NCBI GenBank assembly: GCA_038057845.1
Contig: JBBUCK010000031.1
Span: 12,669 to 59,600 of the forward strand
Reading direction: 5' to 3'
Source: Patescibacteria group bacterium
GTDB taxonomy: Bacteria; Patescibacteriota; Minisyncoccia; Phycocordibacterales; JAGLPS01
Length of the DNA stretch: 46,932 nucleotides
Part shown: one piece after another, positions 1 through 46,932 of the stretch
Layout of the letters: every line of letters begins with the position of its first letter
Position numbering within the stretch: the first letter of the stretch is position 1
The notes under the pieces: generated by a model
Database searches by the model: none
Told to the model about the DNA's origin: nothing
The model's input: the letters and a program-made list of their open reading frames with translations, nothing else
Made by a program: the position numbers and the translations under genes

Positions 1-53
1 GCATGCGCCTGAAGAGCGCGGGGTCGCCGGTTCAAATCCGGCTCTCGGCACCA
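1..53 (+). tRNA. 3' part of a type-II (long variable arm) tRNA, probably tRNA-Leu; the 5' part lies outside the window
   Basis: T-arm GCCGG-TTCAAAT-CCGGC, acceptor 3' strand TCTCGGC, discriminator A and an encoded CCA ending at 53. The upstream GCGCC..GAGCGC helix looks like a long variable arm. Confidence 0.65.
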
Positions 54-177
54 GAAAATAAGATTGTTAAAGGTAAAAGGGGAGTACAATGGTCAAAAAT
101 TGACTATTGTACTAAAACGTGATACAATCAACATCTGGTTAAGATAAGTTCTTTTCAAAACAAAAAAGGAGAGTGAA

Positions 178-528
178 ATGAAAATATTAATTCTGTTTTT
201 CTGTGCGTGGTTTGTGATTTTCTGTGTCTGGTGTGTTTTAGGTTTTGCGCACGGCACCATTAGGTGGTTCTTGTTTGGTAAGCGCGGCCGTTTGTCATTT
301 ATACGTGTTAATGCTCGTGAAAATATGATTGAATGGTATGCGTCCGAAATTGACTGCTCCAAGATTCCTTCTTGGCTGAAAGTATGTGGCCGGCATGAAT
401 CTGTGCAAAAAGTTATACCAAGCTTTTTTATGCAAAGTACCTTGCTTGGTTTGCTCTACGTCGTGTCTTGTATTTTCACTCTAGTTTTTTATCGGAAGGA
501 AAAGGTCTTCAGTCCCTACTTCCAATAA
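178..528 (+). CDS. hypothetical small membrane protein
   Basis: ATG preceded by AAAGGAGAG. Hydrophobic N-terminal and C-terminal segments. No family recognised. Confidence 0.55.
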   Translation: MKILILFFCAWFVIFCVWCVLGFAHGTIRWFLFGKRGRLSFIRVNARENMIEWYASEIDCSKIPSWLKVCGRHESVQKVIPSFFMQSTLLGLLYVVSCIFTLVFYRKEKVFSPYFQ

Positions 529-592
529 TCACATTTCTGGTTTCCGGCTGGTTTTCCCTAAAAACCAGCCTTTTTGTTATAATGAAAATCAT

Positions 593-1039
593 ATGAAAAG
601 ATTTATTGAAGGATTTGACTACAATTTTATTGCATTTGCCCGTGGGGCATATCTTCCACTGTCACGTTTAGCGCTCTTCATTATTTATTTTTGGTTTGGT
701 ATTTTGAAAATTTTGGATACGAGCGCGGCAATTCCAATAGTTCATAAACTTATGGAGAAGACATTTCTTATTTCTTTAATGACTCCTGAAACTTTTCTTG
801 TTATTTTTTCTATATATGAAATGGCTATTGGTATTCTTTTCCTTTTTCCTCGTTTTACACGCCTCGCGATTTTTCTCTTCTCACTTCACATGGTGATGAC
901 GATTATGCCTCTTTTTCTTCTTCCAGAAATTAGCTGGCAAAGTTTTTTCACTCCGACGCTTGAAGGTCAGTACATCGTCAAGAATCTTGCTTTGATTGCA
1001 TTAGTGATGGGTATTGGAGGCAAACTTATTTCAAAATAG
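593..1039 (+). CDS. small multi-pass membrane protein (DoxX/DUF417-like by composition only)
   Basis: 148 aa with about four hydrophobic helices. Clean ORF ending at a long inverted-repeat terminator. Confidence 0.6.
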   Translation: MKRFIEGFDYNFIAFARGAYLPLSRLALFIIYFWFGILKILDTSAAIPIVHKLMEKTFLISLMTPETFLVIFSIYEMAIGILFLFPRFTRLAIFLFSLHMVMTIMPLFLLPEISWQSFFTPTLEGQYIVKNLALIALVMGIGGKLISK

Positions 1040-1042
1040 GAC

Positions 1043-1118
1043 AAACTAAAAATCGCCCTTCGACTTTGCGCTTCGTCCCGAGACTCAGCACCGAGGGGCT
1101 CAGGGCGATTTTTAGTTT
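1043..1118. terminator. bidirectional terminator-like 17-bp perfect inverted repeat enclosing a 42-nt GC-rich insert
   Basis: AAACTAAAAATCGCCCT (1043-1059) pairs with AGGGCGATTTTTAGTTT (1102-1118). It lies between convergent genes. Confidence 0.55.
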
Positions 1119-1590
1119 AAATTGTGCTTCGGACTTTAAGTTTGGTTTGTTTGTCTTTATTTATTTTCGGTAGTCGGATAATAAGAAGACCATGTTTTTC
1201 CATTGCTTCTGCTCCTTCAACATCAACTTCTTCTGGCAATAGAACTGTGCGTGAAAATGACCCCCAATAGAGCTCACGGTGAAAATAATTATCCTCTTCA
1301 ACCACTCGCTCATTTTCTCGTTTTCCGCGAATTGTTACCATGTCGCGAGTTATATCAATATCAAGGTCTTCAGGTTTTACGCCAGCAACCATTGTTTTAA
1401 CAACTATTTCCGCCGCAGTTTGGTAGACATCCACTGTTAACTGACCATCCGTATTTTCTTCTTCCATCCAAGAACCGCTGTCTTTGCGGGAAACACTTTT
1501 TTCGGGAACCTCTTCATCGAGAATATCATCATCGCTAATGCGGATTGACCCTGTCAGTTTTTCGAAAAATGATCGTTTATCCTTTGACAT
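1117..1590 (-). CDS. Hsp20/alpha-crystallin family small heat-shock protein
   Basis: Alpha-crystallin domain pattern: LTVDVYQT..VKPEDLDIDITRDMVTIRGKRE...FSRTVLLPEEVD...GLLIIRLPK. Confidence 0.9.
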   Translation of the reverse strand: MSKDKRSFFEKLTGSIRISDDDILDEEVPEKSVSRKDSGSWMEEENTDGQLTVDVYQTAAEIVVKTMVAGVKPEDLDIDITRDMVTIRGKRENERVVEEDNYFHRELYWGSFSRTVLLPEEVDVEGAEAMEKHGLLIIRLPKINKDKQTKLKVRSTI

Positions 1591-1597
1591 ATAAATT

Positions 1598-2386
1598 CTA
1601 ATTTATTACTTTATAGGTTCTAATCTTCTTAATTCTCTCCAAAAATAGCATTAAGGCAATAATCGCTACCCAGACAAAGACAAAAACAGTGAGTACATGT
1701 ATGCCGTCGTCTTTCATTATAAAGAAGTTAAAAGCAGTATGCAATATGCCAGCCGAGGAAATTCCCCAGAAAAGAGATACTCGCTTATCGTGTTTCTTTT
1801 TGTAAAAAGAAAGGGCCATAAAAATACCAATTGTTGCCGAGGCGACCGTGTGGAGAAGTGTCGCGCCGATAAAACGCAGATTGCCGGTTATAATGCTGTT
1901 GGAAATACCTTCCGGCAATGGTCCTTGAAGCAGTTGCATAATAAACAATGTATTCTCAAGCGCGGCGAACCCAAGGGCTGTTGTAATGAGATAAATGACC
2001 GCATCGACGGGCTCATCGGTTTCTTTTTTACGCAGTACAGCCAAATATGATGCTCCAAATTTAAATATTTCTTCAAAAAAAGCCCATATGCTAAATAGGA
2101 CAATGATAGAGAATGGAGATAGTGCATACATAAGGTTCACGTCCTGAAGTGATGCGCAGGAAAGTTTCTGACCGACTCCCTGCATGCTACCGCAAACAAT
2201 ATCCCATGTTATTTTCTCAAGAGGAAGTATAAATGGAACAGCAAGCATGCCGGCAAAAAAAGCAAGAGCAATAAATTTTTTTGGTTCAGGATGTTTTCTA
2301 TCTTCGTGCAACCAAAACCAAAGCCATATAAGAGCAGGGAAAATTCCTCCCAAGAGCGCGAAGAAAAAAAGGTACGGAGTTATCAT
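1598..2386 (-). CDS. prsW: PrsW-family intramembrane metalloprotease
   Basis: Multi-pass membrane protein with FFEEIFKFGA (EExxK), ALENTLF and LHTAFNF (HxxxN) motifs. It lies 7 bp upstream of hsp20 on the same strand. Confidence 0.8.
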   Translation of the reverse strand: MITPYLFFFALLGGIFPALIWLWFWLHEDRKHPEPKKFIALAFFAGMLAVPFILPLEKITWDIVCGSMQGVGQKLSCASLQDVNLMYALSPFSIIVLFSIWAFFEEIFKFGASYLAVLRKKETDEPVDAVIYLITTALGFAALENTLFIMQLLQGPLPEGISNSIITGNLRFIGATLLHTVASATIGIFMALSFYKKKHDKRVSLFWGISSAGILHTAFNFFIMKDDGIHVLTVFVFVWVAIIALMLFLERIKKIRTYKVIN

Positions 2387-2520
2387 GCTGTAATGTTAAG
2401 CGGCCCGCTTTGAGGCGAGGCTCGCTCAACACAATCAAGCGGCCACTTTTCAACTATCAAAAGACCATCATTTTTTATGATGGGTGTATCTTTTAATGAG
2501 TTGTTAAAATGATCCATCAT
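2383..2520 (-). CDS. possible 45-aa upstream ORF overlapping the prsW start (ATGA overlap)
   Basis: Found by hand translation (MMDHFNNSLKDTPIIKNDG...). Below the ORF-track cutoff and no family recognised. Confidence 0.2.
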   Translation of the reverse strand: MMDHFNNSLKDTPIIKNDGLLIVEKWPLDCVERASPQSGPLNITA

Positions 2521-2537
2521 CTGGTGTTTGTGAATAT

Positions 2538-3455
2538 TTAAACTAAAAGTTTTGTAATGTCATCTTCATTTAAAAATTTATCCAATACGCGTTCATAGAG
2601 CTCGTATCTCCACTTCTGGGTTCCGGGCCATTGATGCATTCTAACAACAGCCCAAATTAACCTTAATAACACAAAATCATTTTTGTATACAGACAATGGT
2701 GGTAATGCATGCGACGTTAATACCCTGTCTATCATATCAAAATAAATATCAATTTGTACCGTTGTGAATGAATACGTTCTTTGGGGGTTATTGCTTTTTT
2801 TTGAAGAGTTTAAAATGTACGTGGTGTATATATTTGTTACCATATCATAACCTAATGGTGCATATCCAAAACTTTCAATGTCAATTACCCCTTTTGGAAA
2901 AATGTTTGCGGGATGAAAATCGCCATGAGTTAAAGCTGTTGGAAATACTGATAACGAACTCAATGCTCTGTTCACGGCTTCTATTGTTGCTTCATGTAAA
3001 TCAGGTCTTTCTTCTTTAAGAACATCATTCCGAAGTAAAGATTTTGTAAACTTTTCTTTTTTATTGCATTCTCTTAGTGTCTTAATTTGAGCCTGTAAAA
3101 ATAATTCTGTGATATTCAAAAACTGTTTAAAGTGAATGTCTTTAATCTTACTAGCATTCTTACTATCGCTTGCGAAAAGAGTCTCGAAGTTTACTCTACC
3201 TACCATTTCTTCAATGTAGTAGAATGTATCATTCTCTCTATACTCCTTGTATATTTTCGGCACAGGGAATCCCAGTTCTAACAAATATTTCTGCGTCAGG
3301 CACTCTTTTTCCAAAATACCTTTTGGTCCACAGCGTAGGAAGTTATTAGTTCCTTTATAAATTAGTACAGAAGTAAACTCTCTTTCTTTAATGAAAAAAA
3401 AATTCTCCCCATTAATAACTTTCGTGTTCTTTTCTTTCATACTGATAAAAATCAA
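2538..3455 (-). CDS. APH/choline-kinase-family phosphotransferase
   Basis: Brenner motif HGDFHPANIF followed by DIESFGYAPLGYD. The track start at 3455 is TTG and overlaps the upstream stop (TTGA). An ATG at 3440 (MKEKNTK) is an alternative start. Confidence 0.75.
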   Translation of the reverse strand: MIFISMKEKNTKVINGENFFFIKEREFTSVLIYKGTNNFLRCGPKGILEKECLTQKYLLELGFPVPKIYKEYRENDTFYYIEEMVGRVNFETLFASDSKNASKIKDIHFKQFLNITELFLQAQIKTLRECNKKEKFTKSLLRNDVLKEERPDLHEATIEAVNRALSSLSVFPTALTHGDFHPANIFPKGVIDIESFGYAPLGYDMVTNIYTTYILNSSKKSNNPQRTYSFTTVQIDIYFDMIDRVLTSHALPPLSVYKNDFVLLRLIWAVVRMHQWPGTQKWRYELYERVLDKFLNEDDITKLLV

Positions 3456-4135
3456 ACTAAGGGAGAACCCTTTTTTGCGATAATGGTTACTTTTTTAGCT
3501 ATAAAATAAAATTTACCTTCAACACCCGATCGATCCTTTTCTTTGTAGATTTCAAACATTATTGAGACATCCCAATTTTTATATATCTCATTACACCACT
3601 TAAGTAAAGTTACACTGGAGAGATTAGCCTCGTTTTCTACTTGAATTTTTCCAGAATCAGACTGTCTTTTTATATCTACAAAGATACTAATGTAGTGTTG
3701 CCCTTGTGATTTTGTTATTTTAACAAGCCTATCAAGCAAACTTTCGACCTTCTCTCTAGGTAAATAGTGTAGAACATCCTTAGCAACAACAAAATCAAAA
3801 TCACCCTTAGGTTCAAAGAAAAATAAATCTTCTCGAATCACCTTTATTTTTTTATGTTGTTCTTCAAGCTGCAGTCTATTAGTAAAGTATTTTTTAGGGA
3901 TAAAATCAATAGCATCTACAATAAAACCCCTTCTCGCCATAGCTAGAGAATAGTTGCCATAACCATATCCCAAATCCAGTGCCTTTGCTTCTTTAGGCAC
4001 AGGCTGCGCATTCAATATTTCCTTAAACTCAGTAGTAACTTCTTCAAATAAATTCTCTGTATTTGGTAACTTGTTTTTTATGACATTTTCATAAAAAGTC
4101 TTGATAAAACTTTTTTTCTTTATAATAATTTTCAT
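3452..4135 (-). CDS. class I SAM-dependent methyltransferase
   Basis: Motif I ALDLGYGYGNYSLAMARRG, then acidic DAIDF and post-I/II pattern. Confidence 0.8.
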   Translation of the reverse strand: MKIIIKKKSFIKTFYENVIKNKLPNTENLFEEVTTEFKEILNAQPVPKEAKALDLGYGYGNYSLAMARRGFIVDAIDFIPKKYFTNRLQLEEQHKKIKVIREDLFFFEPKGDFDFVVAKDVLHYLPREKVESLLDRLVKITKSQGQHYISIFVDIKRQSDSGKIQVENEANLSSVTLLKWCNEIYKNWDVSIMFEIYKEKDRSGVEGKFYFIAKKVTIIAKKGSPLV

Positions 4136-4162
4136 GCAGTAATAATATATCCCGACTTCTTT

Positions 4163-5533
4163 CTAAATAAGGTTAAATGTGATTGGATATCCAGGTTTTT
4201 TAATCGATTCTGTAAGAGCCTGAACAAGTCGCATAACAGGAACGTGATGTTTTAGTTGACTTTTATTTTCATCACCACTTAACCATAGTGACATAAGCTT
4301 TCGATTACTGTCACTATGGAAAAGACCACTAAAAGTTTCTTCGAAATTATATTCCTCATCAAGTAATAATGAAGCGTTTGCACGAGATGACACCCTTGCA
4401 AAAGCATCAATTCTTTTAACCTCTTTAACTCCACGAATTGGAACATCGTAACATTCTACCTTTATCGAATATAGAGTAGAGAGTTGCGCTTCCAAATCAA
4501 CATTTGAAGTACGCCCGTTCTTGTTGTAGATATTATCTGGAATTTCTTTCCAGGAACGAATCGATGGCGTCGTTTGTTCAAACGACATTGTACCCAATGT
4601 AATTGTTTTGCCAGTTTCCTTATTTTGTAAACAAAATGTGGTAGTAATATCCGTTTCCCCATATAAAAAATGATCTTCACCAATTGAAGACCAGTTCGGG
4701 CAATTATCGTCAAAAAGGTCACTAAATTTTTTTGAAATTCGATCATTTTGATCTACTGGATACGCAGCGTATGAGCTTAATGTTAATGTAAGTGTATCTT
4801 TTGGAAATAATAATTTATTTAAACACAAAAACTGTGTAGTTAAGTCAATATAGTGGTATGCACCGTGCATTAACATTCCATAACCGTACTTATATGGATG
4901 ATCTTCTCTTGTTTCGTACTCTCGATGCAAGTTCCAAACCCCCCCAGCTGTTCTAAAATGAAATGAAGTAAGTGGCGCTTTAAAAGCCAACAATTTTTCT
5001 TTCAATACATCAATGACAGTATCATTATAAATTTTATGATATCTACCAAGTGTCATGACCGAGTGTTTTGCATTACTTTGTTCTGCTTTATGCACCAAGT
5101 CCCACATCGTTTGTTCTATTAAAGCAGGGGTGAATTTACCTGCCACAAAGGGCGCAAAAATAGGCTTTTCAGTTAAAGAATCAATTTCATTTTCAACACA
5201 ATATTTAAGATATCCTTCATGTGCCTTCAGCTCAGTAGCTATATAAATTTTTAATTTTCCTTTTTCTTTTTTTAATACTTCAAAAATAGGTTCAAAGTCT
5301 TTTGGATCAGACCACACACCTTTTCCTTTTGGATCTGGAATATAATAAACTTTCTCAGGTCTTAACTTCATCTGCTGTATTTTTTTATCAATTACACGTT
5401 TTTGTGACTGAAGATCAATAATTGAATATGAATCAACATGGCTTTCTTTGACTGCTCTCTCAATGCACGAGATATATTTATTTGCAACAATTTCATCAAA
5501 ACCGACAATTACTAAGTGAGCTCTTTTATCCAT
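4163..5533 (-). CDS. Gfo/Idh/MocA-like oxidoreductase-fold protein (function uncertain)
   Basis: N-terminal HLVIVGFDEIVANKY strand-loop and IATELKAHEGYLKYCVENEIDSLTEKP resemble the nucleotide-binding half and EKP motif of Gfo/Idh/MocA enzymes. The glycine-rich loop is degenerate. Confidence 0.5.
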   Translation of the reverse strand: MDKRAHLVIVGFDEIVANKYISCIERAVKESHVDSYSIIDLQSQKRVIDKKIQQMKLRPEKVYYIPDPKGKGVWSDPKDFEPIFEVLKKEKGKLKIYIATELKAHEGYLKYCVENEIDSLTEKPIFAPFVAGKFTPALIEQTMWDLVHKAEQSNAKHSVMTLGRYHKIYNDTVIDVLKEKLLAFKAPLTSFHFRTAGGVWNLHREYETREDHPYKYGYGMLMHGAYHYIDLTTQFLCLNKLLFPKDTLTLTLSSYAAYPVDQNDRISKKFSDLFDDNCPNWSSIGEDHFLYGETDITTTFCLQNKETGKTITLGTMSFEQTTPSIRSWKEIPDNIYNKNGRTSNVDLEAQLSTLYSIKVECYDVPIRGVKEVKRIDAFARVSSRANASLLLDEEYNFEETFSGLFHSDSNRKLMSLWLSGDENKSQLKHHVPVMRLVQALTESIKKPGYPITFNLI

Positions 5534-5539
5534 ACACTT

Positions 5540-7813
5540 TTATTTAGGCCATTTTGAAACCATCAAAAGATCGCTGTCTTTTTTTGGTAAAAATTTCCAA
5601 ATTTCCTCTGTGACAAATGGCATGAACGGATGAAGTATTTTAAGCAACACTGTTAAGAGGTTATACAAGGTATACTGGCACGAAAGCTTTGCTTCTGCGT
5701 TCTTACTATCCAAAATTAACTTCGACTCTTCAATAATCTTGTCGGCTACTTCGTGCCATATATAGTGATATATTTTCTCGGCGGCAAGATATAAACGATA
5801 GTTTTCAAAATCATTCGTCACGTCTGCCACTAACGCTTCAAGCTGTTTCGTAATTTCTTCATCTTTTTGAGTAGGAGAAACAAGTTGTGCATAATCTATG
5901 CCGTCAGTATTTTCAAGAATAAAGCGTGCAATGTTCCACAGCTTATTCGCAAAGTGCTTGTATCCTTTTGTTTTGTCTTCATCGAACTTGATGTCATTAC
6001 CAATTGCCGTTCCGACAAGTAGTCCCATTCGTAATGCATCTGCACCATATTTTTCTATAATTTCGAGTGGATTAATTCCGTTTCCAAGCGACTTACTGAA
6101 TTTGCGTCCAGTTTTATCTCGCACCAGACCATGAATCATCACTGTCCTAAATGGGACTTGCCCAAGGTGAAAACCGCTCATCAGAATCATTCGCGAAACC
6201 CAAAGAGGAAGAATTTCATACGCTGGAGACATGAATGACGTTGGGTGGAAGGTTACTAAATCATTTGTTTTCTTCGGCCAACCGAGGGTTGAGAATGTCC
6301 AAAGGGCGGAAGAAAACCATGTATCAAGAACGTCTTCTTCTTGCTTCCAACCTGCACCTTCAGGGGCTTCCACACCGCAAAAAATTTCAATCCCTCGACT
6401 ATCGCTCGGGATACCGTCCGACTTGCCGTGAGCACCGGTCGAACGGTACCAAACAGGAATACGATGTCCAAACCATATTTGACGTGACACACACCAATCT
6501 CTCAAGTTGTCAATCCAGTGGAAATAGATTTTTCTGAACCTTTCTTGTGGCATATTCACAGCACCACTTTCAACACTCTTTCGCATTATCTCTTTCAGAG
6601 AAGTCTGCTCTCCGCTTTTGATACTTGTGATTTCAGAGTGTTGGATTGTAAACTTTTTATTGACACTAATCCACCACTGTAGTTTTGGAAGAGGTTCAAT
6701 AATAGCCCCAGTTCTTTCAGAAGTTGGTACGTTTTGTTTTATACTCTCTTCCTTTTCGAGTAAATCTTGTTCTTTAAGCCAATCGACAACGATTTCACAA
6801 GCTTCTAATGTTTTTTTCCCACTTAGACGTCCTTCAACTATCATTTTCGCGTACTCATTGATTACTTGTGGTCGTTGTAGGTCATGCCGATCAGCTATTT
6901 CCCAATCAATTTGACTATGCGCCGGTGTAACACCTAGCGCGCCTGTACCGAACTCCTTTTCCACAGAGTGATCAGCTATGATTTTAATACGAATGGGAAC
7001 ATCACAAAACGTCAGATTATACTCCCTACCTACGTAAGCTTTATATCGCTCATCGTTAGGATGCACAGCTACAGCCACATCACCCACTTTTGTCTCCGGG
7101 CGCGTGGTCGAGACCATTATTGGAAATTCTTTGGAATATTTAAACGTATAGAGTTTAGTGTCACGCTCTTCGTACACTATTTCATCATCAGAAATAGTTG
7201 TCTGACCTTTAGGATCCCAATTTACAATGCGATTACCGCGATAAATTAGCCCCTCATCATACATTCGTTTAAATGCAGTAGAAACAGCAAGGTTGCGTTT
7301 TTCATCAAGCGTATATGCGTACCGACTCCAGTCAAGTGACCCGCCCATTCGATGTATCTGGTTCAGGATTGTTTTTTCACTATTTTTGGCAAAATCAGAA
7401 ACGCGACGTACTAATTCTTGTCGACCAAGATTGTGTCGATTTTTCCCTTCCTCTTTCTGGATATTCTTTTCTACTCGAGCCTGCGTGGCTATAGCAGCTG
7501 AGTCAGTACCGGGAATCCATAACGTTCGTTTTCCGCACATTCGCTGGTACCTGATAACAGCATCTTGCAAAGAATATTCATACGCATGACCAAGATGAAG
7601 TAAGCCAGTAACATTTGGTGGTGGCAAAACGATTGTAAATGTTTCTGCTTTGGGGTCTGTAACTCCTTTTTCAACACAAATATCAGGATTAAAAAAACCG
7701 CTCTTTTCCCACACTTCATAGATTCTTTTTTCCGTTTCTTTCGGGTCGTAAGGTTTTAGCAGTTTGTCGTCCATCCCGATAGTGTTTAATTTGGTAATAT
7801 GATTATCTCTCAT
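5540..7813 (-). CDS. valS: valyl-tRNA synthetase (short form, 757 aa)
   Basis: HIGH region PPPNVTGLLHLGHA, KMSKS region KFSKSLGN and an editing-domain-sized insertion. M14 (MDDKLLKPYDP) is an alternative start. Confidence 0.93.
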   Translation of the reverse strand: MRDNHITKLNTIGMDDKLLKPYDPKETEKRIYEVWEKSGFFNPDICVEKGVTDPKAETFTIVLPPPNVTGLLHLGHAYEYSLQDAVIRYQRMCGKRTLWIPGTDSAAIATQARVEKNIQKEEGKNRHNLGRQELVRRVSDFAKNSEKTILNQIHRMGGSLDWSRYAYTLDEKRNLAVSTAFKRMYDEGLIYRGNRIVNWDPKGQTTISDDEIVYEERDTKLYTFKYSKEFPIMVSTTRPETKVGDVAVAVHPNDERYKAYVGREYNLTFCDVPIRIKIIADHSVEKEFGTGALGVTPAHSQIDWEIADRHDLQRPQVINEYAKMIVEGRLSGKKTLEACEIVVDWLKEQDLLEKEESIKQNVPTSERTGAIIEPLPKLQWWISVNKKFTIQHSEITSIKSGEQTSLKEIMRKSVESGAVNMPQERFRKIYFHWIDNLRDWCVSRQIWFGHRIPVWYRSTGAHGKSDGIPSDSRGIEIFCGVEAPEGAGWKQEEDVLDTWFSSALWTFSTLGWPKKTNDLVTFHPTSFMSPAYEILPLWVSRMILMSGFHLGQVPFRTVMIHGLVRDKTGRKFSKSLGNGINPLEIIEKYGADALRMGLLVGTAIGNDIKFDEDKTKGYKHFANKLWNIARFILENTDGIDYAQLVSPTQKDEEITKQLEALVADVTNDFENYRLYLAAEKIYHYIWHEVADKIIEESKLILDSKNAEAKLSCQYTLYNLLTVLLKILHPFMPFVTEEIWKFLPKKDSDLLMVSKWPK

Positions 7814-7983
7814 TTTAATACTTCCCGCACAGCAAAAACAACGTAGACATAATAAAACTGGTTAACACTATCGGGATCCATAGTATATAGAATATTGCTC
7901 TAAATATAGCATAGCTCGCACGCTTTTCAGAATTTCTCTGCTCGAATATTTAAATGATTAAAATTACAAAAAGAACTTTATTT

Positions 7984-8096
7984 ATAAAGGACATTTGTAG
8001 AAGTTGAGCATGGTATAAATGTCCTTTATCAATAATTCATTACTACATAAAGTACTTTTTAGGTTGTATAAAGGACTTTTTTGGTATAAAAGACAT
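7984..8096. promoter_or_regulatory. array of TATAAAGGAC-type boxes in the valS / giant-gene divergent region
   Basis: ATAAAGGACATTT (7984-7996) has a perfect inverse, AAATGTCCTTTAT (8017-8029). Further copies are TATAAAGGAC (8067-8076) and TATAAAAGACAT (8085-8096). Confidence 0.35.
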
Positions 8097-8286
8097 ATTC
8101 TATATTATGGCTTAAAATAAAGCTTTATCTTAAGCCTCATTTAAGTGATGTAGTGGGGGATAGCGTTGACAATAATAGAAAAATGAGTAGTGTGACAAAC
8201 ATCTAAATAAGATTGTTTGGAGGTTCTATTATTCGTCATGTTTTTACCTGTTCTCTTCAAATCAGGTAAAGAACAATAAAGTTATT

Positions 8287-11200
8287 ATGAAAAATATATA
8301 TTCAGAACTAAGAATATGGGCAACGCGAATCGGAATTTTTGTTGCTTTATTTTCATTTTCAGCAATTCCTGCTTTTGCGGGAAATAATCAAAACAATGAA
8401 GGTTCAATCACTGTTTGTAAGATGATTGTGGATAACAATGGAGCAATTGCGACAACATCAGCAAATCTTCCGGGAGGGGCGTTTTCGATTGTTATATCCG
8501 AAGGTGAAGGTATCATGGCAACGTCTTCGACTCCTATCCAAACTATAACCTTTAACGCATCTACTTTTTCTCCAAACAAAAAAATTATTCTCAATCAGAA
8601 AGATGCGGAGTGTGTGACAATAAACAATCTTTCTTCCACAGGTTCTTACTTCTACAGCGAAGAAGTTGCTACCGGAAGCAATTGGGCATCAAAAAAATAC
8701 AATGACCAAGTAAGTATTACCGTTGATTCCCTCGACGACTTTTTCGTGTACAGCCCCGAATTGTGGAATGCAAATCCAGCCGATGATCTTGCGCGAAATA
8801 TAAATGCAGACGGACACATTGTTCTTACTAACTCAAGGCACCATCGAACGGTTATTATTTTAAACACATACGAAGTTCCACAAACACAGCCACAAACAGT
8901 AAAAATTATGGCTTCAAAGGTTGTCTGTAACGCAGAAACCGATTTGCCAAACTGGAGTGGCGCGCAACTTGCCATCTCACTTTCTACCGCTTCTGATTTT
9001 GTCGCTTCCCATCCAAACTGTCATTTAGAATCAGGATGGAAATTCCAATGGGGTTTTGGAGATAAATCAGGACAAGACGGCGTGGACGGTCTCTCGGGTG
9101 CATTTAGAGGCGAAGCCGACGGAAGCGAAACAGGAAATACCGATACGGGAAGTGCGTTTGACGAATGGAAAACTTTTGGCGTTACAAACACTCTCGGTGT
9201 TGCATCAACTACAATTTCTGACTTAGAAGGTTCAACTCGTATTTGGGTTCGTGAAGTCTTAAAATCAGATTATATTCCTTTTACATACAGTTACGGCAAC
9301 GACGCTCCCGGAAGCAATGTAAGCGCGGAGATGTGGTGCCATAGTGATGTTCTCAATTATGATAACTTTGATTTTATTGATAATCCTGTCTTGGGAAATA
9401 CATACAATTGCGTGGCATTTAATGTCGCCAGTTCAACGCCGACGGTGCCTGCATGTTCCGACACTATCGACAATGATCATGACAGTAAAATTGATGCCCA
9501 AGACCCTGGTTGTCATACTGATGGTAATCCTAATAATCCGAACTCATACAATTCAAACGATAATGACGAAGAAAATTCCGTAAATGCCTGTTTCTCGAAT
9601 ATTCTTCCTCATGGTTCCGATGTCTCGGTAACGCTTGGGAACAGTTTCGGTAATGACGAACATGCAATTGACATCATCTTGCATGATGCTGGCTACTCAG
9701 TGAGTACAACAACTGACCAAGACCCTTACTCTACATGGGAACTAACAGGGGATAGAACATATAATCTTAACATCACTCTTCTCGCCAGTTACGCAAACTA
9801 TAAAAGTGTTTTTGGCTATTACGAAAAAGGTAATCCGGCCTCTTTCACGCCCTTGTTTCGTACCGGTAATTTTTCGGGAATGAGTGCAACGAATACCCCA
9901 ATTCTTGCTCCGGGCGCGACTACCACTGTTACCGTCACCTCCCCCGTTGAAATCGGATTTGCTATTGTGCCTTTTGGTGAAGGAGCACATGCCACTCTTC
10001 TCACTACGGAAAAATCACTCAATACCCTCGATGGTAATGCTGACCACGCTGTTGTCTTTGATCTCTCGGATGCTTATGCCATTGGCTTTGAGGATCTTCT
10101 TGCAACTGGAACCACAGACCAAGATTTTAACGACGTTGTTGTATTGGTAAAAGTTACTTCATGTGAAGAAAACACAGAACCTCAAAATACAAGACCTGTT
10201 ATCAGCCTTCTTGGTGGTAACCCCATTAACTTGACTCTTGGAGACAACTTCACTGATCCGGGTGCAACAGCTCAAGACGATGAAGACGGAAATATAACCG
10301 CCAACATTGTTGATGGAGGAGTAGTCAATACATCTATTGTAGGTGCATACACAGTTACTTATGATGTTACTGATTCAGGAGGCCTTTCTGCTCTACAGGT
10401 AACGCGTATTGTTAATGTAAATCTCCCTGCAAACCCTGGGACGCTCAATGTGTGTAAGGTGATTGTTGACCAGAACAACACTGTGGCAACGAGTTCAGCA
10501 AACCTTCTTTCGGGAACATTCAGTATTAAAATTGCGTCAACAACGAACTTCGCATCCTCAACAATACAAACTGTTTCTTGGGGTTCAACTACGTTCACCC
10601 CAAATAGAAATATTATTCTCAACAATGATGATGCAGAGTGTATAACAATCAGCAACCTTCCACTCCAAAGTTACTATTACAGCGAGGAAAATATTCTCGG
10701 GTCAAATGCGTGGGCGACAACTACGAAATACAACGACCAAAATTCCCTTTCGGTCAACAACGTCTTTGATTTCTTTGTGTATGACAATGCCCTCTTTACT
10801 GCGACAACAACTGACGATGCAGGACGCAATGTAAATGCGGACGGACAAGTTACTCTAGTTCTCGGCAATATGGAACGTACGCTCGTTGTGCTTAACAAAT
10901 ACGATACAACTATGCTTCCACAGTGTTCCGACAATATGGACAACGATGGCGACAATAAAATCGACACCCTTGACCCTGCATGTCATACAGACGGAAATGC
11001 TACAAGTACTCCTTCATACGACCCAAACTTAAATAATGAAAATAGCAAACCGGTTATTACTTTGATTGGTAGCAGCTCAATTACGATTAATGTCGGTACA
11101 ACATATACAGATGAAGGCGCGAATGCATTGGATGAAGAAGACGGTGACATCACAAGTAATATTGTGAAAACAGGAAGTGTTGATACAACAACTCCAAGTA

Positions 11201-12474
11201 CAAATACCATTGCGTATAATGTCACTGACTCAAATGGTCTCGCGGCTGTGGAAGTAACGAGAACCGTGATTGTCGTTAATCCTGGAGGACAGGGCGGTGG
11301 CGGAGGTGGTGGCGGAGGTGGTGGAGGTGGTGGCGGAGGTGGTGGAGGGGGAGGTGGAGGTGGCCCAACCACTCCTTTTATTCCTGTAATAGCCGCTTCA
11401 ACTAATGGGGAAACAACAGTTACAACAACAGGTGGAGGAAGTTGTTACTACCTCTTTGACTTCTTAAAACAAGGCGAAAATAATAATCCTGTTGAAGTGC
11501 GGAAACTTCAAGTATTTCTCAAGGAATTAGAAGGATTTAGCGCACTCCAAATTACAGGCATCTTCGATGATGCAACATTTGCTGCAGTCTCCGTTTTTCA
11601 AGAAAAATACAAAGATGAGATTTTGACTCCATGGGGCCACACGGCTTCAACTGGATATGTATATATCTTGACCAAAAAGAAAGTTAATGAAATCTACTGT
11701 AAGACTGCTTTTCCAGTAAATACTCTTGAGCAGGCTGAAATTGATGCATTCAGAGCATTTCTTACATCACTAAGGGAGGCTGGCGTCATTACAGGCAATG
11801 AAAACGGAACTCCTCCTTTTGGAAATATAATTCCAAGTGGGGTTGAGGGTGGTGTGATTGTTCCGGGTGAAGTTGGTGTAATTCCAAGCGATGTTAGTGG
11901 CACTCTTGAAAATAAAAATGGGGTATCTCCTGTAGGAAATGGATTCTTCGGACTTCGAAATCCCGGCTTTCTTTCAAACCTACTTGCCGCGGCATTCACT
12001 CTTCCTACAAATATTCCTAACGCTCTTATTTCTCTCTTCACATTTCTTCTTGCACTTGTCGTGATTTACATCGCAGGTACGCTCATCGCGAACAGCCAAA
12101 GCTCTCTCGGGAAAACACTTAATCAATTGAAAGCTCGCAAGGCAATGTACTTTGCAGTCGGTGTTCTCGCCGCGCTTTCCGGAGCTTACTTCCTTCGCGT
12201 GTATTCTATTATCCTTCCACTTTTTATCGCCTTCGTGACTTTAGTTATTTTGTGGTTTTGGTATAGAAGCAAAAAAATTACTTCTATAATGGCGATGGAG
12301 ACAATTGAAAAAATGAAGAAAGAAACAGCAGCCAAGATGACCGTTACTCCTTTGAACGAAGAAAGTAAAAGTACTCCAATCATTCTTCCAGGAAAAACAG
12401 AAAAGCCTACTCCTACCCAAGATAAAGGGTTCTCTTCTGTTTTTAAGTCGGACCAAGATAAGGACAAAAAATAG
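8287..12474 (+). CDS. giant (1395 aa) secreted, membrane-anchored mosaic surface protein
   Basis: Signal peptide ...AIPAFA/GN. Duplicated prealbumin/SpaA-like domain (GSITVCKMIVDNNG.. and GTLNVCKVIVDQNN..). Two Cys-bracketed acidic 20-mers. DUF4114-like segment (FGYYEKGNP...YAIGFEDL...TDQDFNDVVVLVKV). Two DUF5011/Ig-like segments (PVISLLGGNP.., PVITLIGSSS..). 24-Gly tract. PG_binding_1-like segment (VRKLQVFLKELEG...GIFDDATFAAVSVFQ). C-terminal TM helices and a K/E-rich tail. Confidence 0.9.
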   Translation: MKNIYSELRIWATRIGIFVALFSFSAIPAFAGNNQNNEGSITVCKMIVDNNGAIATTSANLPGGAFSIVISEGEGIMATSSTPIQTITFNASTFSPNKKIILNQKDAECVTINNLSSTGSYFYSEEVATGSNWASKKYNDQVSITVDSLDDFFVYSPELWNANPADDLARNINADGHIVLTNSRHHRTVIILNTYEVPQTQPQTVKIMASKVVCNAETDLPNWSGAQLAISLSTASDFVASHPNCHLESGWKFQWGFGDKSGQDGVDGLSGAFRGEADGSETGNTDTGSAFDEWKTFGVTNTLGVASTTISDLEGSTRIWVREVLKSDYIPFTYSYGNDAPGSNVSAEMWCHSDVLNYDNFDFIDNPVLGNTYNCVAFNVASSTPTVPACSDTIDNDHDSKIDAQDPGCHTDGNPNNPNSYNSNDNDEENSVNACFSNILPHGSDVSVTLGNSFGNDEHAIDIILHDAGYSVSTTTDQDPYSTWELTGDRTYNLNITLLASYANYKSVFGYYEKGNPASFTPLFRTGNFSGMSATNTPILAPGATTTVTVTSPVEIGFAIVPFGEGAHATLLTTEKSLNTLDGNADHAVVFDLSDAYAIGFEDLLATGTTDQDFNDVVVLVKVTSCEENTEPQNTRPVISLLGGNPINLTLGDNFTDPGATAQDDEDGNITANIVDGGVVNTSIVGAYTVTYDVTDSGGLSALQVTRIVNVNLPANPGTLNVCKVIVDQNNTVATSSANLLSGTFSIKIASTTNFASSTIQTVSWGSTTFTPNRNIILNNDDAECITISNLPLQSYYYSEENILGSNAWATTTKYNDQNSLSVNNVFDFFVYDNALFTATTTDDAGRNVNADGQVTLVLGNMERTLVVLNKYDTTMLPQCSDNMDNDGDNKIDTLDPACHTDGNATSTPSYDPNLNNENSKPVITLIGSSSITINVGTTYTDEGANALDEEDGDITSNIVKTGSVDTTTPSTNTIAYNVTDSNGLAAVEVTRTVIVVNPGGQGGGGGGGGGGGGGGGGGGGGGGGGPTTPFIPVIAASTNGETTVTTTGGGSCYYLFDFLKQGENNNPVEVRKLQVFLKELEGFSALQITGIFDDATFAAVSVFQEKYKDEILTPWGHTASTGYVYILTKKKVNEIYCKTAFPVNTLEQAEIDAFRAFLTSLREAGVITGNENGTPPFGNIIPSGVEGGVIVPGEVGVIPSDVSGTLENKNGVSPVGNGFFGLRNPGFLSNLLAAAFTLPTNIPNALISLFTFLLALVVIYIAGTLIANSQSSLGKTLNQLKARKAMYFAVGVLAALSGAYFLRVYSIILPLFIAFVTLVILWFWYRSKKITSIMAMETIEKMKKETAAKMTVTPLNEESKSTPIILPGKTEKPTPTQDKGFSSVFKSDQDKDKK
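11293..11364 (+). repeat. imperfect GGN microsatellite encoding 24 consecutive glycines
   Basis: 24 codons counted in frame: ggc ggt ggc gga ggt ggt ggc gga ggt ggt gga ggt ggt ggc gga ggt ggt gga ggg gga ggt gga ggt ggc. Confidence 0.95.
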
Positions 12475-12595
12475 AATCTAAAAACCCCGCCAATAAGGCT
12501 GAGGGCTTGTGTTTCATAATCTCCATGCTATTCTTCATTTTGAGGAGGTTCTTTAACACAATCAGACAAAACTATCATCCAAAAGGAGGTATAAG

Positions 12596-13294
12596 ATGTC
12601 ATATACGCGTCTTTTGAAGCATCAGGACATTTCCTCAAAAGTTAAATCCGACCCTCTCACAACGGCGCTTATTTTTTTAGGGATTCGGCCCTACACGCCT
12701 GAATCGGTGAAGGATTATCAAAGAAGGATTCTTGAAGTCTTCAGAGAATTAACGCAAGAGAAGCTTGAAGTTGAGTTGGAACGATTCACGTTTCTTAAGC
12801 GTATGCGCGGTGGAGTGTCAAACCCTCATTTCCACCTTCTATGCAAAATCGGGTTTGTGGCCCTCGCGTGCCGCTTGTTTTTTCCCACGGCATATGCCGC
12901 AGTGATGTTCGAGAATTTTCAATTTCTCTTCTATTTTTTTCTTCTTTTCTCTCTTGCGACGATTGTCACATGGGTCGGGATTTGCAAACTGTATTCTCTG
13001 CTCATGAGTTTGTCGGAGATTCAGTGCTGCAAAATCTTTTCTCTTCAAAACACATTGCAGGCGCTTTCTTGGCAACGCGCTCATTATGACCTCAACATGT
13101 TAAGCGCGCTCGGAATTGCCGTTCCGAAAAGTGTGGAGTTGCTGGCAAGAGAAATCAAAATACTTGCCCCTCGCACCCAGTGTTTTGTCGAGTATCTTGA
13201 TACAGACCCGTTTCTTTTCGCTTCTCTTGACGGCGTAGAATATTACGCCGCCGTATGGAATGAGCCGAGATACCGAGAAGAACGAATGCCCTAA
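12596..13294 (+). CDS. hypothetical membrane protein
   Basis: Strong SD (AAAGGAGGT) 6 nt before the ATG. Central hydrophobic helices. No family recognised. Confidence 0.65.
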   Translation: MSYTRLLKHQDISSKVKSDPLTTALIFLGIRPYTPESVKDYQRRILEVFRELTQEKLEVELERFTFLKRMRGGVSNPHFHLLCKIGFVALACRLFFPTAYAAVMFENFQFLFYFFLLFSLATIVTWVGICKLYSLLMSLSEIQCCKIFSLQNTLQALSWQRAHYDLNMLSALGIAVPKSVELLAREIKILAPRTQCFVEYLDTDPFLFASLDGVEYYAAVWNEPRYREERMP

Positions 13295-13321
13295 ATAAAC
13301 TCCCTGATTGTGTTAGTTTCT

Positions 13322-13357
13322 CCGCACGTTTCGGAATTTCCGAAACGTGCGGTTTTT
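13322..13357. terminator. bidirectional rho-independent terminator
   Basis: 13-bp perfect stem CCGCACGTTTCGG / CCGAAACGTGCGG with a 5-nt loop, followed by TTTTT. It lies between convergent genes. Confidence 0.8.
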
Positions 13358-13372
13358 ATTTGTTTAATGGAT

Positions 13373-14587
13373 TTATGAGAGTCTCAACTTCCCTTCCGCT
13401 TTAATAGAAATTTTCTTTTTAAGAATGTTAGGTTTGTTCTTTATTTTCATAAATCCCGCCATAGCAATCATCAAGGCATTGTCTGTCGTTACATGAGCTT
13501 GTGGAATGTGAAGTGAAATTTCCATTTCCTCCGCGAGGTGCGTGAACGCGCGGCGTAAAGCAGTGTTTGCAATAACGCCGCCGCCGACAATTAAACTTTT
13601 TGCCTTGTATGTTTCAATCGCTTTTCTTGTTTTTGAAACGAGAACCTCAATTATCGCTTCTTCAAATTCACGGGCAATGGTTTGTTTTGCTTCCGCGTTA
13701 ACCACCTTCATTTTTTTTAGGGTATAGAGAACTGCTGTTTTAAGTCCTGCAAAAGAAAAATCCAAGTTGCCAGAATGAATCATAGGGCGGGGAAGTTTGT
13801 ATACATTTGAAACCTCTATTGCGTTGCGATGGGCTTCCGAAAGTCCTGAAATGTGCGGCCCTCCGGGATAGGGAAGTTCAAGCATCCGCGCCACTTTATC
13901 AAACGCTTCGCCAACAGCGTCATCGCGAGTTTCTCCGACGATTTTGTATGAACCCCACTTTTTTACCAGCGCCAGTTCCGTATGTCCTCCCGAAACAAGA
14001 AGGGCTAAGGCAGGGAATTTAGGATAAACGCCCGCCTCGACTCGCTTCACTTGTTGATGCGAGGTCGGGACTTCCCCACCGTTTTTTTGGGAAAGAAGAA
14101 CGGAAACAATATGTCCTTCCATGTGGTTGATAGGAATGACAGGAATCCCCCACATTTCACCTAATGCTTTCGCGAAATTAATTCCAACCCAAAGCGCCGG
14201 CTCAAGTCCCGGACCGCTTGTGACCGCGATAGCATCAATTTTAGGTCGCGCGATAGTTGGTACGTATTTTAGAAAATGGAGAAGGAGTTCTGGTTCACGT
14301 TCAAGAATTTTCATAATCTTTGTTGCGACATTGGTTTTGAAATGTTTTTTTGCCGCCTTTTCTTCCCCTGCCTCTTTGAGAGTTTTTTTAAGGATTGGTA
14401 TGAGATTTTTTTGATGCTCACGTTTGGCGAGTTGTGGAAAGACCCCGCCGTATTGTTTGTGGATTTTTATCTGTGACAAAACAGAGTAGGATAGCACGTC
14501 AAAACGGGGCATATCTCCCGTCCCTGTGGCGTTTATGATGCTCAATGCCGTTTCATCGCAACTTGTTTCAATACCGAGTATTTTCAT
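13373..14587 (-). CDS. tsaD: tRNA N6-adenosine threonylcarbamoyltransferase TsaD (Kae1/Gcp family), with an internal insertion
   Basis: ILGIETSCDETA, GGVFPQLAKREH, VSGGHTEL, DDAVGEAFDKVARML and GGGVIANTALR. At 404 aa it is longer than usual. Confidence 0.92.
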   Translation of the reverse strand: MKILGIETSCDETALSIINATGTGDMPRFDVLSYSVLSQIKIHKQYGGVFPQLAKREHQKNLIPILKKTLKEAGEEKAAKKHFKTNVATKIMKILEREPELLLHFLKYVPTIARPKIDAIAVTSGPGLEPALWVGINFAKALGEMWGIPVIPINHMEGHIVSVLLSQKNGGEVPTSHQQVKRVEAGVYPKFPALALLVSGGHTELALVKKWGSYKIVGETRDDAVGEAFDKVARMLELPYPGGPHISGLSEAHRNAIEVSNVYKLPRPMIHSGNLDFSFAGLKTAVLYTLKKMKVVNAEAKQTIAREFEEAIIEVLVSKTRKAIETYKAKSLIVGGGVIANTALRRAFTHLAEEMEISLHIPQAHVTTDNALMIAMAGFMKIKNKPNILKKKISIKAEGKLRLS

Positions 14588-14671
14588 GATTTTCTATCTT
14601 AACAATTTTTAAGTAATTTTCCAGCTTCAAGATTACCAACAGGCTTAAGAATATGGATACAAATAAATCCT

Positions 14672-14709
14672 TGTAATCAATAATACACGACCGTGTATTA
14701 TTGATTACA
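14672..14709. promoter_or_regulatory. 38-bp perfect palindrome (operator candidate A) between the PaaX-like gene and tsaD
   Basis: TGTAATCAATAATACACG-AC-CGTGTATTATTGATTACA, about 85 bp upstream of the tsaD start. Confidence 0.5.
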
Positions 14710-14752
14710 TAGAAAATAAGATAGTATACAACACTAAAACAATAATATAGAA

Positions 14753-15325
14753 CTACAGACCAAAATCTTTTCTTAGCCAACCATCGTTTTCCAGACGTTC
14801 TGCAACAACATACAGTATATCCTTCCCAATTTTAAAATCTGCTTTAAGAAGTACCACGATATCTTCACAATCATAAGGATAAATCCACACACTATGCTGA
14901 AGATGTTTAAACCCGAAATCGATCAAAGATCTTCTTAATTTATCTCTTGTTCCTCTTCTGTGTTCTTTAATGTCAAAAATAAGCATTCTCCATTTTCCAT
15001 CCCAATACTGCGGTTTCTTCTGTTTTAAGATATTCGTTTCTAAATATATTTTTCCCTTATCAGTAAGTCGAACAAAAGTCCCTTTTTCTGTTTTTTCAAA
15101 ATAGACCATTTCTTGCCGTAACAGGCGATTGAGTGCTGTATTGACTGCGATATGTGTATTTCGGGATCTTTTTTTGAGAAAAGGCTTGAGAAGTTGGATG
15201 GCATTAGGTGCAACGAGCGCGATACTCAATACCCCGACCAATCCAATTGTCGACAGCACAGCATTTTTAATAAATGCTTTTTGTTCGTTTGTTTTTGTTT
15301 TTAATGGGTTTTGTAAGGAAGTCAC
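14753..15325 (-). CDS. membrane-anchored PaaX-like (winged-helix plus Cas2-like ferredoxin-fold) regulator
   Basis: N-terminal TM helix. wHTH-like NTALNRLLRQEMVYFEKTEKGTFVRLTDKG. WDGKWRMLIFDIKEHRRGTRDKLRRSLIDFGFKHLQHSVWIYP matches the PaaX central-domain pattern W.G.W.l..f.ipe..r..R..lr..L...GF..l...vW..P. Confidence 0.6.
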   Translation of the reverse strand: MTSLQNPLKTKTNEQKAFIKNAVLSTIGLVGVLSIALVAPNAIQLLKPFLKKRSRNTHIAVNTALNRLLRQEMVYFEKTEKGTFVRLTDKGKIYLETNILKQKKPQYWDGKWRMLIFDIKEHRRGTRDKLRRSLIDFGFKHLQHSVWIYPYDCEDIVVLLKADFKIGKDILYVVAERLENDGWLRKDFGL

Positions 15326-15326
15326 A

Positions 15327-15364
15327 TGTAATCAATTATACACGATCGTTTAAAATTGATTACA
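15327..15364. promoter_or_regulatory. 38-bp imperfect palindrome (operator candidate B) directly upstream of the PaaX-like gene
   Basis: TGTAATCAATTATACACGATCGTTTAAAATTGATTACA. It has the same length and outer arms as site A. Confidence 0.5.
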
Positions 15365-15577
15365 TTATATTATTAATGTTGGGGGTGTATAGCAATTATT
15401 AAAAGAATTCAGTCAAGAATTTTTATGCTGAAGCGTAGAAAAGTCCAAAAAGAAGGGATTGCTTTCCCCTCTTTTTATGTTAATTTGGGGAGTAAAGACT
15501 GTTCTTAAAAATAGAAAGGAGGGGTATGGCTATGGACCATATCAACTTGATGAATTATCTGCGAAGTATTAGTCACT

Positions 15578-15898
15578 ATGAGTGAGTCTCTTAGTCCAAA
15601 TAGAGATGCCTTTATACTGTTTGAGGCAATTCAACAAGCGTTTGATCAAAGCCATTTTATTCATAACCTTTCTGGGTGTGCGAGACTTCTTCTCACACGA
15701 AGTGCGAACGATAAGGCTGTTCCATGGGAGCATTATGATGATATTTTCGACAAAACCCTCGGGGGTTTCCATGACGCTTTAATCCTCGCAGTAAAGCAGG
15801 GAAAAGTTGAGTATATTCAAGAAAAAGAAGAATGTTTGCTTAATGACCTTCTTCTCCCTCCCACATTTGTTCAATGGGCGCGGACTGTGAAAGTCTAA
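15578..15898 (+). CDS. hypothetical protein (106 aa)
   Basis: ORF followed by a clean terminator. Its ATG overlaps the stop of a 19-codon upstream ORF (15526-15585) that carries the only strong SD (AAGGAGGGGT). Confidence 0.55.
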   Translation: MSESLSPNRDAFILFEAIQQAFDQSHFIHNLSGCARLLLTRSANDKAVPWEHYDDIFDKTLGGFHDALILAVKQGKVEYIQEKEECLLNDLLLPPTFVQWARTVKV

Positions 15899-15910
15899 GG
15901 AGTTTTCATA

Positions 15911-15944
15911 AAGGCGATGATATTAAATATCATCGCCTTTTTTG
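15911..15944 (+). terminator. rho-independent terminator
   Basis: AAGGCGATGATATT-AA-ATATCATCGCCTT followed by TTTTT. Confidence 0.8.
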
Positions 15945-16025
15945 TATTAGCAGGAAACCCCGCACGAGCAGGCCGTCGTTTGAATAGTATTAGGCCGTAG
16001 CGAGTGCGTGGGGGTCATTTTTTTT

Positions 16026-16073
16026 AAATTACAAGGTCGAACCTTAAATTACAAGGTCGAACCTTGTAATTTT
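16026..16073. repeat. tandem copies of the ACAAGGTCGAACCTTGT hairpin repeat
   Basis: AAATTACAAGGTCGAACCTT occurs twice in tandem (16026-16045 and 16046-16065). The second copy completes a hairpin with GTAATTT. The same element occurs three times at 33437-33540. Confidence 0.8.
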
Positions 16074-16302
16074 TCTACTTATTTTTAAAATATTTTACCA
16101 AAAAATCACTGGGGCACGGGAAATGTGTTTGTAAAGTAAACGACATTTTTGAAATTCAAGGAAAGTCCGAGAGGGAAACCTTATTTTTTCTCTATTTTCT
16201 CTCGGACAAAAAGACATTTTTGACATGAAAAGACAAACACTCTCAAATGATGACTTTAGTGTATTACCTAAACATATATTCTCTTGACAAACGATATTAT
16301 GG

Positions 16303-16475
16303 AGTACGTACGAGTCCGCAACCTGCCTGCTTCGAATTGCGAAGCAAGTCGGGCAGGTCTGCCGCCGCTTCTTCTTTCTCCGGTCGTTAAAGGAAGAGCA
16401 GGGGCGGGCTTAGGGCCGCACTTGATGGTAAAGAGGAAATATTCATCAAGCACCGTTCGGTGTTTCTTTTGTTTA
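16303..16475 (+). promoter_or_regulatory. GC-rich structured element (candidate leader or ncRNA) upstream of the fibre operon
   Basis: Sharp GC-rich island in an AT-rich spacer. Nested hairpin CCTGCC-TGCTTCG-AATTG-CGAAGCA-..-GGCAGG (16322-16357). CTTGATGG..ATCAAG hairpin (16421-16450). CACC-GTTC-GGTG plus TTTCTTTTGTTT (16451-16474), about 50 nt before the 16526 start. Confidence 0.3.
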
Positions 16476-16525
16476 TCACTTTATTAATTTATTAGCATTA
16501 TTAGCAAAAATATTAAAAATAAAAA

Positions 16526-17461
16526 ATGAGTAAATTTAGAAAAATTCTCGCAGGCTTTTCGGCAGTTGCCATTTCCGTGGCATTGATGCCGATGTTCGCC
16601 GCTTTTGAAGCCCACGTGATTAACGTTACAGCGAAAATTGAGAATGCTTTGTCGGTTCCAACAGAAGCCCTCAATTTCGGTACAGTGTTTCCACAGGAGC
16701 AACTTGCGAAGTTTCTCAATATCAGCCTCTCGCAATCTTTTAAAGATGAACCACAGGCTGACGATGTTAACTATATTATTCGCCAGAAACCGAAATGTGG
16801 CGTGACATCAGAAAATGGGACAATCTTGGTTGGTTCAACATGGACTGGCCATATAGTAGTTAATACTGACGGTTCAACTACGATTGATTGTAATAAGGAC
16901 AAACCAGCGGGTGTAGGAGATGGACAATACCTCTTGCCATCTCTTTGTGAATATGTTTCAAAACACCCAGATGGTAAAGACGATGATACTGATTCAAGCA
17001 CTGTAATTGGACAAACAAATGATGGGTCATTAAATTCATTTCACAAACCATTTGAGGTTCTTCCGGGGACAGGCACAACAACTCCGCCCGCAGCAAATTA
17101 TTACATTGATTGGAACGACACACCCGGTCGTCTTGCAAAATCAGAAAATGACACAACGGACAACTGGACAATTGACCTGAAAGTTCCATGTTTTGGCAAT
17201 TACTGCGCTCAAGACTGGGCAAGTTTTGTAACGGGCATCAATCCAAATGCAATTCCTGCTGATTACACTCAGGATATAACAAACGAGCACAAAATCTTTG
17301 GTTGCAACCTTTGGGTAGAAGTAACTGGTGTATCTCGTATACCAACTCAGTGTAATGACAATCAAGACAATGATAGAGATGGACTTGCTGATGAGTTAGA
17401 TCCAGGTTGTATGTTGAACAACGTCTACAATCCTCTAGATAATGATGAGAGTGATCTCTAA
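16526..17461 (+). CDS. secreted fibre-subunit candidate, paralogue A (311 aa), with a C-terminal Cys-bracketed acidic motif
   Basis: Signal peptide ending ..MFAAFEAHVINVTAKIENAL. Shares LNFGTVFPQE, IRQKPKC, GRLAKS, IDLKVPCFGNYCAQDW and FGCNLWVEV blocks with the next gene. C-terminus is CNDNQDNDRDGLADELDPGC. Confidence 0.85.
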   Translation: MSKFRKILAGFSAVAISVALMPMFAAFEAHVINVTAKIENALSVPTEALNFGTVFPQEQLAKFLNISLSQSFKDEPQADDVNYIIRQKPKCGVTSENGTILVGSTWTGHIVVNTDGSTTIDCNKDKPAGVGDGQYLLPSLCEYVSKHPDGKDDDTDSSTVIGQTNDGSLNSFHKPFEVLPGTGTTTPPAANYYIDWNDTPGRLAKSENDTTDNWTIDLKVPCFGNYCAQDWASFVTGINPNAIPADYTQDITNEHKIFGCNLWVEVTGVSRIPTQCNDNQDNDRDGLADELDPGCMLNNVYNPLDNDESDL

Positions 17462-17517
17462 CTAAATAGCGCTTAATAACTAGACGGGGAAACTGTTAGA
17501 AAGCGCTTACTACTGAA

Positions 17518-18873
17518 ATGAAAAAATTATTAACAGGAATAACAGCTTTGGGATTAGCTATTGCGTTGATTCCTATGGTTTCCGCGTATGAGGCCCACGT
17601 CATCAATGTTACGGCGACGATTGATAACGCTTTGACGGCAAATGTCTATTCTCTTGACTTCGGAACCGTCTTCCCGCAGGAAAAATTCGACAAACAATTC
17701 ACTATTGGTATGTCAAATTCTTTCCAGGCGGACCAGACTTACGATGACATTGAGTATGTGCTACGTCAGAAGCCTAAATGTCAACTCAATGAAATAGGAA
17801 GCCAAGTCATTCCAGCACTTCCACAATTCGGGCAAGTTACAGAGGAAGAAAATATCTTCGTCTGTAAAGACGAAGTGAATTACGACTTGATGGCGTTTCT
17901 TTGCCCGTATCTTTCCAAAGCCGAAGTCACCACAGACGGCACAGCACCAAATGGAGAGAATGACATGAATGTTCCAGAGTCAGAGAGCGGACACCTTGGT
18001 CCGGTCTACTCATTCCACGGCCCCATTCTGGTGGCTTCTTCCGATGGCGAGCCCACTTGGGATCTTCAAGATACTCTCACTTGGCAACAATGGGGACGTC
18101 TTGCGAAATCTGACCAAGATACTTCAGACCAGTGGAACATTGATTTAAAAGTTCCCTGCTTTGGAAATCATTGCGCGCAGGATTGGGCGGACTTCTTTCT
18201 CGCAAATGGAGGAAGTCAGAACGGCCATACTGGGGATGATGCCGCAGATTACATCCAACCAATCGGAAATGAGCACCTACTCTTTGGATGTGACTTATGG
18301 GTTGAAGTCAAAGATTTGAGTTTTACTCCGGAGACGGCGACACTTACAGTTAATAAGATTCTTATTACCGATAATGGAGGAAATGAAACCGCAACAAATT
18401 TTCAATTGTTTGTTGACGCGACCGCTGTAAGTAATGGAGTAGCAAATGTGCTTGCTCCCGGAAGCTATGTAGTAACTGAAATCGGAGTATCCGGTTATCA
18501 GGCGACATTTAGTGGTGATTGTAATGCTGGCGGTCAAATCACACTCGTCGCTGGACAGAATAAGCAGTGTACCATCACAAACGACGATATCGCGCCTAAC
18601 GTTACTCTCATTAAGAGTGTAACTAACAATGGCACTCCCCCAGGGACGGCACCGCCTTTTCAGTTCACTCTTCGTGTAGATGGCAATGTTGTACCGCAAA
18701 ACACATCTGTCGCGGTGACCGCGAACTCTTCTCATTCCATCACGGAGGATCCTAAGGCGGGATATAGTTTTACCTCGATTACGGGGGCAAATTGCCCGAC
18801 AAACCTTGGCGATTTGTTTTCTCTCAATGAAGGTCAAGCTATCACGTGTACTATCACAAACGACGATAATTAA
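17518..18873 (+). CDS. secreted fibre-subunit candidate, paralogue B (451 aa), with two C-terminal prealbumin/Cna-B-like domains
   Basis: Signal peptide ..MVSAYEAHVINVTATIDNAL. Same conserved blocks as paralogue A. C-terminal repeats end in CTITNDD twice (..GYQATFSGDC..CTITNDD and ..GYSFTSITGANC..CTITNDDN). Confidence 0.85.
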   Translation: MKKLLTGITALGLAIALIPMVSAYEAHVINVTATIDNALTANVYSLDFGTVFPQEKFDKQFTIGMSNSFQADQTYDDIEYVLRQKPKCQLNEIGSQVIPALPQFGQVTEEENIFVCKDEVNYDLMAFLCPYLSKAEVTTDGTAPNGENDMNVPESESGHLGPVYSFHGPILVASSDGEPTWDLQDTLTWQQWGRLAKSDQDTSDQWNIDLKVPCFGNHCAQDWADFFLANGGSQNGHTGDDAADYIQPIGNEHLLFGCDLWVEVKDLSFTPETATLTVNKILITDNGGNETATNFQLFVDATAVSNGVANVLAPGSYVVTEIGVSGYQATFSGDCNAGGQITLVAGQNKQCTITNDDIAPNVTLIKSVTNNGTPPGTAPPFQFTLRVDGNVVPQNTSVAVTANSSHSITEDPKAGYSFTSITGANCPTNLGDLFSLNEGQAITCTITNDDN

Positions 18874-18963
18874 ACTCCTAGCTTAGATATTCATTGTTCA
18901 ATCTCTAGCTCAACTACTTGTGATAGATGGGCTAGGGTCTTGAGCAATTAATGAATTAAAAAT

Positions 18964-19422
18964 ATGAATGGAGAAATAAAAAATGTAATGCCGGAAGAGG
19001 CAAAAAGAGAAAAACTTTCTTTACGGCAAAAAATAATTCTTGCGATAGTGGCGTTTCCTCTTCTCTTTGTCTTCTACGTTTCGCTTGACGCGAATAAATA
19101 CAAAGCATACGTGCGGGTAGTTCCCGGCGAGGGAATTGTCGGTGTGAATCCAACGGATAAAGCGCTTGATTTCGGAGACCTTTCTCGCGGCGGGCGGGCG
19201 GTACGAAAGGTAGCTATTCAAAACGGCACATTTATACCCGTGCAGATTGTAGTTCTCAAATGGGGAAGTATTGCCGATTTAATGGATGTGAATAAGGATA
19301 ATTTTAAACTGAGCGCGGGGGAAAATGCCGAGATTGAGTTTACGACGTATGTTCCCGCGTCAGCGGAAATAGACAAGATTTATAACGGAAGAGTATATCT
19401 ATTCAAAATTCCACGTTTCTAA
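18964..19422 (+). CDS. membrane-anchored single Ig-like (PapD/ASH-like) domain protein
   Basis: TM helix IILAIVAFPLLFVFYV followed by ..KAYVRVVPGEG, which resembles the EAHVINV junction. ALDFGDLSRGG..VAIQN..FKLSAGENAEIEF is typical of beta-sandwich ASH/PapD-like domains. Confidence 0.7.
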   Translation: MNGEIKNVMPEEAKREKLSLRQKIILAIVAFPLLFVFYVSLDANKYKAYVRVVPGEGIVGVNPTDKALDFGDLSRGGRAVRKVAIQNGTFIPVQIVVLKWGSIADLMDVNKDNFKLSAGENAEIEFTTYVPASAEIDKIYNGRVYLFKIPRF

Positions 19423-19456
19423 AAGAGTCGAAAGTCAAAAGTAAAACCAAAGAAAA

Positions 19457-19906
19457 ATGAGAATGATAATCAAAACCGTTCTAAACATCGTAATCTACTT
19501 CGCGATTGTCGCAGGGCTTGTGTTTGGTCTGCCGCATCTTCTCACGAAGTGGCTTGGTACGGAATATCCGATGGCGGCGATTACTTCAGGCTCAATGTGG
19601 CCCGCGCTTCACACAGGGGACCTTGTTTTCGTGCAAGGCGTTGCCAAAGAAGATTTGAAGGTAGGGGATGTTATTGTTTTCAAAAACTCCGAGACGGGAG
19701 TGTTTACCATTCACCGAATTTTTTCAATGGGTGAAAAAACTCTGACGACCAAAGGAGACGCGAACTTTGACCCCGACAAACCGACACCGTATGAAAATGT
19801 TGTCGGGAGACAATTGATTCTTTGGGGAAAAAAGGTTCACATTCCAATGCTCGGAAGAATAACGATGTTTGCGCAAAATATCAGAATCAATGCGGGCCGT
19901 CCTTGA
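19457..19906 (+). CDS. ER/archaeal-type (S26B, SipW/Sec11-like) signal peptidase I
   Basis: N-terminal TM helix. Catalytic-Ser box ITSGSMWPALHTGD. GDVIVF. His box FTIHRI in place of the Lys box of P-type enzymes. TKGDANFDPD (GDxN box). Confidence 0.8.
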   Translation: MRMIIKTVLNIVIYFAIVAGLVFGLPHLLTKWLGTEYPMAAITSGSMWPALHTGDLVFVQGVAKEDLKVGDVIVFKNSETGVFTIHRIFSMGEKTLTTKGDANFDPDKPTPYENVVGRQLILWGKKVHIPMLGRITMFAQNIRINAGRP

Positions 19907-19934
19907 CGAGCCTGGCACAGTTTGACCAATTTTC

Positions 19935-21740
19935 ATGCGGGGAACTAATTACAAAAAAAGAATAGAAAAATGGAACAAGAACACTGAAGTGCGCAAATAT
20001 TCTTTCGCGAATGTTGATGGAATTTTCGATAAACTCCTGATTTCAAATTATGTCGTGGTGCGGGGAACGATATCAATTCCCTCTTCTGAATTTCCCAAAA
20101 AAGAAGAAAAGAAAAATGGAAAAAAGTTTTCTTTCACTTCCCTATTTCTTAAACGTAATTTTTATTTCGGCGCTCTCTCTTCACTGCTTATTCTTTTGAA
20201 TGTTATTGTTCCGCTTAGCGCTTTTGAAGCTCATATTTTGAATGTAACAGCCAGCATTAAACAGAGAACATGCACTGTGGCGACATTTGAAAATGACGCT
20301 TCCGGTCTTGCGATTTTGGCAGGGCAAATTCTTGATAACGAGTACAGCGATTGGGGATTGACGATTTCCGCGGATAATAACCACGCAGGCGTTCCAGACT
20401 TGGCAGTTGCTTTCAATAGCGACGCGCCAAGCGGCGGAGATACCGATTTAGGAACTCCCAACAGTGATTTTGGCGGCCCTGGGGTTGGAGCGGGCGGAGC
20501 GAATGGGGAACCGGGGGAAAATAACCGCCTTGAACATAACCTTCTTGTGATTGCGCAGGATAATGTGGACGGCAATGGCGACCTGCGCGTTGACGACCCT
20601 TCCGATGAGCCTGACGGCGGATGGGTTTGGTTTACTTTTGACGCGCCAACGCGGGTTGAAAGTTTGCGTTTGATTGATATTGAAACCTTGGGAGTAAAAA
20701 TTGATGTATATAACGCGGCGGATATTTTGGAGGAAACAATTAACGTTCCTTCCCTCGGAAATAATTCATCTCAATACATGGCGATTAACAAAGAAGGGGT
20801 GAAGAAAATCGGAGTGTGGCTAACGGGGGAAGGCGCGTTGGACAGCCTTTGTTTTGACCCGATTGAAAAGCCGCAGATATGCGATGCGCGGTCAAAAGGA
20901 TATTGGGCAAATCATGAAGGATGCTCAAACGGAAGCGGGGAAAGTCTCTGGATGAGTGAGGTCAATGTTTTGAGTGACAGTTTCTTCGATATTTTTGCCA
21001 CGTCAACGGGAGCGCAGATATGTAGCGCTTTGTGGACGCCGAATTGTCCATCGGGGAACACAATTCCCTCGCGACTGTGCAAAGCGAAAGGCCATCTGTT
21101 GGCTGATGAGTTGAATGTCGTTTCCGGCCGCCTTGTTCTCACTGCGCTTATCGCCGGAGCCTATGACGGCGATGAAGCTTTCAGCAATCTTTCACTCACG
21201 CCGTTTTCGACAGTGGGACAAGCACTCGGAATGATTGAAGCGATTTTGGCTGATTCCAATTCCACTAAAAAAATGATTAACGATGCCGGATATGTCGCGC
21301 AACGTATTTATGAATTTTATGAAAATGAAAATCCGTTCAGGCCGCAGTGCGTTTTTGATCCTGAAGACGTGCCGCAATGTCTCGCGCCGTTAAACGTCAA
21401 CATTGAAATTAACAATAACGAAGAAATTGTGAATATTGTGGAAACTTCCTCAAACACGGGCGGGAACAGCGCGGGCGGGGGAGAAATTGAGACGGGAAAT
21501 GCAAGTTCAACCTCGGAAGTGACTAATATCGTCAACGAAACAATAATTGATATTCCGGATAATGGCATTGGAACGACGACTCAAAATATTGTTACAGAAT
21601 CTTCGATAGTGTCGCTCCAAAATGAAGCCGGTGGAAACGCGCAGGAAGATATTGTTGCCGAAGAAGTTATTATTCCAGAAGAAGTTGTGGAAGAATCTCC
21701 GCAAGAAAACTCACAGGAAGTTTCGACGATTTCTGAATAG
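19935..21740 (+). CDS. secreted fibre-operon protein C (601 aa), Cys-rich, with a C-terminal N/G/T repeat and an acidic tail
   Basis: Hydrophobic segment ..LLNVIVPLSAFEAHILNVTASIKQ has the same junction as A and B. The C-terminus NIVETSSNTGGNSAGGGEIETGNASSTSEVTNIVNETI matches the repeat of the 29.6-33.4 kb genes. The start is uncertain because 75 aa precede the hydrophobic core; GTG codons at 20053-20058 are alternatives. Confidence 0.8.
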   Translation: MRGTNYKKRIEKWNKNTEVRKYSFANVDGIFDKLLISNYVVVRGTISIPSSEFPKKEEKKNGKKFSFTSLFLKRNFYFGALSSLLILLNVIVPLSAFEAHILNVTASIKQRTCTVATFENDASGLAILAGQILDNEYSDWGLTISADNNHAGVPDLAVAFNSDAPSGGDTDLGTPNSDFGGPGVGAGGANGEPGENNRLEHNLLVIAQDNVDGNGDLRVDDPSDEPDGGWVWFTFDAPTRVESLRLIDIETLGVKIDVYNAADILEETINVPSLGNNSSQYMAINKEGVKKIGVWLTGEGALDSLCFDPIEKPQICDARSKGYWANHEGCSNGSGESLWMSEVNVLSDSFFDIFATSTGAQICSALWTPNCPSGNTIPSRLCKAKGHLLADELNVVSGRLVLTALIAGAYDGDEAFSNLSLTPFSTVGQALGMIEAILADSNSTKKMINDAGYVAQRIYEFYENENPFRPQCVFDPEDVPQCLAPLNVNIEINNNEEIVNIVETSSNTGGNSAGGGEIETGNASSTSEVTNIVNETIIDIPDNGIGTTTQNIVTESSIVSLQNEAGGNAQEDIVAEEVIIPEEVVEESPQENSQEVSTISE

Positions 21741-21756
21741 AAAAAATAAAGAAAAA

Positions 21757-21789
21757 CCCCTCGTTTTGCTCATTGAGCAAAACGAGGGG
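21757..21789. terminator. bidirectional rho-independent terminator
   Basis: CCCCTCGTTTTGCTC-ATT-GAGCAAAACGAGGGG flanked by A-run and T-run. It lies between convergent genes. Confidence 0.85.
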
Positions 21790-21791
21790 TT

Positions 21792-22349
21792 TTATGTATC
21801 AAACAATTCTTTAACGGAACTTTTGCGTCTATCACCATTCACGAAGTTCTCAATTTGAAAGGCGATGTCTATGGCGCGTGGAGTTGTGGTGTCAATAACG
21901 AGGTCATAATTTTTGGGATAATCAAACTTAAGTATCCCGTACAGATTTTTGTATCGTTCTCTGATTGCCCGTTCTCTTTGCAGAGTAACTTTCTCTGCTT
22001 CTTTAAGCAAGAGTTTATCACGAAAAGCGATTCTCCTAAATCGCTCATAGTTATCACATACGAGTAGGATTTTTTTGGAATCGGGTATGTAATGATAAGC
22101 GATTCTGCCGTCGAAAATGAAATTATCATTTTTTATCCCGAATTCTTCGGTTTGGGCGTCAACCCTCCTGTCGTAAACTGGTGTATCTATTGCCAGTTGT
22201 TCAAGCTTTGATGAAGAGATTTCAAGCCCAATGGCAATATTACGGAAAAATTCTCCCGCTGACATAAATTTATACCCCAACTTTTCGGCAAGGATTTTTC
22301 CGACAGTTCCTTTACCTGTTCCCGCTAAACCTCCGATGGTTATTTTCAA
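21792..22349 (-). CDS. P-loop nucleoside-monophosphate kinase, cytidylate-kinase-like (archaeal-type)
   Basis: MKITIGGLAGTGKGTVGKILAEKLGY P-loop in a 185-aa NMP-kinase-sized protein. Substrate specificity cannot be determined by eye. Confidence 0.65.
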   Translation of the reverse strand: MKITIGGLAGTGKGTVGKILAEKLGYKFMSAGEFFRNIAIGLEISSSKLEQLAIDTPVYDRRVDAQTEEFGIKNDNFIFDGRIAYHYIPDSKKILLVCDNYERFRRIAFRDKLLLKEAEKVTLQRERAIRERYKNLYGILKFDYPKNYDLVIDTTTPRAIDIAFQIENFVNGDRRKSSVKELFDT

Positions 22350-22663
22350 TTTTCACCCCTCCTTTCTTTCTGGCCACAAGATTACTCTTTTATAAAGGCA
22401 ATGTCAAAAAGATTATGTACAAAAACGGAACGGCTCTCATCTATCTGCAGTAGATGAGAGCCGGTTGTTTTGAATGGAGTTTGTCTTACGGACTTTTTTT
22501 AATAACTAAAAAATTAAAAAAAGTTTGTGAGACTTTTCAGTCCGTCACAGATTACCTCCCTTCCTTGTGATTTGAACTTACCAAAATATATTTTATGACT
22601 GAAAGAGAAAGTGGTCAAACAAAGTCGTGTATAATGTGAGTCAATAAAATAAATACAAATTTT

Positions 22664-23362
22664 ATGGAAAATGATGACCTTGAAAATTTGGCCAAAGAGT
22701 TTGTAAAGAAGAACGAAGATTTTATAATAGCAAAATTTGCTGGAGAAAGTTCTTATATACCAGATTCAACGCCAATTTCTCTTTTTATGGCAGGTTCTCC
22801 TGGGGCAGGAAAGACGGAGGTCTCAAGAAGTCTCGTGAAGAAGTTCAACAGTATGCCCATATTAATTGATGCTGATGAATTAAGAAAGATATGCCCTGGC
22901 TATATTGGTACTAATGCTCATATTTTTCAAAAGGCGGCCGTAAAAGGTATAAATATACTTTTAGACCATGCTTTGGATAACAAACTTAATTTTATTCTTG
23001 ATGGGACATTTGCATATGCTGATCCTATAGCCAATATACAAAGGTCAATTGACCGTTCACGAGTCGTGGAGGTTTGGTTCATATATCAAAAACCAGAACT
23101 TGCTTGGAAATTCACACAAATAAGAGAAGCTGTGGAATCAAGAAGGGTTGTTAAGGAAAAATTCATTGAAGCTACGATAAAATCAAGAGATAATGCTATT
23201 TCAGCGAAAAAGCATTTTGGAAAAGCCATAGAATTAAATTTACTTACAAAAAACCTGGACAACACCGACGGTGATATTAGATTGAACATTTCCACAAAAG
23301 AACTTGACCGCTATTTGGGTACTGGCTATACTAAGGATGAGTTGAACAACTTATTGGAATGA
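22664..23362 (+). CDS. zeta-toxin-family P-loop kinase-like protein
   Basis: Walker A MAGSPGAGKTEVS, then ILIDADELRK and NFILDGTFAY, as in zeta-toxin (PF06414-type) proteins. Confidence 0.7.
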   Translation: MENDDLENLAKEFVKKNEDFIIAKFAGESSYIPDSTPISLFMAGSPGAGKTEVSRSLVKKFNSMPILIDADELRKICPGYIGTNAHIFQKAAVKGINILLDHALDNKLNFILDGTFAYADPIANIQRSIDRSRVVEVWFIYQKPELAWKFTQIREAVESRRVVKEKFIEATIKSRDNAISAKKHFGKAIELNLLTKNLDNTDGDIRLNISTKELDRYLGTGYTKDELNNLLE

Positions 23363-23547
23363 TGAATATCTTAAAAAGTTTATTTATAAAGAAAAGTCCA
23401 AAAAAAGCAGAAAAGAACGACTTTTCTGAGTTTTTTGTTAATGCAAAATCTAAAGATAAGACCAAAATTATGAGGCATGTTCTTAGGGAAGCTACTGAAC
23501 AGCAAAGAGCGGTAATAAAGAAATATGAGGAGATGAAAACCGCTTAA
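23359..23547 (+). CDS. small basic protein translationally coupled to the zeta-like gene
   Basis: ATGA start/stop overlap with the upstream gene. Ends inside a terminator hairpin. 62 aa, no family recognised. Confidence 0.5.
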   Translation: MMNILKSLFIKKSPKKAEKNDFSEFFVNAKSKDKTKIMRHVLREATEQQRAVIKKYEEMKTA

Positions 23548-23558
23548 AGCGGTTTTTT
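23537..23558 (+). terminator. rho-independent terminator
   Basis: AAACCGC-TTAAA-GCGGTTT followed by TTTT. The stop codon lies in the loop. Confidence 0.75.
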
Positions 23559-23666
23559 CTCAGCTTTCAGGTAATTTTTTTCGGAACTATACCTCTTTCT
23601 AAAAATATCTAATTATAAGTGTAGAAAAAGATTCCAAGATCTACAAAGTTGGCAGGTCTCTTTTTG

Positions 23667-23797
23667 TGGGCGATAGGGGACTTGAACCTTACAGGTTCAG
23701 TACCCCGATTGGATTTTTTCTTTGTTTAAGAAAACTCAAAAAATACTCAATCGGGCTTCGAGTCCCCAAGAAAAGCACCCCGCGCTTTTCTCTCGCC
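23667..23797 (-). pseudogene. tRNA-derived, non-foldable tRNA-like element (scrambled tRNA-Val 3'-end copies)
   Basis: 27 nt at 23662-23688 match the tRNA-Val 3' end plus flank at 23822-23848 with 2 mismatches. Acceptor-like GGCGAGA..TATCGCC and D-arm-like AAAG..CTTT are present. I found no workable anticodon or T stems. Extra T-arm-like GGTTCAGTACCCC and GGGCTTCGAGTCCCC fragments occur in the opposite orientation. Confidence 0.4.
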
Positions 23798-23826
23798 ACA
23801 CAAAATATACCCACTTCGTTATTTTG

Positions 23827-23900
23827 TGGGCGATAGAGGACTCGAACCTCTGACCTCGTCAATGTCAATGACGCGCTCTAGCCACCTGAGCTAATCGCCC
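23827..23900 (-). tRNA. tRNA-Val (anticodon GAC)
   Basis: The reverse complement folds as a cloverleaf: GGGCGAT / GCTC..GAGC / CGTCA-TTGACAT-TGACG / AGAGG-TTCGAGT-CCTCT / ATCGCCC-A. Confidence 0.92.
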
Positions 23901-23975
23901 GAATGTATCAAAACATTACCGCAAAATTATATTTTGTGAAAGAGTAAAAAACTTCCCACGCACTTTAATTTGAGA

Positions 23976-24425
23976 TTAAAAGATTTTCTCTCCCGACGCC
24001 TTCCATCGTTTGAATAAATGCATTGCTGAAAAAATATAGATGATGCCGACGAGTACAAAGAGATAGTAATTTGAGGAAATAGACATACCAATGTTTGTTC
24101 CAATAAGACCAGTGATACCTAAATTAAATCCTGAAACAATGTTTACAAAAAATGCGACTGTATCCATTTGCGCCTTTCCGCCAAACAACATTTTATTATT
24201 TTGATTCCAACGGTAAAGGAGGTAACCAGAAACGATACCGGAAATTATCCAGGCGATTGTAAGAAGGGAACTGACAAGGCTATAAAAAATCAATGGAGTA
24301 ATCTTGAGAATTGGAGGATAGCCACCGATAAACAATGCTATTGATGCAATGATTAAACGCGCCTCTGACCACAAGAAACTATAACGTTCTAACATATGAG
24401 GTTTCAAATGTTCGTTTTGATTCAT
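23976..24425 (-). CDS. hypothetical 4-TM membrane protein
   Basis: 149-aa ORF with four hydrophobic helices. No family recognised. Confidence 0.6.
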   Translation of the reverse strand: MNQNEHLKPHMLERYSFLWSEARLIIASIALFIGGYPPILKITPLIFYSLVSSLLTIAWIISGIVSGYLLYRWNQNNKMLFGGKAQMDTVAFFVNIVSGFNLGITGLIGTNIGMSISSNYYLFVLVGIIYIFSAMHLFKRWKASGEKIF

Positions 24426-24520
24426 ATTGATAGGGTTATTTATAATTCAGTTTCAATATAGCACATGTATGTGTGGTGATATAATGGCACTGAGAAGTAT
24501 TACTCATTTATAATTTAGAT

Positions 24521-24679
24521 ATGAATAATTCAAGCAATGTAAATACGATTCTTTTAGTAGTAGTGTTGTTACTTCTTGTGGGCGGAGGAATCTGGTGGTA
24601 CCAGACATATGGCCCAGGAATGCCAGAGCCCGAATCATCAGGGCTACAGATAAATATTGGGGAAAAGAGTCAATATTAA
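24521..24679 (+). CDS. possible 52-aa single-pass membrane peptide
   Basis: Hand-translated: MNNSSNVNTILLVVVLLLLVGGGIWWYQTYGPGMPEPESSGLQINIGEKSQY. Below the track cutoff. Confidence 0.3.
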   Translation: MNNSSNVNTILLVVVLLLLVGGGIWWYQTYGPGMPEPESSGLQINIGEKSQY

Positions 24680-24692
24680 AAATTCGTAACTA

Positions 24693-24880
24693 GGGAATCG
24701 GTCACGGGTAATTTTCTGCTGAAAATTCTCGTATTTTTCTTGACACAGGAAATCGGCTATCCGTATTTTCTTGCTAGAAAATCGGACAGCCCGACCTCGC
24801 GCCTTCGGCGCGCGCCAGTTTTTTACTTACACCTGCCGAAGTTCTATTTTGTGACCCCACGGGGAATCGGTCACGCATAA
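24693..24880. repeat. decayed copies of the tRNA-Glu 3' end, each followed by an AT-rich hairpin
   Basis: TGACCCCACGGGGAATCG at 24852-24869 is identical to 25006-25023 inside tRNA-Glu. GGGAATCGGTCACG occurs at 24693-24706 and 24862-24875. GGAAATCGGCTATCCG lies near 24748. Hairpins include GTAATTTTC..GAAAATTCTCG, ATTTTCT..AGAAAAT and GCATAAAATTC..GAATTTTTACGC. Confidence 0.75.
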
Positions 24881-24963
24881 AATTCTGTTGAATTTTTACG
24901 CGACCCCGACTCGTCCGCCTAAAGCGGACTCCGTCCTTCGATTATCTCTCCTAGAGATTCATA

Positions 24964-25004
24964 TGCCAATACAAAACCCGCCACAAGGGCGGGATTGTAT
25001 CGGC
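24964..25004 (-). terminator. rho-independent terminator downstream of tRNA-Glu
   Basis: CCCGCC / GGCGGG stem within the longer inverted repeat GCCAATACAA..TTGTATCGGC. On the minus strand it is followed by TTTTGTATT. Confidence 0.7.
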
Positions 25005-25005
25005 A

Positions 25006-25077
25006 TGACCCCACGGGGAATCGAACCCCGATTACCGGCTTGAAAAGCCGATGTCCTAACCGTTAGACGATGGGGCC
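25006..25077 (-). tRNA. tRNA-Glu (anticodon UUC)
   Basis: Reverse complement GGCCCCATCGTCTAACGGTTAGGAC..TCGGC-TTTTCAA-GCCGG..CGGGG-TTCGATT-CCCCG-TGGGGTC-A. Confidence 0.92.
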
Positions 25078-25147
25078 GTCTAAGAAACGAATAAGATAAT
25101 ACCATTTTTTGAAAAAATGGCAAAAAATGTTATCGTTTCCTGATATT

Positions 25148-25237
25148 GGAGGGGTGGCTGAGTGGTTGAAGGCACCGGTTTCGAAAACCGGCATCCGGGA
25201 AACTGGATCGAGAGTTCAAATCTCTCCTCCTCCGCCA
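25148..25237 (+). tRNA. tRNA-Ser (anticodon CGA) with encoded CCA
   Basis: GGAGGGGTGGCTGAGTGGTTGAAGGC..CCGGT-TTCGAAA-ACCGG, long variable arm CATCCGGGAAACTGGATCG, GAGAG-TTCAAAT-CTCTC, then CTCCTCC-G-CCA. Confidence 0.92.
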
Positions 25238-25270
25238 GATGTCCAAGTTCGAACCGTGATTATAGGTTAC

Positions 25271-25299
25271 TTGACAATTACTTGACAATTGAATATAGA
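25271..25299 (+). promoter_or_regulatory. sigma-70-like promoter with a duplicated TTACTTGACAA box
   Basis: TTGACA (25271-25276), 17-nt spacer, TATAGA (25294-25299). The -35 box is duplicated 10 nt downstream. Confidence 0.45.
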
Positions 25300-25321
25300 T
25301 TGGTTTACAATGTAGTTGTTT

Positions 25322-26374
25322 ATGACAAATAAGGAAAAGATACTACAACTAATTATCCAGAACGGAAGGGTCACGTCTGGGGAGATAACCAAGAAGATTG
25401 GGGTTTCTCGTCAATATGTAAACCTGGTAATTTCTGATCTAATTGCGGAAAAACAAGTTATCAAACTTGGTGGAACCCGTAATGCCTTTTATGTTTCAAA
25501 AGAGTATATCTCAAAAAATCCAGAAGTTATACCAAGCGTACTTAAAAAGAAATACAAAAATGAATTACTAGAGGAGCATAAGATTCTTTTAGAAATTGAA
25601 GAAAAATTTCCTCGCATTGCACAACTTCCAGAAAATATAAAAAGTATTTTTACTTTTGCGTTCTCTGAAATATTCAACAATGCCATTGAGCACTCTCAAT
25701 CAAAAAGTATCTCAGTTGAAGTATCGGTTCGCGAAAAAGACCTTTCCTTTATTGTGAATGATTCAGGGGTGGGAGCATTTCGCAATATTATGAAGAAGAA
25801 AAATTTAAAATCAGAAATTGAAGCTATTCAAGACCTCTTAAAAGGAAAGACCACCACAATGCCAAAATCTCATTCAGGAGAAGGGATATTCTTCACTTCA
25901 AAAGCAGGAGATGTTTTTATTTTGGATAGTTTTGGGTATCGTTTATCCATCAATACAATCAAGCCAAATGTAGCAATTCATCATTTACCAACAAGAAAAC
26001 GAGGAACGAGAGTAGTTTTCAGAATCAATACTGACTCAGCCCGACATTTAAATGATGTTTTTAAAAAATATACTAATTTAGCTGGGGAAGGAGATTATGG
26101 TTTTGATAAAACCGATATACGAATCAAGTTGTTCACTGCTGGTGGTGTACATATTTCTCGTTCGCAAGCACGTAGAGTTCTAGCCGGGCTTGAAAAATTC
26201 AAGATTGTTTTGTTTGATTATGAAAAAGTACCAATAGTTGGTCAAGCTTTTGCCGACGAAATTTATAGAGTTTTCCAGGAACTTCATCCAGATATTCAAC
26301 TTGAAAATGAAAACATGAGTGAGGGGGTAAGATTTATGATTGAGCGAGCTAAGAATGAAGCAAAAAGAAAATAA
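25322..26374 (+). CDS. winged-helix plus GHKL/HATPase-like plus STAS-like (DUF4325-type) protein
   Basis: N-terminal wHTH (GRVTSGEITKKIGVSRQYVNLVISDL). N-box-like FSEIFNNAIEHS and DSGVGAF, HSGEGIFF G-boxes. C-terminal ISRSQARRVL..FKIVLFDYEKVPIVGQAFADEI is typical of DUF4325. The track start at 25316 is TTG; an ATG at 25322 is preferred. Confidence 0.75.
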   Translation: MTNKEKILQLIIQNGRVTSGEITKKIGVSRQYVNLVISDLIAEKQVIKLGGTRNAFYVSKEYISKNPEVIPSVLKKKYKNELLEEHKILLEIEEKFPRIAQLPENIKSIFTFAFSEIFNNAIEHSQSKSISVEVSVREKDLSFIVNDSGVGAFRNIMKKKNLKSEIEAIQDLLKGKTTTMPKSHSGEGIFFTSKAGDVFILDSFGYRLSINTIKPNVAIHHLPTRKRGTRVVFRINTDSARHLNDVFKKYTNLAGEGDYGFDKTDIRIKLFTAGGVHISRSQARRVLAGLEKFKIVLFDYEKVPIVGQAFADEIYRVFQELHPDIQLENENMSEGVRFMIERAKNEAKRK

Positions 26375-26376
26375 TT

Positions 26377-26493
26377 ATGGCGAACAAAAATCTTACAAAC
26401 GCAAAACGAGTAAAGAATGATGAGTTTTATACCCAGTACAGTGACATTCAAAAAGAGATTGAAGCATTACGAGGGCTTGACTTTTTTCTATAA
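26377..26493 (+). pseudogene. 38-codon N-terminal stub of an adenine DNA methyltransferase (EcoRI-methylase-like N-terminus)
   Basis: MANKNLTNAKRVKNDEFYTQYSDIQKEIEALRGLDFFL-stop. The NDEFYTQ..DI.KEI signature normally opens proteins of several hundred aa. It starts 2 nt after the previous stop. Confidence 0.5.
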
Positions 26494-26705
26494 TATGATA
26501 TCATCAAATCCAGAATAGTGACCATTAGTAATGAGCAAAAAGCCATTTCTAAGGTCAAATATTTCCCACTTTTTCCTCTCTTATGCCCCTCCCCACACGG
26601 CCCTAAGCCAAGAGCCATATAATGAAAATTATGTGGCTCTTTCCTTTTAATTAAAAGTAAACCCCCTAAGTGAAATTTCCACTTAGGGGGTTGTTTTCTG
26701 GTTTT

Positions 26706-27368
26706 TTATTTAAGAAAACCTTGTTGACGAAGATTGTTGTCAGCACGAGTTTTCTTTTCAAACTTTTTCACATTCCTCATGTCTTTTGACTGCGGGCGTT
26801 GGGGTATTGGTTCGAGGAATCTTACCCCGATCATCTGATACTGTCCGTTGTTTGCATAAGAGATAAGCAACTCCTCTTTTGTGTTCCAACAATTATTCGA
26901 TACTGTTGGTTGTTTGCCTTCACGCACGGGGACGTAGACAATTTGTTGCCCCTTGGCGTTTTTTTCAACACTCCTCCAGTTGGGAATAACATTGTTTCCT
27001 TTACTCATGTTAAAAAAACGAAGGTTGTGTTCTTTCCCCTTGGAAAAAACTGTTTCGCCAATAAGTCTCACAAAGATAATTGCAAGCTTATCGGTTTCAA
27101 AAAATACCTCCTGACATTCACATCGCCACATTTCATTTGGAGATGTGGGTTTTAAGGGTGAATTCGGATGCGGTCTCAATACCAAGGTCTTACCATAAGA
27201 CGACTCTTTCTTTGCTTCCCACTGCATAATTCCTTTTTCGTACTCTTTGGTTTCAAATTGCAGAGAAAAGAATTTTCTCTGTCCACCATTTTCTCTCTCC
27301 ACCGCCTTTTGCTGTGAAGGTGCAGAAACTGCTTGTTTCTCCAAGAGACCCGTGCCCTGTGCGCTCAT
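26706..27368 (-). CDS. hypothetical protein (about 220 aa)
   Basis: Clean ORF. The ATG at 27368 is preceded by GGAAAGGGGTGGGT (SD-like); the track start at 27374 is GTG. No family recognised. Confidence 0.6.
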   Translation of the reverse strand: MSAQGTGLLEKQAVSAPSQQKAVERENGGQRKFFSLQFETKEYEKGIMQWEAKKESSYGKTLVLRPHPNSPLKPTSPNEMWRCECQEVFFETDKLAIIFVRLIGETVFSKGKEHNLRFFNMSKGNNVIPNWRSVEKNAKGQQIVYVPVREGKQPTVSNNCWNTKEELLISYANNGQYQMIGVRFLEPIPQRPQSKDMRNVKKFEKKTRADNNLRQQGFLK

Positions 27369-27536
27369 ACCCACCCCTTTCCCTTTGTAGTGATAATTGT
27401 GTGAGGAACGTTCTTCTGGAGCGATAGACTATCACTTTTTTCTATTTTGTCAATACCTTATCATAGGTGAATTGGACAGAGTCGAATTTCTGATGTTTAA
27501 CTAAGGACTTCATTTACTTTTAAGGCTTTTCCGATA

Positions 27537-29054
27537 ATGTGGGATTGTCTTTGGGACACACTGCTTTTACGTTTTTACATTATGAACAACCATCACCGCC
27601 TACTTGCGTTTCTAGTTCTCATACTTAATACCGTCTATCTGATTTGGTTATCTTTTCATGTAACGGGATTGATGGGAGTGATTTTTCTTTTTGCCGAACT
27701 TCTAATCGGGTCTTTGGCTCTCCTGTTTATTTTCAATCACTCTGAACAAGACCATGTCGTTCTCACGCAGACTCCTGCCCGTGGGTCGCTTGATATTTTT
27801 ATTCCAATTGTTGATGAGCCGCTCTCTTTATTTAAAGGAACTCTAGAAGCGGCGCTTGAAATTGATTATCAAAATAAGCGGGTCTATATTCTGGATGATG
27901 GGGCTAGAGAAGAAATCTCTAAATTGGCAAAAGGAGTTGGAGCTGTCTATCTTTCTCGAGGGCACCGCTTGCACAGTAAAGCGGGGAATCTCAATTTCGC
28001 TCTTAGCCAATCGCAAGGGGAGTACGTGCTCGTGCTAGACGCCGACCAAGTTCCCGACTCTCGTATCGCTTCTCATCTTCTTGGGCATTTCAGCGAAGAC
28101 CCGCGACTTGCGGTTATTGTAACAAGGCAAAGTTTCAATGTGCCAGAAGGGGACTTTAACCACGACCCTCTCTTTTACGAGCACATGCAGACGGGGAAGA
28201 ACGATAACAATGCCGCAGTTTCTTGCGGTTCAGGCGTATTTTACCGCCGAACGGCTCTCAATGAGGTTGGCGGATTTCAAACGTGGAATGTCGTGGAAGA
28301 CGTTTATACCACTTATGTATTGCATTCCAAAGGTTTTAGGAGTCTTTATGTTAATCAACCCTACTCTAGAGGTACCGCTCCGCAGGACCTTCCAACGATA
28401 TTTAAGCAACGCGGAACGTGGGCGCTTGATACGCTTCGTCTCTTTTTTCATCGCCTACTTATTTTTGGAAATAAACTTACCTTTCGCCAGTGGATTCACT
28501 ATTTTGAATTCGGATGGTGTTATATTACCTCTGCCATTGCTATTCCTATTCTTTCCATCTTTCCCGGTCTCGCTTTGATTACCGGAGATTATTTCATCAC
28601 CGAACCGGAGTCCTACGTGGTTTTGCGTTTGATATCGCTTCTTCCAACACTCTATTTTTATTATCTCCTCGGTGGTAGAAATTCCTCAAGCAGTCAGTTT
28701 TGGGCGGCTCTTTTCCCAGTCTATCTTAAAGCTTTGATTCTTTCTCTTTTTACCGGCAAACCTACGTATAAAGTGACAAAGAAATTTAATGACCCCAAGA
28801 GGAGTGATATTATTTTTATATTTCCGCATCTTTCACTCATCGTATTTAATGTCGGAGCGATTATTTTCCGAATAACTGTTTCGGATTTTGTATTCACGCC
28901 GTTTATTCTCATCAATTTGATTTGGGTAGCAACGCTTTTTTTCTGGTTTGCTCCGATTTTACGTAAAGGATTGTTCCTTGAAAGAGTTCCGGTTTCGCCC
29001 TTGACAGAGGAGAGTTTATATTTAGAATCGAAGTCGTCGGTCCTTAAGAACTAA
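27537..29054 (+). CDS. processive family-2 glycosyltransferase (cellulose/chitin/hyaluronan-synthase-like)
   Basis: D,D,D,QxxRW architecture: YILDDG, VLDADQVP, VVEDVYT, FKQRGTWALD. Two N-terminal and about five C-terminal TM helices. An alternative start is M16 at 27582. Confidence 0.85.
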   Translation: MWDCLWDTLLLRFYIMNNHHRLLAFLVLILNTVYLIWLSFHVTGLMGVIFLFAELLIGSLALLFIFNHSEQDHVVLTQTPARGSLDIFIPIVDEPLSLFKGTLEAALEIDYQNKRVYILDDGAREEISKLAKGVGAVYLSRGHRLHSKAGNLNFALSQSQGEYVLVLDADQVPDSRIASHLLGHFSEDPRLAVIVTRQSFNVPEGDFNHDPLFYEHMQTGKNDNNAAVSCGSGVFYRRTALNEVGGFQTWNVVEDVYTTYVLHSKGFRSLYVNQPYSRGTAPQDLPTIFKQRGTWALDTLRLFFHRLLIFGNKLTFRQWIHYFEFGWCYITSAIAIPILSIFPGLALITGDYFITEPESYVVLRLISLLPTLYFYYLLGGRNSSSSQFWAALFPVYLKALILSLFTGKPTYKVTKKFNDPKRSDIIFIFPHLSLIVFNVGAIIFRITVSDFVFTPFILINLIWVATLFFWFAPILRKGLFLERVPVSPLTEESLYLESKSSVLKN

Positions 29055-29065
29055 AAAACCTCGAA

Positions 29066-29134
29066 AGGGGCACTCAATCTCTGGCCTGTAAAGGCCAGTT
29101 TCCTCGGTTGAGAGCCCCTTTTGGGGTTTTTGTT
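29066..29134 (+). terminator. compound rho-independent terminator after the GT2 gene
   Basis: AGGGGCACTCAA..TTGAGAGCCCCT outer stem enclosing a CTGGCC..GGCCAG hairpin, followed by a T-rich run. Confidence 0.7.
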
Positions 29135-29208
29135 TTACTACGAAGAAGACGGAACCATTGACACTTTATTACAACTGTTTTCCGTGTCAAAAAAATGTTG
29201 AAAAATCA

Positions 29209-29366
29209 TTGACGCTTCCACTTTCACTGCTATCATATAGTCATCATATAACAGTCTTGCAGAGGAAACCAAGACGGATGAGAGTGATGAACAAGGTTTC
29301 TTTTTTAATTTTCTGCGAGCATAAAAGAGCCACCAACGGCCGTTAGGTCTTTTAGGTGGCTTTTTT
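29209..29366 (+). ncRNA. orphan promoter-to-terminator unit (candidate sRNA or attenuator of about 125 nt)
   Basis: TTGACG (29209-29214), 16-nt spacer, TGcTATCAT extended -10 (29228-29236). Hairpin GTCTTG..CAAGAC (29254-29275). GAAACC..GGTTTC plus T6 (29265-29306). Second terminator AGCCACC..GGTGGCT plus T6 (29328-29366). The only ORF here (62 aa) looks non-coding. Confidence 0.3.
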
Positions 29367-29508
29367 GTTTTTCAGGAGAATGTAGAGTCCATATTTTGTT
29401 TCGGGAGCGTTCACCGTACTTTTACAGAAAGGATTCCGAGAAGGAATGATGATGTGAATGTTCTTGAATCAACATGTGGATTTTATTTTATCCATAAAGG
29501 TCGAGAGC

Positions 29509-29551
29509 GTCTGCTTCTTCCGTGTTCCCTTAAGGGACGGAGGAAGCGGAC
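29509..29551 (+). promoter_or_regulatory. strong GC-rich 5'-UTR hairpin 29 nt before the 29580 start
   Basis: GTCTGCTTCTTCCGTGTTCCC-TTAA-GGGACGGAGGAAGCGGAC, with G-U pairs and a 2-nt bulge. No T-run follows on either strand. Confidence 0.5.
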
Positions 29552-29579
29552 GAATTACAAAAATTAACCAAAAAACAAA

Positions 29580-30227
29580 ATGAAAAAATTTATAGCAGGT
29601 GTGACAGTATTCGCTCTTATTGCCGTTGCTTCACCCGCTTTTGCACACGAGGACTGGTGGAATAACAGCGACATCAATGTCAATGTTAACAATGGTGCCT
29701 ACGTCAACAATGACGTTGATACCACGGCTTCAACAGGCGGCAATAATGCCAATGGCGGAAGTGCTGGAAACAACACTACCGGCGGAAATGTCAGCAACTC
29801 TGACCACGGCAACTCTGCTGGAAACACTTCAAACGCTAACGGAGGAAACGGCGGTGGAATTTCAACCGGCGATGCTGTTGCTACTTCACTTGTAGGCAAT
29901 GGTGTCAACTTTAACGATGTAGATGTTGAGGTTGGCTGTGGTTGTGAGAACGACGTTGATGATATCAATGTCAATCTCAACAATGGCGCCAATGTGGAGA
30001 ACTACGTTGACACAAAGGCCAAAACTGGCAAAAACAACGCCAATGGCGGAAGTGCTGGAAACAACACTACCGGCGGAAATGTCAGCAACTCTAACGACCA
30101 CAACACTGCTGGAAACACTTCAAACGCTAACGCTGGAAGTGGCGGTGGTATCAGGACTGGTGGAGCAGATTCCTATAGCGAAGTGGTAAACGTTGTTAAC
30201 TCAAACATCGTTCGCATTCGACGCTAA
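29580..30227 (+). CDS. secreted N/G-rich repeat protein (215 aa, two 97-aa tandem units)
   Basis: Signal peptide ..ASPAFA/HEDWW. The unit DINVN.NNGA.V.N.VDT.A.TG.NNANGGSAGNNTTGGNVSNS...AGNTSNAN.G.GGGI.TG occurs twice. Confidence 0.85.
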   Translation: MKKFIAGVTVFALIAVASPAFAHEDWWNNSDINVNVNNGAYVNNDVDTTASTGGNNANGGSAGNNTTGGNVSNSDHGNSAGNTSNANGGNGGGISTGDAVATSLVGNGVNFNDVDVEVGCGCENDVDDINVNLNNGANVENYVDTKAKTGKNNANGGSAGNNTTGGNVSNSNDHNTAGNTSNANAGSGGGIRTGGADSYSEVVNVVNSNIVRIRR

Positions 30228-30343
30228 ACCATGAAAGGAGGAATATTCTGCCTTCCGCCAACTGGCGGAAGGGACTTTCCTCCCTTCTGGCAAGGTTTTA
30301 ACCTAGGTTGAAACCTTGCCACGAAGGGTTCTTTCATAATTAT

Positions 30344-30790
30344 ATGAAACGTGTATCAATCATCTTTCTTACTCTTTTTTCTCTCGCTTTGCCCGTGACG
30401 GCATACGTTGAGGTTGAAAACAATGTTAGGGCGACTGTTAATACGGGAGGCAATTCGGCAAGCGCGGGAAATCAAAGTTCAGGCGGAACAGTCGTTACTT
30501 CTGAAGCGACAGCAACAGTCAAAGTAAAAACCACTGTCGGAGGCGTTGTTGTCGAAGATATTAATGAAACGTATAAAAGTAGCGCGCCGCTTGAGGTTAA
30601 AAAAACGAGTTTGTATGCGACAACAAGCGCGGAAGTTAAAACTCGCGTTTCCGTAAAAGCGCAAGCCACAAGTTCAAACGCGACATCTTCTCAAGAACAA
30701 GTGAAAAAAGCAGTTCAGGAAAGGAAATACCACTTTCTTTCACGAATCAAACAATTATTTAAAAATGTTTTTTCCCGATTTACATTTTAA
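30344..30790 (+). CDS. small secreted protein with one N/G/T repeat unit
   Basis: The ATG at 30344 gives MKRVSIIFLTLFSLALPVTAYVEVENNVRATVNTGGNSASAGNQSSGGTVVTSEATATVKV. The track start at 30308 is TTG. Confidence 0.7.
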   Translation: MKRVSIIFLTLFSLALPVTAYVEVENNVRATVNTGGNSASAGNQSSGGTVVTSEATATVKVKTTVGGVVVEDINETYKSSAPLEVKKTSLYATTSAEVKTRVSVKAQATSSNATSSQEQVKKAVQERKYHFLSRIKQLFKNVFSRFTF

Positions 30791-33371
30791 TACCAGAAAT
30801 ATAATAGGCCGTATTTTATCGGCGGCTTTTGTCTTTTCGCTTGTTTTTCAACCGCTCCTTCTTCTCGCCGAAGAGTCCCAAACGCCAACATCCGAAGTAC
30901 AAACCGGGGATGGAGGGGTTGTTGTTACCGGAGACGCGGTGGCGCTTACGGATGCGGGGTCTACCGTCAATACCAATGAAGTGAATCAAGCAGGAACGGA
31001 GACTCCCGAAACGCAAAATAATACTGAAAATACGGCAGAGTCTTCTTCTCTTAACACCAATTTGACAAACGAGGCGACTGTTGAAAATACCGCGACAACT
31101 AGCGCGACAACAGGAGAAAACACCGCTACGGGAGATAATGGCGCCATTATCACCGGGGACGCATACGCCGGGGCGAACGTTTTTAACCTCGTTAATACGA
31201 ATATCATTGATTCCTACACGCTTTTTTTCCTTCTCAATTATTTCTTCGGGCTTGAAGGCAATATTGATTTACGAGATTTTCAAAACGCTTCCACGTCGCC
31301 TTCTTTTCCATCCTGCGGAAACGGGGAATGTCTCGCGACCTCGGGGTCTTCTTCCGAAATATCCGCGCAAAACACCGCATCCATTTCAAACACTCTTGTT
31401 GTGCGCGCGAACACGGGAGAAAATGAAACCGGTGAAGACGGACTTATCGCAACGGGAAACGCATACGCGGGCGCGAATGTCATAAACGTCGCGAATACGA
31501 ATATAGTCAACTCAAACTATCTTCTCTTTACGTTGAATAATTTTGGCGGTTGGGGGGGCGACCTTGTTTTACCAAACGGCGATTTTTTCACAAACTTTTT
31601 CTTTCGTGGCAATGGTTCAACACCCGCTAACACCGACATTTCCATCGATAATTCAGCCTCGATTGAAAATAACGTTTCCACGGATGCCAACACGGGAAAT
31701 AACGAAGCGGAGGGAGGCCTTATAGTAACGGGAGACGCTTCGTCCGGCGCAAACGTATTCAATCAAGTGAATTCAAATCTTTTCGGCGGGAGCAAATTGC
31801 ATATTCTCGTTCGTATTCATGGCAATTGGCTCGGTAATGTCTTCAATGCTCCGCCGGGAGTTTCTTGGAGAGAAACGGCGACCGGAGTTGAACTATTCGG
31901 ACTTCCCGAGGAGAACGGAACGGATTCTTCTTTTAGCCCACTTTCCAATTTTAAGCTCAACGCGCAAAACACCGCATCCATTTCAAACAATGTGGGGGTC
32001 TACGCATTGACTGGAGATAACAAAACATCCGGCGGTGAGACATACACGGGCAACGCCTACGCGGCGGCAAACATCATCAACGTTGCAAACAGCAATGTAA
32101 TTGGACAAAACTGGATTCTTGCCATTTTAAACATTTTCGGGGACTGGTCCGGAAACGTCTCCTTTGGTCAGCCGGACCTCTGGATTGGGACGCAAGTTAC
32201 GGTTCCCGAAAAAAACTTTTTCGGGGTGGGGGAGACCGTGCGTTATAATTACACTATTGCAAACCGAGGCGATGCCACCGCCTCCGGGGTAACTATTCAA
32301 AACACCTTTGACAGAAAAGAATTTATGGCTTTTGAAAACGGGTACAATTTTCAAAATCCTGACACCGGACAGACCTCTTGGAATATTCCCGATATTCCTG
32401 CGGGCGGAATTGTAAGAGTTTCCTATAACGCGCGCGTCCTCGGAGTTCCATTCAAAGACACTTCTATTACAAGTAATGTCGTCGTATCAAGCACGGAAAC
32501 GGATGCCGACGTGAAAGACAATAGGGAAAAAATCACAATTACTGCTCATGATTACGTTCCCGGCTGGAATGGAGTGAAAGTTACGCTTACTCCTGACCCA
32601 AAGCTTATCGTCACAAAAACAAACGATGTCTTCTTTCCCACTGCTGGAACAACAACAGCGAACTATCGGATTTTTATAAAAAATAAAGGGGGTATTGCTC
32701 ATCATGCTGTTCTCGTTGATACACTCAAGAATGAAGCAGGTGATATTTTAAAAGAACAAGAATGGGAGTTGGGAGATGTCTATCCTAATGAGGAAATTGA
32801 GGTAACGTATACTTCGATTTTCAGTGGAAAAACGCCACCGGGTGTTTATACGAACGAAGCGCAGGTAAAAGCCGTTGGCCGTCACCCATCGCTTACGGCT
32901 TTTTATGGATACGTAGCGGATTCAAACATAGCGACAAGTTCTATAACGATAATTCCACCCTACCCATGGGCTTCCGAAATTACTGAAGCTCCCGAAAAAG
33001 TTGCCACAACCACACCTTCAACGGTAACTTCTTCAACTGGACGGTTTATTAACCCAGAACCTTCTTCAGAGATAATAAGCAATCCCGTTATTTCCGAAAT
33101 GCCGCCGTATATTCCGTTCTCACCCCTTCTTTCAAAAGTGCTCGCGTTTAGAGATTCGGTTGAAAGTACACACACTGGCGGTGGGCAAGCCCGCCTGCCA
33201 TCGCCTGCGGCTCAGGCTGCTGGCGGGCAGGGGGCTTCCGCTTTCTCTGCCCTAGGCTTACCTTCCGAAACAAAAGACTTCTTTCTTCTTTTAGTTGCCC
33301 TCTTTCTTTCCTTTATTATTTCAAATCTTCTTTCCCGCACTCGATTGCGAAACGCCTTCACTAGCTTCTAG
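30765..33371 (+). CDS. large secreted repeat protein (868 aa): four N/G/T repeat modules, two DUF11-like domains and a C-terminal anchor
   Basis: Four modules of the type NTASISN..V.A.TG.N...G...I.TGNAYAGANVINVANTNIV...L..LN.FG.W.G.. (about 31065-32175). DUF11-type segments (GETVRYNYTIANRGDATASGVTIQNTFD.., TTANYRIFIKNKGGIAHHAVLVDTL..). C-terminus LPSETKDFFLLLVALFLSFIISNLLSRTRLR. Confidence 0.88.
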   Translation: MFFPDLHFNTRNIIGRILSAAFVFSLVFQPLLLLAEESQTPTSEVQTGDGGVVVTGDAVALTDAGSTVNTNEVNQAGTETPETQNNTENTAESSSLNTNLTNEATVENTATTSATTGENTATGDNGAIITGDAYAGANVFNLVNTNIIDSYTLFFLLNYFFGLEGNIDLRDFQNASTSPSFPSCGNGECLATSGSSSEISAQNTASISNTLVVRANTGENETGEDGLIATGNAYAGANVINVANTNIVNSNYLLFTLNNFGGWGGDLVLPNGDFFTNFFFRGNGSTPANTDISIDNSASIENNVSTDANTGNNEAEGGLIVTGDASSGANVFNQVNSNLFGGSKLHILVRIHGNWLGNVFNAPPGVSWRETATGVELFGLPEENGTDSSFSPLSNFKLNAQNTASISNNVGVYALTGDNKTSGGETYTGNAYAAANIINVANSNVIGQNWILAILNIFGDWSGNVSFGQPDLWIGTQVTVPEKNFFGVGETVRYNYTIANRGDATASGVTIQNTFDRKEFMAFENGYNFQNPDTGQTSWNIPDIPAGGIVRVSYNARVLGVPFKDTSITSNVVVSSTETDADVKDNREKITITAHDYVPGWNGVKVTLTPDPKLIVTKTNDVFFPTAGTTTANYRIFIKNKGGIAHHAVLVDTLKNEAGDILKEQEWELGDVYPNEEIEVTYTSIFSGKTPPGVYTNEAQVKAVGRHPSLTAFYGYVADSNIATSSITIIPPYPWASEITEAPEKVATTTPSTVTSSTGRFINPEPSSEIISNPVISEMPPYIPFSPLLSKVLAFRDSVESTHTGGGQARLPSPAAQAAGGQGASAFSALGLPSETKDFFLLLVALFLSFIISNLLSRTRLRNAFTSF

Positions 33372-33436
33372 GGAGCAGCTTCTAGCTTATAGGGCGTTAG
33401 CCCTTCAGTCCTGATGACTTCAGGATCGAAGGACTT

Positions 33437-33540
33437 TAAAATACAAGGTCGAACCTTGTAAAATTAAGAAGCTTTTTGAAACATTAAAATACAAGGTCGA
33501 ACCTTGTAAAATAAAATACACAAGGTCGAACCTTGTAAAA
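33437..33540. repeat. three copies of the AAAATACAAGGTCGAACCTTGTAAAAT hairpin repeat
   Basis: Copies at about 33437-33463, 33486-33512 and 33514-33540. Stem TACAAGGT / ACCTTGTA with loop CGA. Same element as at 16026-16073. Confidence 0.85.
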
Positions 33541-33727
33541 TAAGTCTCTCAGACGTTCGTCCCGAGGTCTCAGTTCCTTCGACTGTGAAGTCTTCAGGAC
33601 TGAACAGCCCGAGGGACGTTCGTCCTCGCTGAGGCTCGGAGCCGAAGCGGTCGAATGACTTGCTACGAGTTTGAGCGAGTCCTCGAGCTCACATTGAGTC
33701 CAGAGCAAGCTCCTCGGTCGGTACCAT
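33541..33727. repeat. GC-rich structured spacer made of short direct and inverted words
   Basis: GACGTTCGTCC occurs twice. CCCGAGG / CCCGAGGG, CTTCAGGAC and CCTCGAGCTC words are present. It shares TTCGTCCCGAG and CCTTCGACT with the insert at 1057-1083. Confidence 0.5.
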
Positions 33728-34699
33728 TTATTTTGCCCGAAGATACAGATAGATGTCTTCAAGCGCACGCACCGCATCTCCGGCGGCAATGTTGTTTTGA
33801 TGATACAGTCCGTCGGTACAATCTCCCGCCGCCCAAATTCCCAATACGTTTGTTCGTTGTGTACGTGGGTCAACAATAATCTGATTGTATTTATTAAGTT
33901 CAACAATATCTTTTGCAAAACTTGTCGTGGGAATAAGTCCTATTTCAACGAAAATTCCTTCTGTAGGGAGTCCTATTTCTTTTCCCTCCTTTTCATAGAT
34001 GATTGCAGATACAAAATTGTCGCCTTTAATTTCTTTAAGAGTAACTTCCGTGAGTGCTTTCATATTCGGGTGAGCAAGAACTTTTTTAACTGTAATTGCA
34101 TCTGCCTTAAATAAGGCTGATGTTTCGAGAAGTGTGACACTTTTTGTGTATGCGAGTAGTTGTGCCGCACTTTCAAAGCCTGCATTGCCACCACCGACGA
34201 CGACGACATCTTTTTGAGAGAAAAGTGGTCCATCGCATGAAGCGCAGTATGTAACACCCTTGTTTTCAAACTCTACTGCTCCTGGAATAGTGAGTTTTCT
34301 GCGCTCGCTTCCGGTAGTAATCAAAACTGTTTGAGTTGTGTATGTGGTAGTATCTGTTGCAATTTCAAACCCATCTTCCCGCTCTAGGCTTTGCTTAAAG
34401 CGAGGCTCGCCAAAGGCGGCTTTTTTTGAAATTTTCGCAACATATTCTTCCGTGCGAATATCAACAAACTCTCCTGCGTACGCGCGAAGATGTTTTTCGA
34501 GCATAGAAGAAAAATCTGTTCCAGGAATTGATATTGTTCCAATCCAATTTTGAATATCTGGAGAAACGATACTTTGCCCGCCGAAATCTTTGGTAAGAAA
34601 AAGAGTTTTTAATTGCTTGCGAGCGGCATAAATTCCCGCCGCCACACCCGCCGGTCCACCGCCGATAATTGTAAGTTCATAATGCATAGTAGCAAACAT
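33728..34699 (-). CDS. trxB: thioredoxin-disulfide reductase
   Basis: IIGGGPAGVAAGIYAARK (FAD), redox CASCDG, VVGGGNAGFESA (NADPH) and AAGDCTDG. Confidence 0.92.
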   Translation of the reverse strand: MFATMHYELTIIGGGPAGVAAGIYAARKQLKTLFLTKDFGGQSIVSPDIQNWIGTISIPGTDFSSMLEKHLRAYAGEFVDIRTEEYVAKISKKAAFGEPRFKQSLEREDGFEIATDTTTYTTQTVLITTGSERRKLTIPGAVEFENKGVTYCASCDGPLFSQKDVVVVGGGNAGFESAAQLLAYTKSVTLLETSALFKADAITVKKVLAHPNMKALTEVTLKEIKGDNFVSAIIYEKEGKEIGLPTEGIFVEIGLIPTTSFAKDIVELNKYNQIIVDPRTQRTNVLGIWAAGDCTDGLYHQNNIAAGDAVRALEDIYLYLRAK

Positions 34700-34837
34700 T
34701 GTAACATGTTTTTGAGGCGGAAAATACCTTTCATATCGCCCAAAACCCCTTAAATTTCAACACAAAAGGATTAAAAATCAATATGTTCATTTTCTTGACT
34801 TTTCTGCTATGATGGAGGCACAAAACACATAAATTTT

Positions 34838-35986
34838 ATGCCCCAAGTTAAACCAGAAGTAGAAACATTTGCCCGAATTAAGGTTGTAGGAGTTGGCGGA
34901 TCAGGGAAAAATGCTGTTAATCACATGATCAATTCCCAAGTAAAAGGAGTTGAATTTATTGCTATTAATACCGATGCGCAAGACCTTCACCATTCTCTTG
35001 CTAAAAAGAAGATTCAAATTGGTAAAAATGTTACCCGAGGACTAGGAGCTGGTATGAATCCTGACCTTGGAAAAAGAGCCGTTGAGGAAACTAAGGAAGA
35101 AATTCAAGAATCGCTCAAGGGCGCTGATATGGTATTCGTTACATGTGGTTTTGGTGGAGGGACTGCTTCTGCCGCCGCGGAGCCTGTTGTGACAATGGCA
35201 AAAGAACTCGGAGCGCTTACTGTCGCTGTTGTGACCAAGCCGTTTTTCTTTGAAGGTCAACAGCGTATGCGTATTGCCGAGCAAGCGCTTGATGGAGTAC
35301 GAAAAGTTGTTGATGCGATTATTGTTGTCCCAAATGACAGACTCTTGAATGTCATCAGCAAAGAAACAAGTGCTCGGGACGCATTCGCAATGTCCGATGA
35401 AGTATTGAAACAGGCTGTTGAGGGAATTTCCGATTTGATTACAACACCCGGAATGATTAACATCGACTTTGCGGATGTTCGTTCAATCATGCAGGATGCA
35501 GGTTCCGCTCTTATGGGTATTGGAACTGCAAGTGGAGAAAATCGTGCAGTTGAAGCTGCAAAAATGGCAATCAATTCACCATTACTCGACCTTTCGATTG
35601 CTGGAGCAAAAGGCGTTCTATTCTCAATTGCTGGGGGAGACGATATGACAATGTATGAAATTCAAGAGGCGGCAAAAGTGATTACAGAATCTGTTGACCC
35701 TGATGCAAAAATTATTTTCGGAACAATCTACAGCGATAAATTAAAGAAAGGGGAAATCAAAATCACAGTTATTGCAACTGGATTTCCCGAGCCTGCTTCA
35801 AAGCGTGTAAGTCTTTTCCCTCCAATTATTGGTAAGGATAAAGAAAAAGAAGAAAAAGGAAAAATTTATAATACTCTTCCATCCGAAAATAAGACCGAAC
35901 AAAAAAAAGAACCAACTATCATTGAAGAAAATGAAGATGATTGGGGAGCGGTGCCAGCTTTTCTCCGAAGGTCAAAACTTAAATAA
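34838..35986 (+). CDS. ftsZ: cell division GTPase FtsZ
   Basis: GVGGSGKNAVNHM, NTDAQDL, GLGAGMNPDLG, GFGGGTASAAA and the C-terminal peptide DDWGAVPAFLRR. Confidence 0.95.
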   Translation: MPQVKPEVETFARIKVVGVGGSGKNAVNHMINSQVKGVEFIAINTDAQDLHHSLAKKKIQIGKNVTRGLGAGMNPDLGKRAVEETKEEIQESLKGADMVFVTCGFGGGTASAAAEPVVTMAKELGALTVAVVTKPFFFEGQQRMRIAEQALDGVRKVVDAIIVVPNDRLLNVISKETSARDAFAMSDEVLKQAVEGISDLITTPGMINIDFADVRSIMQDAGSALMGIGTASGENRAVEAAKMAINSPLLDLSIAGAKGVLFSIAGGDDMTMYEIQEAAKVITESVDPDAKIIFGTIYSDKLKKGEIKITVIATGFPEPASKRVSLFPPIIGKDKEKEEKGKIYNTLPSENKTEQKKEPTIIEENEDDWGAVPAFLRRSKLK

Positions 35987-36025
35987 AAAGTAGCTAGCTT
36001 GTAAGAGACTAGTGTTAGGTTCTTA

Positions 36026-36053
36026 TTGACATTAATTTGCACATGTTTAATAT
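36026..36053 (+). promoter_or_regulatory. sigma-70-like promoter for the hicB-like gene
   Basis: TTGACA (36026-36031), 16-nt spacer, TAATAT (36048-36053). Confidence 0.45.
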
Positions 36054-36106
36054 GTTTTTGATACACTTAAGATATAGTAAGTAGGTTTCTACTTTCTCTA
36101 AATAAT

Positions 36107-36445
36107 ATGGAAAAACCAAATTGGGCGCTTTTGTTTGGGAATAATGCAGACATCTCTCTTGGTGAAAGGGCTAGGGTTCTAAATGAGATAAATCAAATCG
36201 GTAGCCTAACATTTAAGATTTACAGAAATGAAGAGGGGTGGATGGCAAAGTGTCAGGAAGTAAATGGAATAATCGCGGGAGGCACTAATCCCCAGCCTAC
36301 CTCTGTTGAAATAGAGTCTCAGATTAGAGATGCAATATTTGCTGCATTTGATGTTAAAACAAACGTGGATAAAGAAAGTCCTTATTTTACTTACCAAGAA
36401 AGTGAGCCTGAGAAGTTACCCTCATTTAGCACAATAACGAATTAA
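36107..36445 (+). CDS. HicB-like antitoxin-fold protein
   Basis: SLTFKIYRNEEGWMAKCQEVNGIIAGGTNPQ..IESQIRDAI fits the HicB N-terminal pattern (y.v...e.dG.y.a...e.pG....G.t..ea....eai). Confidence 0.5.
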   Translation: MEKPNWALLFGNNADISLGERARVLNEINQIGSLTFKIYRNEEGWMAKCQEVNGIIAGGTNPQPTSVEIESQIRDAIFAAFDVKTNVDKESPYFTYQESEPEKLPSFSTITN

Positions 36446-36459
36446 ATTAATAAATCCTT

Positions 36460-36750
36460 ATGTCGAATAACATAAAGCGTAAGGATTTGTTTCAAGGTCT
36501 CGGAAATATAAAAAAGCCCGAACAATGGCTTGAAGCCGCTGAAAGACTAGAGTTACGTGTTTGTCGTGGCTCTAAACATCCATCAACGATAAGGGACCCA
36601 AAGAAACCAAATGATACTGGGCGTGCTAGTTTGATTACTGTAATACCAAGTCATTTACATAAAATGATAAACCAAGACATCTTTAAGGAAATTCTTAAAT
36701 TTGGTATACCGGAAGATGATATTTGGAAAGCTTTAAATATGTTGAAATAA
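36460..36750 (+). CDS. HicA-like mRNA-interferase toxin
   Basis: RGSKHPSTIRDP...ITVIPSHLHKMINQDIFKEILKFGI fits the HicA pattern GSHh......tvP.H..k.l..g.l..Ilk. It starts 14 nt after the hicB-like gene. Confidence 0.55.
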   Translation: MSNNIKRKDLFQGLGNIKKPEQWLEAAERLELRVCRGSKHPSTIRDPKKPNDTGRASLITVIPSHLHKMINQDIFKEILKFGIPEDDIWKALNMLK

Positions 36751-36774
36751 AAAGAAGGAAACTGACGAATCAAC

Positions 36775-37956
36775 TCAAGGCAGAAAAGGTTTAATCCAAG
36801 AAAAGATTGTTTTTCTTGCTTTGTGCCACGCGCTTCCAAAACGGCGTGTTCCTGATTCTTCAGCTTCATTGTTAATACCTGCAAGGCATAGGCCATAGGC
36901 AACAGACCACGCAGTATCAAGGTTTTCACCTTCTGTGACCTTAAATTGGAACACAGCACGTCTAGAAGGGAGTTTAAGAGCTATACGCGCAAAGTCCTCA
37001 ATTGTGCCGATTCCCGAACCACCTCCGGTAATAATGATACCTGCAGGCAGTAACCCATTTCGGCCAATCTTTTTAAGGTGTGCTTCCACAAGTTCGAACA
37101 TATCTGAAAGACGAGCGCTGACAATTTCCTCAAGTTCTCTTTGCGGGTATGTTGTTCCCGTTACCGCTCCAAGTTTAATACTTTCTGCTTCTTCAAGAGG
37201 AATACGAAGCCCCAAGGCGATGTCATTTGTAATGTCTGTAGAACCGATAGGAAATACTTCAAGAGATATAGGAATATTATTTTCAAAGACAACAATTGAG
37301 AGCGTTTCGGCTCCAATGTTTGCAAGCACGCACCCAGCAATTTTTTGCGTTTTTGAAAGTGTAACAAAACTTGCAGCAATGGGGGCGGATATAACATCAA
37401 TCACATTTACTCCGGCTTCTTCAATCGCTTCTATAAGGTCATCGAGGTGATGTTTAAGGCACGTAATAAAAAGAGTTTTAACTTCAAGCTTTGAACCCCT
37501 CATTCCGAGTGGTCTGCCGAGAACAGGCTTTCCATCAATTTTATATTGAAGGGGGATTGTGTGAATTATTTCTCGGTTAAGAGAAAGCGAAGCGGGGATT
37601 TCACTCCTGCAGATTTCAAGCGCTTTTTCCATATCAAGTTCGGATACTTCTGAATCCGCGCGAGAAATAGTTGCTGACCCTTGGGAAATAAAACTTGAAA
37701 GGCCAATTCCTCCGATTGAGATAAAGGCACGTTTTATAGGTACTCCCGCAGCCTTTGAGGCTTGAGCCATTGCTTGTTTTAAGCTTCGAACGGTGTCTCC
37801 AGTATTGATGATGTAGCCATGCCTTAGGCCTTTTGATTCAGCCATTCCTTTACCTATGATATGCGGAATATACCCGCTGTTCTTTTGTATACCTTCAGCG
37901 ATAATAACCTTTACTTGGTAGGTTCCTATATCAATACCTGTAACAATGTTTCGCAT
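36775..37956 (-). CDS. ftsA: cell division protein FtsA (actin-like ATPase)
   Basis: GIDIGTYQVKVIIAE phosphate-1, ITGGGSGIGTIEDFA adenosine motif, and a C-terminal amphipathic KARKTIFSWIKPFLP membrane-targeting tail. Confidence 0.85.
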   Translation of the reverse strand: MRNIVTGIDIGTYQVKVIIAEGIQKNSGYIPHIIGKGMAESKGLRHGYIINTGDTVRSLKQAMAQASKAAGVPIKRAFISIGGIGLSSFISQGSATISRADSEVSELDMEKALEICRSEIPASLSLNREIIHTIPLQYKIDGKPVLGRPLGMRGSKLEVKTLFITCLKHHLDDLIEAIEEAGVNVIDVISAPIAASFVTLSKTQKIAGCVLANIGAETLSIVVFENNIPISLEVFPIGSTDITNDIALGLRIPLEEAESIKLGAVTGTTYPQRELEEIVSARLSDMFELVEAHLKKIGRNGLLPAGIIITGGGSGIGTIEDFARIALKLPSRRAVFQFKVTEGENLDTAWSVAYGLCLAGINNEAEESGTRRFGSAWHKARKTIFSWIKPFLP

Positions 37957-38129
37957 TATGAAAAATATAAAAAATACTTCCTCTCTTTTTTAAGAAGCGC
38001 GATTAAAACGAGGAAGGAAAAAATTAGCCCGCACAAACTTTATCGTTCACATACTCCATAGTAATTAAACGTCCTGTTTGAAAACTTTAATCAACGATGT
38101 TTCGAGGCTTGTTGATAAAGTTAGGCGGG

Positions 38130-38525
38130 TTAAGAAAAATTAACCTTAAATTTTTTGAGTACTTTTTCTTCCCCTCGCTCCATTCTACTACCGTGGTCGT
38201 ATCCTTTCAAATGGAATAAGGAGTGGATAAAGAGAAAAGCGATAAAATCTCCTTCTTTCATTCTATGTGAAGGCGCTTGTTTTCTTGCCACTCTCAGGTT
38301 CATAAATATTTCTCCATGAGTAAGTGAAAGAGGGAAGCTCAATACATTTGGTACATATGTTTTTCCACGATAAAGCTTGTTCAATCTTTGCGCCTTAGCA
38401 TCTCCTACAAAAATAAGTTCCAAAACATACTTTTTCCCCAAGACAGCATTTTTCATTTCTGAAAAAGGCAAGCGTGGAAGCTTGCCTTTTATTGTCTTGT
38501 GAATGCTGATTGAGGAGGTAAACAC
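38130..38525 (-). CDS. ybeY: rRNA maturation RNase YbeY
   Basis: Zinc motif HSLFHLKGYDH in a 131-aa protein. Confidence 0.88.
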   Translation of the reverse strand: MFTSSISIHKTIKGKLPRLPFSEMKNAVLGKKYVLELIFVGDAKAQRLNKLYRGKTYVPNVLSFPLSLTHGEIFMNLRVARKQAPSHRMKEGDFIAFLFIHSLFHLKGYDHGSRMERGEEKVLKKFKVNFS

Positions 38526-38528
38526 TTT

Positions 38529-38768
38529 CTATCTATATGTTTTAGGTGTTATTTTGCCGAGTTTGATTAATTTTTCAATATTTTTCTTGTATATAAGGCT
38601 CTGCAAGGTCTTTTTCTTTCGTACATCAGGAGATTTTTCACGCACAAAATAACGGCCTTTTCTCACCTTACGCAATATTCCCGCACCCTGAACACGCTTC
38701 GTAAAGCGACGGAGAAGGCCGAGACTATTTTCGTTCTTACTTTTTTCTACTTTTACGTTTGTTGCCAT
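38529..38768 (-). CDS. rpsU: 30S ribosomal protein bS21
   Basis: VKVEKSKNENSLGLLRRFTKRVQGAGILRKVRKGRYFVREKSPDVRKKK is a typical S21 sequence. Confidence 0.9.
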   Translation of the reverse strand: MATNVKVEKSKNENSLGLLRRFTKRVQGAGILRKVRKGRYFVREKSPDVRKKKTLQSLIYKKNIEKLIKLGKITPKTYR

Positions 38769-38810
38769 GGATTAGAATGCTACCATATTAGTTTTCTCTG
38801 TTCAACCCCT

Positions 38811-38920
38811 TTAACAGCTTCCAGCTTATAGCTTTTAGGAAGATAGGAAGAAAAAATTCCTCTGCTTCATTTTCCTAGAATTTTCCCCTAAAAGCTAACA
38901 GCTACTCACTACAAGCTTCT
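38811..38920. repeat. AGCT-word inverted-repeat module (hisS-like / rpsU spacer)
   Basis: AACAGCTTCCAGCTTATAGCTTTTAGG (left) and CCTAAAAGCTAACAGCTACTCACTACAAGCTT (right) flank about 45 nt. Confidence 0.75.
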
Positions 38921-38922
38921 CC

Positions 38923-40140
38923 CTATTCTTTACGATTTTTCTTTATGTATTCAGGCAAACGCGCGATAGGCACTGTGTCTTGAAAACGGGTTTTTGCGTC
39001 CCTCACAACGATTGTATTTTCAATCGCTTCTTTTTGGCCAAAGATAAGGACGTACGGCATTTTCATATTTTCAGCAGTCGTCGCTTGTCCACTGAATTTA
39101 TCTTTTGTGAGTCCGTGATATACAGGGATATGAACACGTCGCAGGGATTCAATAACAGGAAGACTCTTAAGTTTCGCGGCGTATCCTAATTGAATGAAAT
39201 AAAACTTTGGCTTCGGTATTTTTTTGACTACAATTTTCTTACTTCGTTTTGAATCTTTTCTCCAAGAGAGAGTGATACCAACGGCAGGAATTTCTTTCTT
39301 AAGGCCGGTTTTTTTGGCGAGATGATTGTATCTGTATCCAGATCCAAGTACTTCTTTTTTGCCGTCTTTTTCACCGCGAATCTCAAACATTGTTTGAGAA
39401 GCATACAACTTATTGCCGACAAGACGATTGTCTATTGTATAAGGGATATTACTACTTTCTATAAACTCAAGAATTTCCTTGAAGTGTTCTTGGCTTGCAT
39501 CTGAAAGAGCTGAGAGTGGTTGAGGGGCGTTTTTAACAAATTCTTGAAGTTTCTCGTCGGTGCATCTTAGGATTTCAAAAATATCCTTCTTAAATAATTG
39601 TCTTTCTGTTGCTGGCAATTCTTCAATATGTCGTCGATAATAGGCAACAAGCTCGCGTTCAAGACGAGCAATAGATTCGCGGTCCCCAACGGTGTTCAAG
39701 GCAATTTCCATGTTTTCAAAGCCCGCTTCTTTAAGTATCGCGAGTGATGTATGAATAAGAATCGCTTCAGCAATGCTTCGTGAAGAGCCAATAATATCGA
39801 GACCACATTCAAAATTACTTCCTCGTCTCCGCACACTTCCTCTTAAAGGTTTTTCATAGTAGAAAAAAACATGTTGTGGAAAGGAATCCATCTCCTCCAT
39901 ATACAGACGAAGAAGGCGTGTTTTTTCTTGAAGTTCATAAGCCTCCTCCTTATCGTCTTTGATTCCCGTTTTTGCAATCGCTTTAACTCGTCTCAAATCT
40001 TCAGCTTGAATAGAAGGCGTTTCTATAGGACTAAAACCATAGTAGACGGCAATTTCTCCAGATTTTTCAACAATTGAAGCAAGGCCAATTCTTTTTGGCT
40101 CCTTCTCGGGGACAATAACATTATTTTTTTTATGCATCAT
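38923..40140 (-). CDS. hisS: histidyl-tRNA synthetase-like class II aaRS with degenerate catalytic motifs
   Basis: Motif-1-like YYGFSPIETPSIQ, motif-2-like FYYEKPLRGSVRRRGSNFECGLDIIG, motif-3/His-B-like GSGYRYN, and a C-terminal anticodon-binding-like domain. I find no RPExT (His-A) sequence. Confidence 0.7.
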   Translation of the reverse strand: MMHKKNNVIVPEKEPKRIGLASIVEKSGEIAVYYGFSPIETPSIQAEDLRRVKAIAKTGIKDDKEEAYELQEKTRLLRLYMEEMDSFPQHVFFYYEKPLRGSVRRRGSNFECGLDIIGSSRSIAEAILIHTSLAILKEAGFENMEIALNTVGDRESIARLERELVAYYRRHIEELPATERQLFKKDIFEILRCTDEKLQEFVKNAPQPLSALSDASQEHFKEILEFIESSNIPYTIDNRLVGNKLYASQTMFEIRGEKDGKKEVLGSGYRYNHLAKKTGLKKEIPAVGITLSWRKDSKRSKKIVVKKIPKPKFYFIQLGYAAKLKSLPVIESLRRVHIPVYHGLTKDKFSGQATTAENMKMPYVLIFGQKEAIENTIVVRDAKTRFQDTVPIARLPEYIKKNRKE

Positions 40141-40149
40141 AGGGTCTTT

Positions 40150-40758
40150 TTAGTAGCGGGTACTCCAATCTCCTGGGTGAAGAGAAACTGTTTGCGGTGG
40201 TAGTAATCTCACAAGCGGCGTTCCTACGATAAGGTCCCTTTTAAGAGGTCCCCAATATCTTGAATCAAGGCTTCCTGCTCGATTGTCGCCCAATACAAAA
40301 TATTCATCTTCCTTAAGAGTGACTGTCATACTCGCACTGCCTTGGTGAACGATGTAGGGCTCTAACAGTCTTAAACCATTTGAATTTTCCGCATTTTTTA
40401 TAGTTACTTCTGTGCCATCTATCTCAACAGTTTCTCCGGGAAGACCAATTACACGTTTAATGAATGATTTACTAAGATCTCTGGGGTATTTAAAGATAAT
40501 TACTTCTCCCCGCGCGGGCTTTTCAAAGCGGTAGCTTATCTGATTAACAATGAGGTAATCCCCGTTTTTAAATGTCGGGTCCATTGACGTTCCATTTACC
40601 ACAAAAGGCTGGGCGATAAACGTTCTGAAGGGGATGATAATCAATAGTGAAAGAATGGTAAAGCGAACTAACTCTTTAACACCCTCCCAAAAGCCGGAAG
40701 ATTTTTTTCTTTCCAGTTCTTCGCCGTTTTCTTCTAGAGAATCCATAGAATTTTTCAA
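40150..40758 (-). CDS. lepB: bacterial P-type signal peptidase I
   Basis: NGTSMDPT (Ser box), IKRVIGLPGE (Lys box) and GDNRAGSLDSRYWG. Confidence 0.9.
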   Translation of the reverse strand: MKNSMDSLEENGEELERKKSSGFWEGVKELVRFTILSLLIIIPFRTFIAQPFVVNGTSMDPTFKNGDYLIVNQISYRFEKPARGEVIIFKYPRDLSKSFIKRVIGLPGETVEIDGTEVTIKNAENSNGLRLLEPYIVHQGSASMTVTLKEDEYFVLGDNRAGSLDSRYWGPLKRDLIVGTPLVRLLPPQTVSLHPGDWSTRY

Positions 40759-40778
40759 TTGTAATACGCTTGTGTACC

Positions 40779-40807
40779 TTGACGCAAGCTCATATGGTCA
40801 TTAGAAT
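40779..40807 (+). promoter_or_regulatory. sigma-70-like promoter for pth
   Basis: TTGACG (40779-40784), 17-nt spacer, TAGAAT (40802-40807). Confidence 0.45.
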
Positions 40808-40896
40808 TAGCTTCTAGCTTATAGAGCAATAGCTTGTAGTTTCTGATTTTTCCCGCCATTTCTTTCCTAAAAGCTAAATACTAACAGCTAACCCCT
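40807..40896. repeat. AGCT-word inverted-repeat module in the pth 5' region
   Basis: TTAGCTTCTAGCTTATAGAGCAATAGCTTGTAG and CCTAAAAGCTAAATACTAACAGCTAACCCCT, ending at the pth ATG. Confidence 0.7.
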
Positions 40897-41496
40897 ATGT
40901 CTTATATACTTGTTGGTCTTGGAAATCCGGGAGAAGAATACACAAATACTCGTCACAATACCGGGCGTATCCTTCTTGATGCCATCTATAAAAAAGGCGA
41001 CTTTGCAGAATGGAAAGAAGATAAGAAATATAGGGCCCTTGTGTCTACAGGAAATTTTTCTGGTAAAAAAGTGATGTTAATGAAGCCTCAAACTTTTATG
41101 AATAAGTCAGGTGAGAGTCTTAAGACACTTATTACAAGTAAAAAGAAAGCCGAAACCCTTGTGGTTCTTCATGATGACCTTGATTTACCTCTCGGGATAC
41201 TCAAAATGTCTTTCAACCGGGGTTCTGGCGGACATAGGGGAGTGGAATCAATCATTAGAGCAGTAAAAACAGAGGCTTTTGTTCGTCTTAAAATCGGTAC
41301 TTCACCAATTGATAGGAAAGGATTAGCAAAAAAACCTTCAGGTGAAAAGGCAGTAGATGCTTTTATTTTGGGGAAGTTTAAAGATTCTGAACAAAAAATT
41401 CTTTCAAAAATATCACGTAAGGCGGTTGAGGTGGTTGAAACTTTGGTTACTCTTGGAAAAGATAGGGCAACAGAAGTGTGTAATTCTCCAAAATAA
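40897..41496 (+). CDS. pth: peptidyl-tRNA hydrolase
   Basis: LVGLGNPGEEYTNTRHNTG, then HDDLDLPLG and GGHRGVESI. Confidence 0.93.
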   Translation: MSYILVGLGNPGEEYTNTRHNTGRILLDAIYKKGDFAEWKEDKKYRALVSTGNFSGKKVMLMKPQTFMNKSGESLKTLITSKKKAETLVVLHDDLDLPLGILKMSFNRGSGGHRGVESIIRAVKTEAFVRLKIGTSPIDRKGLAKKPSGEKAVDAFILGKFKDSEQKILSKISRKAVEVVETLVTLGKDRATEVCNSPK

Positions 41497-41521
41497 AAAT
41501 CCGCCCTCTCGGCGGATTTTT
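41496..41521. terminator. bidirectional rho-independent terminator
   Basis: AAAATCCGCC-CTCTC-GGCGGATTTT between convergent pth and rpsA. Confidence 0.85.
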
Positions 41522-41543
41522 ATTTAAAGAAGATGAGCGGTTT

Positions 41544-42722
41544 TTACTCTGCAATGTAAGAAAGTGCCATTTTTCTTTCTTTTGGGTCAAAGAGAGTGAT
41601 TTTGAATGAATATGTTTTTCCGAGTTCTATCTTTTCACGAAGGGCAGTTTCGTTTCCGAATTCCGAAACGTGAACGAGTCCAGCGATTCCCTCCTCAATT
41701 GAGGCAAGCGCTCCATGCTTGTTGTATTTAATAATTACACCTTTCACATTGTCATCCTTCTTGTATTTCTTTTCAGCTGCAATCCAAGGGTTTTCCTTGA
41801 GTGCTTTGATAGAAAGAGAAATTTTGCCATCCTTAATTTCAATGATTTTAGCTTTCACTTTGTCATTGATACGATAGAGCGCTTTAGGGTCTTCAACGAG
41901 AGACCAGTCAATTTCTGAAATATGAACAAGTCCTTCTAGCCCCTCCTCTATTTTAACAAAGACTCCAAAGTCAACGACACCCGTGACATCTCCTTCAATC
42001 TCATCTCCAAGCGAGTACTTGTCAATAATCTTTTCCCTGTTTTTCTGTTCAGGGTCTTTTTCAGAGAAGATAAGTTTTCCTTCTTTTGGTACCGCAGAGA
42101 TAATCGAGACAGAAAGTTTTTGTCCAATAAATTTTTTCAATTCCTCGAGAATTCTGTCTTTGTCTCCGTCATCTACACGTGGATAATGTTCTGTCTTAAG
42201 TTGTGAAGCTGGCAAAAATCCTTGTATACCTTGCCATTCAAGAATAAGACCGCCCTTATTGGCTTCAGTCACTAAAAGTTCAAGAACACTTTTGCTTCTA
42301 ATATGTGCTTCTGCTTCACTCCAGATAAGGGCTTGCCGTGCTTCTTTAAGAGAGATTTCAATGTATCCATCCTCGTTCGCAACCTCTACAACCTTACCAG
42401 CAACACGGTCACCAATATTTATTTTCTTGATGATATCGCGCGCATTCAGATATTCTCTACCAAATATAATTCCAGTACCAAATGGTTTAAGGTCAACGAA
42501 GACTGCATCTTTGACAATGGCAATCACAGGCCCTTCAATCAAATCTCCGTTTGCTGGAGGGTTTGGGCTATCGGAAAAAAGCGCCGCCATTGGCGAGTCT
42601 TTTTTCTTTTTCGATTCTTTTTCGTCCTTTTGTTCTTCTGTTGCTACTTCTATTTTTTCCTCTTTCCCGCCTGCAACGTATCTGTTTTCTTCACGGGCAG
42701 GTTGTTCTACTACTTTAGTCAT
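41544..42722 (-). CDS. rpsA: 30S ribosomal protein bS1 (four S1 domains)
   Basis: Repeated S1 OB-fold signatures (GDRVAGKVVEV.., GDEIEGDVTGVVDFGVFVKIEEGLEGLVHISEI, VKGVIIKYNKHGALASIEEGIAGLVHVSEF). The track start at 42737 is TTG; an ATG at 42722 is preferred. Confidence 0.9.
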   Translation of the reverse strand: MTKVVEQPAREENRYVAGGKEEKIEVATEEQKDEKESKKKKDSPMAALFSDSPNPPANGDLIEGPVIAIVKDAVFVDLKPFGTGIIFGREYLNARDIIKKINIGDRVAGKVVEVANEDGYIEISLKEARQALIWSEAEAHIRSKSVLELLVTEANKGGLILEWQGIQGFLPASQLKTEHYPRVDDGDKDRILEELKKFIGQKLSVSIISAVPKEGKLIFSEKDPEQKNREKIIDKYSLGDEIEGDVTGVVDFGVFVKIEEGLEGLVHISEIDWSLVEDPKALYRINDKVKAKIIEIKDGKISLSIKALKENPWIAAEKKYKKDDNVKGVIIKYNKHGALASIEEGIAGLVHVSEFGNETALREKIELGKTYSFKITLFDPKERKMALSYIAE

Positions 42723-42768
42723 AATGTATATTTCCAAAGAAGGTTCAACAGCGCTACGCGTCTGGAGA

Positions 42769-42850
42769 GTTATAAAGTTATAAAGTCGAAAGTCTATAAA
42801 GTAAATGATTCTTTACTTTGTAACTTTATAAACTTTACAAACTTTATGAC
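42769..42850. repeat. TATAAAGT-word long imperfect inverted repeat upstream of rpsA
   Basis: GTTATAAAGTTATAAAGTCGAAAGTCTATAAAGTAAA / TTTACTTTGTAACTTTATAAACTTTACAAACTTTATGAC around a 6-nt centre. Confidence 0.7.
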
Positions 42851-42967
42851 TTGCGTGCCTACGGCGCGTTGAGGTTATCTTCTTCGGTTTCTAATAATTG
42901 TTTCTAACAAAAAAGTCCTTAATGAGAGGACACACAGACATTATATCGCGAAAGAAGCCTTTGTCCA

Positions 42968-43034
42968 CCCCGTTAGAGAACGCTGCGCCAGAGGCGCGAC
43001 TTCGGTCGCTTGCAGCGACCTTTCTCTAACGGGG
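42968..43034. ncRNA. GC-rich multi-helix element (candidate structured RNA) in the rpsA / MBL divergent spacer
   Basis: 13-bp perfect closing stem CCCCGTTAGAGAA / TTCTCTAACGGGG encloses GCGCC-AGA-GGCGC and GAC-TTCG-GTC (a C(UUCG)G-type tetraloop hairpin). Confidence 0.3.
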
Positions 43035-43062
43035 GTCACTTTGTCACAAAATCAACTTTCAA

Positions 43063-43091
43063 TAGACTATCAAACTTTAACAGGTTATACT
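43063..43091 (+). promoter_or_regulatory. promoter giving a leaderless or near-leaderless mRNA for the 43099 gene
   Basis: TAGACT (43063-43068), 17-nt spacer, TATACT (43086-43091). The ATG begins 7 nt after the -10 box. Confidence 0.4.
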
Positions 43092-43098
43092 AATCGGC

Positions 43099-43728
43099 AT
43101 GATTATCACGTATCACGGGCTTCAGGCTTTTAAGGTCCAATTTGGGGATACAATTCTTGCTTTTGACCCAGTTTCTAAAGAGTCATCATTTAAGCCGACA
43201 CGTTTTGGGGCTGACGTTGCTCTCATTAGTCTTTGGGATAAAGATTTTAATGGCGTTGAGGGGGTTTCCTTTGGTGAAAAAGTTCCGTTCGCAATTTCGG
43301 AACCGGGGGAATATGACGTCAAAGGAGTATTCGTGCAAGGCTTTCCCTCAAAGTCTTTCTATGGTGGCAAGGAGCGTTTGAACACTATTTATTCAGTATC
43401 TCTTGAAGACATGAATCTTTGTTTTCTCGGCGCTCTCCATGATGAAAATCTTTCAAACGACACACTTGAGTCACTCGATACCGTAGACATCCTATTTGTA
43501 CCAATTGGGGGTGAGGGAGTTTTGAATGCGTCTCAAGCTTACCGTCTTGCCGTTTCTCTTGAACCAAAAATAATTATTCCTATGAATTACGGGGAAGATA
43601 ATAAGGCACTTAAGATTTTTCTTAAAGAAGGGGGGATGGAATCACAAGAAGCTCTTGATAAATTTACACTCAAGCGTAAAGATATTGAACAAAAAAACGG
43701 CGAGATTGTTTCATTGTCTGCTCAATAA
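43099..43728 (+). CDS. metallo-beta-lactamase-fold (UPF0173-like) protein lacking the HxHxDH motif
   Basis: The N-terminus MIITYHGLQAFKVQFGDTILAFDP resembles UPF0173/MBL-fold hydrolases. The protein has only two His residues and no HxHxDH. Confidence 0.55.
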   Translation: MIITYHGLQAFKVQFGDTILAFDPVSKESSFKPTRFGADVALISLWDKDFNGVEGVSFGEKVPFAISEPGEYDVKGVFVQGFPSKSFYGGKERLNTIYSVSLEDMNLCFLGALHDENLSNDTLESLDTVDILFVPIGGEGVLNASQAYRLAVSLEPKIIIPMNYGEDNKALKIFLKEGGMESQEALDKFTLKRKDIEQKNGEIVSLSAQ

Positions 43729-43794
43729 TTATGTGGATGTGTTTATAAGTAGTTTCTGTTGTGAACCGACCAGCATTTCGATAACGTTCCCTAT

Positions 43795-44181
43795 ATGTGG
43801 AAAATTGTAGAAAAAATATTACATAAGCCTGAACAAGAAAGACGTCGTATTCTTTTTGTGAGTGTAACTCTGCTAACCACTCTCATTATTTTTGTTTGGC
43901 TTTCTTTCCTGTATGCTCGTTACCTCAATTCAGCAAATGAGAGACGGGGAATACAACATACGGCAAGTCCTTTTGAAATTTTTGCTAAAGAAGCACAAGG
44001 ACGCTTTAATCAGGTTAAGGCTGATTACATAGATCTCACTGGTACATTTTCCGAGATAAACAATACTCTTAAGAATATGGCTACATCTTCTTCTTTCGCG
44101 GGAACATCAAGCGAAAGTTCAGAAAAGTCCTCTTTTTATAGTACGACAAGTGAGGAAACTTCTTCACAGGTGAGAGAATAG
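43795..44181 (+). CDS. hypothetical N-terminally anchored protein with a Ser-rich tail
   Basis: One TM helix ([22 protein letters not shown]). No family recognised. Confidence 0.55.
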
Positions 44182-44189
44182 GAAACTCT

Positions 44190-44217
44190 TTAAAAACAGC
44201 CTTAAATATGCTAGAAT
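44190..44217 (+). promoter_or_regulatory. extended -10 promoter immediately upstream of gyrA
   Basis: TTAAAA (44190-44195), 16-nt spacer, TGcTAGAAT (44209-44217). The ATG is at 44231. Confidence 0.4.
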
Positions 44218-44230
44218 TAGGCTTTGTTAT

Positions 44231-46696
44231 ATGGCTTCTTCCAAGGAAACAAATAAAGAAAATACACCAACAGAGAGACAAAATGTAGTCCCTCGAAGTA
44301 TCACAACCGAGATGAAAGAGTCCTATTTGGACTATGCCATGTCGGTTATTACTGCCCGCGCTCTTCCTGATGTTCGGGATGGCTTGAAGCCTGTTCAACG
44401 CCGCATTCTTTATTCAATGCACCACATGGGTCTTGTAGCAACTGCCAAGTTTAGAAAGTCGGCAGTTGTTGTTGGAGATGTGCTTGGAAGCTATCACCCT
44501 CACGGCGATGCGTCTGTCTATGACGCGATGGTCAAAATGGCGCAAGATTTCGTAATGCGATATCCATTAGTTTCCGGTCAAGGAAACTTTGGAAATATTG
44601 ACGGAGATTCAGCCGCAGCCATGCGATATACCGAAGCGAAGATGTCGCGACTTTCTATGGAATTGCTTGCCGATATCGAAAAAGACACTGTTGATTTCCG
44701 TCCGAACTATGACGGAACTAAAAAAGAGCCAACCGTCCTGCCTTCAGCGGTTCCTAATCTGCTATTAAGTGGCACATTAGGTATTGCAGTTGGTATGGCC
44801 ACGAACATTCCGCCTCATAACCTGCGGGAAATTATTGATGCAACAGTTTTTTTGATTGATAACAAAGATGCGACAACGGAAGACCTTCTTGAATTTGTGA
44901 AAGGTCCTGATTTTCCAACGGGTGGAATTATTTTCAATGAAAAAGATATTCATCACGCGTATGCAACAGGACGTGGCGGAGTAGCCACTCGAGGTGTTGC
45001 AGAAATTGTTGAATCAAAAGCGGGCAATTACCAGATTGTCATCACATCAATTCCATACCGTGTTAATAAATCCGACCTCATCATGAAGATTGCTGATTTG
45101 GTGCGTGAGAAAAAACTCGAGGGTATTAAAGGTTTGCGCGATGAATCAACTAAAGACATCCGAATTGTTATTGAACTCAAAGGAGGTAGTCACCCTCAAA
45201 AAGTTCTTAATTTTCTATACAAACACACAGCACTTGAAGATATGTTCCATTTCAATGTTGTGGCGCTCGTTAATGGCGCTCCACAAACACTTTCACTTAA
45301 GGTTATTCTTCAAGAATTCATCTCCCATCGAATTATTGTTATTCGTCGTCGAACCGAACATGACTTAAGGAAAGCGGAAGATAAAGAGCATATTTTGCTT
45401 GGTCTTAAAAAGGCGCTCGACCATATTGACCAGATTATCAAGCTTATTAAGGCTGCTGCCGATGTTGTTGCTGCGCACGCAGCTCTTAGAAGCGAGTTTA
45501 AATTCTCTGACAGGCAAGCAACAGCCATTCTTGAGATGAGACTTCAGAAACTTGCTGGCCTTGAACGCAAGAAGATTGAAGATGAACTTAAGGCCACACA
45601 GGAGCTCATAGCCCTACTTAAGGGTATTTTGGAAAGCCCAAAGAAAATCCTTTCAATTATCAAAAAAGAGCTTTCGGATATCTCTATAAAATATGGAGAT
45701 GATAGAAAAACAAAAGTAGTTAAATCAGGCGCGCGACTTATTGCTCCAGAGGACCTTATACCTGATGAAGAAAATGCGCTTGTGTTGACGTCAGGTGGAT
45801 ATATCAAGCGGACAAATCCTGATGAATTTCGTCGTCAGAAGCGAGGCGGTGTTGGTGTTGTAGACCTTGATACTAAGGAAGAAGATTTTGTGACGACATT
45901 TCTTAATGCTTCAACACATGACGACCTTCTATTTTTCACTGACCGTGGCAAGGTATATCAGATAAAAATGTACGATATTCCAGAAGGAAAACGTGCCACT
46001 AAAGGCAAATCAATTATGAACTTTCTTTCACTTGAAGCGGAAGAGCGTGTGACATCCGTTTTGGCAATGTCTAAGGAGGTCAAAGAAAGCAGCGTCTCAA
46101 TTCTTATGATGACCGCGCTCGGAGATGTGAAAAAAGTTGCCGCGAAAAATTTCCATGATGTTCGTCGAAATGGCATTATCGCAATTAAACTGGCTACTGG
46201 GGACCAACTTATTTCGAGTTCATTTGCCGCCAAAGGCGATACGACAATTGTTGTTACCGCGCAAGGACAGTCCATTCATTTTAAAGAATCCGATGTTCGT
46301 GAAATGGGAAGAAATGCAGGCGGTGTTCGGTGTATTCGTCTTTCAAAGGGCGACAAGATTGTTGGAGCCCAAGTGGTGAAAAAAGAAAGCAAAGACCCAA
46401 TGGTCCTTGTTATTAGTGCGAATGGTTTTGGGAAAAAGACCAAACTTGATGAATATAAAGTTCAAAAACGCGGAGGTTCTGGTATTCGCACCGCAAAAAT
46501 AACTTCAAAGACAGGCCCTCTCATTTCTGCCCTTGTTGTCACACCCCAAAGTGGCGAGATTGTAGCAATTTCTAAGAAAAGTCAGGTTATTCGAGTAGGA
46601 ACTGAAGAAATTTCACTATTGTCTCGTGGAACGCAAGGTGTGCGCATTATGAAATTACGCGAGGGTGACGCTATCGCTTCTCTTATTTGTCTTTGA
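44231..46696 (+). CDS. gyrA: DNA gyrase subunit A
   Basis: [27 protein letters not shown], active-site [10 protein letters not shown], and C-terminal beta-pinwheel repeats with the GyrA-box-like QKRGGVG. Confidence 0.96.
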
Positions 46697-46880
46697 AACA
46701 GCTTACAGCTTATAGCTTATAGCTTTTAGGGCAGCATATATCCAAGGTTTTTTGAATGCTTTATGTTACTGACAAAAGCACCCTCTTGCTTATTACAGAA
46801 AGAACAGTTTTTGTTATAATAGAAATTACAGTGTTAATCTTTTTTAAAAGCTGAAAGCTAATACTCTAAAAGCTGTTATC
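46697..46880. repeat. AGCT-word inverted-repeat module enclosing a promoter
   Basis: AACAGCTTACAGCTTATAGCTTATAGCTTTTAGGG (left) and TTAAAAGCTGAAAGCTAATACTCTAAAAGCTGTTATC (right, ending at the next ATG). A TGTTATAAT extended -10 lies at about 46811-46819 between the arms. Confidence 0.7.
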
Positions 46881-46932
46881 ATGTTTTCTGATCCCGAACA
46901 AAATATTTTACAATTGGGCCTTATGCCCGGAA
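46881..46932 (+). CDS. 5' end of an unidentified gene running off the window
   Basis: ATG followed by an open frame (MFSDPEQNILQLGLMPG) to the window edge. Confidence 0.35.
   Translation, partial: MFSDPEQNILQLGLMPG

Follow-up and report, generated by a model that had tools for sequence, protein, structure and literature searches.

Does an operon built around its own signal peptidase, in a very small, uncultured member of the "candidate phyla radiation" (Parcubacteria), encode a surface fibre system of the TasA type? This question is raised by five co-directional genes, p1 to p5, at positions 16526-21740 (+) of the window, that is, the whole stretch of 46,932 nucleotides that was analysed. 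The best explanation, held with slightly less than even confidence, is a cassette specific to Parcubacteria for the sorting of surface proteins and their assembly by strand complementation. It looks like an undescribed route to the building or anchoring of surface fibres and adhesins, TasA-like in its working and with no detectable kinship to TasA.

The operon, its proteins and their conservation

All five open reading frames of the original prediction were recovered on the + strand, between terminators and with intergenic gaps of 56, 90, 34 and 28 nt from p1 through p5 (Table 1). A weak sigma-70-like site at 16064-16091 was detected by a consensus scan only, the promoter count not rising above that of shuffled sequences. 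At its end, the operon shares a terminator with a convergent cytidylate-kinase-like gene.

Table 1. Coordinates of the operon features in the window
Feature	Position	Strand	Description
Upstream boundary	15910..16072	+	Terminator-like hairpins 15910-15940 and 16046-16072, ending the preceding unit
p1, core subunit, 311 aa	16526..17461	+	Signal peptide (residues 1-26), then N-terminal module
p1 module FEAHVINVTAKI, residues 27-38	16604..16639	+	Straight after the invariant Ala at -1
p2, core subunit, 451 aa, p1 paralogue	17518..18873	+	Two C-terminal SpaA-type prealbumin-fold domains
p2 module YEAHVINVTATI, residues 24-35	17587..17622	+	Motif search, N-terminus alignment
p3, 152 aa	18964..19422	+	Cytoplasmic n-region, TM helix 20-41, invariant LDANKY, single PapD/MSP/ASH-fold beta-sandwich
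p4, ER/archaeal-type signal peptidase I, 149 aa	19457..19906	+	N-terminal TM anchor; Ser46, His86 and KGDAN boxes
p5, up to 601 aa, start uncertain	19935..21740	+	Single hydrophobic segment ~75-96, then module
p5 module FEAHILNVTASI, residues 97-108	20223..20258	+	Motif search, N-terminus alignment
Terminator	21753..21793	.	Perfect 19-bp hairpin between A and T runs; bidirectional

The idea of an operon organized around a dedicated SipW/Sec11-class peptidase is supported by p4, which matches the ER/archaeal-type family TIGR02228 (94.2 bits, cut-off 51.85) and whose predicted catalytic boxes, SGSMWP (Ser46), TIHR (His86) and KGDAN, are kept in 48 homologues. A P-type LepB identity was set aside. 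Against the SipW equivalog p4 scores only 48.8 for a cut-off of 190, and judged by this NCBIfam threshold it is not a SipW orthologue.

The predicted paralogy of p1 and p2 was confirmed (BLASTP, 41% identity over 284 residues, E 2e-61; MAFFT, 45%), and both begin with a short, basic n-region, as cleaved signals typically do. In p1 the module is followed by a beta-rich core of ~235 aa with six invariant Cys, then by a C-terminal acidic double-disulfide repeat; a match to NF033662 (3.6e-7) is below cut-off. The SpaA-type domains of p2 span residues 272-353 and 380-449, and this protein matches PF19403 (4e-11) and, below cut-off, PF24514 (6.7e-4). The core domain (~260 aa) is 55-65% identical across candidate phyla, six Cys being invariant, has no Pfam family, and forms a self-contained family of 602 clusters in a profile search of 1.84 billion representatives. 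Its AF2 model (pLDDT 83.5) has no PDB match at E<=0.001 and no significant structural neighbour in Foldseek. Since the pilins and fibre subunits TasA, CanA, FimA and AggA are reached only at E 0.1-0.5 and TM 0.2-0.4, it is not established that the core has an incomplete Ig-like fold offering an acceptor groove.

The 152-aa protein p3 does carry the announced TM helix and single domain, a beta-sandwich in the AF2 model (pLDDT 86). The PapD/MSP/ASH nature of this fold had been overlooked. Within the cassette, p3 is no less universal than the peptidase. In Foldseek, p3 is matched with a probability of ~1.0 to MSP/VAP/ASH domains and to the chaperones Caf1M, FimC and CupB2 of chaperone-usher systems; going by its model, it looks like a chaperone-like protein. 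Families with the PapD/MSP fold characteristically bind extended peptides or strands in trans.

The last protein, p5, has in common with p1 and p2 only the N-terminal junction (E ~1e-4 over ~30 residues) and possesses neither the core domain nor a C-terminal anchor. After the module come a beta-rich stretch, a helical domain with Cys residues ("GYW(K/A)NH") and, as a tail, an acidic segment of low complexity. The description of p5 as Cys-rich does not hold, with 9 Cys in 601 residues. Its true start is uncertain because ~85 residues precede the hydrophobic segment (alternative GTG codons lie at 20055 and 20058); long n-regions are also seen in p5-type proteins at other loci.

The cassette is tightly co-inherited. 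Across Parcubacteria the gene order is one to five core paralogues, p3, the peptidase and a large adhesin-like module protein, and it is the same in Sungbacteria, Uhrbacteria and other genomes. The survey of co-occurrence suggested by the original prediction found p3 and p4 in 26 of the 27 metagenomic loci having at least 1.5 kb past the last core gene. In all 34 p3-p4 pairs the two genes are neighbours and run in the direction of the core genes, p3 directly upstream of the peptidase, and a non-core module protein directly follows p4 in 16 of 23 cases. Among the named matches, the cassette is confined to Parcubacteria/Patescibacteria.

A strand-like module at the predicted mature N-terminus

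The near-invariant junctions claimed for the three large proteins, AAFEAHVINVTA, SAYEAHVINVTA and SAFEAHILNVTA, are all present. p1, p2 and p5 thus share A↓FEAH[VI][IL]NVTAxI (the arrow marking the predicted cleavage site), which adjoins their only hydrophobic segment on its C-terminal side. When all six frames of the 46.9-kb window were scanned with a relaxed regular expression, the three junctions were the only occurrences of the motif, and chance is therefore no explanation for them. The weaker version proposed in p3, KAYVRVV, did not survive closer comparison, the hhalign probability dropping from 82% to 0.7% once the hydrophobic segments were trimmed.

At the scale of the family, every substrate has at its N-terminus a single hydrophobic segment and, after it, A↓[FY]EAH[VI][IVL]NVTAx[IL], in statistics that are biased by the retrieval of the loci with a pattern encoding FEAHVINVTA. 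Residue -1 is Ala in 121/122 core and 45/48 non-core N-termini, and Gly in the remainder; -3 is hydrophobic, -5 is mostly Pro, and a helix-breaking Pro/Gly is found at -5 to -7. The conservation runs undiminished through V-I-N-V-T-A-x-I with the periodicity of a beta-strand, and no other segment of the core family is as conserved as the module. In the AF2 monomer of p1 it is undocked and devoid of secondary structure (pLDDT ~65), and the confident fold begins at residue 41 (residues 41-50 reach 94).

These 12 residues are found both on the conserved ~260-aa core and on unrelated large adhesin-like proteins of the p5 type, the carriers including proteins with LTD, SdrD_B, VWA, DUF4215 and DUF642 domains. 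Cluster members exist of both sorts, module without core and core without module, and some of the module-less core proteins of other genomes start at the next strand (VSA↓TDVTIDSNLSVSP). In the substrates no second hydrophobic segment, C-terminal anchor or LPXTG was found, so that surface retention must rely on something else.

On the strand-complementation explanation, substrates would be exported by Sec and cut by p4 after the invariant Ala (hydrophobic -3, Pro -5), making the module the new N-terminus. The latter would be a beta-strand of 10-12 residues with alternating hydrophobics (I, V, A, I), an extension inserting into another protein by beta-strand complementation. We infer that the exposed strand serves the polymerisation of core subunits, the incorporation of adhesins or docking on p3. 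Core subunits would polymerise head-to-tail through it, their C-terminal or inserted domains (SpaA-like, vWA, DUF642-like) projecting from the fibre. Since a module without core can only donate a strand, p5 would be placed at one end, as a nucleator, tip or adhesin, as TapA is for TasA; module-less core proteins, able only to accept one, would cap the other. At the membrane beside the peptidase, p3 may bind the module as soon as it is exposed, holding or anchoring it in the manner of PapD; should p3 undergo cleavage of its own at LDA↓NKY, it may rather be an initiator like TapA.

That E, A and H are invariant goes beyond the needs of a plain beta-strand and could reflect peptidase recognition only, which speaks against strand complementation. 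Substrates of type I signal peptidases do not typically have a bulky hydrophobic side chain at -3, where Phe is frequent here, and the cut might instead fall after FEA.

Kinship with TasA and other explanations

The TasA reading stood in part. Its operon logic is sound, and the shared segment is placed as proposed: rather than being buried inside the signal peptide, it forms the first ~11 residues past the predicted cleavage site, like residues 28-38 of TasA, the first 11 after SipW cleavage and its donor strand (PMC9674648), a strand of a kind that TapA also has and donates (PMC9674648, PMC10151520). Homology to TasA, camelysin or AbpA, in contrast, was not demonstrable, and the likeness holds only as an analogy. 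It is very improbable that p1 and p2 are true members of this family drifted past detection, with p3 as TapA/AbpB and p4 as SipW. Such an ancestry would fit the operon logic, with p3 immediately preceding the peptidase as tapA precedes sipW (PMC10151520), the occurrence of PF12389 proteins in Patescibacteria and the need for the most sensitive methods even for AbpA-TasA homology (PMC9245690). Yet PF12389 gave no match in the operon proteins even at E<=1, nor did the SipW-cognate signal TIGR04088 even at E<=10 (TasA control, 38 bits), nor did TIGR04089 and TIGR04090. Family-against-family hhalign does join ...AAF at both signal-peptide ends, but only the signal peptides align (52.7%), against 0.2% for the mature parts. 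A TasA fibre, 8aur_A, does rank fifth in Foldseek, but with E 0.12, probability 0.20 and TM 0.23/0.28 (0.23 on the query); a TasA-like fold was not found, an outcome that the original prediction had itself listed first among those counting against it. The self-contained core family and the sub-threshold SipW score of p4 point the same way.

Each substrate might instead be tethered to the cell on its own, the module freed by the peptidase inserting into the membrane-anchored p3 domain, to give a lawn of displayed adhesins without polymerisation. This is unlikely, in spite of a p3 that is universal, single-copy, TM-anchored and of a strand-binding fold, of the same module on all substrates whatever their mature domain, and of their want of another anchor: one p3 for 2-6 substrate genes is an awkward stoichiometry, the sandwich of the p3 model is already complete, its first strand being supplied by p3 itself, and neither the strong conservation of the core and its 1-5 paralogues per locus nor the module-less core proteins are explained. 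It is quite unlikely that A↓FEAHVINVTA serves solely for recognition (P1-P10') by a signal peptidase dedicated to these substrates, with mature proteins released or otherwise bound to the envelope and p3 an unrelated accessory, e.g. a peptidase regulator. The invariant E, A and H beside the scissile bond suggest enzyme recognition, ER-type peptidases dedicated to few substrates are known, such as SipW (PMC9245690), and a polymerising fold was not detected for the core; signal peptidases, on the other hand, normally read -3, -1 and a few primed positions rather than 10-12 primed residues, and the strand periodicity of the undiminished conservation, the undocked state of the invariant module and the fixed p3-p4 pairing would be left aside. 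Least probable of all, and hardly credible, is a set of uncleaved type II membrane proteins whose module is a juxtamembrane stalk interacting with p3 or p4, the peptidase being inactive or acting on something else. The long hydrophobic segments (~19-22 residues), the long cytoplasmic n-regions of p5-type and p3 proteins and retention without another anchor would be accounted for, but p4 has strictly conserved Ser, His and Asp boxes, the positions -1, -3 and -5 to -7 draw a canonical c-region, and p1 and p2 have n-regions of the cleaved type.

Comparison with known assembly systems

With the tapA-sipW-tasA operon of Bacillus subtilis and the AbpA/AbpB bundling pili of archaea, the cassette has in common a dedicated ER/archaeal-type peptidase encoded amid its substrates. 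It further resembles the TasA system by the conserved segment at the donor-strand place, a non-homologous accessory sharing this segment (TapA there, p5-type proteins here), the gene of an Ig-like accessory just before that of the peptidase, and a monoderm host without usher. It differs by subunits of undetectable homology in sequence or fold, a signal class that is A↓FEAHVINVTA and not TIGR04088, a peptidase outside the SipW cut-off, an accessory made of a PapD/MSP fold and a TM helix instead of the V-set or macroglobulin-like fold of TapA, from one to five core paralogues at a locus with fused or inserted adhesin domains, a module also borne by very large multi-domain proteins, and its confinement, among named matches, to Parcubacteria/Patescibacteria.

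The chaperone-usher pili of diderms (Fim, Pap, Caf1) likewise combine a short conserved N-terminal extension of alternating hydrophobics, a PapD-fold accessory, adhesin domains fused to a pilin-like domain, and terminator and tip subunits to which the putative "donate-only" and "accept-only" members are analogous. Here, however, there is neither usher nor outer membrane, p3 is single-domain and TM-tethered instead of a two-domain boomerang, the core (~235 aa, three putative disulfides) is far larger than, and not significantly similar to, a pilin Ig domain, and the cassette comes with a signal peptidase of its own. Sortase-assembled pili of the SpaA type are also surface fibres of monoderms, as is putatively the case here, with vWA and SpaA/CnaB-type domains in tip or ancillary adhesins; p2 has SpaA_2 domains, and relatives have vWA and SdrD_B. 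In contrast to these pili, the substrates lack LPXTG and a C-terminal hydrophobic anchor, no sortase lies within the cassette, and the shared sorting element is N-terminal. Finally, as in the sorting-signal/enzyme pairs that comparative genomics has defined, such as PEP-CTERM/exosortase and SipW-cognate TIGR04088, a short invariant motif borne by paralogous and non-homologous proteins is closely tied to a single dedicated processing enzyme; here neither the motif nor the families carrying it are in Pfam or NCBIfam, and the motif is situated past an N-terminal signal peptide, on the mature side.

Layout and genomic setting of the operon

Five co-directional open reading frames, separated by gaps of 56, 90, 34 and 28 nt, encode two core paralogues (p1 and p2), a membrane-anchored protein with a predicted PapD/MSP/ASH-type fold (p3), a signal peptidase (p4) and a large adhesin-like protein (p5). 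Since the gaps are short and terminators flank the group, p1-p5 plausibly constitute a single transcription unit. Each of the five proteins contains exactly one hydrophobic segment, located at its N-terminus. This operon belongs to a chromosomal region of a candidate-phyla-radiation bacterium and not to a mobile element; the flanking genes include those of a class I aminoacyl-tRNA synthetase, FtsZ, FtsA, GyrA, S1 and a HisRS-like protein, and a 404-aa open reading frame is TsaD-like going by its translation alone.

Several other features were observed in the surroundings. Upstream of p1, the 21-nt unit AAATTACAAGGTCGAACCTT is repeated in tandem and followed by about 170 nt of G+C-rich sequence, which closes with a terminator-like hairpin some 60 nt ahead of the first codon of p1. 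A riboswitch reading of this leader was rejected, with no Rfam match, a folding z-score of -1.7 and no conservation in 130 fetched loci. About 1.2 kb upstream of the operon, a divergently oriented gene specifies a PaaX-like regulator (PaaX_M domain, 1.9e-20). The end of a zeta-toxin-like kinase gene (PF06414, 6e-32) is overlapped by 4 nt by a 62-aa open reading frame, and the two may form a toxin-antitoxin pair with the toxin first. A partial tRNA (Rfam RF00005, 33.6 bits) is cut by the window start. Two further putative surface proteins, of 1395 aa (two Bact_surface_Ig-like domains, DUF4114 and PG_binding_1) and 868 aa (with DUF11), do not contain the FEAHVINVTA module described below; this genome therefore has surface proteins outside the sorting route of the cassette.

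Coordinates of the operon, its surroundings and related features (window positions, except for loci labelled L, which are comparison loci)
Feature	Position	Strand	Remark
p1	16526-17461	+	311 aa
p2	17518-18873	+	451 aa
p3	18964-19422	+	152 aa
p4	19457-19906	+	149 aa
p5	19935-21740	+	601 aa
Module in p1	16604-16639	+	invariant N-V-T, an N-glycosylation sequon
Module in p2	17587-17622	+	same sequon
Module in p5	20223-20258	+	same sequon
Terminator-like hairpins upstream of p1	15910-15940, 16046-16072
Tandem 21-nt repeats	within 16027-16470		upstream of p1
Terminator-like hairpin of the G+C-rich leader	16448-16465
Bidirectional terminator	21753-21793		perfect, 19 bp; between p5 and a convergent cytidylate-kinase-like gene
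Partial tRNA	1-50
1395-aa surface protein	8287-12474
TsaD-like open reading frame	13373-14587
PaaX-like regulator	14753-15325	-
Zeta-toxin-like kinase	22664-23362
62-aa open reading frame	23359-23547
868-aa surface protein	30765-33371
Module variants	L004 1812-4403, L017 7256-9007, L027 877-1644, L066 768-1448
Extension-less core proteins	L028 913-2181, L037 7729-9663, L078 687-1583, L099 3004-4242, L076 3525-5312, L003 14765-16717
Genes interrupting the cassette	L001/L002 9227-10814		Sungbacteria

The signal peptidase and its candidate substrates

The original prediction of an ER/archaeal-type signal peptidase is borne out by p4, which reaches 94.2 bits against TIGR02228 (archaeal/ER-type signal peptidase I; cut-off 51.85). 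Its boxes SGSMWP (Ser46), TIHR (His86) and KGDAN, at least 95% conserved in 48 homologues, hold a Ser/His and not a Ser/Lys pair. A P-type LepB with a lysine base was not seen, the bacterial P-type model TIGR02227 giving 38.5 bits for a cut-off of 47. The SipW equivalog NF046067 gives 48.8 bits and its cut-off of 190 is not reached; the C-terminal extension of SipW is also absent from p4. Because TIGR02228 is passed and the P-type and SipW cut-offs are missed, p4 is assigned on its sequence to MEROPS S26B, the Sec11/SipW class, but not as a SipW orthologue. One genome scan gave archaeal and Bacillota enzymes, at 33-41% identity, as its closest kin beyond Patescibacteria. A scan of genome contigs with the p4 sequence yielded only two close relatives, both syntenic, the remainder being distant archaeal and Bacillota peptidases.

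Among the candidate substrates, p1 and p2 are indeed paralogous, as had been proposed (E 2e-61), and p5 resembles them over about 30 N-terminal residues only. The junctions noticed after the hydrophobic segments of p1, p2 and p5 are all present, and a relaxed pattern for them has no further occurrence when the window is translated in all six frames. The description of p5 as Cys-rich does not hold, this protein having only 9 Cys; its start is uncertain, with about 85 residues ahead of the hydrophobic segment. A search with p1 returned 1,112 clusters at 90% identity, all unnamed and, where an organism is given, from Parcubacteria/Patescibacteria such as Sungbacteria. A profile search of 1.84 billion representatives delineated a closed core family, without a bridge to known families among the 150 matches listed, all with E<1e-52. 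The cassette is widespread: its core family alone comprises 602 clusters when grouped at 50% identity, and over 1,100 at 90%. No description of this system was found in the literature searched, and all database members are 'hypothetical' or unnamed.

In the core domain of about 260 aa, six Cys are invariant, as are many polar residues, and no Pfam or NCBIfam model matches it. It is often trailed by vWA or SpaA-type domains, or split by a DUF642-like domain. Proteins with two or three matched stretches, which could be read as tandem cores, were single cores split in this way. In the comparison proteins P0165, P0175, P0196, P0207, P0214, P0229 and P0235, an extra domain is inserted after the conserved LSxSF strand; what is inserted is either a DUF642-like fold of the lectin or CBM kind or a different beta domain, which suggests that the insertion site is a surface-exposed loop used for display.

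The AF2 model of p1, computed with 60 homologues (pLDDT 83.5, pTM 0.75), has a beta-rich fold. Its module (residues 27-38) is devoid of secondary structure at a pLDDT of about 65, whereas residues 41-50 reach 94. Foldseek detected no PDB neighbour of this model at E<=0.001, and fibre subunits and Ig-like domains only weakly: the TasA fibre 8aur_A, the reference for a TasA-type jelly roll (E 0.12, prob 0.20, TMq 0.23, TMt 0.28), CanA (E 0.22, prob 0.47, TMq 0.23), the CEP192 PapD-like domain (E 0.26, prob 0.75, TMq 0.22), FimA 9fxa_K (E 0.17, prob 0.16, TMq 0.16) and AggA 4ph8_A (E 0.45, prob 0.28, TMq 0.19). Nothing meaningful was obtained against viral structures. The family profile, run against PDB sequences, gave a sole match, between the signal peptide and cytochrome b reductase (E 0.77), attributed to chance.

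The proposed homology to TasA/camelysin is not supported. At E<=1, neither PF12389 (Peptidase_M73, TasA/camelysin) nor the NCBIfam models for TasA (NF046066) and exp_by_SipW match p1, p2 or p5, while the TasA control is matched by its models. TIGR04088, the model of the SipW-dependent type of signal peptide, does not match their N-terminal 60-66 residues at E<=10; TasA scores 38 bits for a cut-off of 19. When the 60-sequence p1 family was compared by hhalign with a 40-sequence TasA family, the signal peptides alone aligned (prob 52.7%), and the value fell to 0.2% once these were trimmed. Direct TasA homology was rejected on these scans, hhalign and Foldseek, and a true TasA family that has diverged beyond detection is very improbable.

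The N-terminal module, p3 and the conserved cassette

Metagenome DNA encoding FEAHVINVTA was scanned, giving 120 loci with 122 distinct core and 48 distinct non-core N-termini, from module carriers with or without the core domain; positions 0-9 are biased by the search pattern, and the flanking positions and the extra genes per locus are unbiased. After the hydrophobic segment, Pro or Gly occupies one of the positions -5 to -7 and position -3 is hydrophobic; position -1 is Ala in 99% of the core and 94% of the non-core N-termini, the remainder having Gly, and is followed by [FY]-E-A-H-[VI]-[IV]-N-V-T-A-x-[IL]. Past the module, core proteins stay conserved into the fold (ENALxV...FGTVFP), while in non-core proteins conservation ends after 12 residues. 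The latter are large and multi-domain, with LTD, SdrD_B, VWA, DUF4215, DUF642, Fn3-associated or a Cys-containing 'GYWKNH' helical domain, which occurs in p5. The variants FESHVINV(A/I)A and FEAYV(V/I)NVTA show, at the sequence level, where the module can apparently drift (A to S at 3, H to Y at 4). A metal site made up of the invariant Glu and His of the module and of H173, E254 and H255, likewise invariant in the core, is conceivable. The N-V-T of the module is an N-glycosylation sequon, and N-glycosylation is known for the donor strand of AbpA in archaea (PMC9245690).

Cleavage at A↓FEAH would fit the invariably small -1 residue. Cleavage one residue earlier is unlikely because this position holds Q, D, W, F or L in non-core proteins, and a cut after FEA is a conceivable alternative. 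The site could be read from existing groundwater metaproteomes, since FEAHVINVTAK is a detectable semi-tryptic peptide: whichever of FEAHVINVTAK/R, AFEAHVINVTAK and HVINVTAK occurs marks it. Some core proteins do not have the 10-residue extension; behind a usual AxA site, their first residues are those of the following strand, VSA↓TDVTIDSNLSVSP; these are candidates for accept-only cap subunits.

The gene order is recurrent: one to five core paralogues, p3, p4 and, often, a non-core module protein. Both p3 and p4 are present in 26 of the 27 loci with at least 1.5 kb past the last core gene, the two genes are adjacent and co-directional in all of the 34 pairs, and a non-core module protein comes right after p4 in 16 of 23 loci with room for it. 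Genome bins of Sungbacteria, Uhrbacteria and others show the identical order. The cassette is therefore made up of four kinds of component, and is not limited to a peptidase and its substrates. In a Sungbacteria genome (L001/L002), genes for a GIY-YIG nuclease and a 23S-rRNA-intervening-sequence protein lie around p3, interrupting the cassette between the core genes and the peptidase.

In its AF2 model (pLDDT 86), p3 is a single domain behind a transmembrane helix (20-41); its first strand (44-56) is long and the sandwich is complete. Foldseek relates it with prob 0.99-1.00 (E 2e-3 to 2e-2) to MSP/VAP domains, OCRL ASH, CEP192, Caf1M, FimC and CupB2, with TMt of 0.42-0.47 for the single-domain targets. 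By its modelled fold p3 falls into the PapD-like/MSP/VAP/ASH beta-sandwich superfamily, though the E-values are modest. Pfam matches are below the gathering score only: ASH in 10 of 28 homologues (best 0.0019), Cep192_D2 in 9 and PapD-like in 3. The likeness of the segment KAYVRVV to the motif, of which it was previously taken for a weaker copy, lacks statistical support, and the reading of p3 as a 'mini-core' was rejected: an hhalign probability of 82% over residues 1-54 drops to 0.7% without the hydrophobic segments. This protein has an invariant LDA↓NKY, a putative cut site, and the module peptide FEAHVINVTAKIENAL is a candidate ligand of its ectodomain.

Proposed assembly and comparison with known systems

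In the proposed mechanism, the substrates would be exported by Sec and cut by p4 after the invariant Ala, exposing a strand of 10-12 residues with alternating hydrophobic residues, which would then be inserted in trans. This insertion is proposed because no part of the family is better conserved than the module, which yet lies outside the monomer fold modelled by AF2. The role of p3 may be to hold this strand or to anchor it; if cut at LDA↓NKY, p3 may instead act as a TapA-like initiator. Known members of its fold bind strands or peptides in trans. Strand insertion is favored by this property of p3, by the portability of the module to unrelated proteins and by the fact that the substrates have no other anchor. 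Members that could only donate (module without core, such as p5) or only accept (core without module) are, moreover, the end pieces that a head-to-tail donor-strand polymer needs. A fibre is put at somewhat under an even chance.

The fold of p3 would also serve an arrangement in which each substrate docks individually on p3, with no polymerization; this would leave the core proteins without the module unexplained, and is considered unlikely. It is slightly less likely still that the motif is solely a recognition element of the peptidase. That the hydrophobic segments, one per protein, are uncleaved signal anchors is hardly credible next to the nearly invariant Ala at -1.

Taken further, the fibre model would give Parcubacteria their own usher-less donor-strand pilus pathway, in which p4 unmasks FEAHVINVTAxI, p3 chaperones or anchors it and the new subunit of about 260 aa polymerizes; this is possible but doubtful. 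Equally tentative is the suggestion that this subunit displays vWA, SpaA, LTD or lectin domains on what would likely be a host-attachment organelle of episymbionts. Candidate-phyla-radiation bacteria are regarded as living on other cells, to which they attach, and, to our knowledge, almost nothing is known of their surface organelles besides type IV pili. If true, this pathway would in effect stand next to chaperone-usher pili and TasA/ABP fibres as a third solution that evolved independently. Should the mechanism hold, the short list of donor-strand fibre systems would gain a subunit fold and a sorting signal, both new, the SipW/TasA logic would have arisen, or been kept, in a deeply divergent lineage, and A↓FEAHVINVTA would provide a simple tag by which surface adhesins of Parcubacteria could be catalogued.

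The donor strand of TasA (residues 28-38) comprises the first residues after SipW cleavage, and the cassette module is similarly placed; TapA shares and donates such a strand, starting the TasA fibre (PMC9674648, PMC10151520). By analogy, the functional parallel appears close despite the absence of family membership. Chaperone-usher pili rely on a two-domain periplasmic chaperone and an outer-membrane usher, whereas p3 has one domain and a transmembrane helix, and no usher-like gene was found in the operon, among the window open reading frames scanned against Pfam or in the related loci. Sortase-dependent pilins carry a C-terminal LPXTG and require a sortase; here there is a single N-terminal hydrophobic segment and no sortase in the cassette. 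Type IV pilins have a class III signal and are cut before their hydrophobic helix by a prepilin peptidase, while the present motif follows the hydrophobic segment, with Ala at -1 and a peptidase of family S26 and not A24. The logic of a dedicated ER-type signal peptidase that acts on an N-terminal strand is known from TasA; the novelty here lies in the subunit family and the sorting signal, together with the obligatory partner of PapD/MSP fold and the restriction to Parcubacteria.

Follow-up and report, generated by a model that had tools for sequence, protein, structure and literature searches.

Three adjoining genes on the forward strand of an ultrasmall uncultured Patescibacteria bacterium (p215, p148 and p868) form an operon that probably builds a cell-anchored surface structure. 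The predicted proteins share an Asn-, Gly-, Thr- and Ala-rich module of about 50 residues that comprises two strands of about 20 residues each and matched no entry in Pfam, NCBIfam or the PDB. It also occurs in p601, encoded elsewhere in the window (the whole stretch of 46,932 nucleotides that was analysed). Tentatively, the reading favoured here is that base and subunits form a surface assembly through homotypic pairing of modules, and this assembly may be a cross-β fibre that also displays adhesins.

Patescibacteria (CPR) account for a large share of bacterial diversity and live fixed to other cells or depend on them, and the Paceibacteria are among the largest uncultured bacterial lineages. 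To our knowledge, almost nothing is known of the surface structures of Patescibacteria, type IV pili excepted.

Layout of the Gene Cluster

The genes and their features are listed in Table 1. The promoter-like site upstream of p215, together with the terminator-like hairpin that precedes it, suggests that p215, p148 and p868 are a transcription unit of their own. The 3' end of p148 and the start of p868 share 26 nt. All three proteins carry ordinary Sec signal peptides, as expected from the original prediction that they are secreted, and these are unlike the AFEAH-type N-terminus of the SipW-operon proteins.

Table 1. Positions of genes, signals and protein features in the window.
Feature	Position (nt)	Strand	Details
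Module near p601 C-terminus	21399..21551	+	Single copy; aa 489-539; E = 6e-8 (HMM from p868 copies only)
Terminator-like hairpin	29109-29132		3' of upstream GT2 gene
Promoter-like site	29209..29236	+	5' of p215; TTGACG, 16 nt, TG-TATCAT; consensus match only
p215	29580..30227	+	ORF, 215 aa; signal peptide and two modules
p215 module 1	29670..29933	+	aa 31-118 including G/N-rich insert; AF2 strands 32-51, 99-117
p215 Cys-x-Cys	29937..29945	+	C120, C122, between the modules; invariant in 39-sequence alignment
p215 module 2	29961..30224	+	aa 128-215; AF2 strands 129-148, 196-214
p148	30344..30790	+	Small secreted protein, 148 aa; alternative TTG start at 30308
p148 divergent module	30407-30553	+	aa 22-70; hhalign profile-profile match
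p148 amphipathic C-terminal end	about 30728-30787	+	Conserved; family alignment
p868	30765..33371	+	ORF; signal peptide, 4.5 modules, two Ig-like domains, linker, TM helix
p868 N-terminal half module	30888..30989	+	aa 42-75, second strand only; E = 7e-4 to 0.018
p868 module 1 and hydrophobic tail	31053..31274	+	aa 97-170; E = 1e-18
p868 module 2 and hydrophobic tail	31353..31574	+	aa 197-270; HMM, AF2
p868 module 3 and hydrophobic tail	31635..31850	+	aa 291-362; HMM, AF2
p868 module 4 and hydrophobic tail	31953..32168	+	aa 397-468; HMM, AF2
p868 Ig-like stalk domains	32178..32951	+	aa 472-594 CLIPPER/DUF11; aa 614-729 second Ig-like
p868 linker, TM helix and basic tail	32967..33371	+	aa 735-830 P/S/T- and G/A-rich with one helix
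p868 C-terminal TM helix	33264-33335	+	aa 834-857 (AF2); basic tail behind

A Shared Module of an Unannotated Family

A profile HMM trained on the four full p868 copies only was run against a six-frame translation of the 47-kb window. The training copies matched it by construction (E about 1e-34 each). Besides these, it recovered the partial fifth copy in p868, the single copy in p601 and p215 (whole-protein E = 2e-7), and there were no matches in the window beyond these three proteins. Composition-preserving shuffles gave pairwise z-scores of 14-22 among the p868 modules and of 24 between the two p215 repeats, which are identical at 61 of 86 residues. The p148 copy was not significant with this HMM (E = 0.88) and was detected by profile-profile comparison, in which the p148 family aligned with a module profile built without p148 (hhalign probability 95.7%, E = 9e-9, 45 columns). 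Overall support amounts to z = 14-24 against shuffles and profile E-values of 1e-8 to 1e-18.

The central claim of the original prediction, that one module is common to the three cluster proteins and p601, is confirmed. Its counts held for p215 (two), p148 and p601 (one each) and required amendment for p868, which has four full copies and an N-terminal half (4.5) rather than four; the half module is also present in the L001 and L004 orthologues. The repeat unit measures 50-70 aa, with strands of about 20 aa by DSSP in the p215 and p868 models. Asn is conserved at equivalent positions in all modules (columns 6, 23, 43, 46 and 48), which would make Asn ladders if the modules stack. In the coevolution (DCA) analysis, pairs of non-adjacent modules gave as strong a signal for in-register stacking as adjacent pairs did, so the signal does not serve as contact evidence.

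The family comprises about 3,000 clusters at 50% identity (2,984), essentially all from Patescibacteria. Relatives of p868 are present in 224 GTDB species genomes, and the best 80 of these are all titled as Patescibacteria-type or unclassified bacterium. Either a match to a characterised family, or disordered or globular models, would have spoken against the original prediction; no known family matched, and the models are ordered and all-β with long strands. Pfam, NCBIfam and the PDB lack this large, lineage-restricted module family, which justifies a new domain family even on a conservative reading.

Architecture of the Proteins

The AF2 model of p868 (pLDDT 79.5 overall) has an N-terminal hydrophobic helix (aa 10-27) and then, in order, a long-strand all-β block, two Ig domains, a disordered linker and a TM helix. 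The modules are confidently modelled, with pLDDT above 90; in module 1 the strands span residues 96-115, 127-148 and 151-159 (pLDDT about 90). A hydrophobic tail had been reported behind each p868 copy, and the family consensus SNyll.lfNiFGdW.Gni.f confirms it. The number of modules varies little across the family (4-5), and each position has its own signature. The Ig domains have pLDDT above 90, and Foldseek matched this region to integrin calf/thigh domains, RbmA and WxLIP. Residues 486-592 match PF01345 with 41.2 bits against a Pfam cut-off of 24.6, and most p868 homologues carry PF01345 or PF24346. Within the linker region, residues 735-788 and 805-828 have pLDDT below 50.

On sequence and model, p868 is predicted to be the cell-anchored partner. 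The anchors alternate within its family, between a TM helix and, in some orthologues, a PF01471 peptidoglycan-binding domain; no LPXTG motif occurs in the C-termini of the family. The TM helix with its basic tail and the PF01471 variants are in line with the original proposal of p868 as the cell-bound component.

By comparison, p215 is the candidate free subunit. It matched nothing in Pfam or NCBIfam, and its 45 homologues are all from Patescibacteria. The AF2 monomer, of moderate confidence (pLDDT 69, pTM 0.47), contains four strands of about 20 aa. A G/N-rich insert, about 45 residues long and of variable length across the family, interrupts each module. The second module ends in a conserved C-terminus, N-x-V-N-x-N-[VI]-T-R-[VI]-R-R. 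The p868 family has a counterpart of the CxC motif, a conserved C-x4-C between modules 1 and 2 of its consensus. Every p868 module has hydrophobic buttress strands and p215 has none, so a conserved Ala/Val/Asn face would be left in p215 for a partner to satisfy.

The fourth module protein, p601, is the last gene product of a SipW-type operon, the peptidase of which was recognised by TIGR02228 (E = 7e-27). The C-terminal copy reported in p601 is present, with its position corrected from 21435-21570 to about 21399-21551. Ten of 65 p601 homologues carry the module (HMM without p601). The N-terminus A-[FY]-E-A-H-[VI]-[IL]-N-V-T is shared by p601, p311 and p451 and is absent from p215, p148 and p868.

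Conservation of the Operon and Cargo Fusions

Among related genomes with sufficient upstream sequence (61 loci), 59 have a p215-type ORF no more than 6 kb upstream of the p868 gene, and in 46 a p148-like ORF adjoins the p868 gene. Zambryskibacteria have the identical gene order and the overlap of genes 2 and 3. Furthermore, double modules of the p215 type occur inside the same gene clusters as C-terminal appendages of a VWA domain (L004, L024) and of an Ice_binding-like domain (L021), and in other genomes of PA14 domains. This is the pattern expected for a docking or co-assembly domain.

The surroundings of the cluster vary. Housekeeping genes (trxB, ftsZ and ftsA) surround it in several genomes, and a cellulose-synthase-like GT2 gene precedes it in the window and in L005. 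The proposed link to the SipW operon is real in some genomes, as in L032, where p451-SipW-p601 stands directly upstream of the module-protein cluster, and in the p601 homologues with a module; it is nevertheless confined to a minority: among 80 related loci, SipW-like genes occur within 10 kb in 8 and AFEAH-type ORFs in 2.

Proposed Assembly and Alternative Readings

The favoured assembly would be a three-component, Sec-secreted surface structure specific to Patescibacteria (class Paceibacteria). As its base, p868 would be fixed on the cell by the TM helix or, in some orthologues, by the peptidoglycan-binding domain. Its stalk would consist of the disordered linker (about 95 residues) and the pair of CLIPPER Ig-like domains, and at the tip the 4.5 modules would fold into one block in which a short pair of hydrophobic strands buttresses each of them. 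Onto this block p215, with two un-buttressed modules, would dock by homotypic β-strand pairing, and p215 may extend as a cross-β polymer, possibly stapled through CxC. With its single module and amphipathic C-terminus, the product of p148, which would be translationally coupled to p868, most likely serves as an adaptor, nucleator or cap. Double-module proteins with VWA, ice-binding-like or PA14 domains would join the assembly likewise and display adhesive cargo. The protein-protein contacts, the polymerisation and the cross-β nature of the polymer are what we infer from these features.

A bolder form of this model, which is speculative and unlikely to hold in full, is a functional cross-β surface fibre of an unrecognised class, without sequence kinship to curli, Fap, chaplins or TasA. 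Here p868 would be the template that nucleates CxC-cross-linked p215, adhesin variants (VWA, ice-binding-like) would sit at the tips, and Paceibacteria would rely on the fibre as their main organelle of host attachment. Two points weigh against the favoured assembly as well: the nearly fixed module number and the position signatures of p868 suit a defined domain no less than a template, and p215, on its model, could instead form a closed sandwich of two hairpins and never polymerise.

Docking and display without a fibre is a rather unlikely alternative that draws on the logic of WxL clusters. These clusters encode a domain-only small protein, larger proteins in which the domain follows host-binding cargo at the C-terminus, and a conserved Ig-like protein that ends in a TM helix (PMC10599100), a three-part arrangement that resembles p215, the cargo fusions and p868. 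On this account the module would be a retention domain, and p868 a receptor that binds p215 and the VWA, ice-binding-like and p601 cargo one-to-one. Cargo fusions do exist, the fixed module number of p868 suggests a defined receptor domain, and its Ig region matches the WxLIP structures 9i25 and 9i1y (Foldseek E about 1e-6). However, this similarity is generic to tandem Ig domains, integrins and transglutaminases scoring equally, and neither a WxL motif nor a Pfam match to WxL, DUF916 or DUF3324 is present in p215, p148 and p868. Moreover, unlike WxLIP, the anchored protein p868 itself bears 4.5 copies of the common module, a pointer to homotypic pairing instead of a receptor with its ligand, and a structural subunit is the easier explanation for a domain-only protein kept in 59 of 61 loci.

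It is improbable that the proteins are independent adhesins, in which the module would offer a flat Thr/Asn-rich β surface for a ligand (host polysaccharide or sheath, GT2 cellulose, mineral or ice) without mutual assembly. By sequence, the long strands turn Thr-, Asn- and Ser-rich faces outward, as do carbohydrate- or ice-binding β-solenoids, and both the upstream GT2 gene and the ice-binding-like fusion in L021 would suit such a role. However, GT2 is close by in just 4 of 80 loci, and the conservation of the operon, the translational coupling of p148 and p868 and the re-use of the module as a C-terminal appendage favour assembly. Least probable is a two-dimensional surface layer or canopy, tiled by the N-domains of stalked p868 with p215 and p148, that would make up the envelope layer observed on ultrasmall CPR cells: the wide distribution in Paceibacteria, in several genomes amid trxB, ftsZ and ftsA, suggests a core envelope function rather than an accessory one, and archaeal-type S-layer proteins likewise have a C-terminal TM anchor, a stalk and a distal β-rich domain, but sequence and structure searches found no similarity of p215, p148 or p868 to an S-layer family or structure, and VWA cargo suits an adhesive appendage better than a lattice.

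Should the base-plus-subunit assembly prove to be a fibre or a display scaffold, it would represent a new way, evolved independently, of building a surface polymer with neither an outer membrane nor a sortase, and a concrete target for the study of host attachment in Patescibacteria. The module family sits in a conserved operon with a clear layout of anchored base and free subunit, and the conservative reading still gives a testable three-protein complex.

Comparison with Known Surface Systems

The original prediction likened the proteins to curli and Fap, an analogy of composition. As far as sequence searches can tell, the module proteins belong to none of the curli, Fap, chaplin or TasA families. 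In hmmscan against Pfam-A (E up to 0.1), p215 gave no match, and p148 and p868 matched unrelated families only, with no Curlin_rpt; the Curlin repeat and chaplin models matched none of 39 p215-family members, and Peptidase_M73 (PF12389) none of p215, p148 and p868. Strands of 20 residues are also unlike those of known functional amyloids.

In common with curli, there are secreted, Asn/Gly-rich imperfect repeats with Asn conserved at equivalent positions, and paralogues with a common repeat of which one is cell-associated (the nucleator CsgB) and one free (the major subunit CsgA), so that a base-plus-subunit logic is applicable to both. However, the curli unit, a strand-turn-strand repeat of about 19-23 residues that stacks into a β-solenoid, has about 20 aa with strands of about 7 residues, compared with 50-70 aa and strands of about 20 aa here; the module proteins are from Patescibacteria and Gln is scarce in them. 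No csgEFG-type secretion or assembly genes were found among the scanned ORFs of the window or in related loci.

The Fap system likewise combines repeats separated by linkers of variable length with a conserved Cys motif, as in FapC. Foldseek of the p215 model returned only two PDB entries, both FapC (9u4u and 9nqd), and these were not significant (E = 0.68 and 2.1; probability 0.01, TM 0.08-0.11), so that the p215 model showed no significant similarity to the FapC fibril fold. Sequence similarity and a FapF-like transporter are also lacking. With TasA/SipW fibres and archaeal bundling pili, the window shares a SipW-type peptidase, AFEAH-type proteins and a module in p601, whereas p215, p148 and p868 have ordinary signal peptides and SipW-type genes lie near about 10% of related loci.

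The stalk of p868 has a closer parallel in fibrillar adhesins, in which CLIPPER (DUF11) domains lie between the distal domain and the anchor, and many DUF11 domains lack the Lys-Asp-Asn isopeptide triad (PMC12617251). Two features identify p868 as a CLIPPER/DUF11-stalk protein, a PF01345 match above the gathering score and a signal peptide together with a surface anchor, and its CLIPPER and second Ig-like domains are flanked by a distal N-terminal domain on one side and the C-terminal anchor on the other. It differs in having only two stalk domains and in a distal block made of the module common to the co-operonic small proteins.

Chaplin membership was ruled out by the lack of a Pfam chaplin match and of LPXTG in p868-family C-termini. 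The chaplin domain is hydrophobic, compared with the Asn/Gly/Thr-rich module, and long chaplins are anchored by sortase, where p868 has a TM helix or a peptidoglycan-binding domain. In Streptomyces, the anchored long chaplins ChpA-C and the short secreted ChpD-H co-assemble on the surface. One domain is thus distributed, as here, between multi-copy anchored 'long' proteins and small secreted 'short' ones, and by this analogy chaplins would be the best functional counterpart of p868 versus p215 and p148.

Modules and their copies

Three neighbouring genes encode secreted proteins named here by their length in residues (p215, p148 and p868), all of which carry ordinary Sec signal peptides. They share with p601, the product of the last gene of the SipW-type operon upstream, a β-strand repeat of about 50 residues rich in Asn, Gly and Thr (the module). 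The four obvious p868 copies were used to build an HMM, which was searched against a six-frame translation of the whole window. Its four source copies were recovered by construction (E about 1e-34 each), together with a half module at residues 42-75 of p868, a module at residues 489-539 of p601 (E = 6e-8) and p215 (whole-protein E = 2e-7), with no matches beyond these three proteins. The p148 copy was not significant in this search (E = 0.88); the p148 family did align to a module profile that excluded p148 (hhalign probability 95.7%, E = 9e-9). Local alignment scores compared with composition-preserving shuffles gave z = 14-22 for the p868 modules among themselves and z = 24 for the two p215 repeats (71% protein and 72% DNA identity), thus the module is not a low-complexity artefact.

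The original prediction of a module shared by all four proteins is therefore borne out by the HMM, the shuffle z scores and, for p148, hhalign, as is that of a hydrophobic tail behind each p868 copy, which is kept family-wide. The predicted copies needed some revision: the four full copies in p868 are joined by the half copy, giving 4.5; both copies in p215 are present, but the family alignment reveals that each is interrupted by variable G/N-rich inserts; and the C-terminal copy in p601 was found with amended boundaries (Table). The consensus of 360 unique copies is N-x-A-x-[IV]-x-N-x-V-x-V-x-A-x-T-G-x-N-x-A...G-x-I-x-T-G-[DN]-A-x-A-x-A-N-V-x-N-x-[VA]-N-T-N-I, extended in p868-type proteins by S-N-y-l-l-x-l-f-N-i-F-G-d-W-x-G-n-i-x-f.

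Distribution and genomic context

The module family is real, large, lineage-restricted and unannotated, and lies in a conserved three-gene surface operon. More than 200 homologues of the N-terminal half of p868 and 45 of p215 were found, almost all unnamed or "hypothetical" and from Patescibacteria. Against 1.84 billion representative proteins, the module profile matched 2,984 clusters with an E-value cut-off of 1e-3, of which 1,719 remained at 1e-10; the best 150 of the 2,984 are all p868-type with 4-6 modules, and ten clusters looked up were unnamed or labelled Parcubacteria. When one genome per GTDB species was searched with the p868 alignment, relatives were detected in 224 genomes. The best 80 of these are all labelled as Patescibacteria lineages (Paceibacterota, Zambryski-, Kaiser-, Taylor-, Yonath-, Giovannoni-, Nomura- and Adlerbacteria) or unclassified bacterium, and the closest is 80% identical. 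Three homologues (P0018, P0081 and P0135) bear non-CPR source names (Anaerolineales bacterium, Anaplasmataceae bacterium), which may result from misnaming or from faulty binning of the MAGs.

In the 61 loci whose upstream sequence extends for at least 2.5 kb, an ORF matching the p215 profile lies within 6 kb upstream of the p868 gene on the same strand in 59, and a p148-like ORF abuts the p868 gene in 46. A Zambryskibacteria locus (L001) encodes proteins of 210, 163 and 830 residues in the same order, with genes 2 and 3 overlapping, and a p148/p868 gene overlap of about 23-26 nt was found in several genomes. Given the hairpin after the upstream GT2 gene and the promoter-like site (Table), p215, p148 and p868 probably form one transcription unit. 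Directly downstream are trxB and ftsZ, and the p868 orthologue-trxB-ftsZ/ftsA neighbourhood is shared by Zambryskibacteria and other loci (L001, L006, L013, L030, L040).

Table. Positions of genes and sequence features in the window and in related loci (L numbers).
Feature	Sequence	Positions	Remarks
Truncated tRNA	Window	1-50	
Palindrome, 2 copies	Window	16030-16068	about 460 bp upstream of first SipW-operon gene
SipW-type operon	Window	16526-21740	p601 last gene
p601 module	Window	about 21399-21551	
tRNA cluster	Window	23826-25237	Val-GAC (-), Glu-TTC (-), Ser-CGA (+)
GT2 gene	Window	27537-29054	directly upstream of cluster
Terminator-like hairpin	Window	29109-29132	3' of GT2 gene; consensus match only
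Promoter-like site	Window	29209-29236	consensus match only
p215 ORF	Window	29580-30227	same strand as p148 and p868
p148 ORF	Window	30344-30790	same strand as p215 and p868
p148 C-terminal segment	Window	30728-30787	
p868 ORF	Window	30765-33371	26-nt overlap with p148
Palindrome, 3 copies	Window	33442-33537	between convergent p868 and trxB
trxB and ftsZ	Window	33728-35986	trxB (-), ftsZ (+)
Double-module proteins, 390-505 aa	L004	8759-11357	inside orthologous cluster
Double-module proteins, 390-505 aa	L021	5665-8542	inside orthologous cluster
Double-module proteins, 390-505 aa	L024	4641-7464	inside orthologous cluster

The proposed link to the SipW operon holds in part. In one locus (L032) p451-SipW-p601 stands directly upstream of the cluster, and one module occurs in 10 of 65 p601 homologues (HMM excluding p601), but SipW-like genes within 10 kb are limited to 8 of 80 related loci. 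An AFEAH-type ORF lies within that distance in 2 of the 80, and linkage to GT2 or cellulose was rejected, as a GT2 gene is near only four. The SipW, GT2 and AFEAH links are minority features.

Within the SipW-type operon, p311 and p451 have in common the N-terminal motif A-[FY]-E-A-H-V-I-N-V-T. SpaA_2/SpaA_4 domains, which are prealbumin-like (isopeptide-type), are found in p451, and an acidic double-disulfide repeat (NF033662) lies at the end of p311. The other products include a small membrane protein, p152, and the peptidase, an archaeal/SipW-type signal peptidase I (TIGR02228, E = 7e-27). In this CPR genome the operon resembles a TasA-type or archaeal-bundling-pilus-type system. A tRNA cluster separates its region from that of the GT2 gene and the three-gene cluster. 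The cellulose-synthase-like GT2 matches Pfam Glycos_transf_2 and Cellulose_synt as well as TIGR03030 CelA (E = 5e-61), the latter at a level far short of the equivalog cut-off, and a search of it revealed no PilZ domain; in L005 a similar GT2 and the p215 orthologue are divergently oriented. A/T runs flank the 19-bp palindrome TACAAGGTCGAACCTTGTA, which gives eight strand-matches against 0.03 expected. Its exact 17-nt core is absent from 84 of 85 related loci, and the palindrome is therefore genome-specific; it may serve as a tandem terminator, as a shared operator or as a REP-like element.

Protein architecture

The AlphaFold2 model of p868, made from an 88-sequence alignment, has a pLDDT of 79.5 overall and >90 across the modules. 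Each module is predicted to open with a 20-residue strand, followed by a second of similar span broken by two bulges; a third strand, hydrophobic and 9-10 residues long, and a short fourth one close it. C-terminal to the modules are two Ig-like domains, the first of which is Pfam CLIPPER/DUF11 (41.2 bits against a cut-off of 24.6), then a disordered P/S/T-rich and G/A-rich stretch (residues 735-830) and a C-terminal TM helix (834-857) with a basic tail. Since C-termini across the family consist either of such a helix or of a peptidoglycan-binding domain (PF01471), p868 is cell-anchored with the module block distal. A candidate sortase signal before the TM helix (LPSETKD) was rejected for lack of conservation across the family, and a conserved LPXTG is absent from p868-family C-termini.

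The p215 model, from 39 sequences, is of moderate confidence (pLDDT 69, pTM 0.47) and contains four strands of about 20 residues (32-51, 99-117, 129-148 and 196-214), with short strands predicted within the G/N inserts. The family alignment shows a conserved C-terminus, ...N-[VI]-T-R-[VI]-R-R, and, between the modules, a C-x-C whose two Cys never vary. The corresponding position in the p868 family, between modules 1 and 2, is occupied by a conserved C-x4-C, and p215 thus looks like the first two p868 modules minus the hydrophobic buttress. In p148 a signal peptide precedes a single divergent module, and the C-terminal end is conserved and amphipathic; in the p148 family this last segment is aromatic (F-K-x-Y-V-F-S-x-F) and may be a membrane-interface or partner-binding helix.

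Mean-field DCA was applied to 360 single modules and 694 adjacent-module pairs, using non-adjacent modules as the control. Single modules gave only weak antiparallel couplings between strands 1 and 2 (i+j about 52-55), which lend weak support to antiparallel pairing of the two long strands. Adjacent modules were enriched in same-position couplings, which could point to in-register stacking, and so was the control (mean diagonal z 1.79 vs 1.54); these couplings were therefore rejected as a sign of contact and are no evidence of stacking.

Cargo fusions and a proposed surface assembly

In several clusters the p215-type double module forms the C-terminal part of larger proteins (Table). A VWA domain precedes it in L004 and L024 (E = 6e-17 and 5e-9), the N-terminal parts in L021 include an Ice_binding-like domain (E = 4e-22) as well as a region that weakly matches PA14, and some double-module proteins of these loci have unannotated N-terminal domains. 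The module of p601 is likewise a C-terminal appendage, but a single one. The strongest pointer to a possible co-assembly or docking role of the module is this re-use on adhesion-type domains. In L004 an S8 peptidase lies directly downstream of the p868 orthologue.

A base-plus-subunit surface assembly of p868, p215 and p148 is the reading that we tentatively favour. p868 would present a folded 4.5-module block on its CLIPPER stalk, and the p215 modules, because they are without the hydrophobic buttress, would expose a conserved Ala/Val/Asn face and β edges. p215 could add onto the p868 block through homotypic strand pairing and propagate as a cross-β polymer in which disulfides between subunits would be possible through the CxC; double-module cargo proteins would join in the same way, and p148, translationally coupled to p868, would be an adaptor, nucleator or cap. 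The module could instead serve a non-polymeric docking system like the WxL cluster, to which the parallel cluster logic points (PMC10599100), and this we consider rather unlikely. Independent ligand-binding adhesins and a two-dimensional surface layer are both improbable explanations. The base-plus-subunit idea of the original prediction is reasonable and is now better backed by the anchor, stalk, operon and cargo evidence. The analysis establishes the homology, architecture, anchoring, operon conservation and cargo fusions; every contact and the polymerisation are ones that we infer.

Comparison with known systems

In Pfam-A and NCBIfam p215 matches no family, p148 none of relevance and p868 only DUF11/DUF7507, and none of the 39 p215-family members matches a real Pfam family. 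Module profiles (6- and 104-sequence alignments) gave only a chance xylanase match among PDB sequences (E = 0.25). Foldseek with the p215 model returned nothing from BFVD and, from the PDB, only FapC fibril structures at non-significant scores (E = 0.68 and 2.1, TM 0.08-0.11). Matches to the whole p868 model were dominated by its C-terminal Ig domains (integrin, RbmA, transglutaminase, WxLIP), so this result says nothing about the modelled module block. The family, profile and Foldseek searches led us to reject membership of curli, Fap, chaplin, TasA and WxL, and the predicted "curli/Fap-like amyloid" label for the three proteins stands as an analogy only.

No description of the module was found in the literature on SipW, amyloid or DUF11 in Patescibacteria. 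Kuroda et al. (2024; PMC10936435) describe, in three Paceibacteria, secreted proteins that are strongly expressed, contain peptidoglycan-binding domains and have similar predicted structures; these may be candidates for the p868 family, in which PF01471 is C-terminal in some members. The module operon would fit a known kind, in which a surface assembly is made of repeat proteins that are paralogous, some anchored and some free, and the logic of the WxL cluster is strikingly parallel to that of the p215-p148-p868 operon (PMC10599100).
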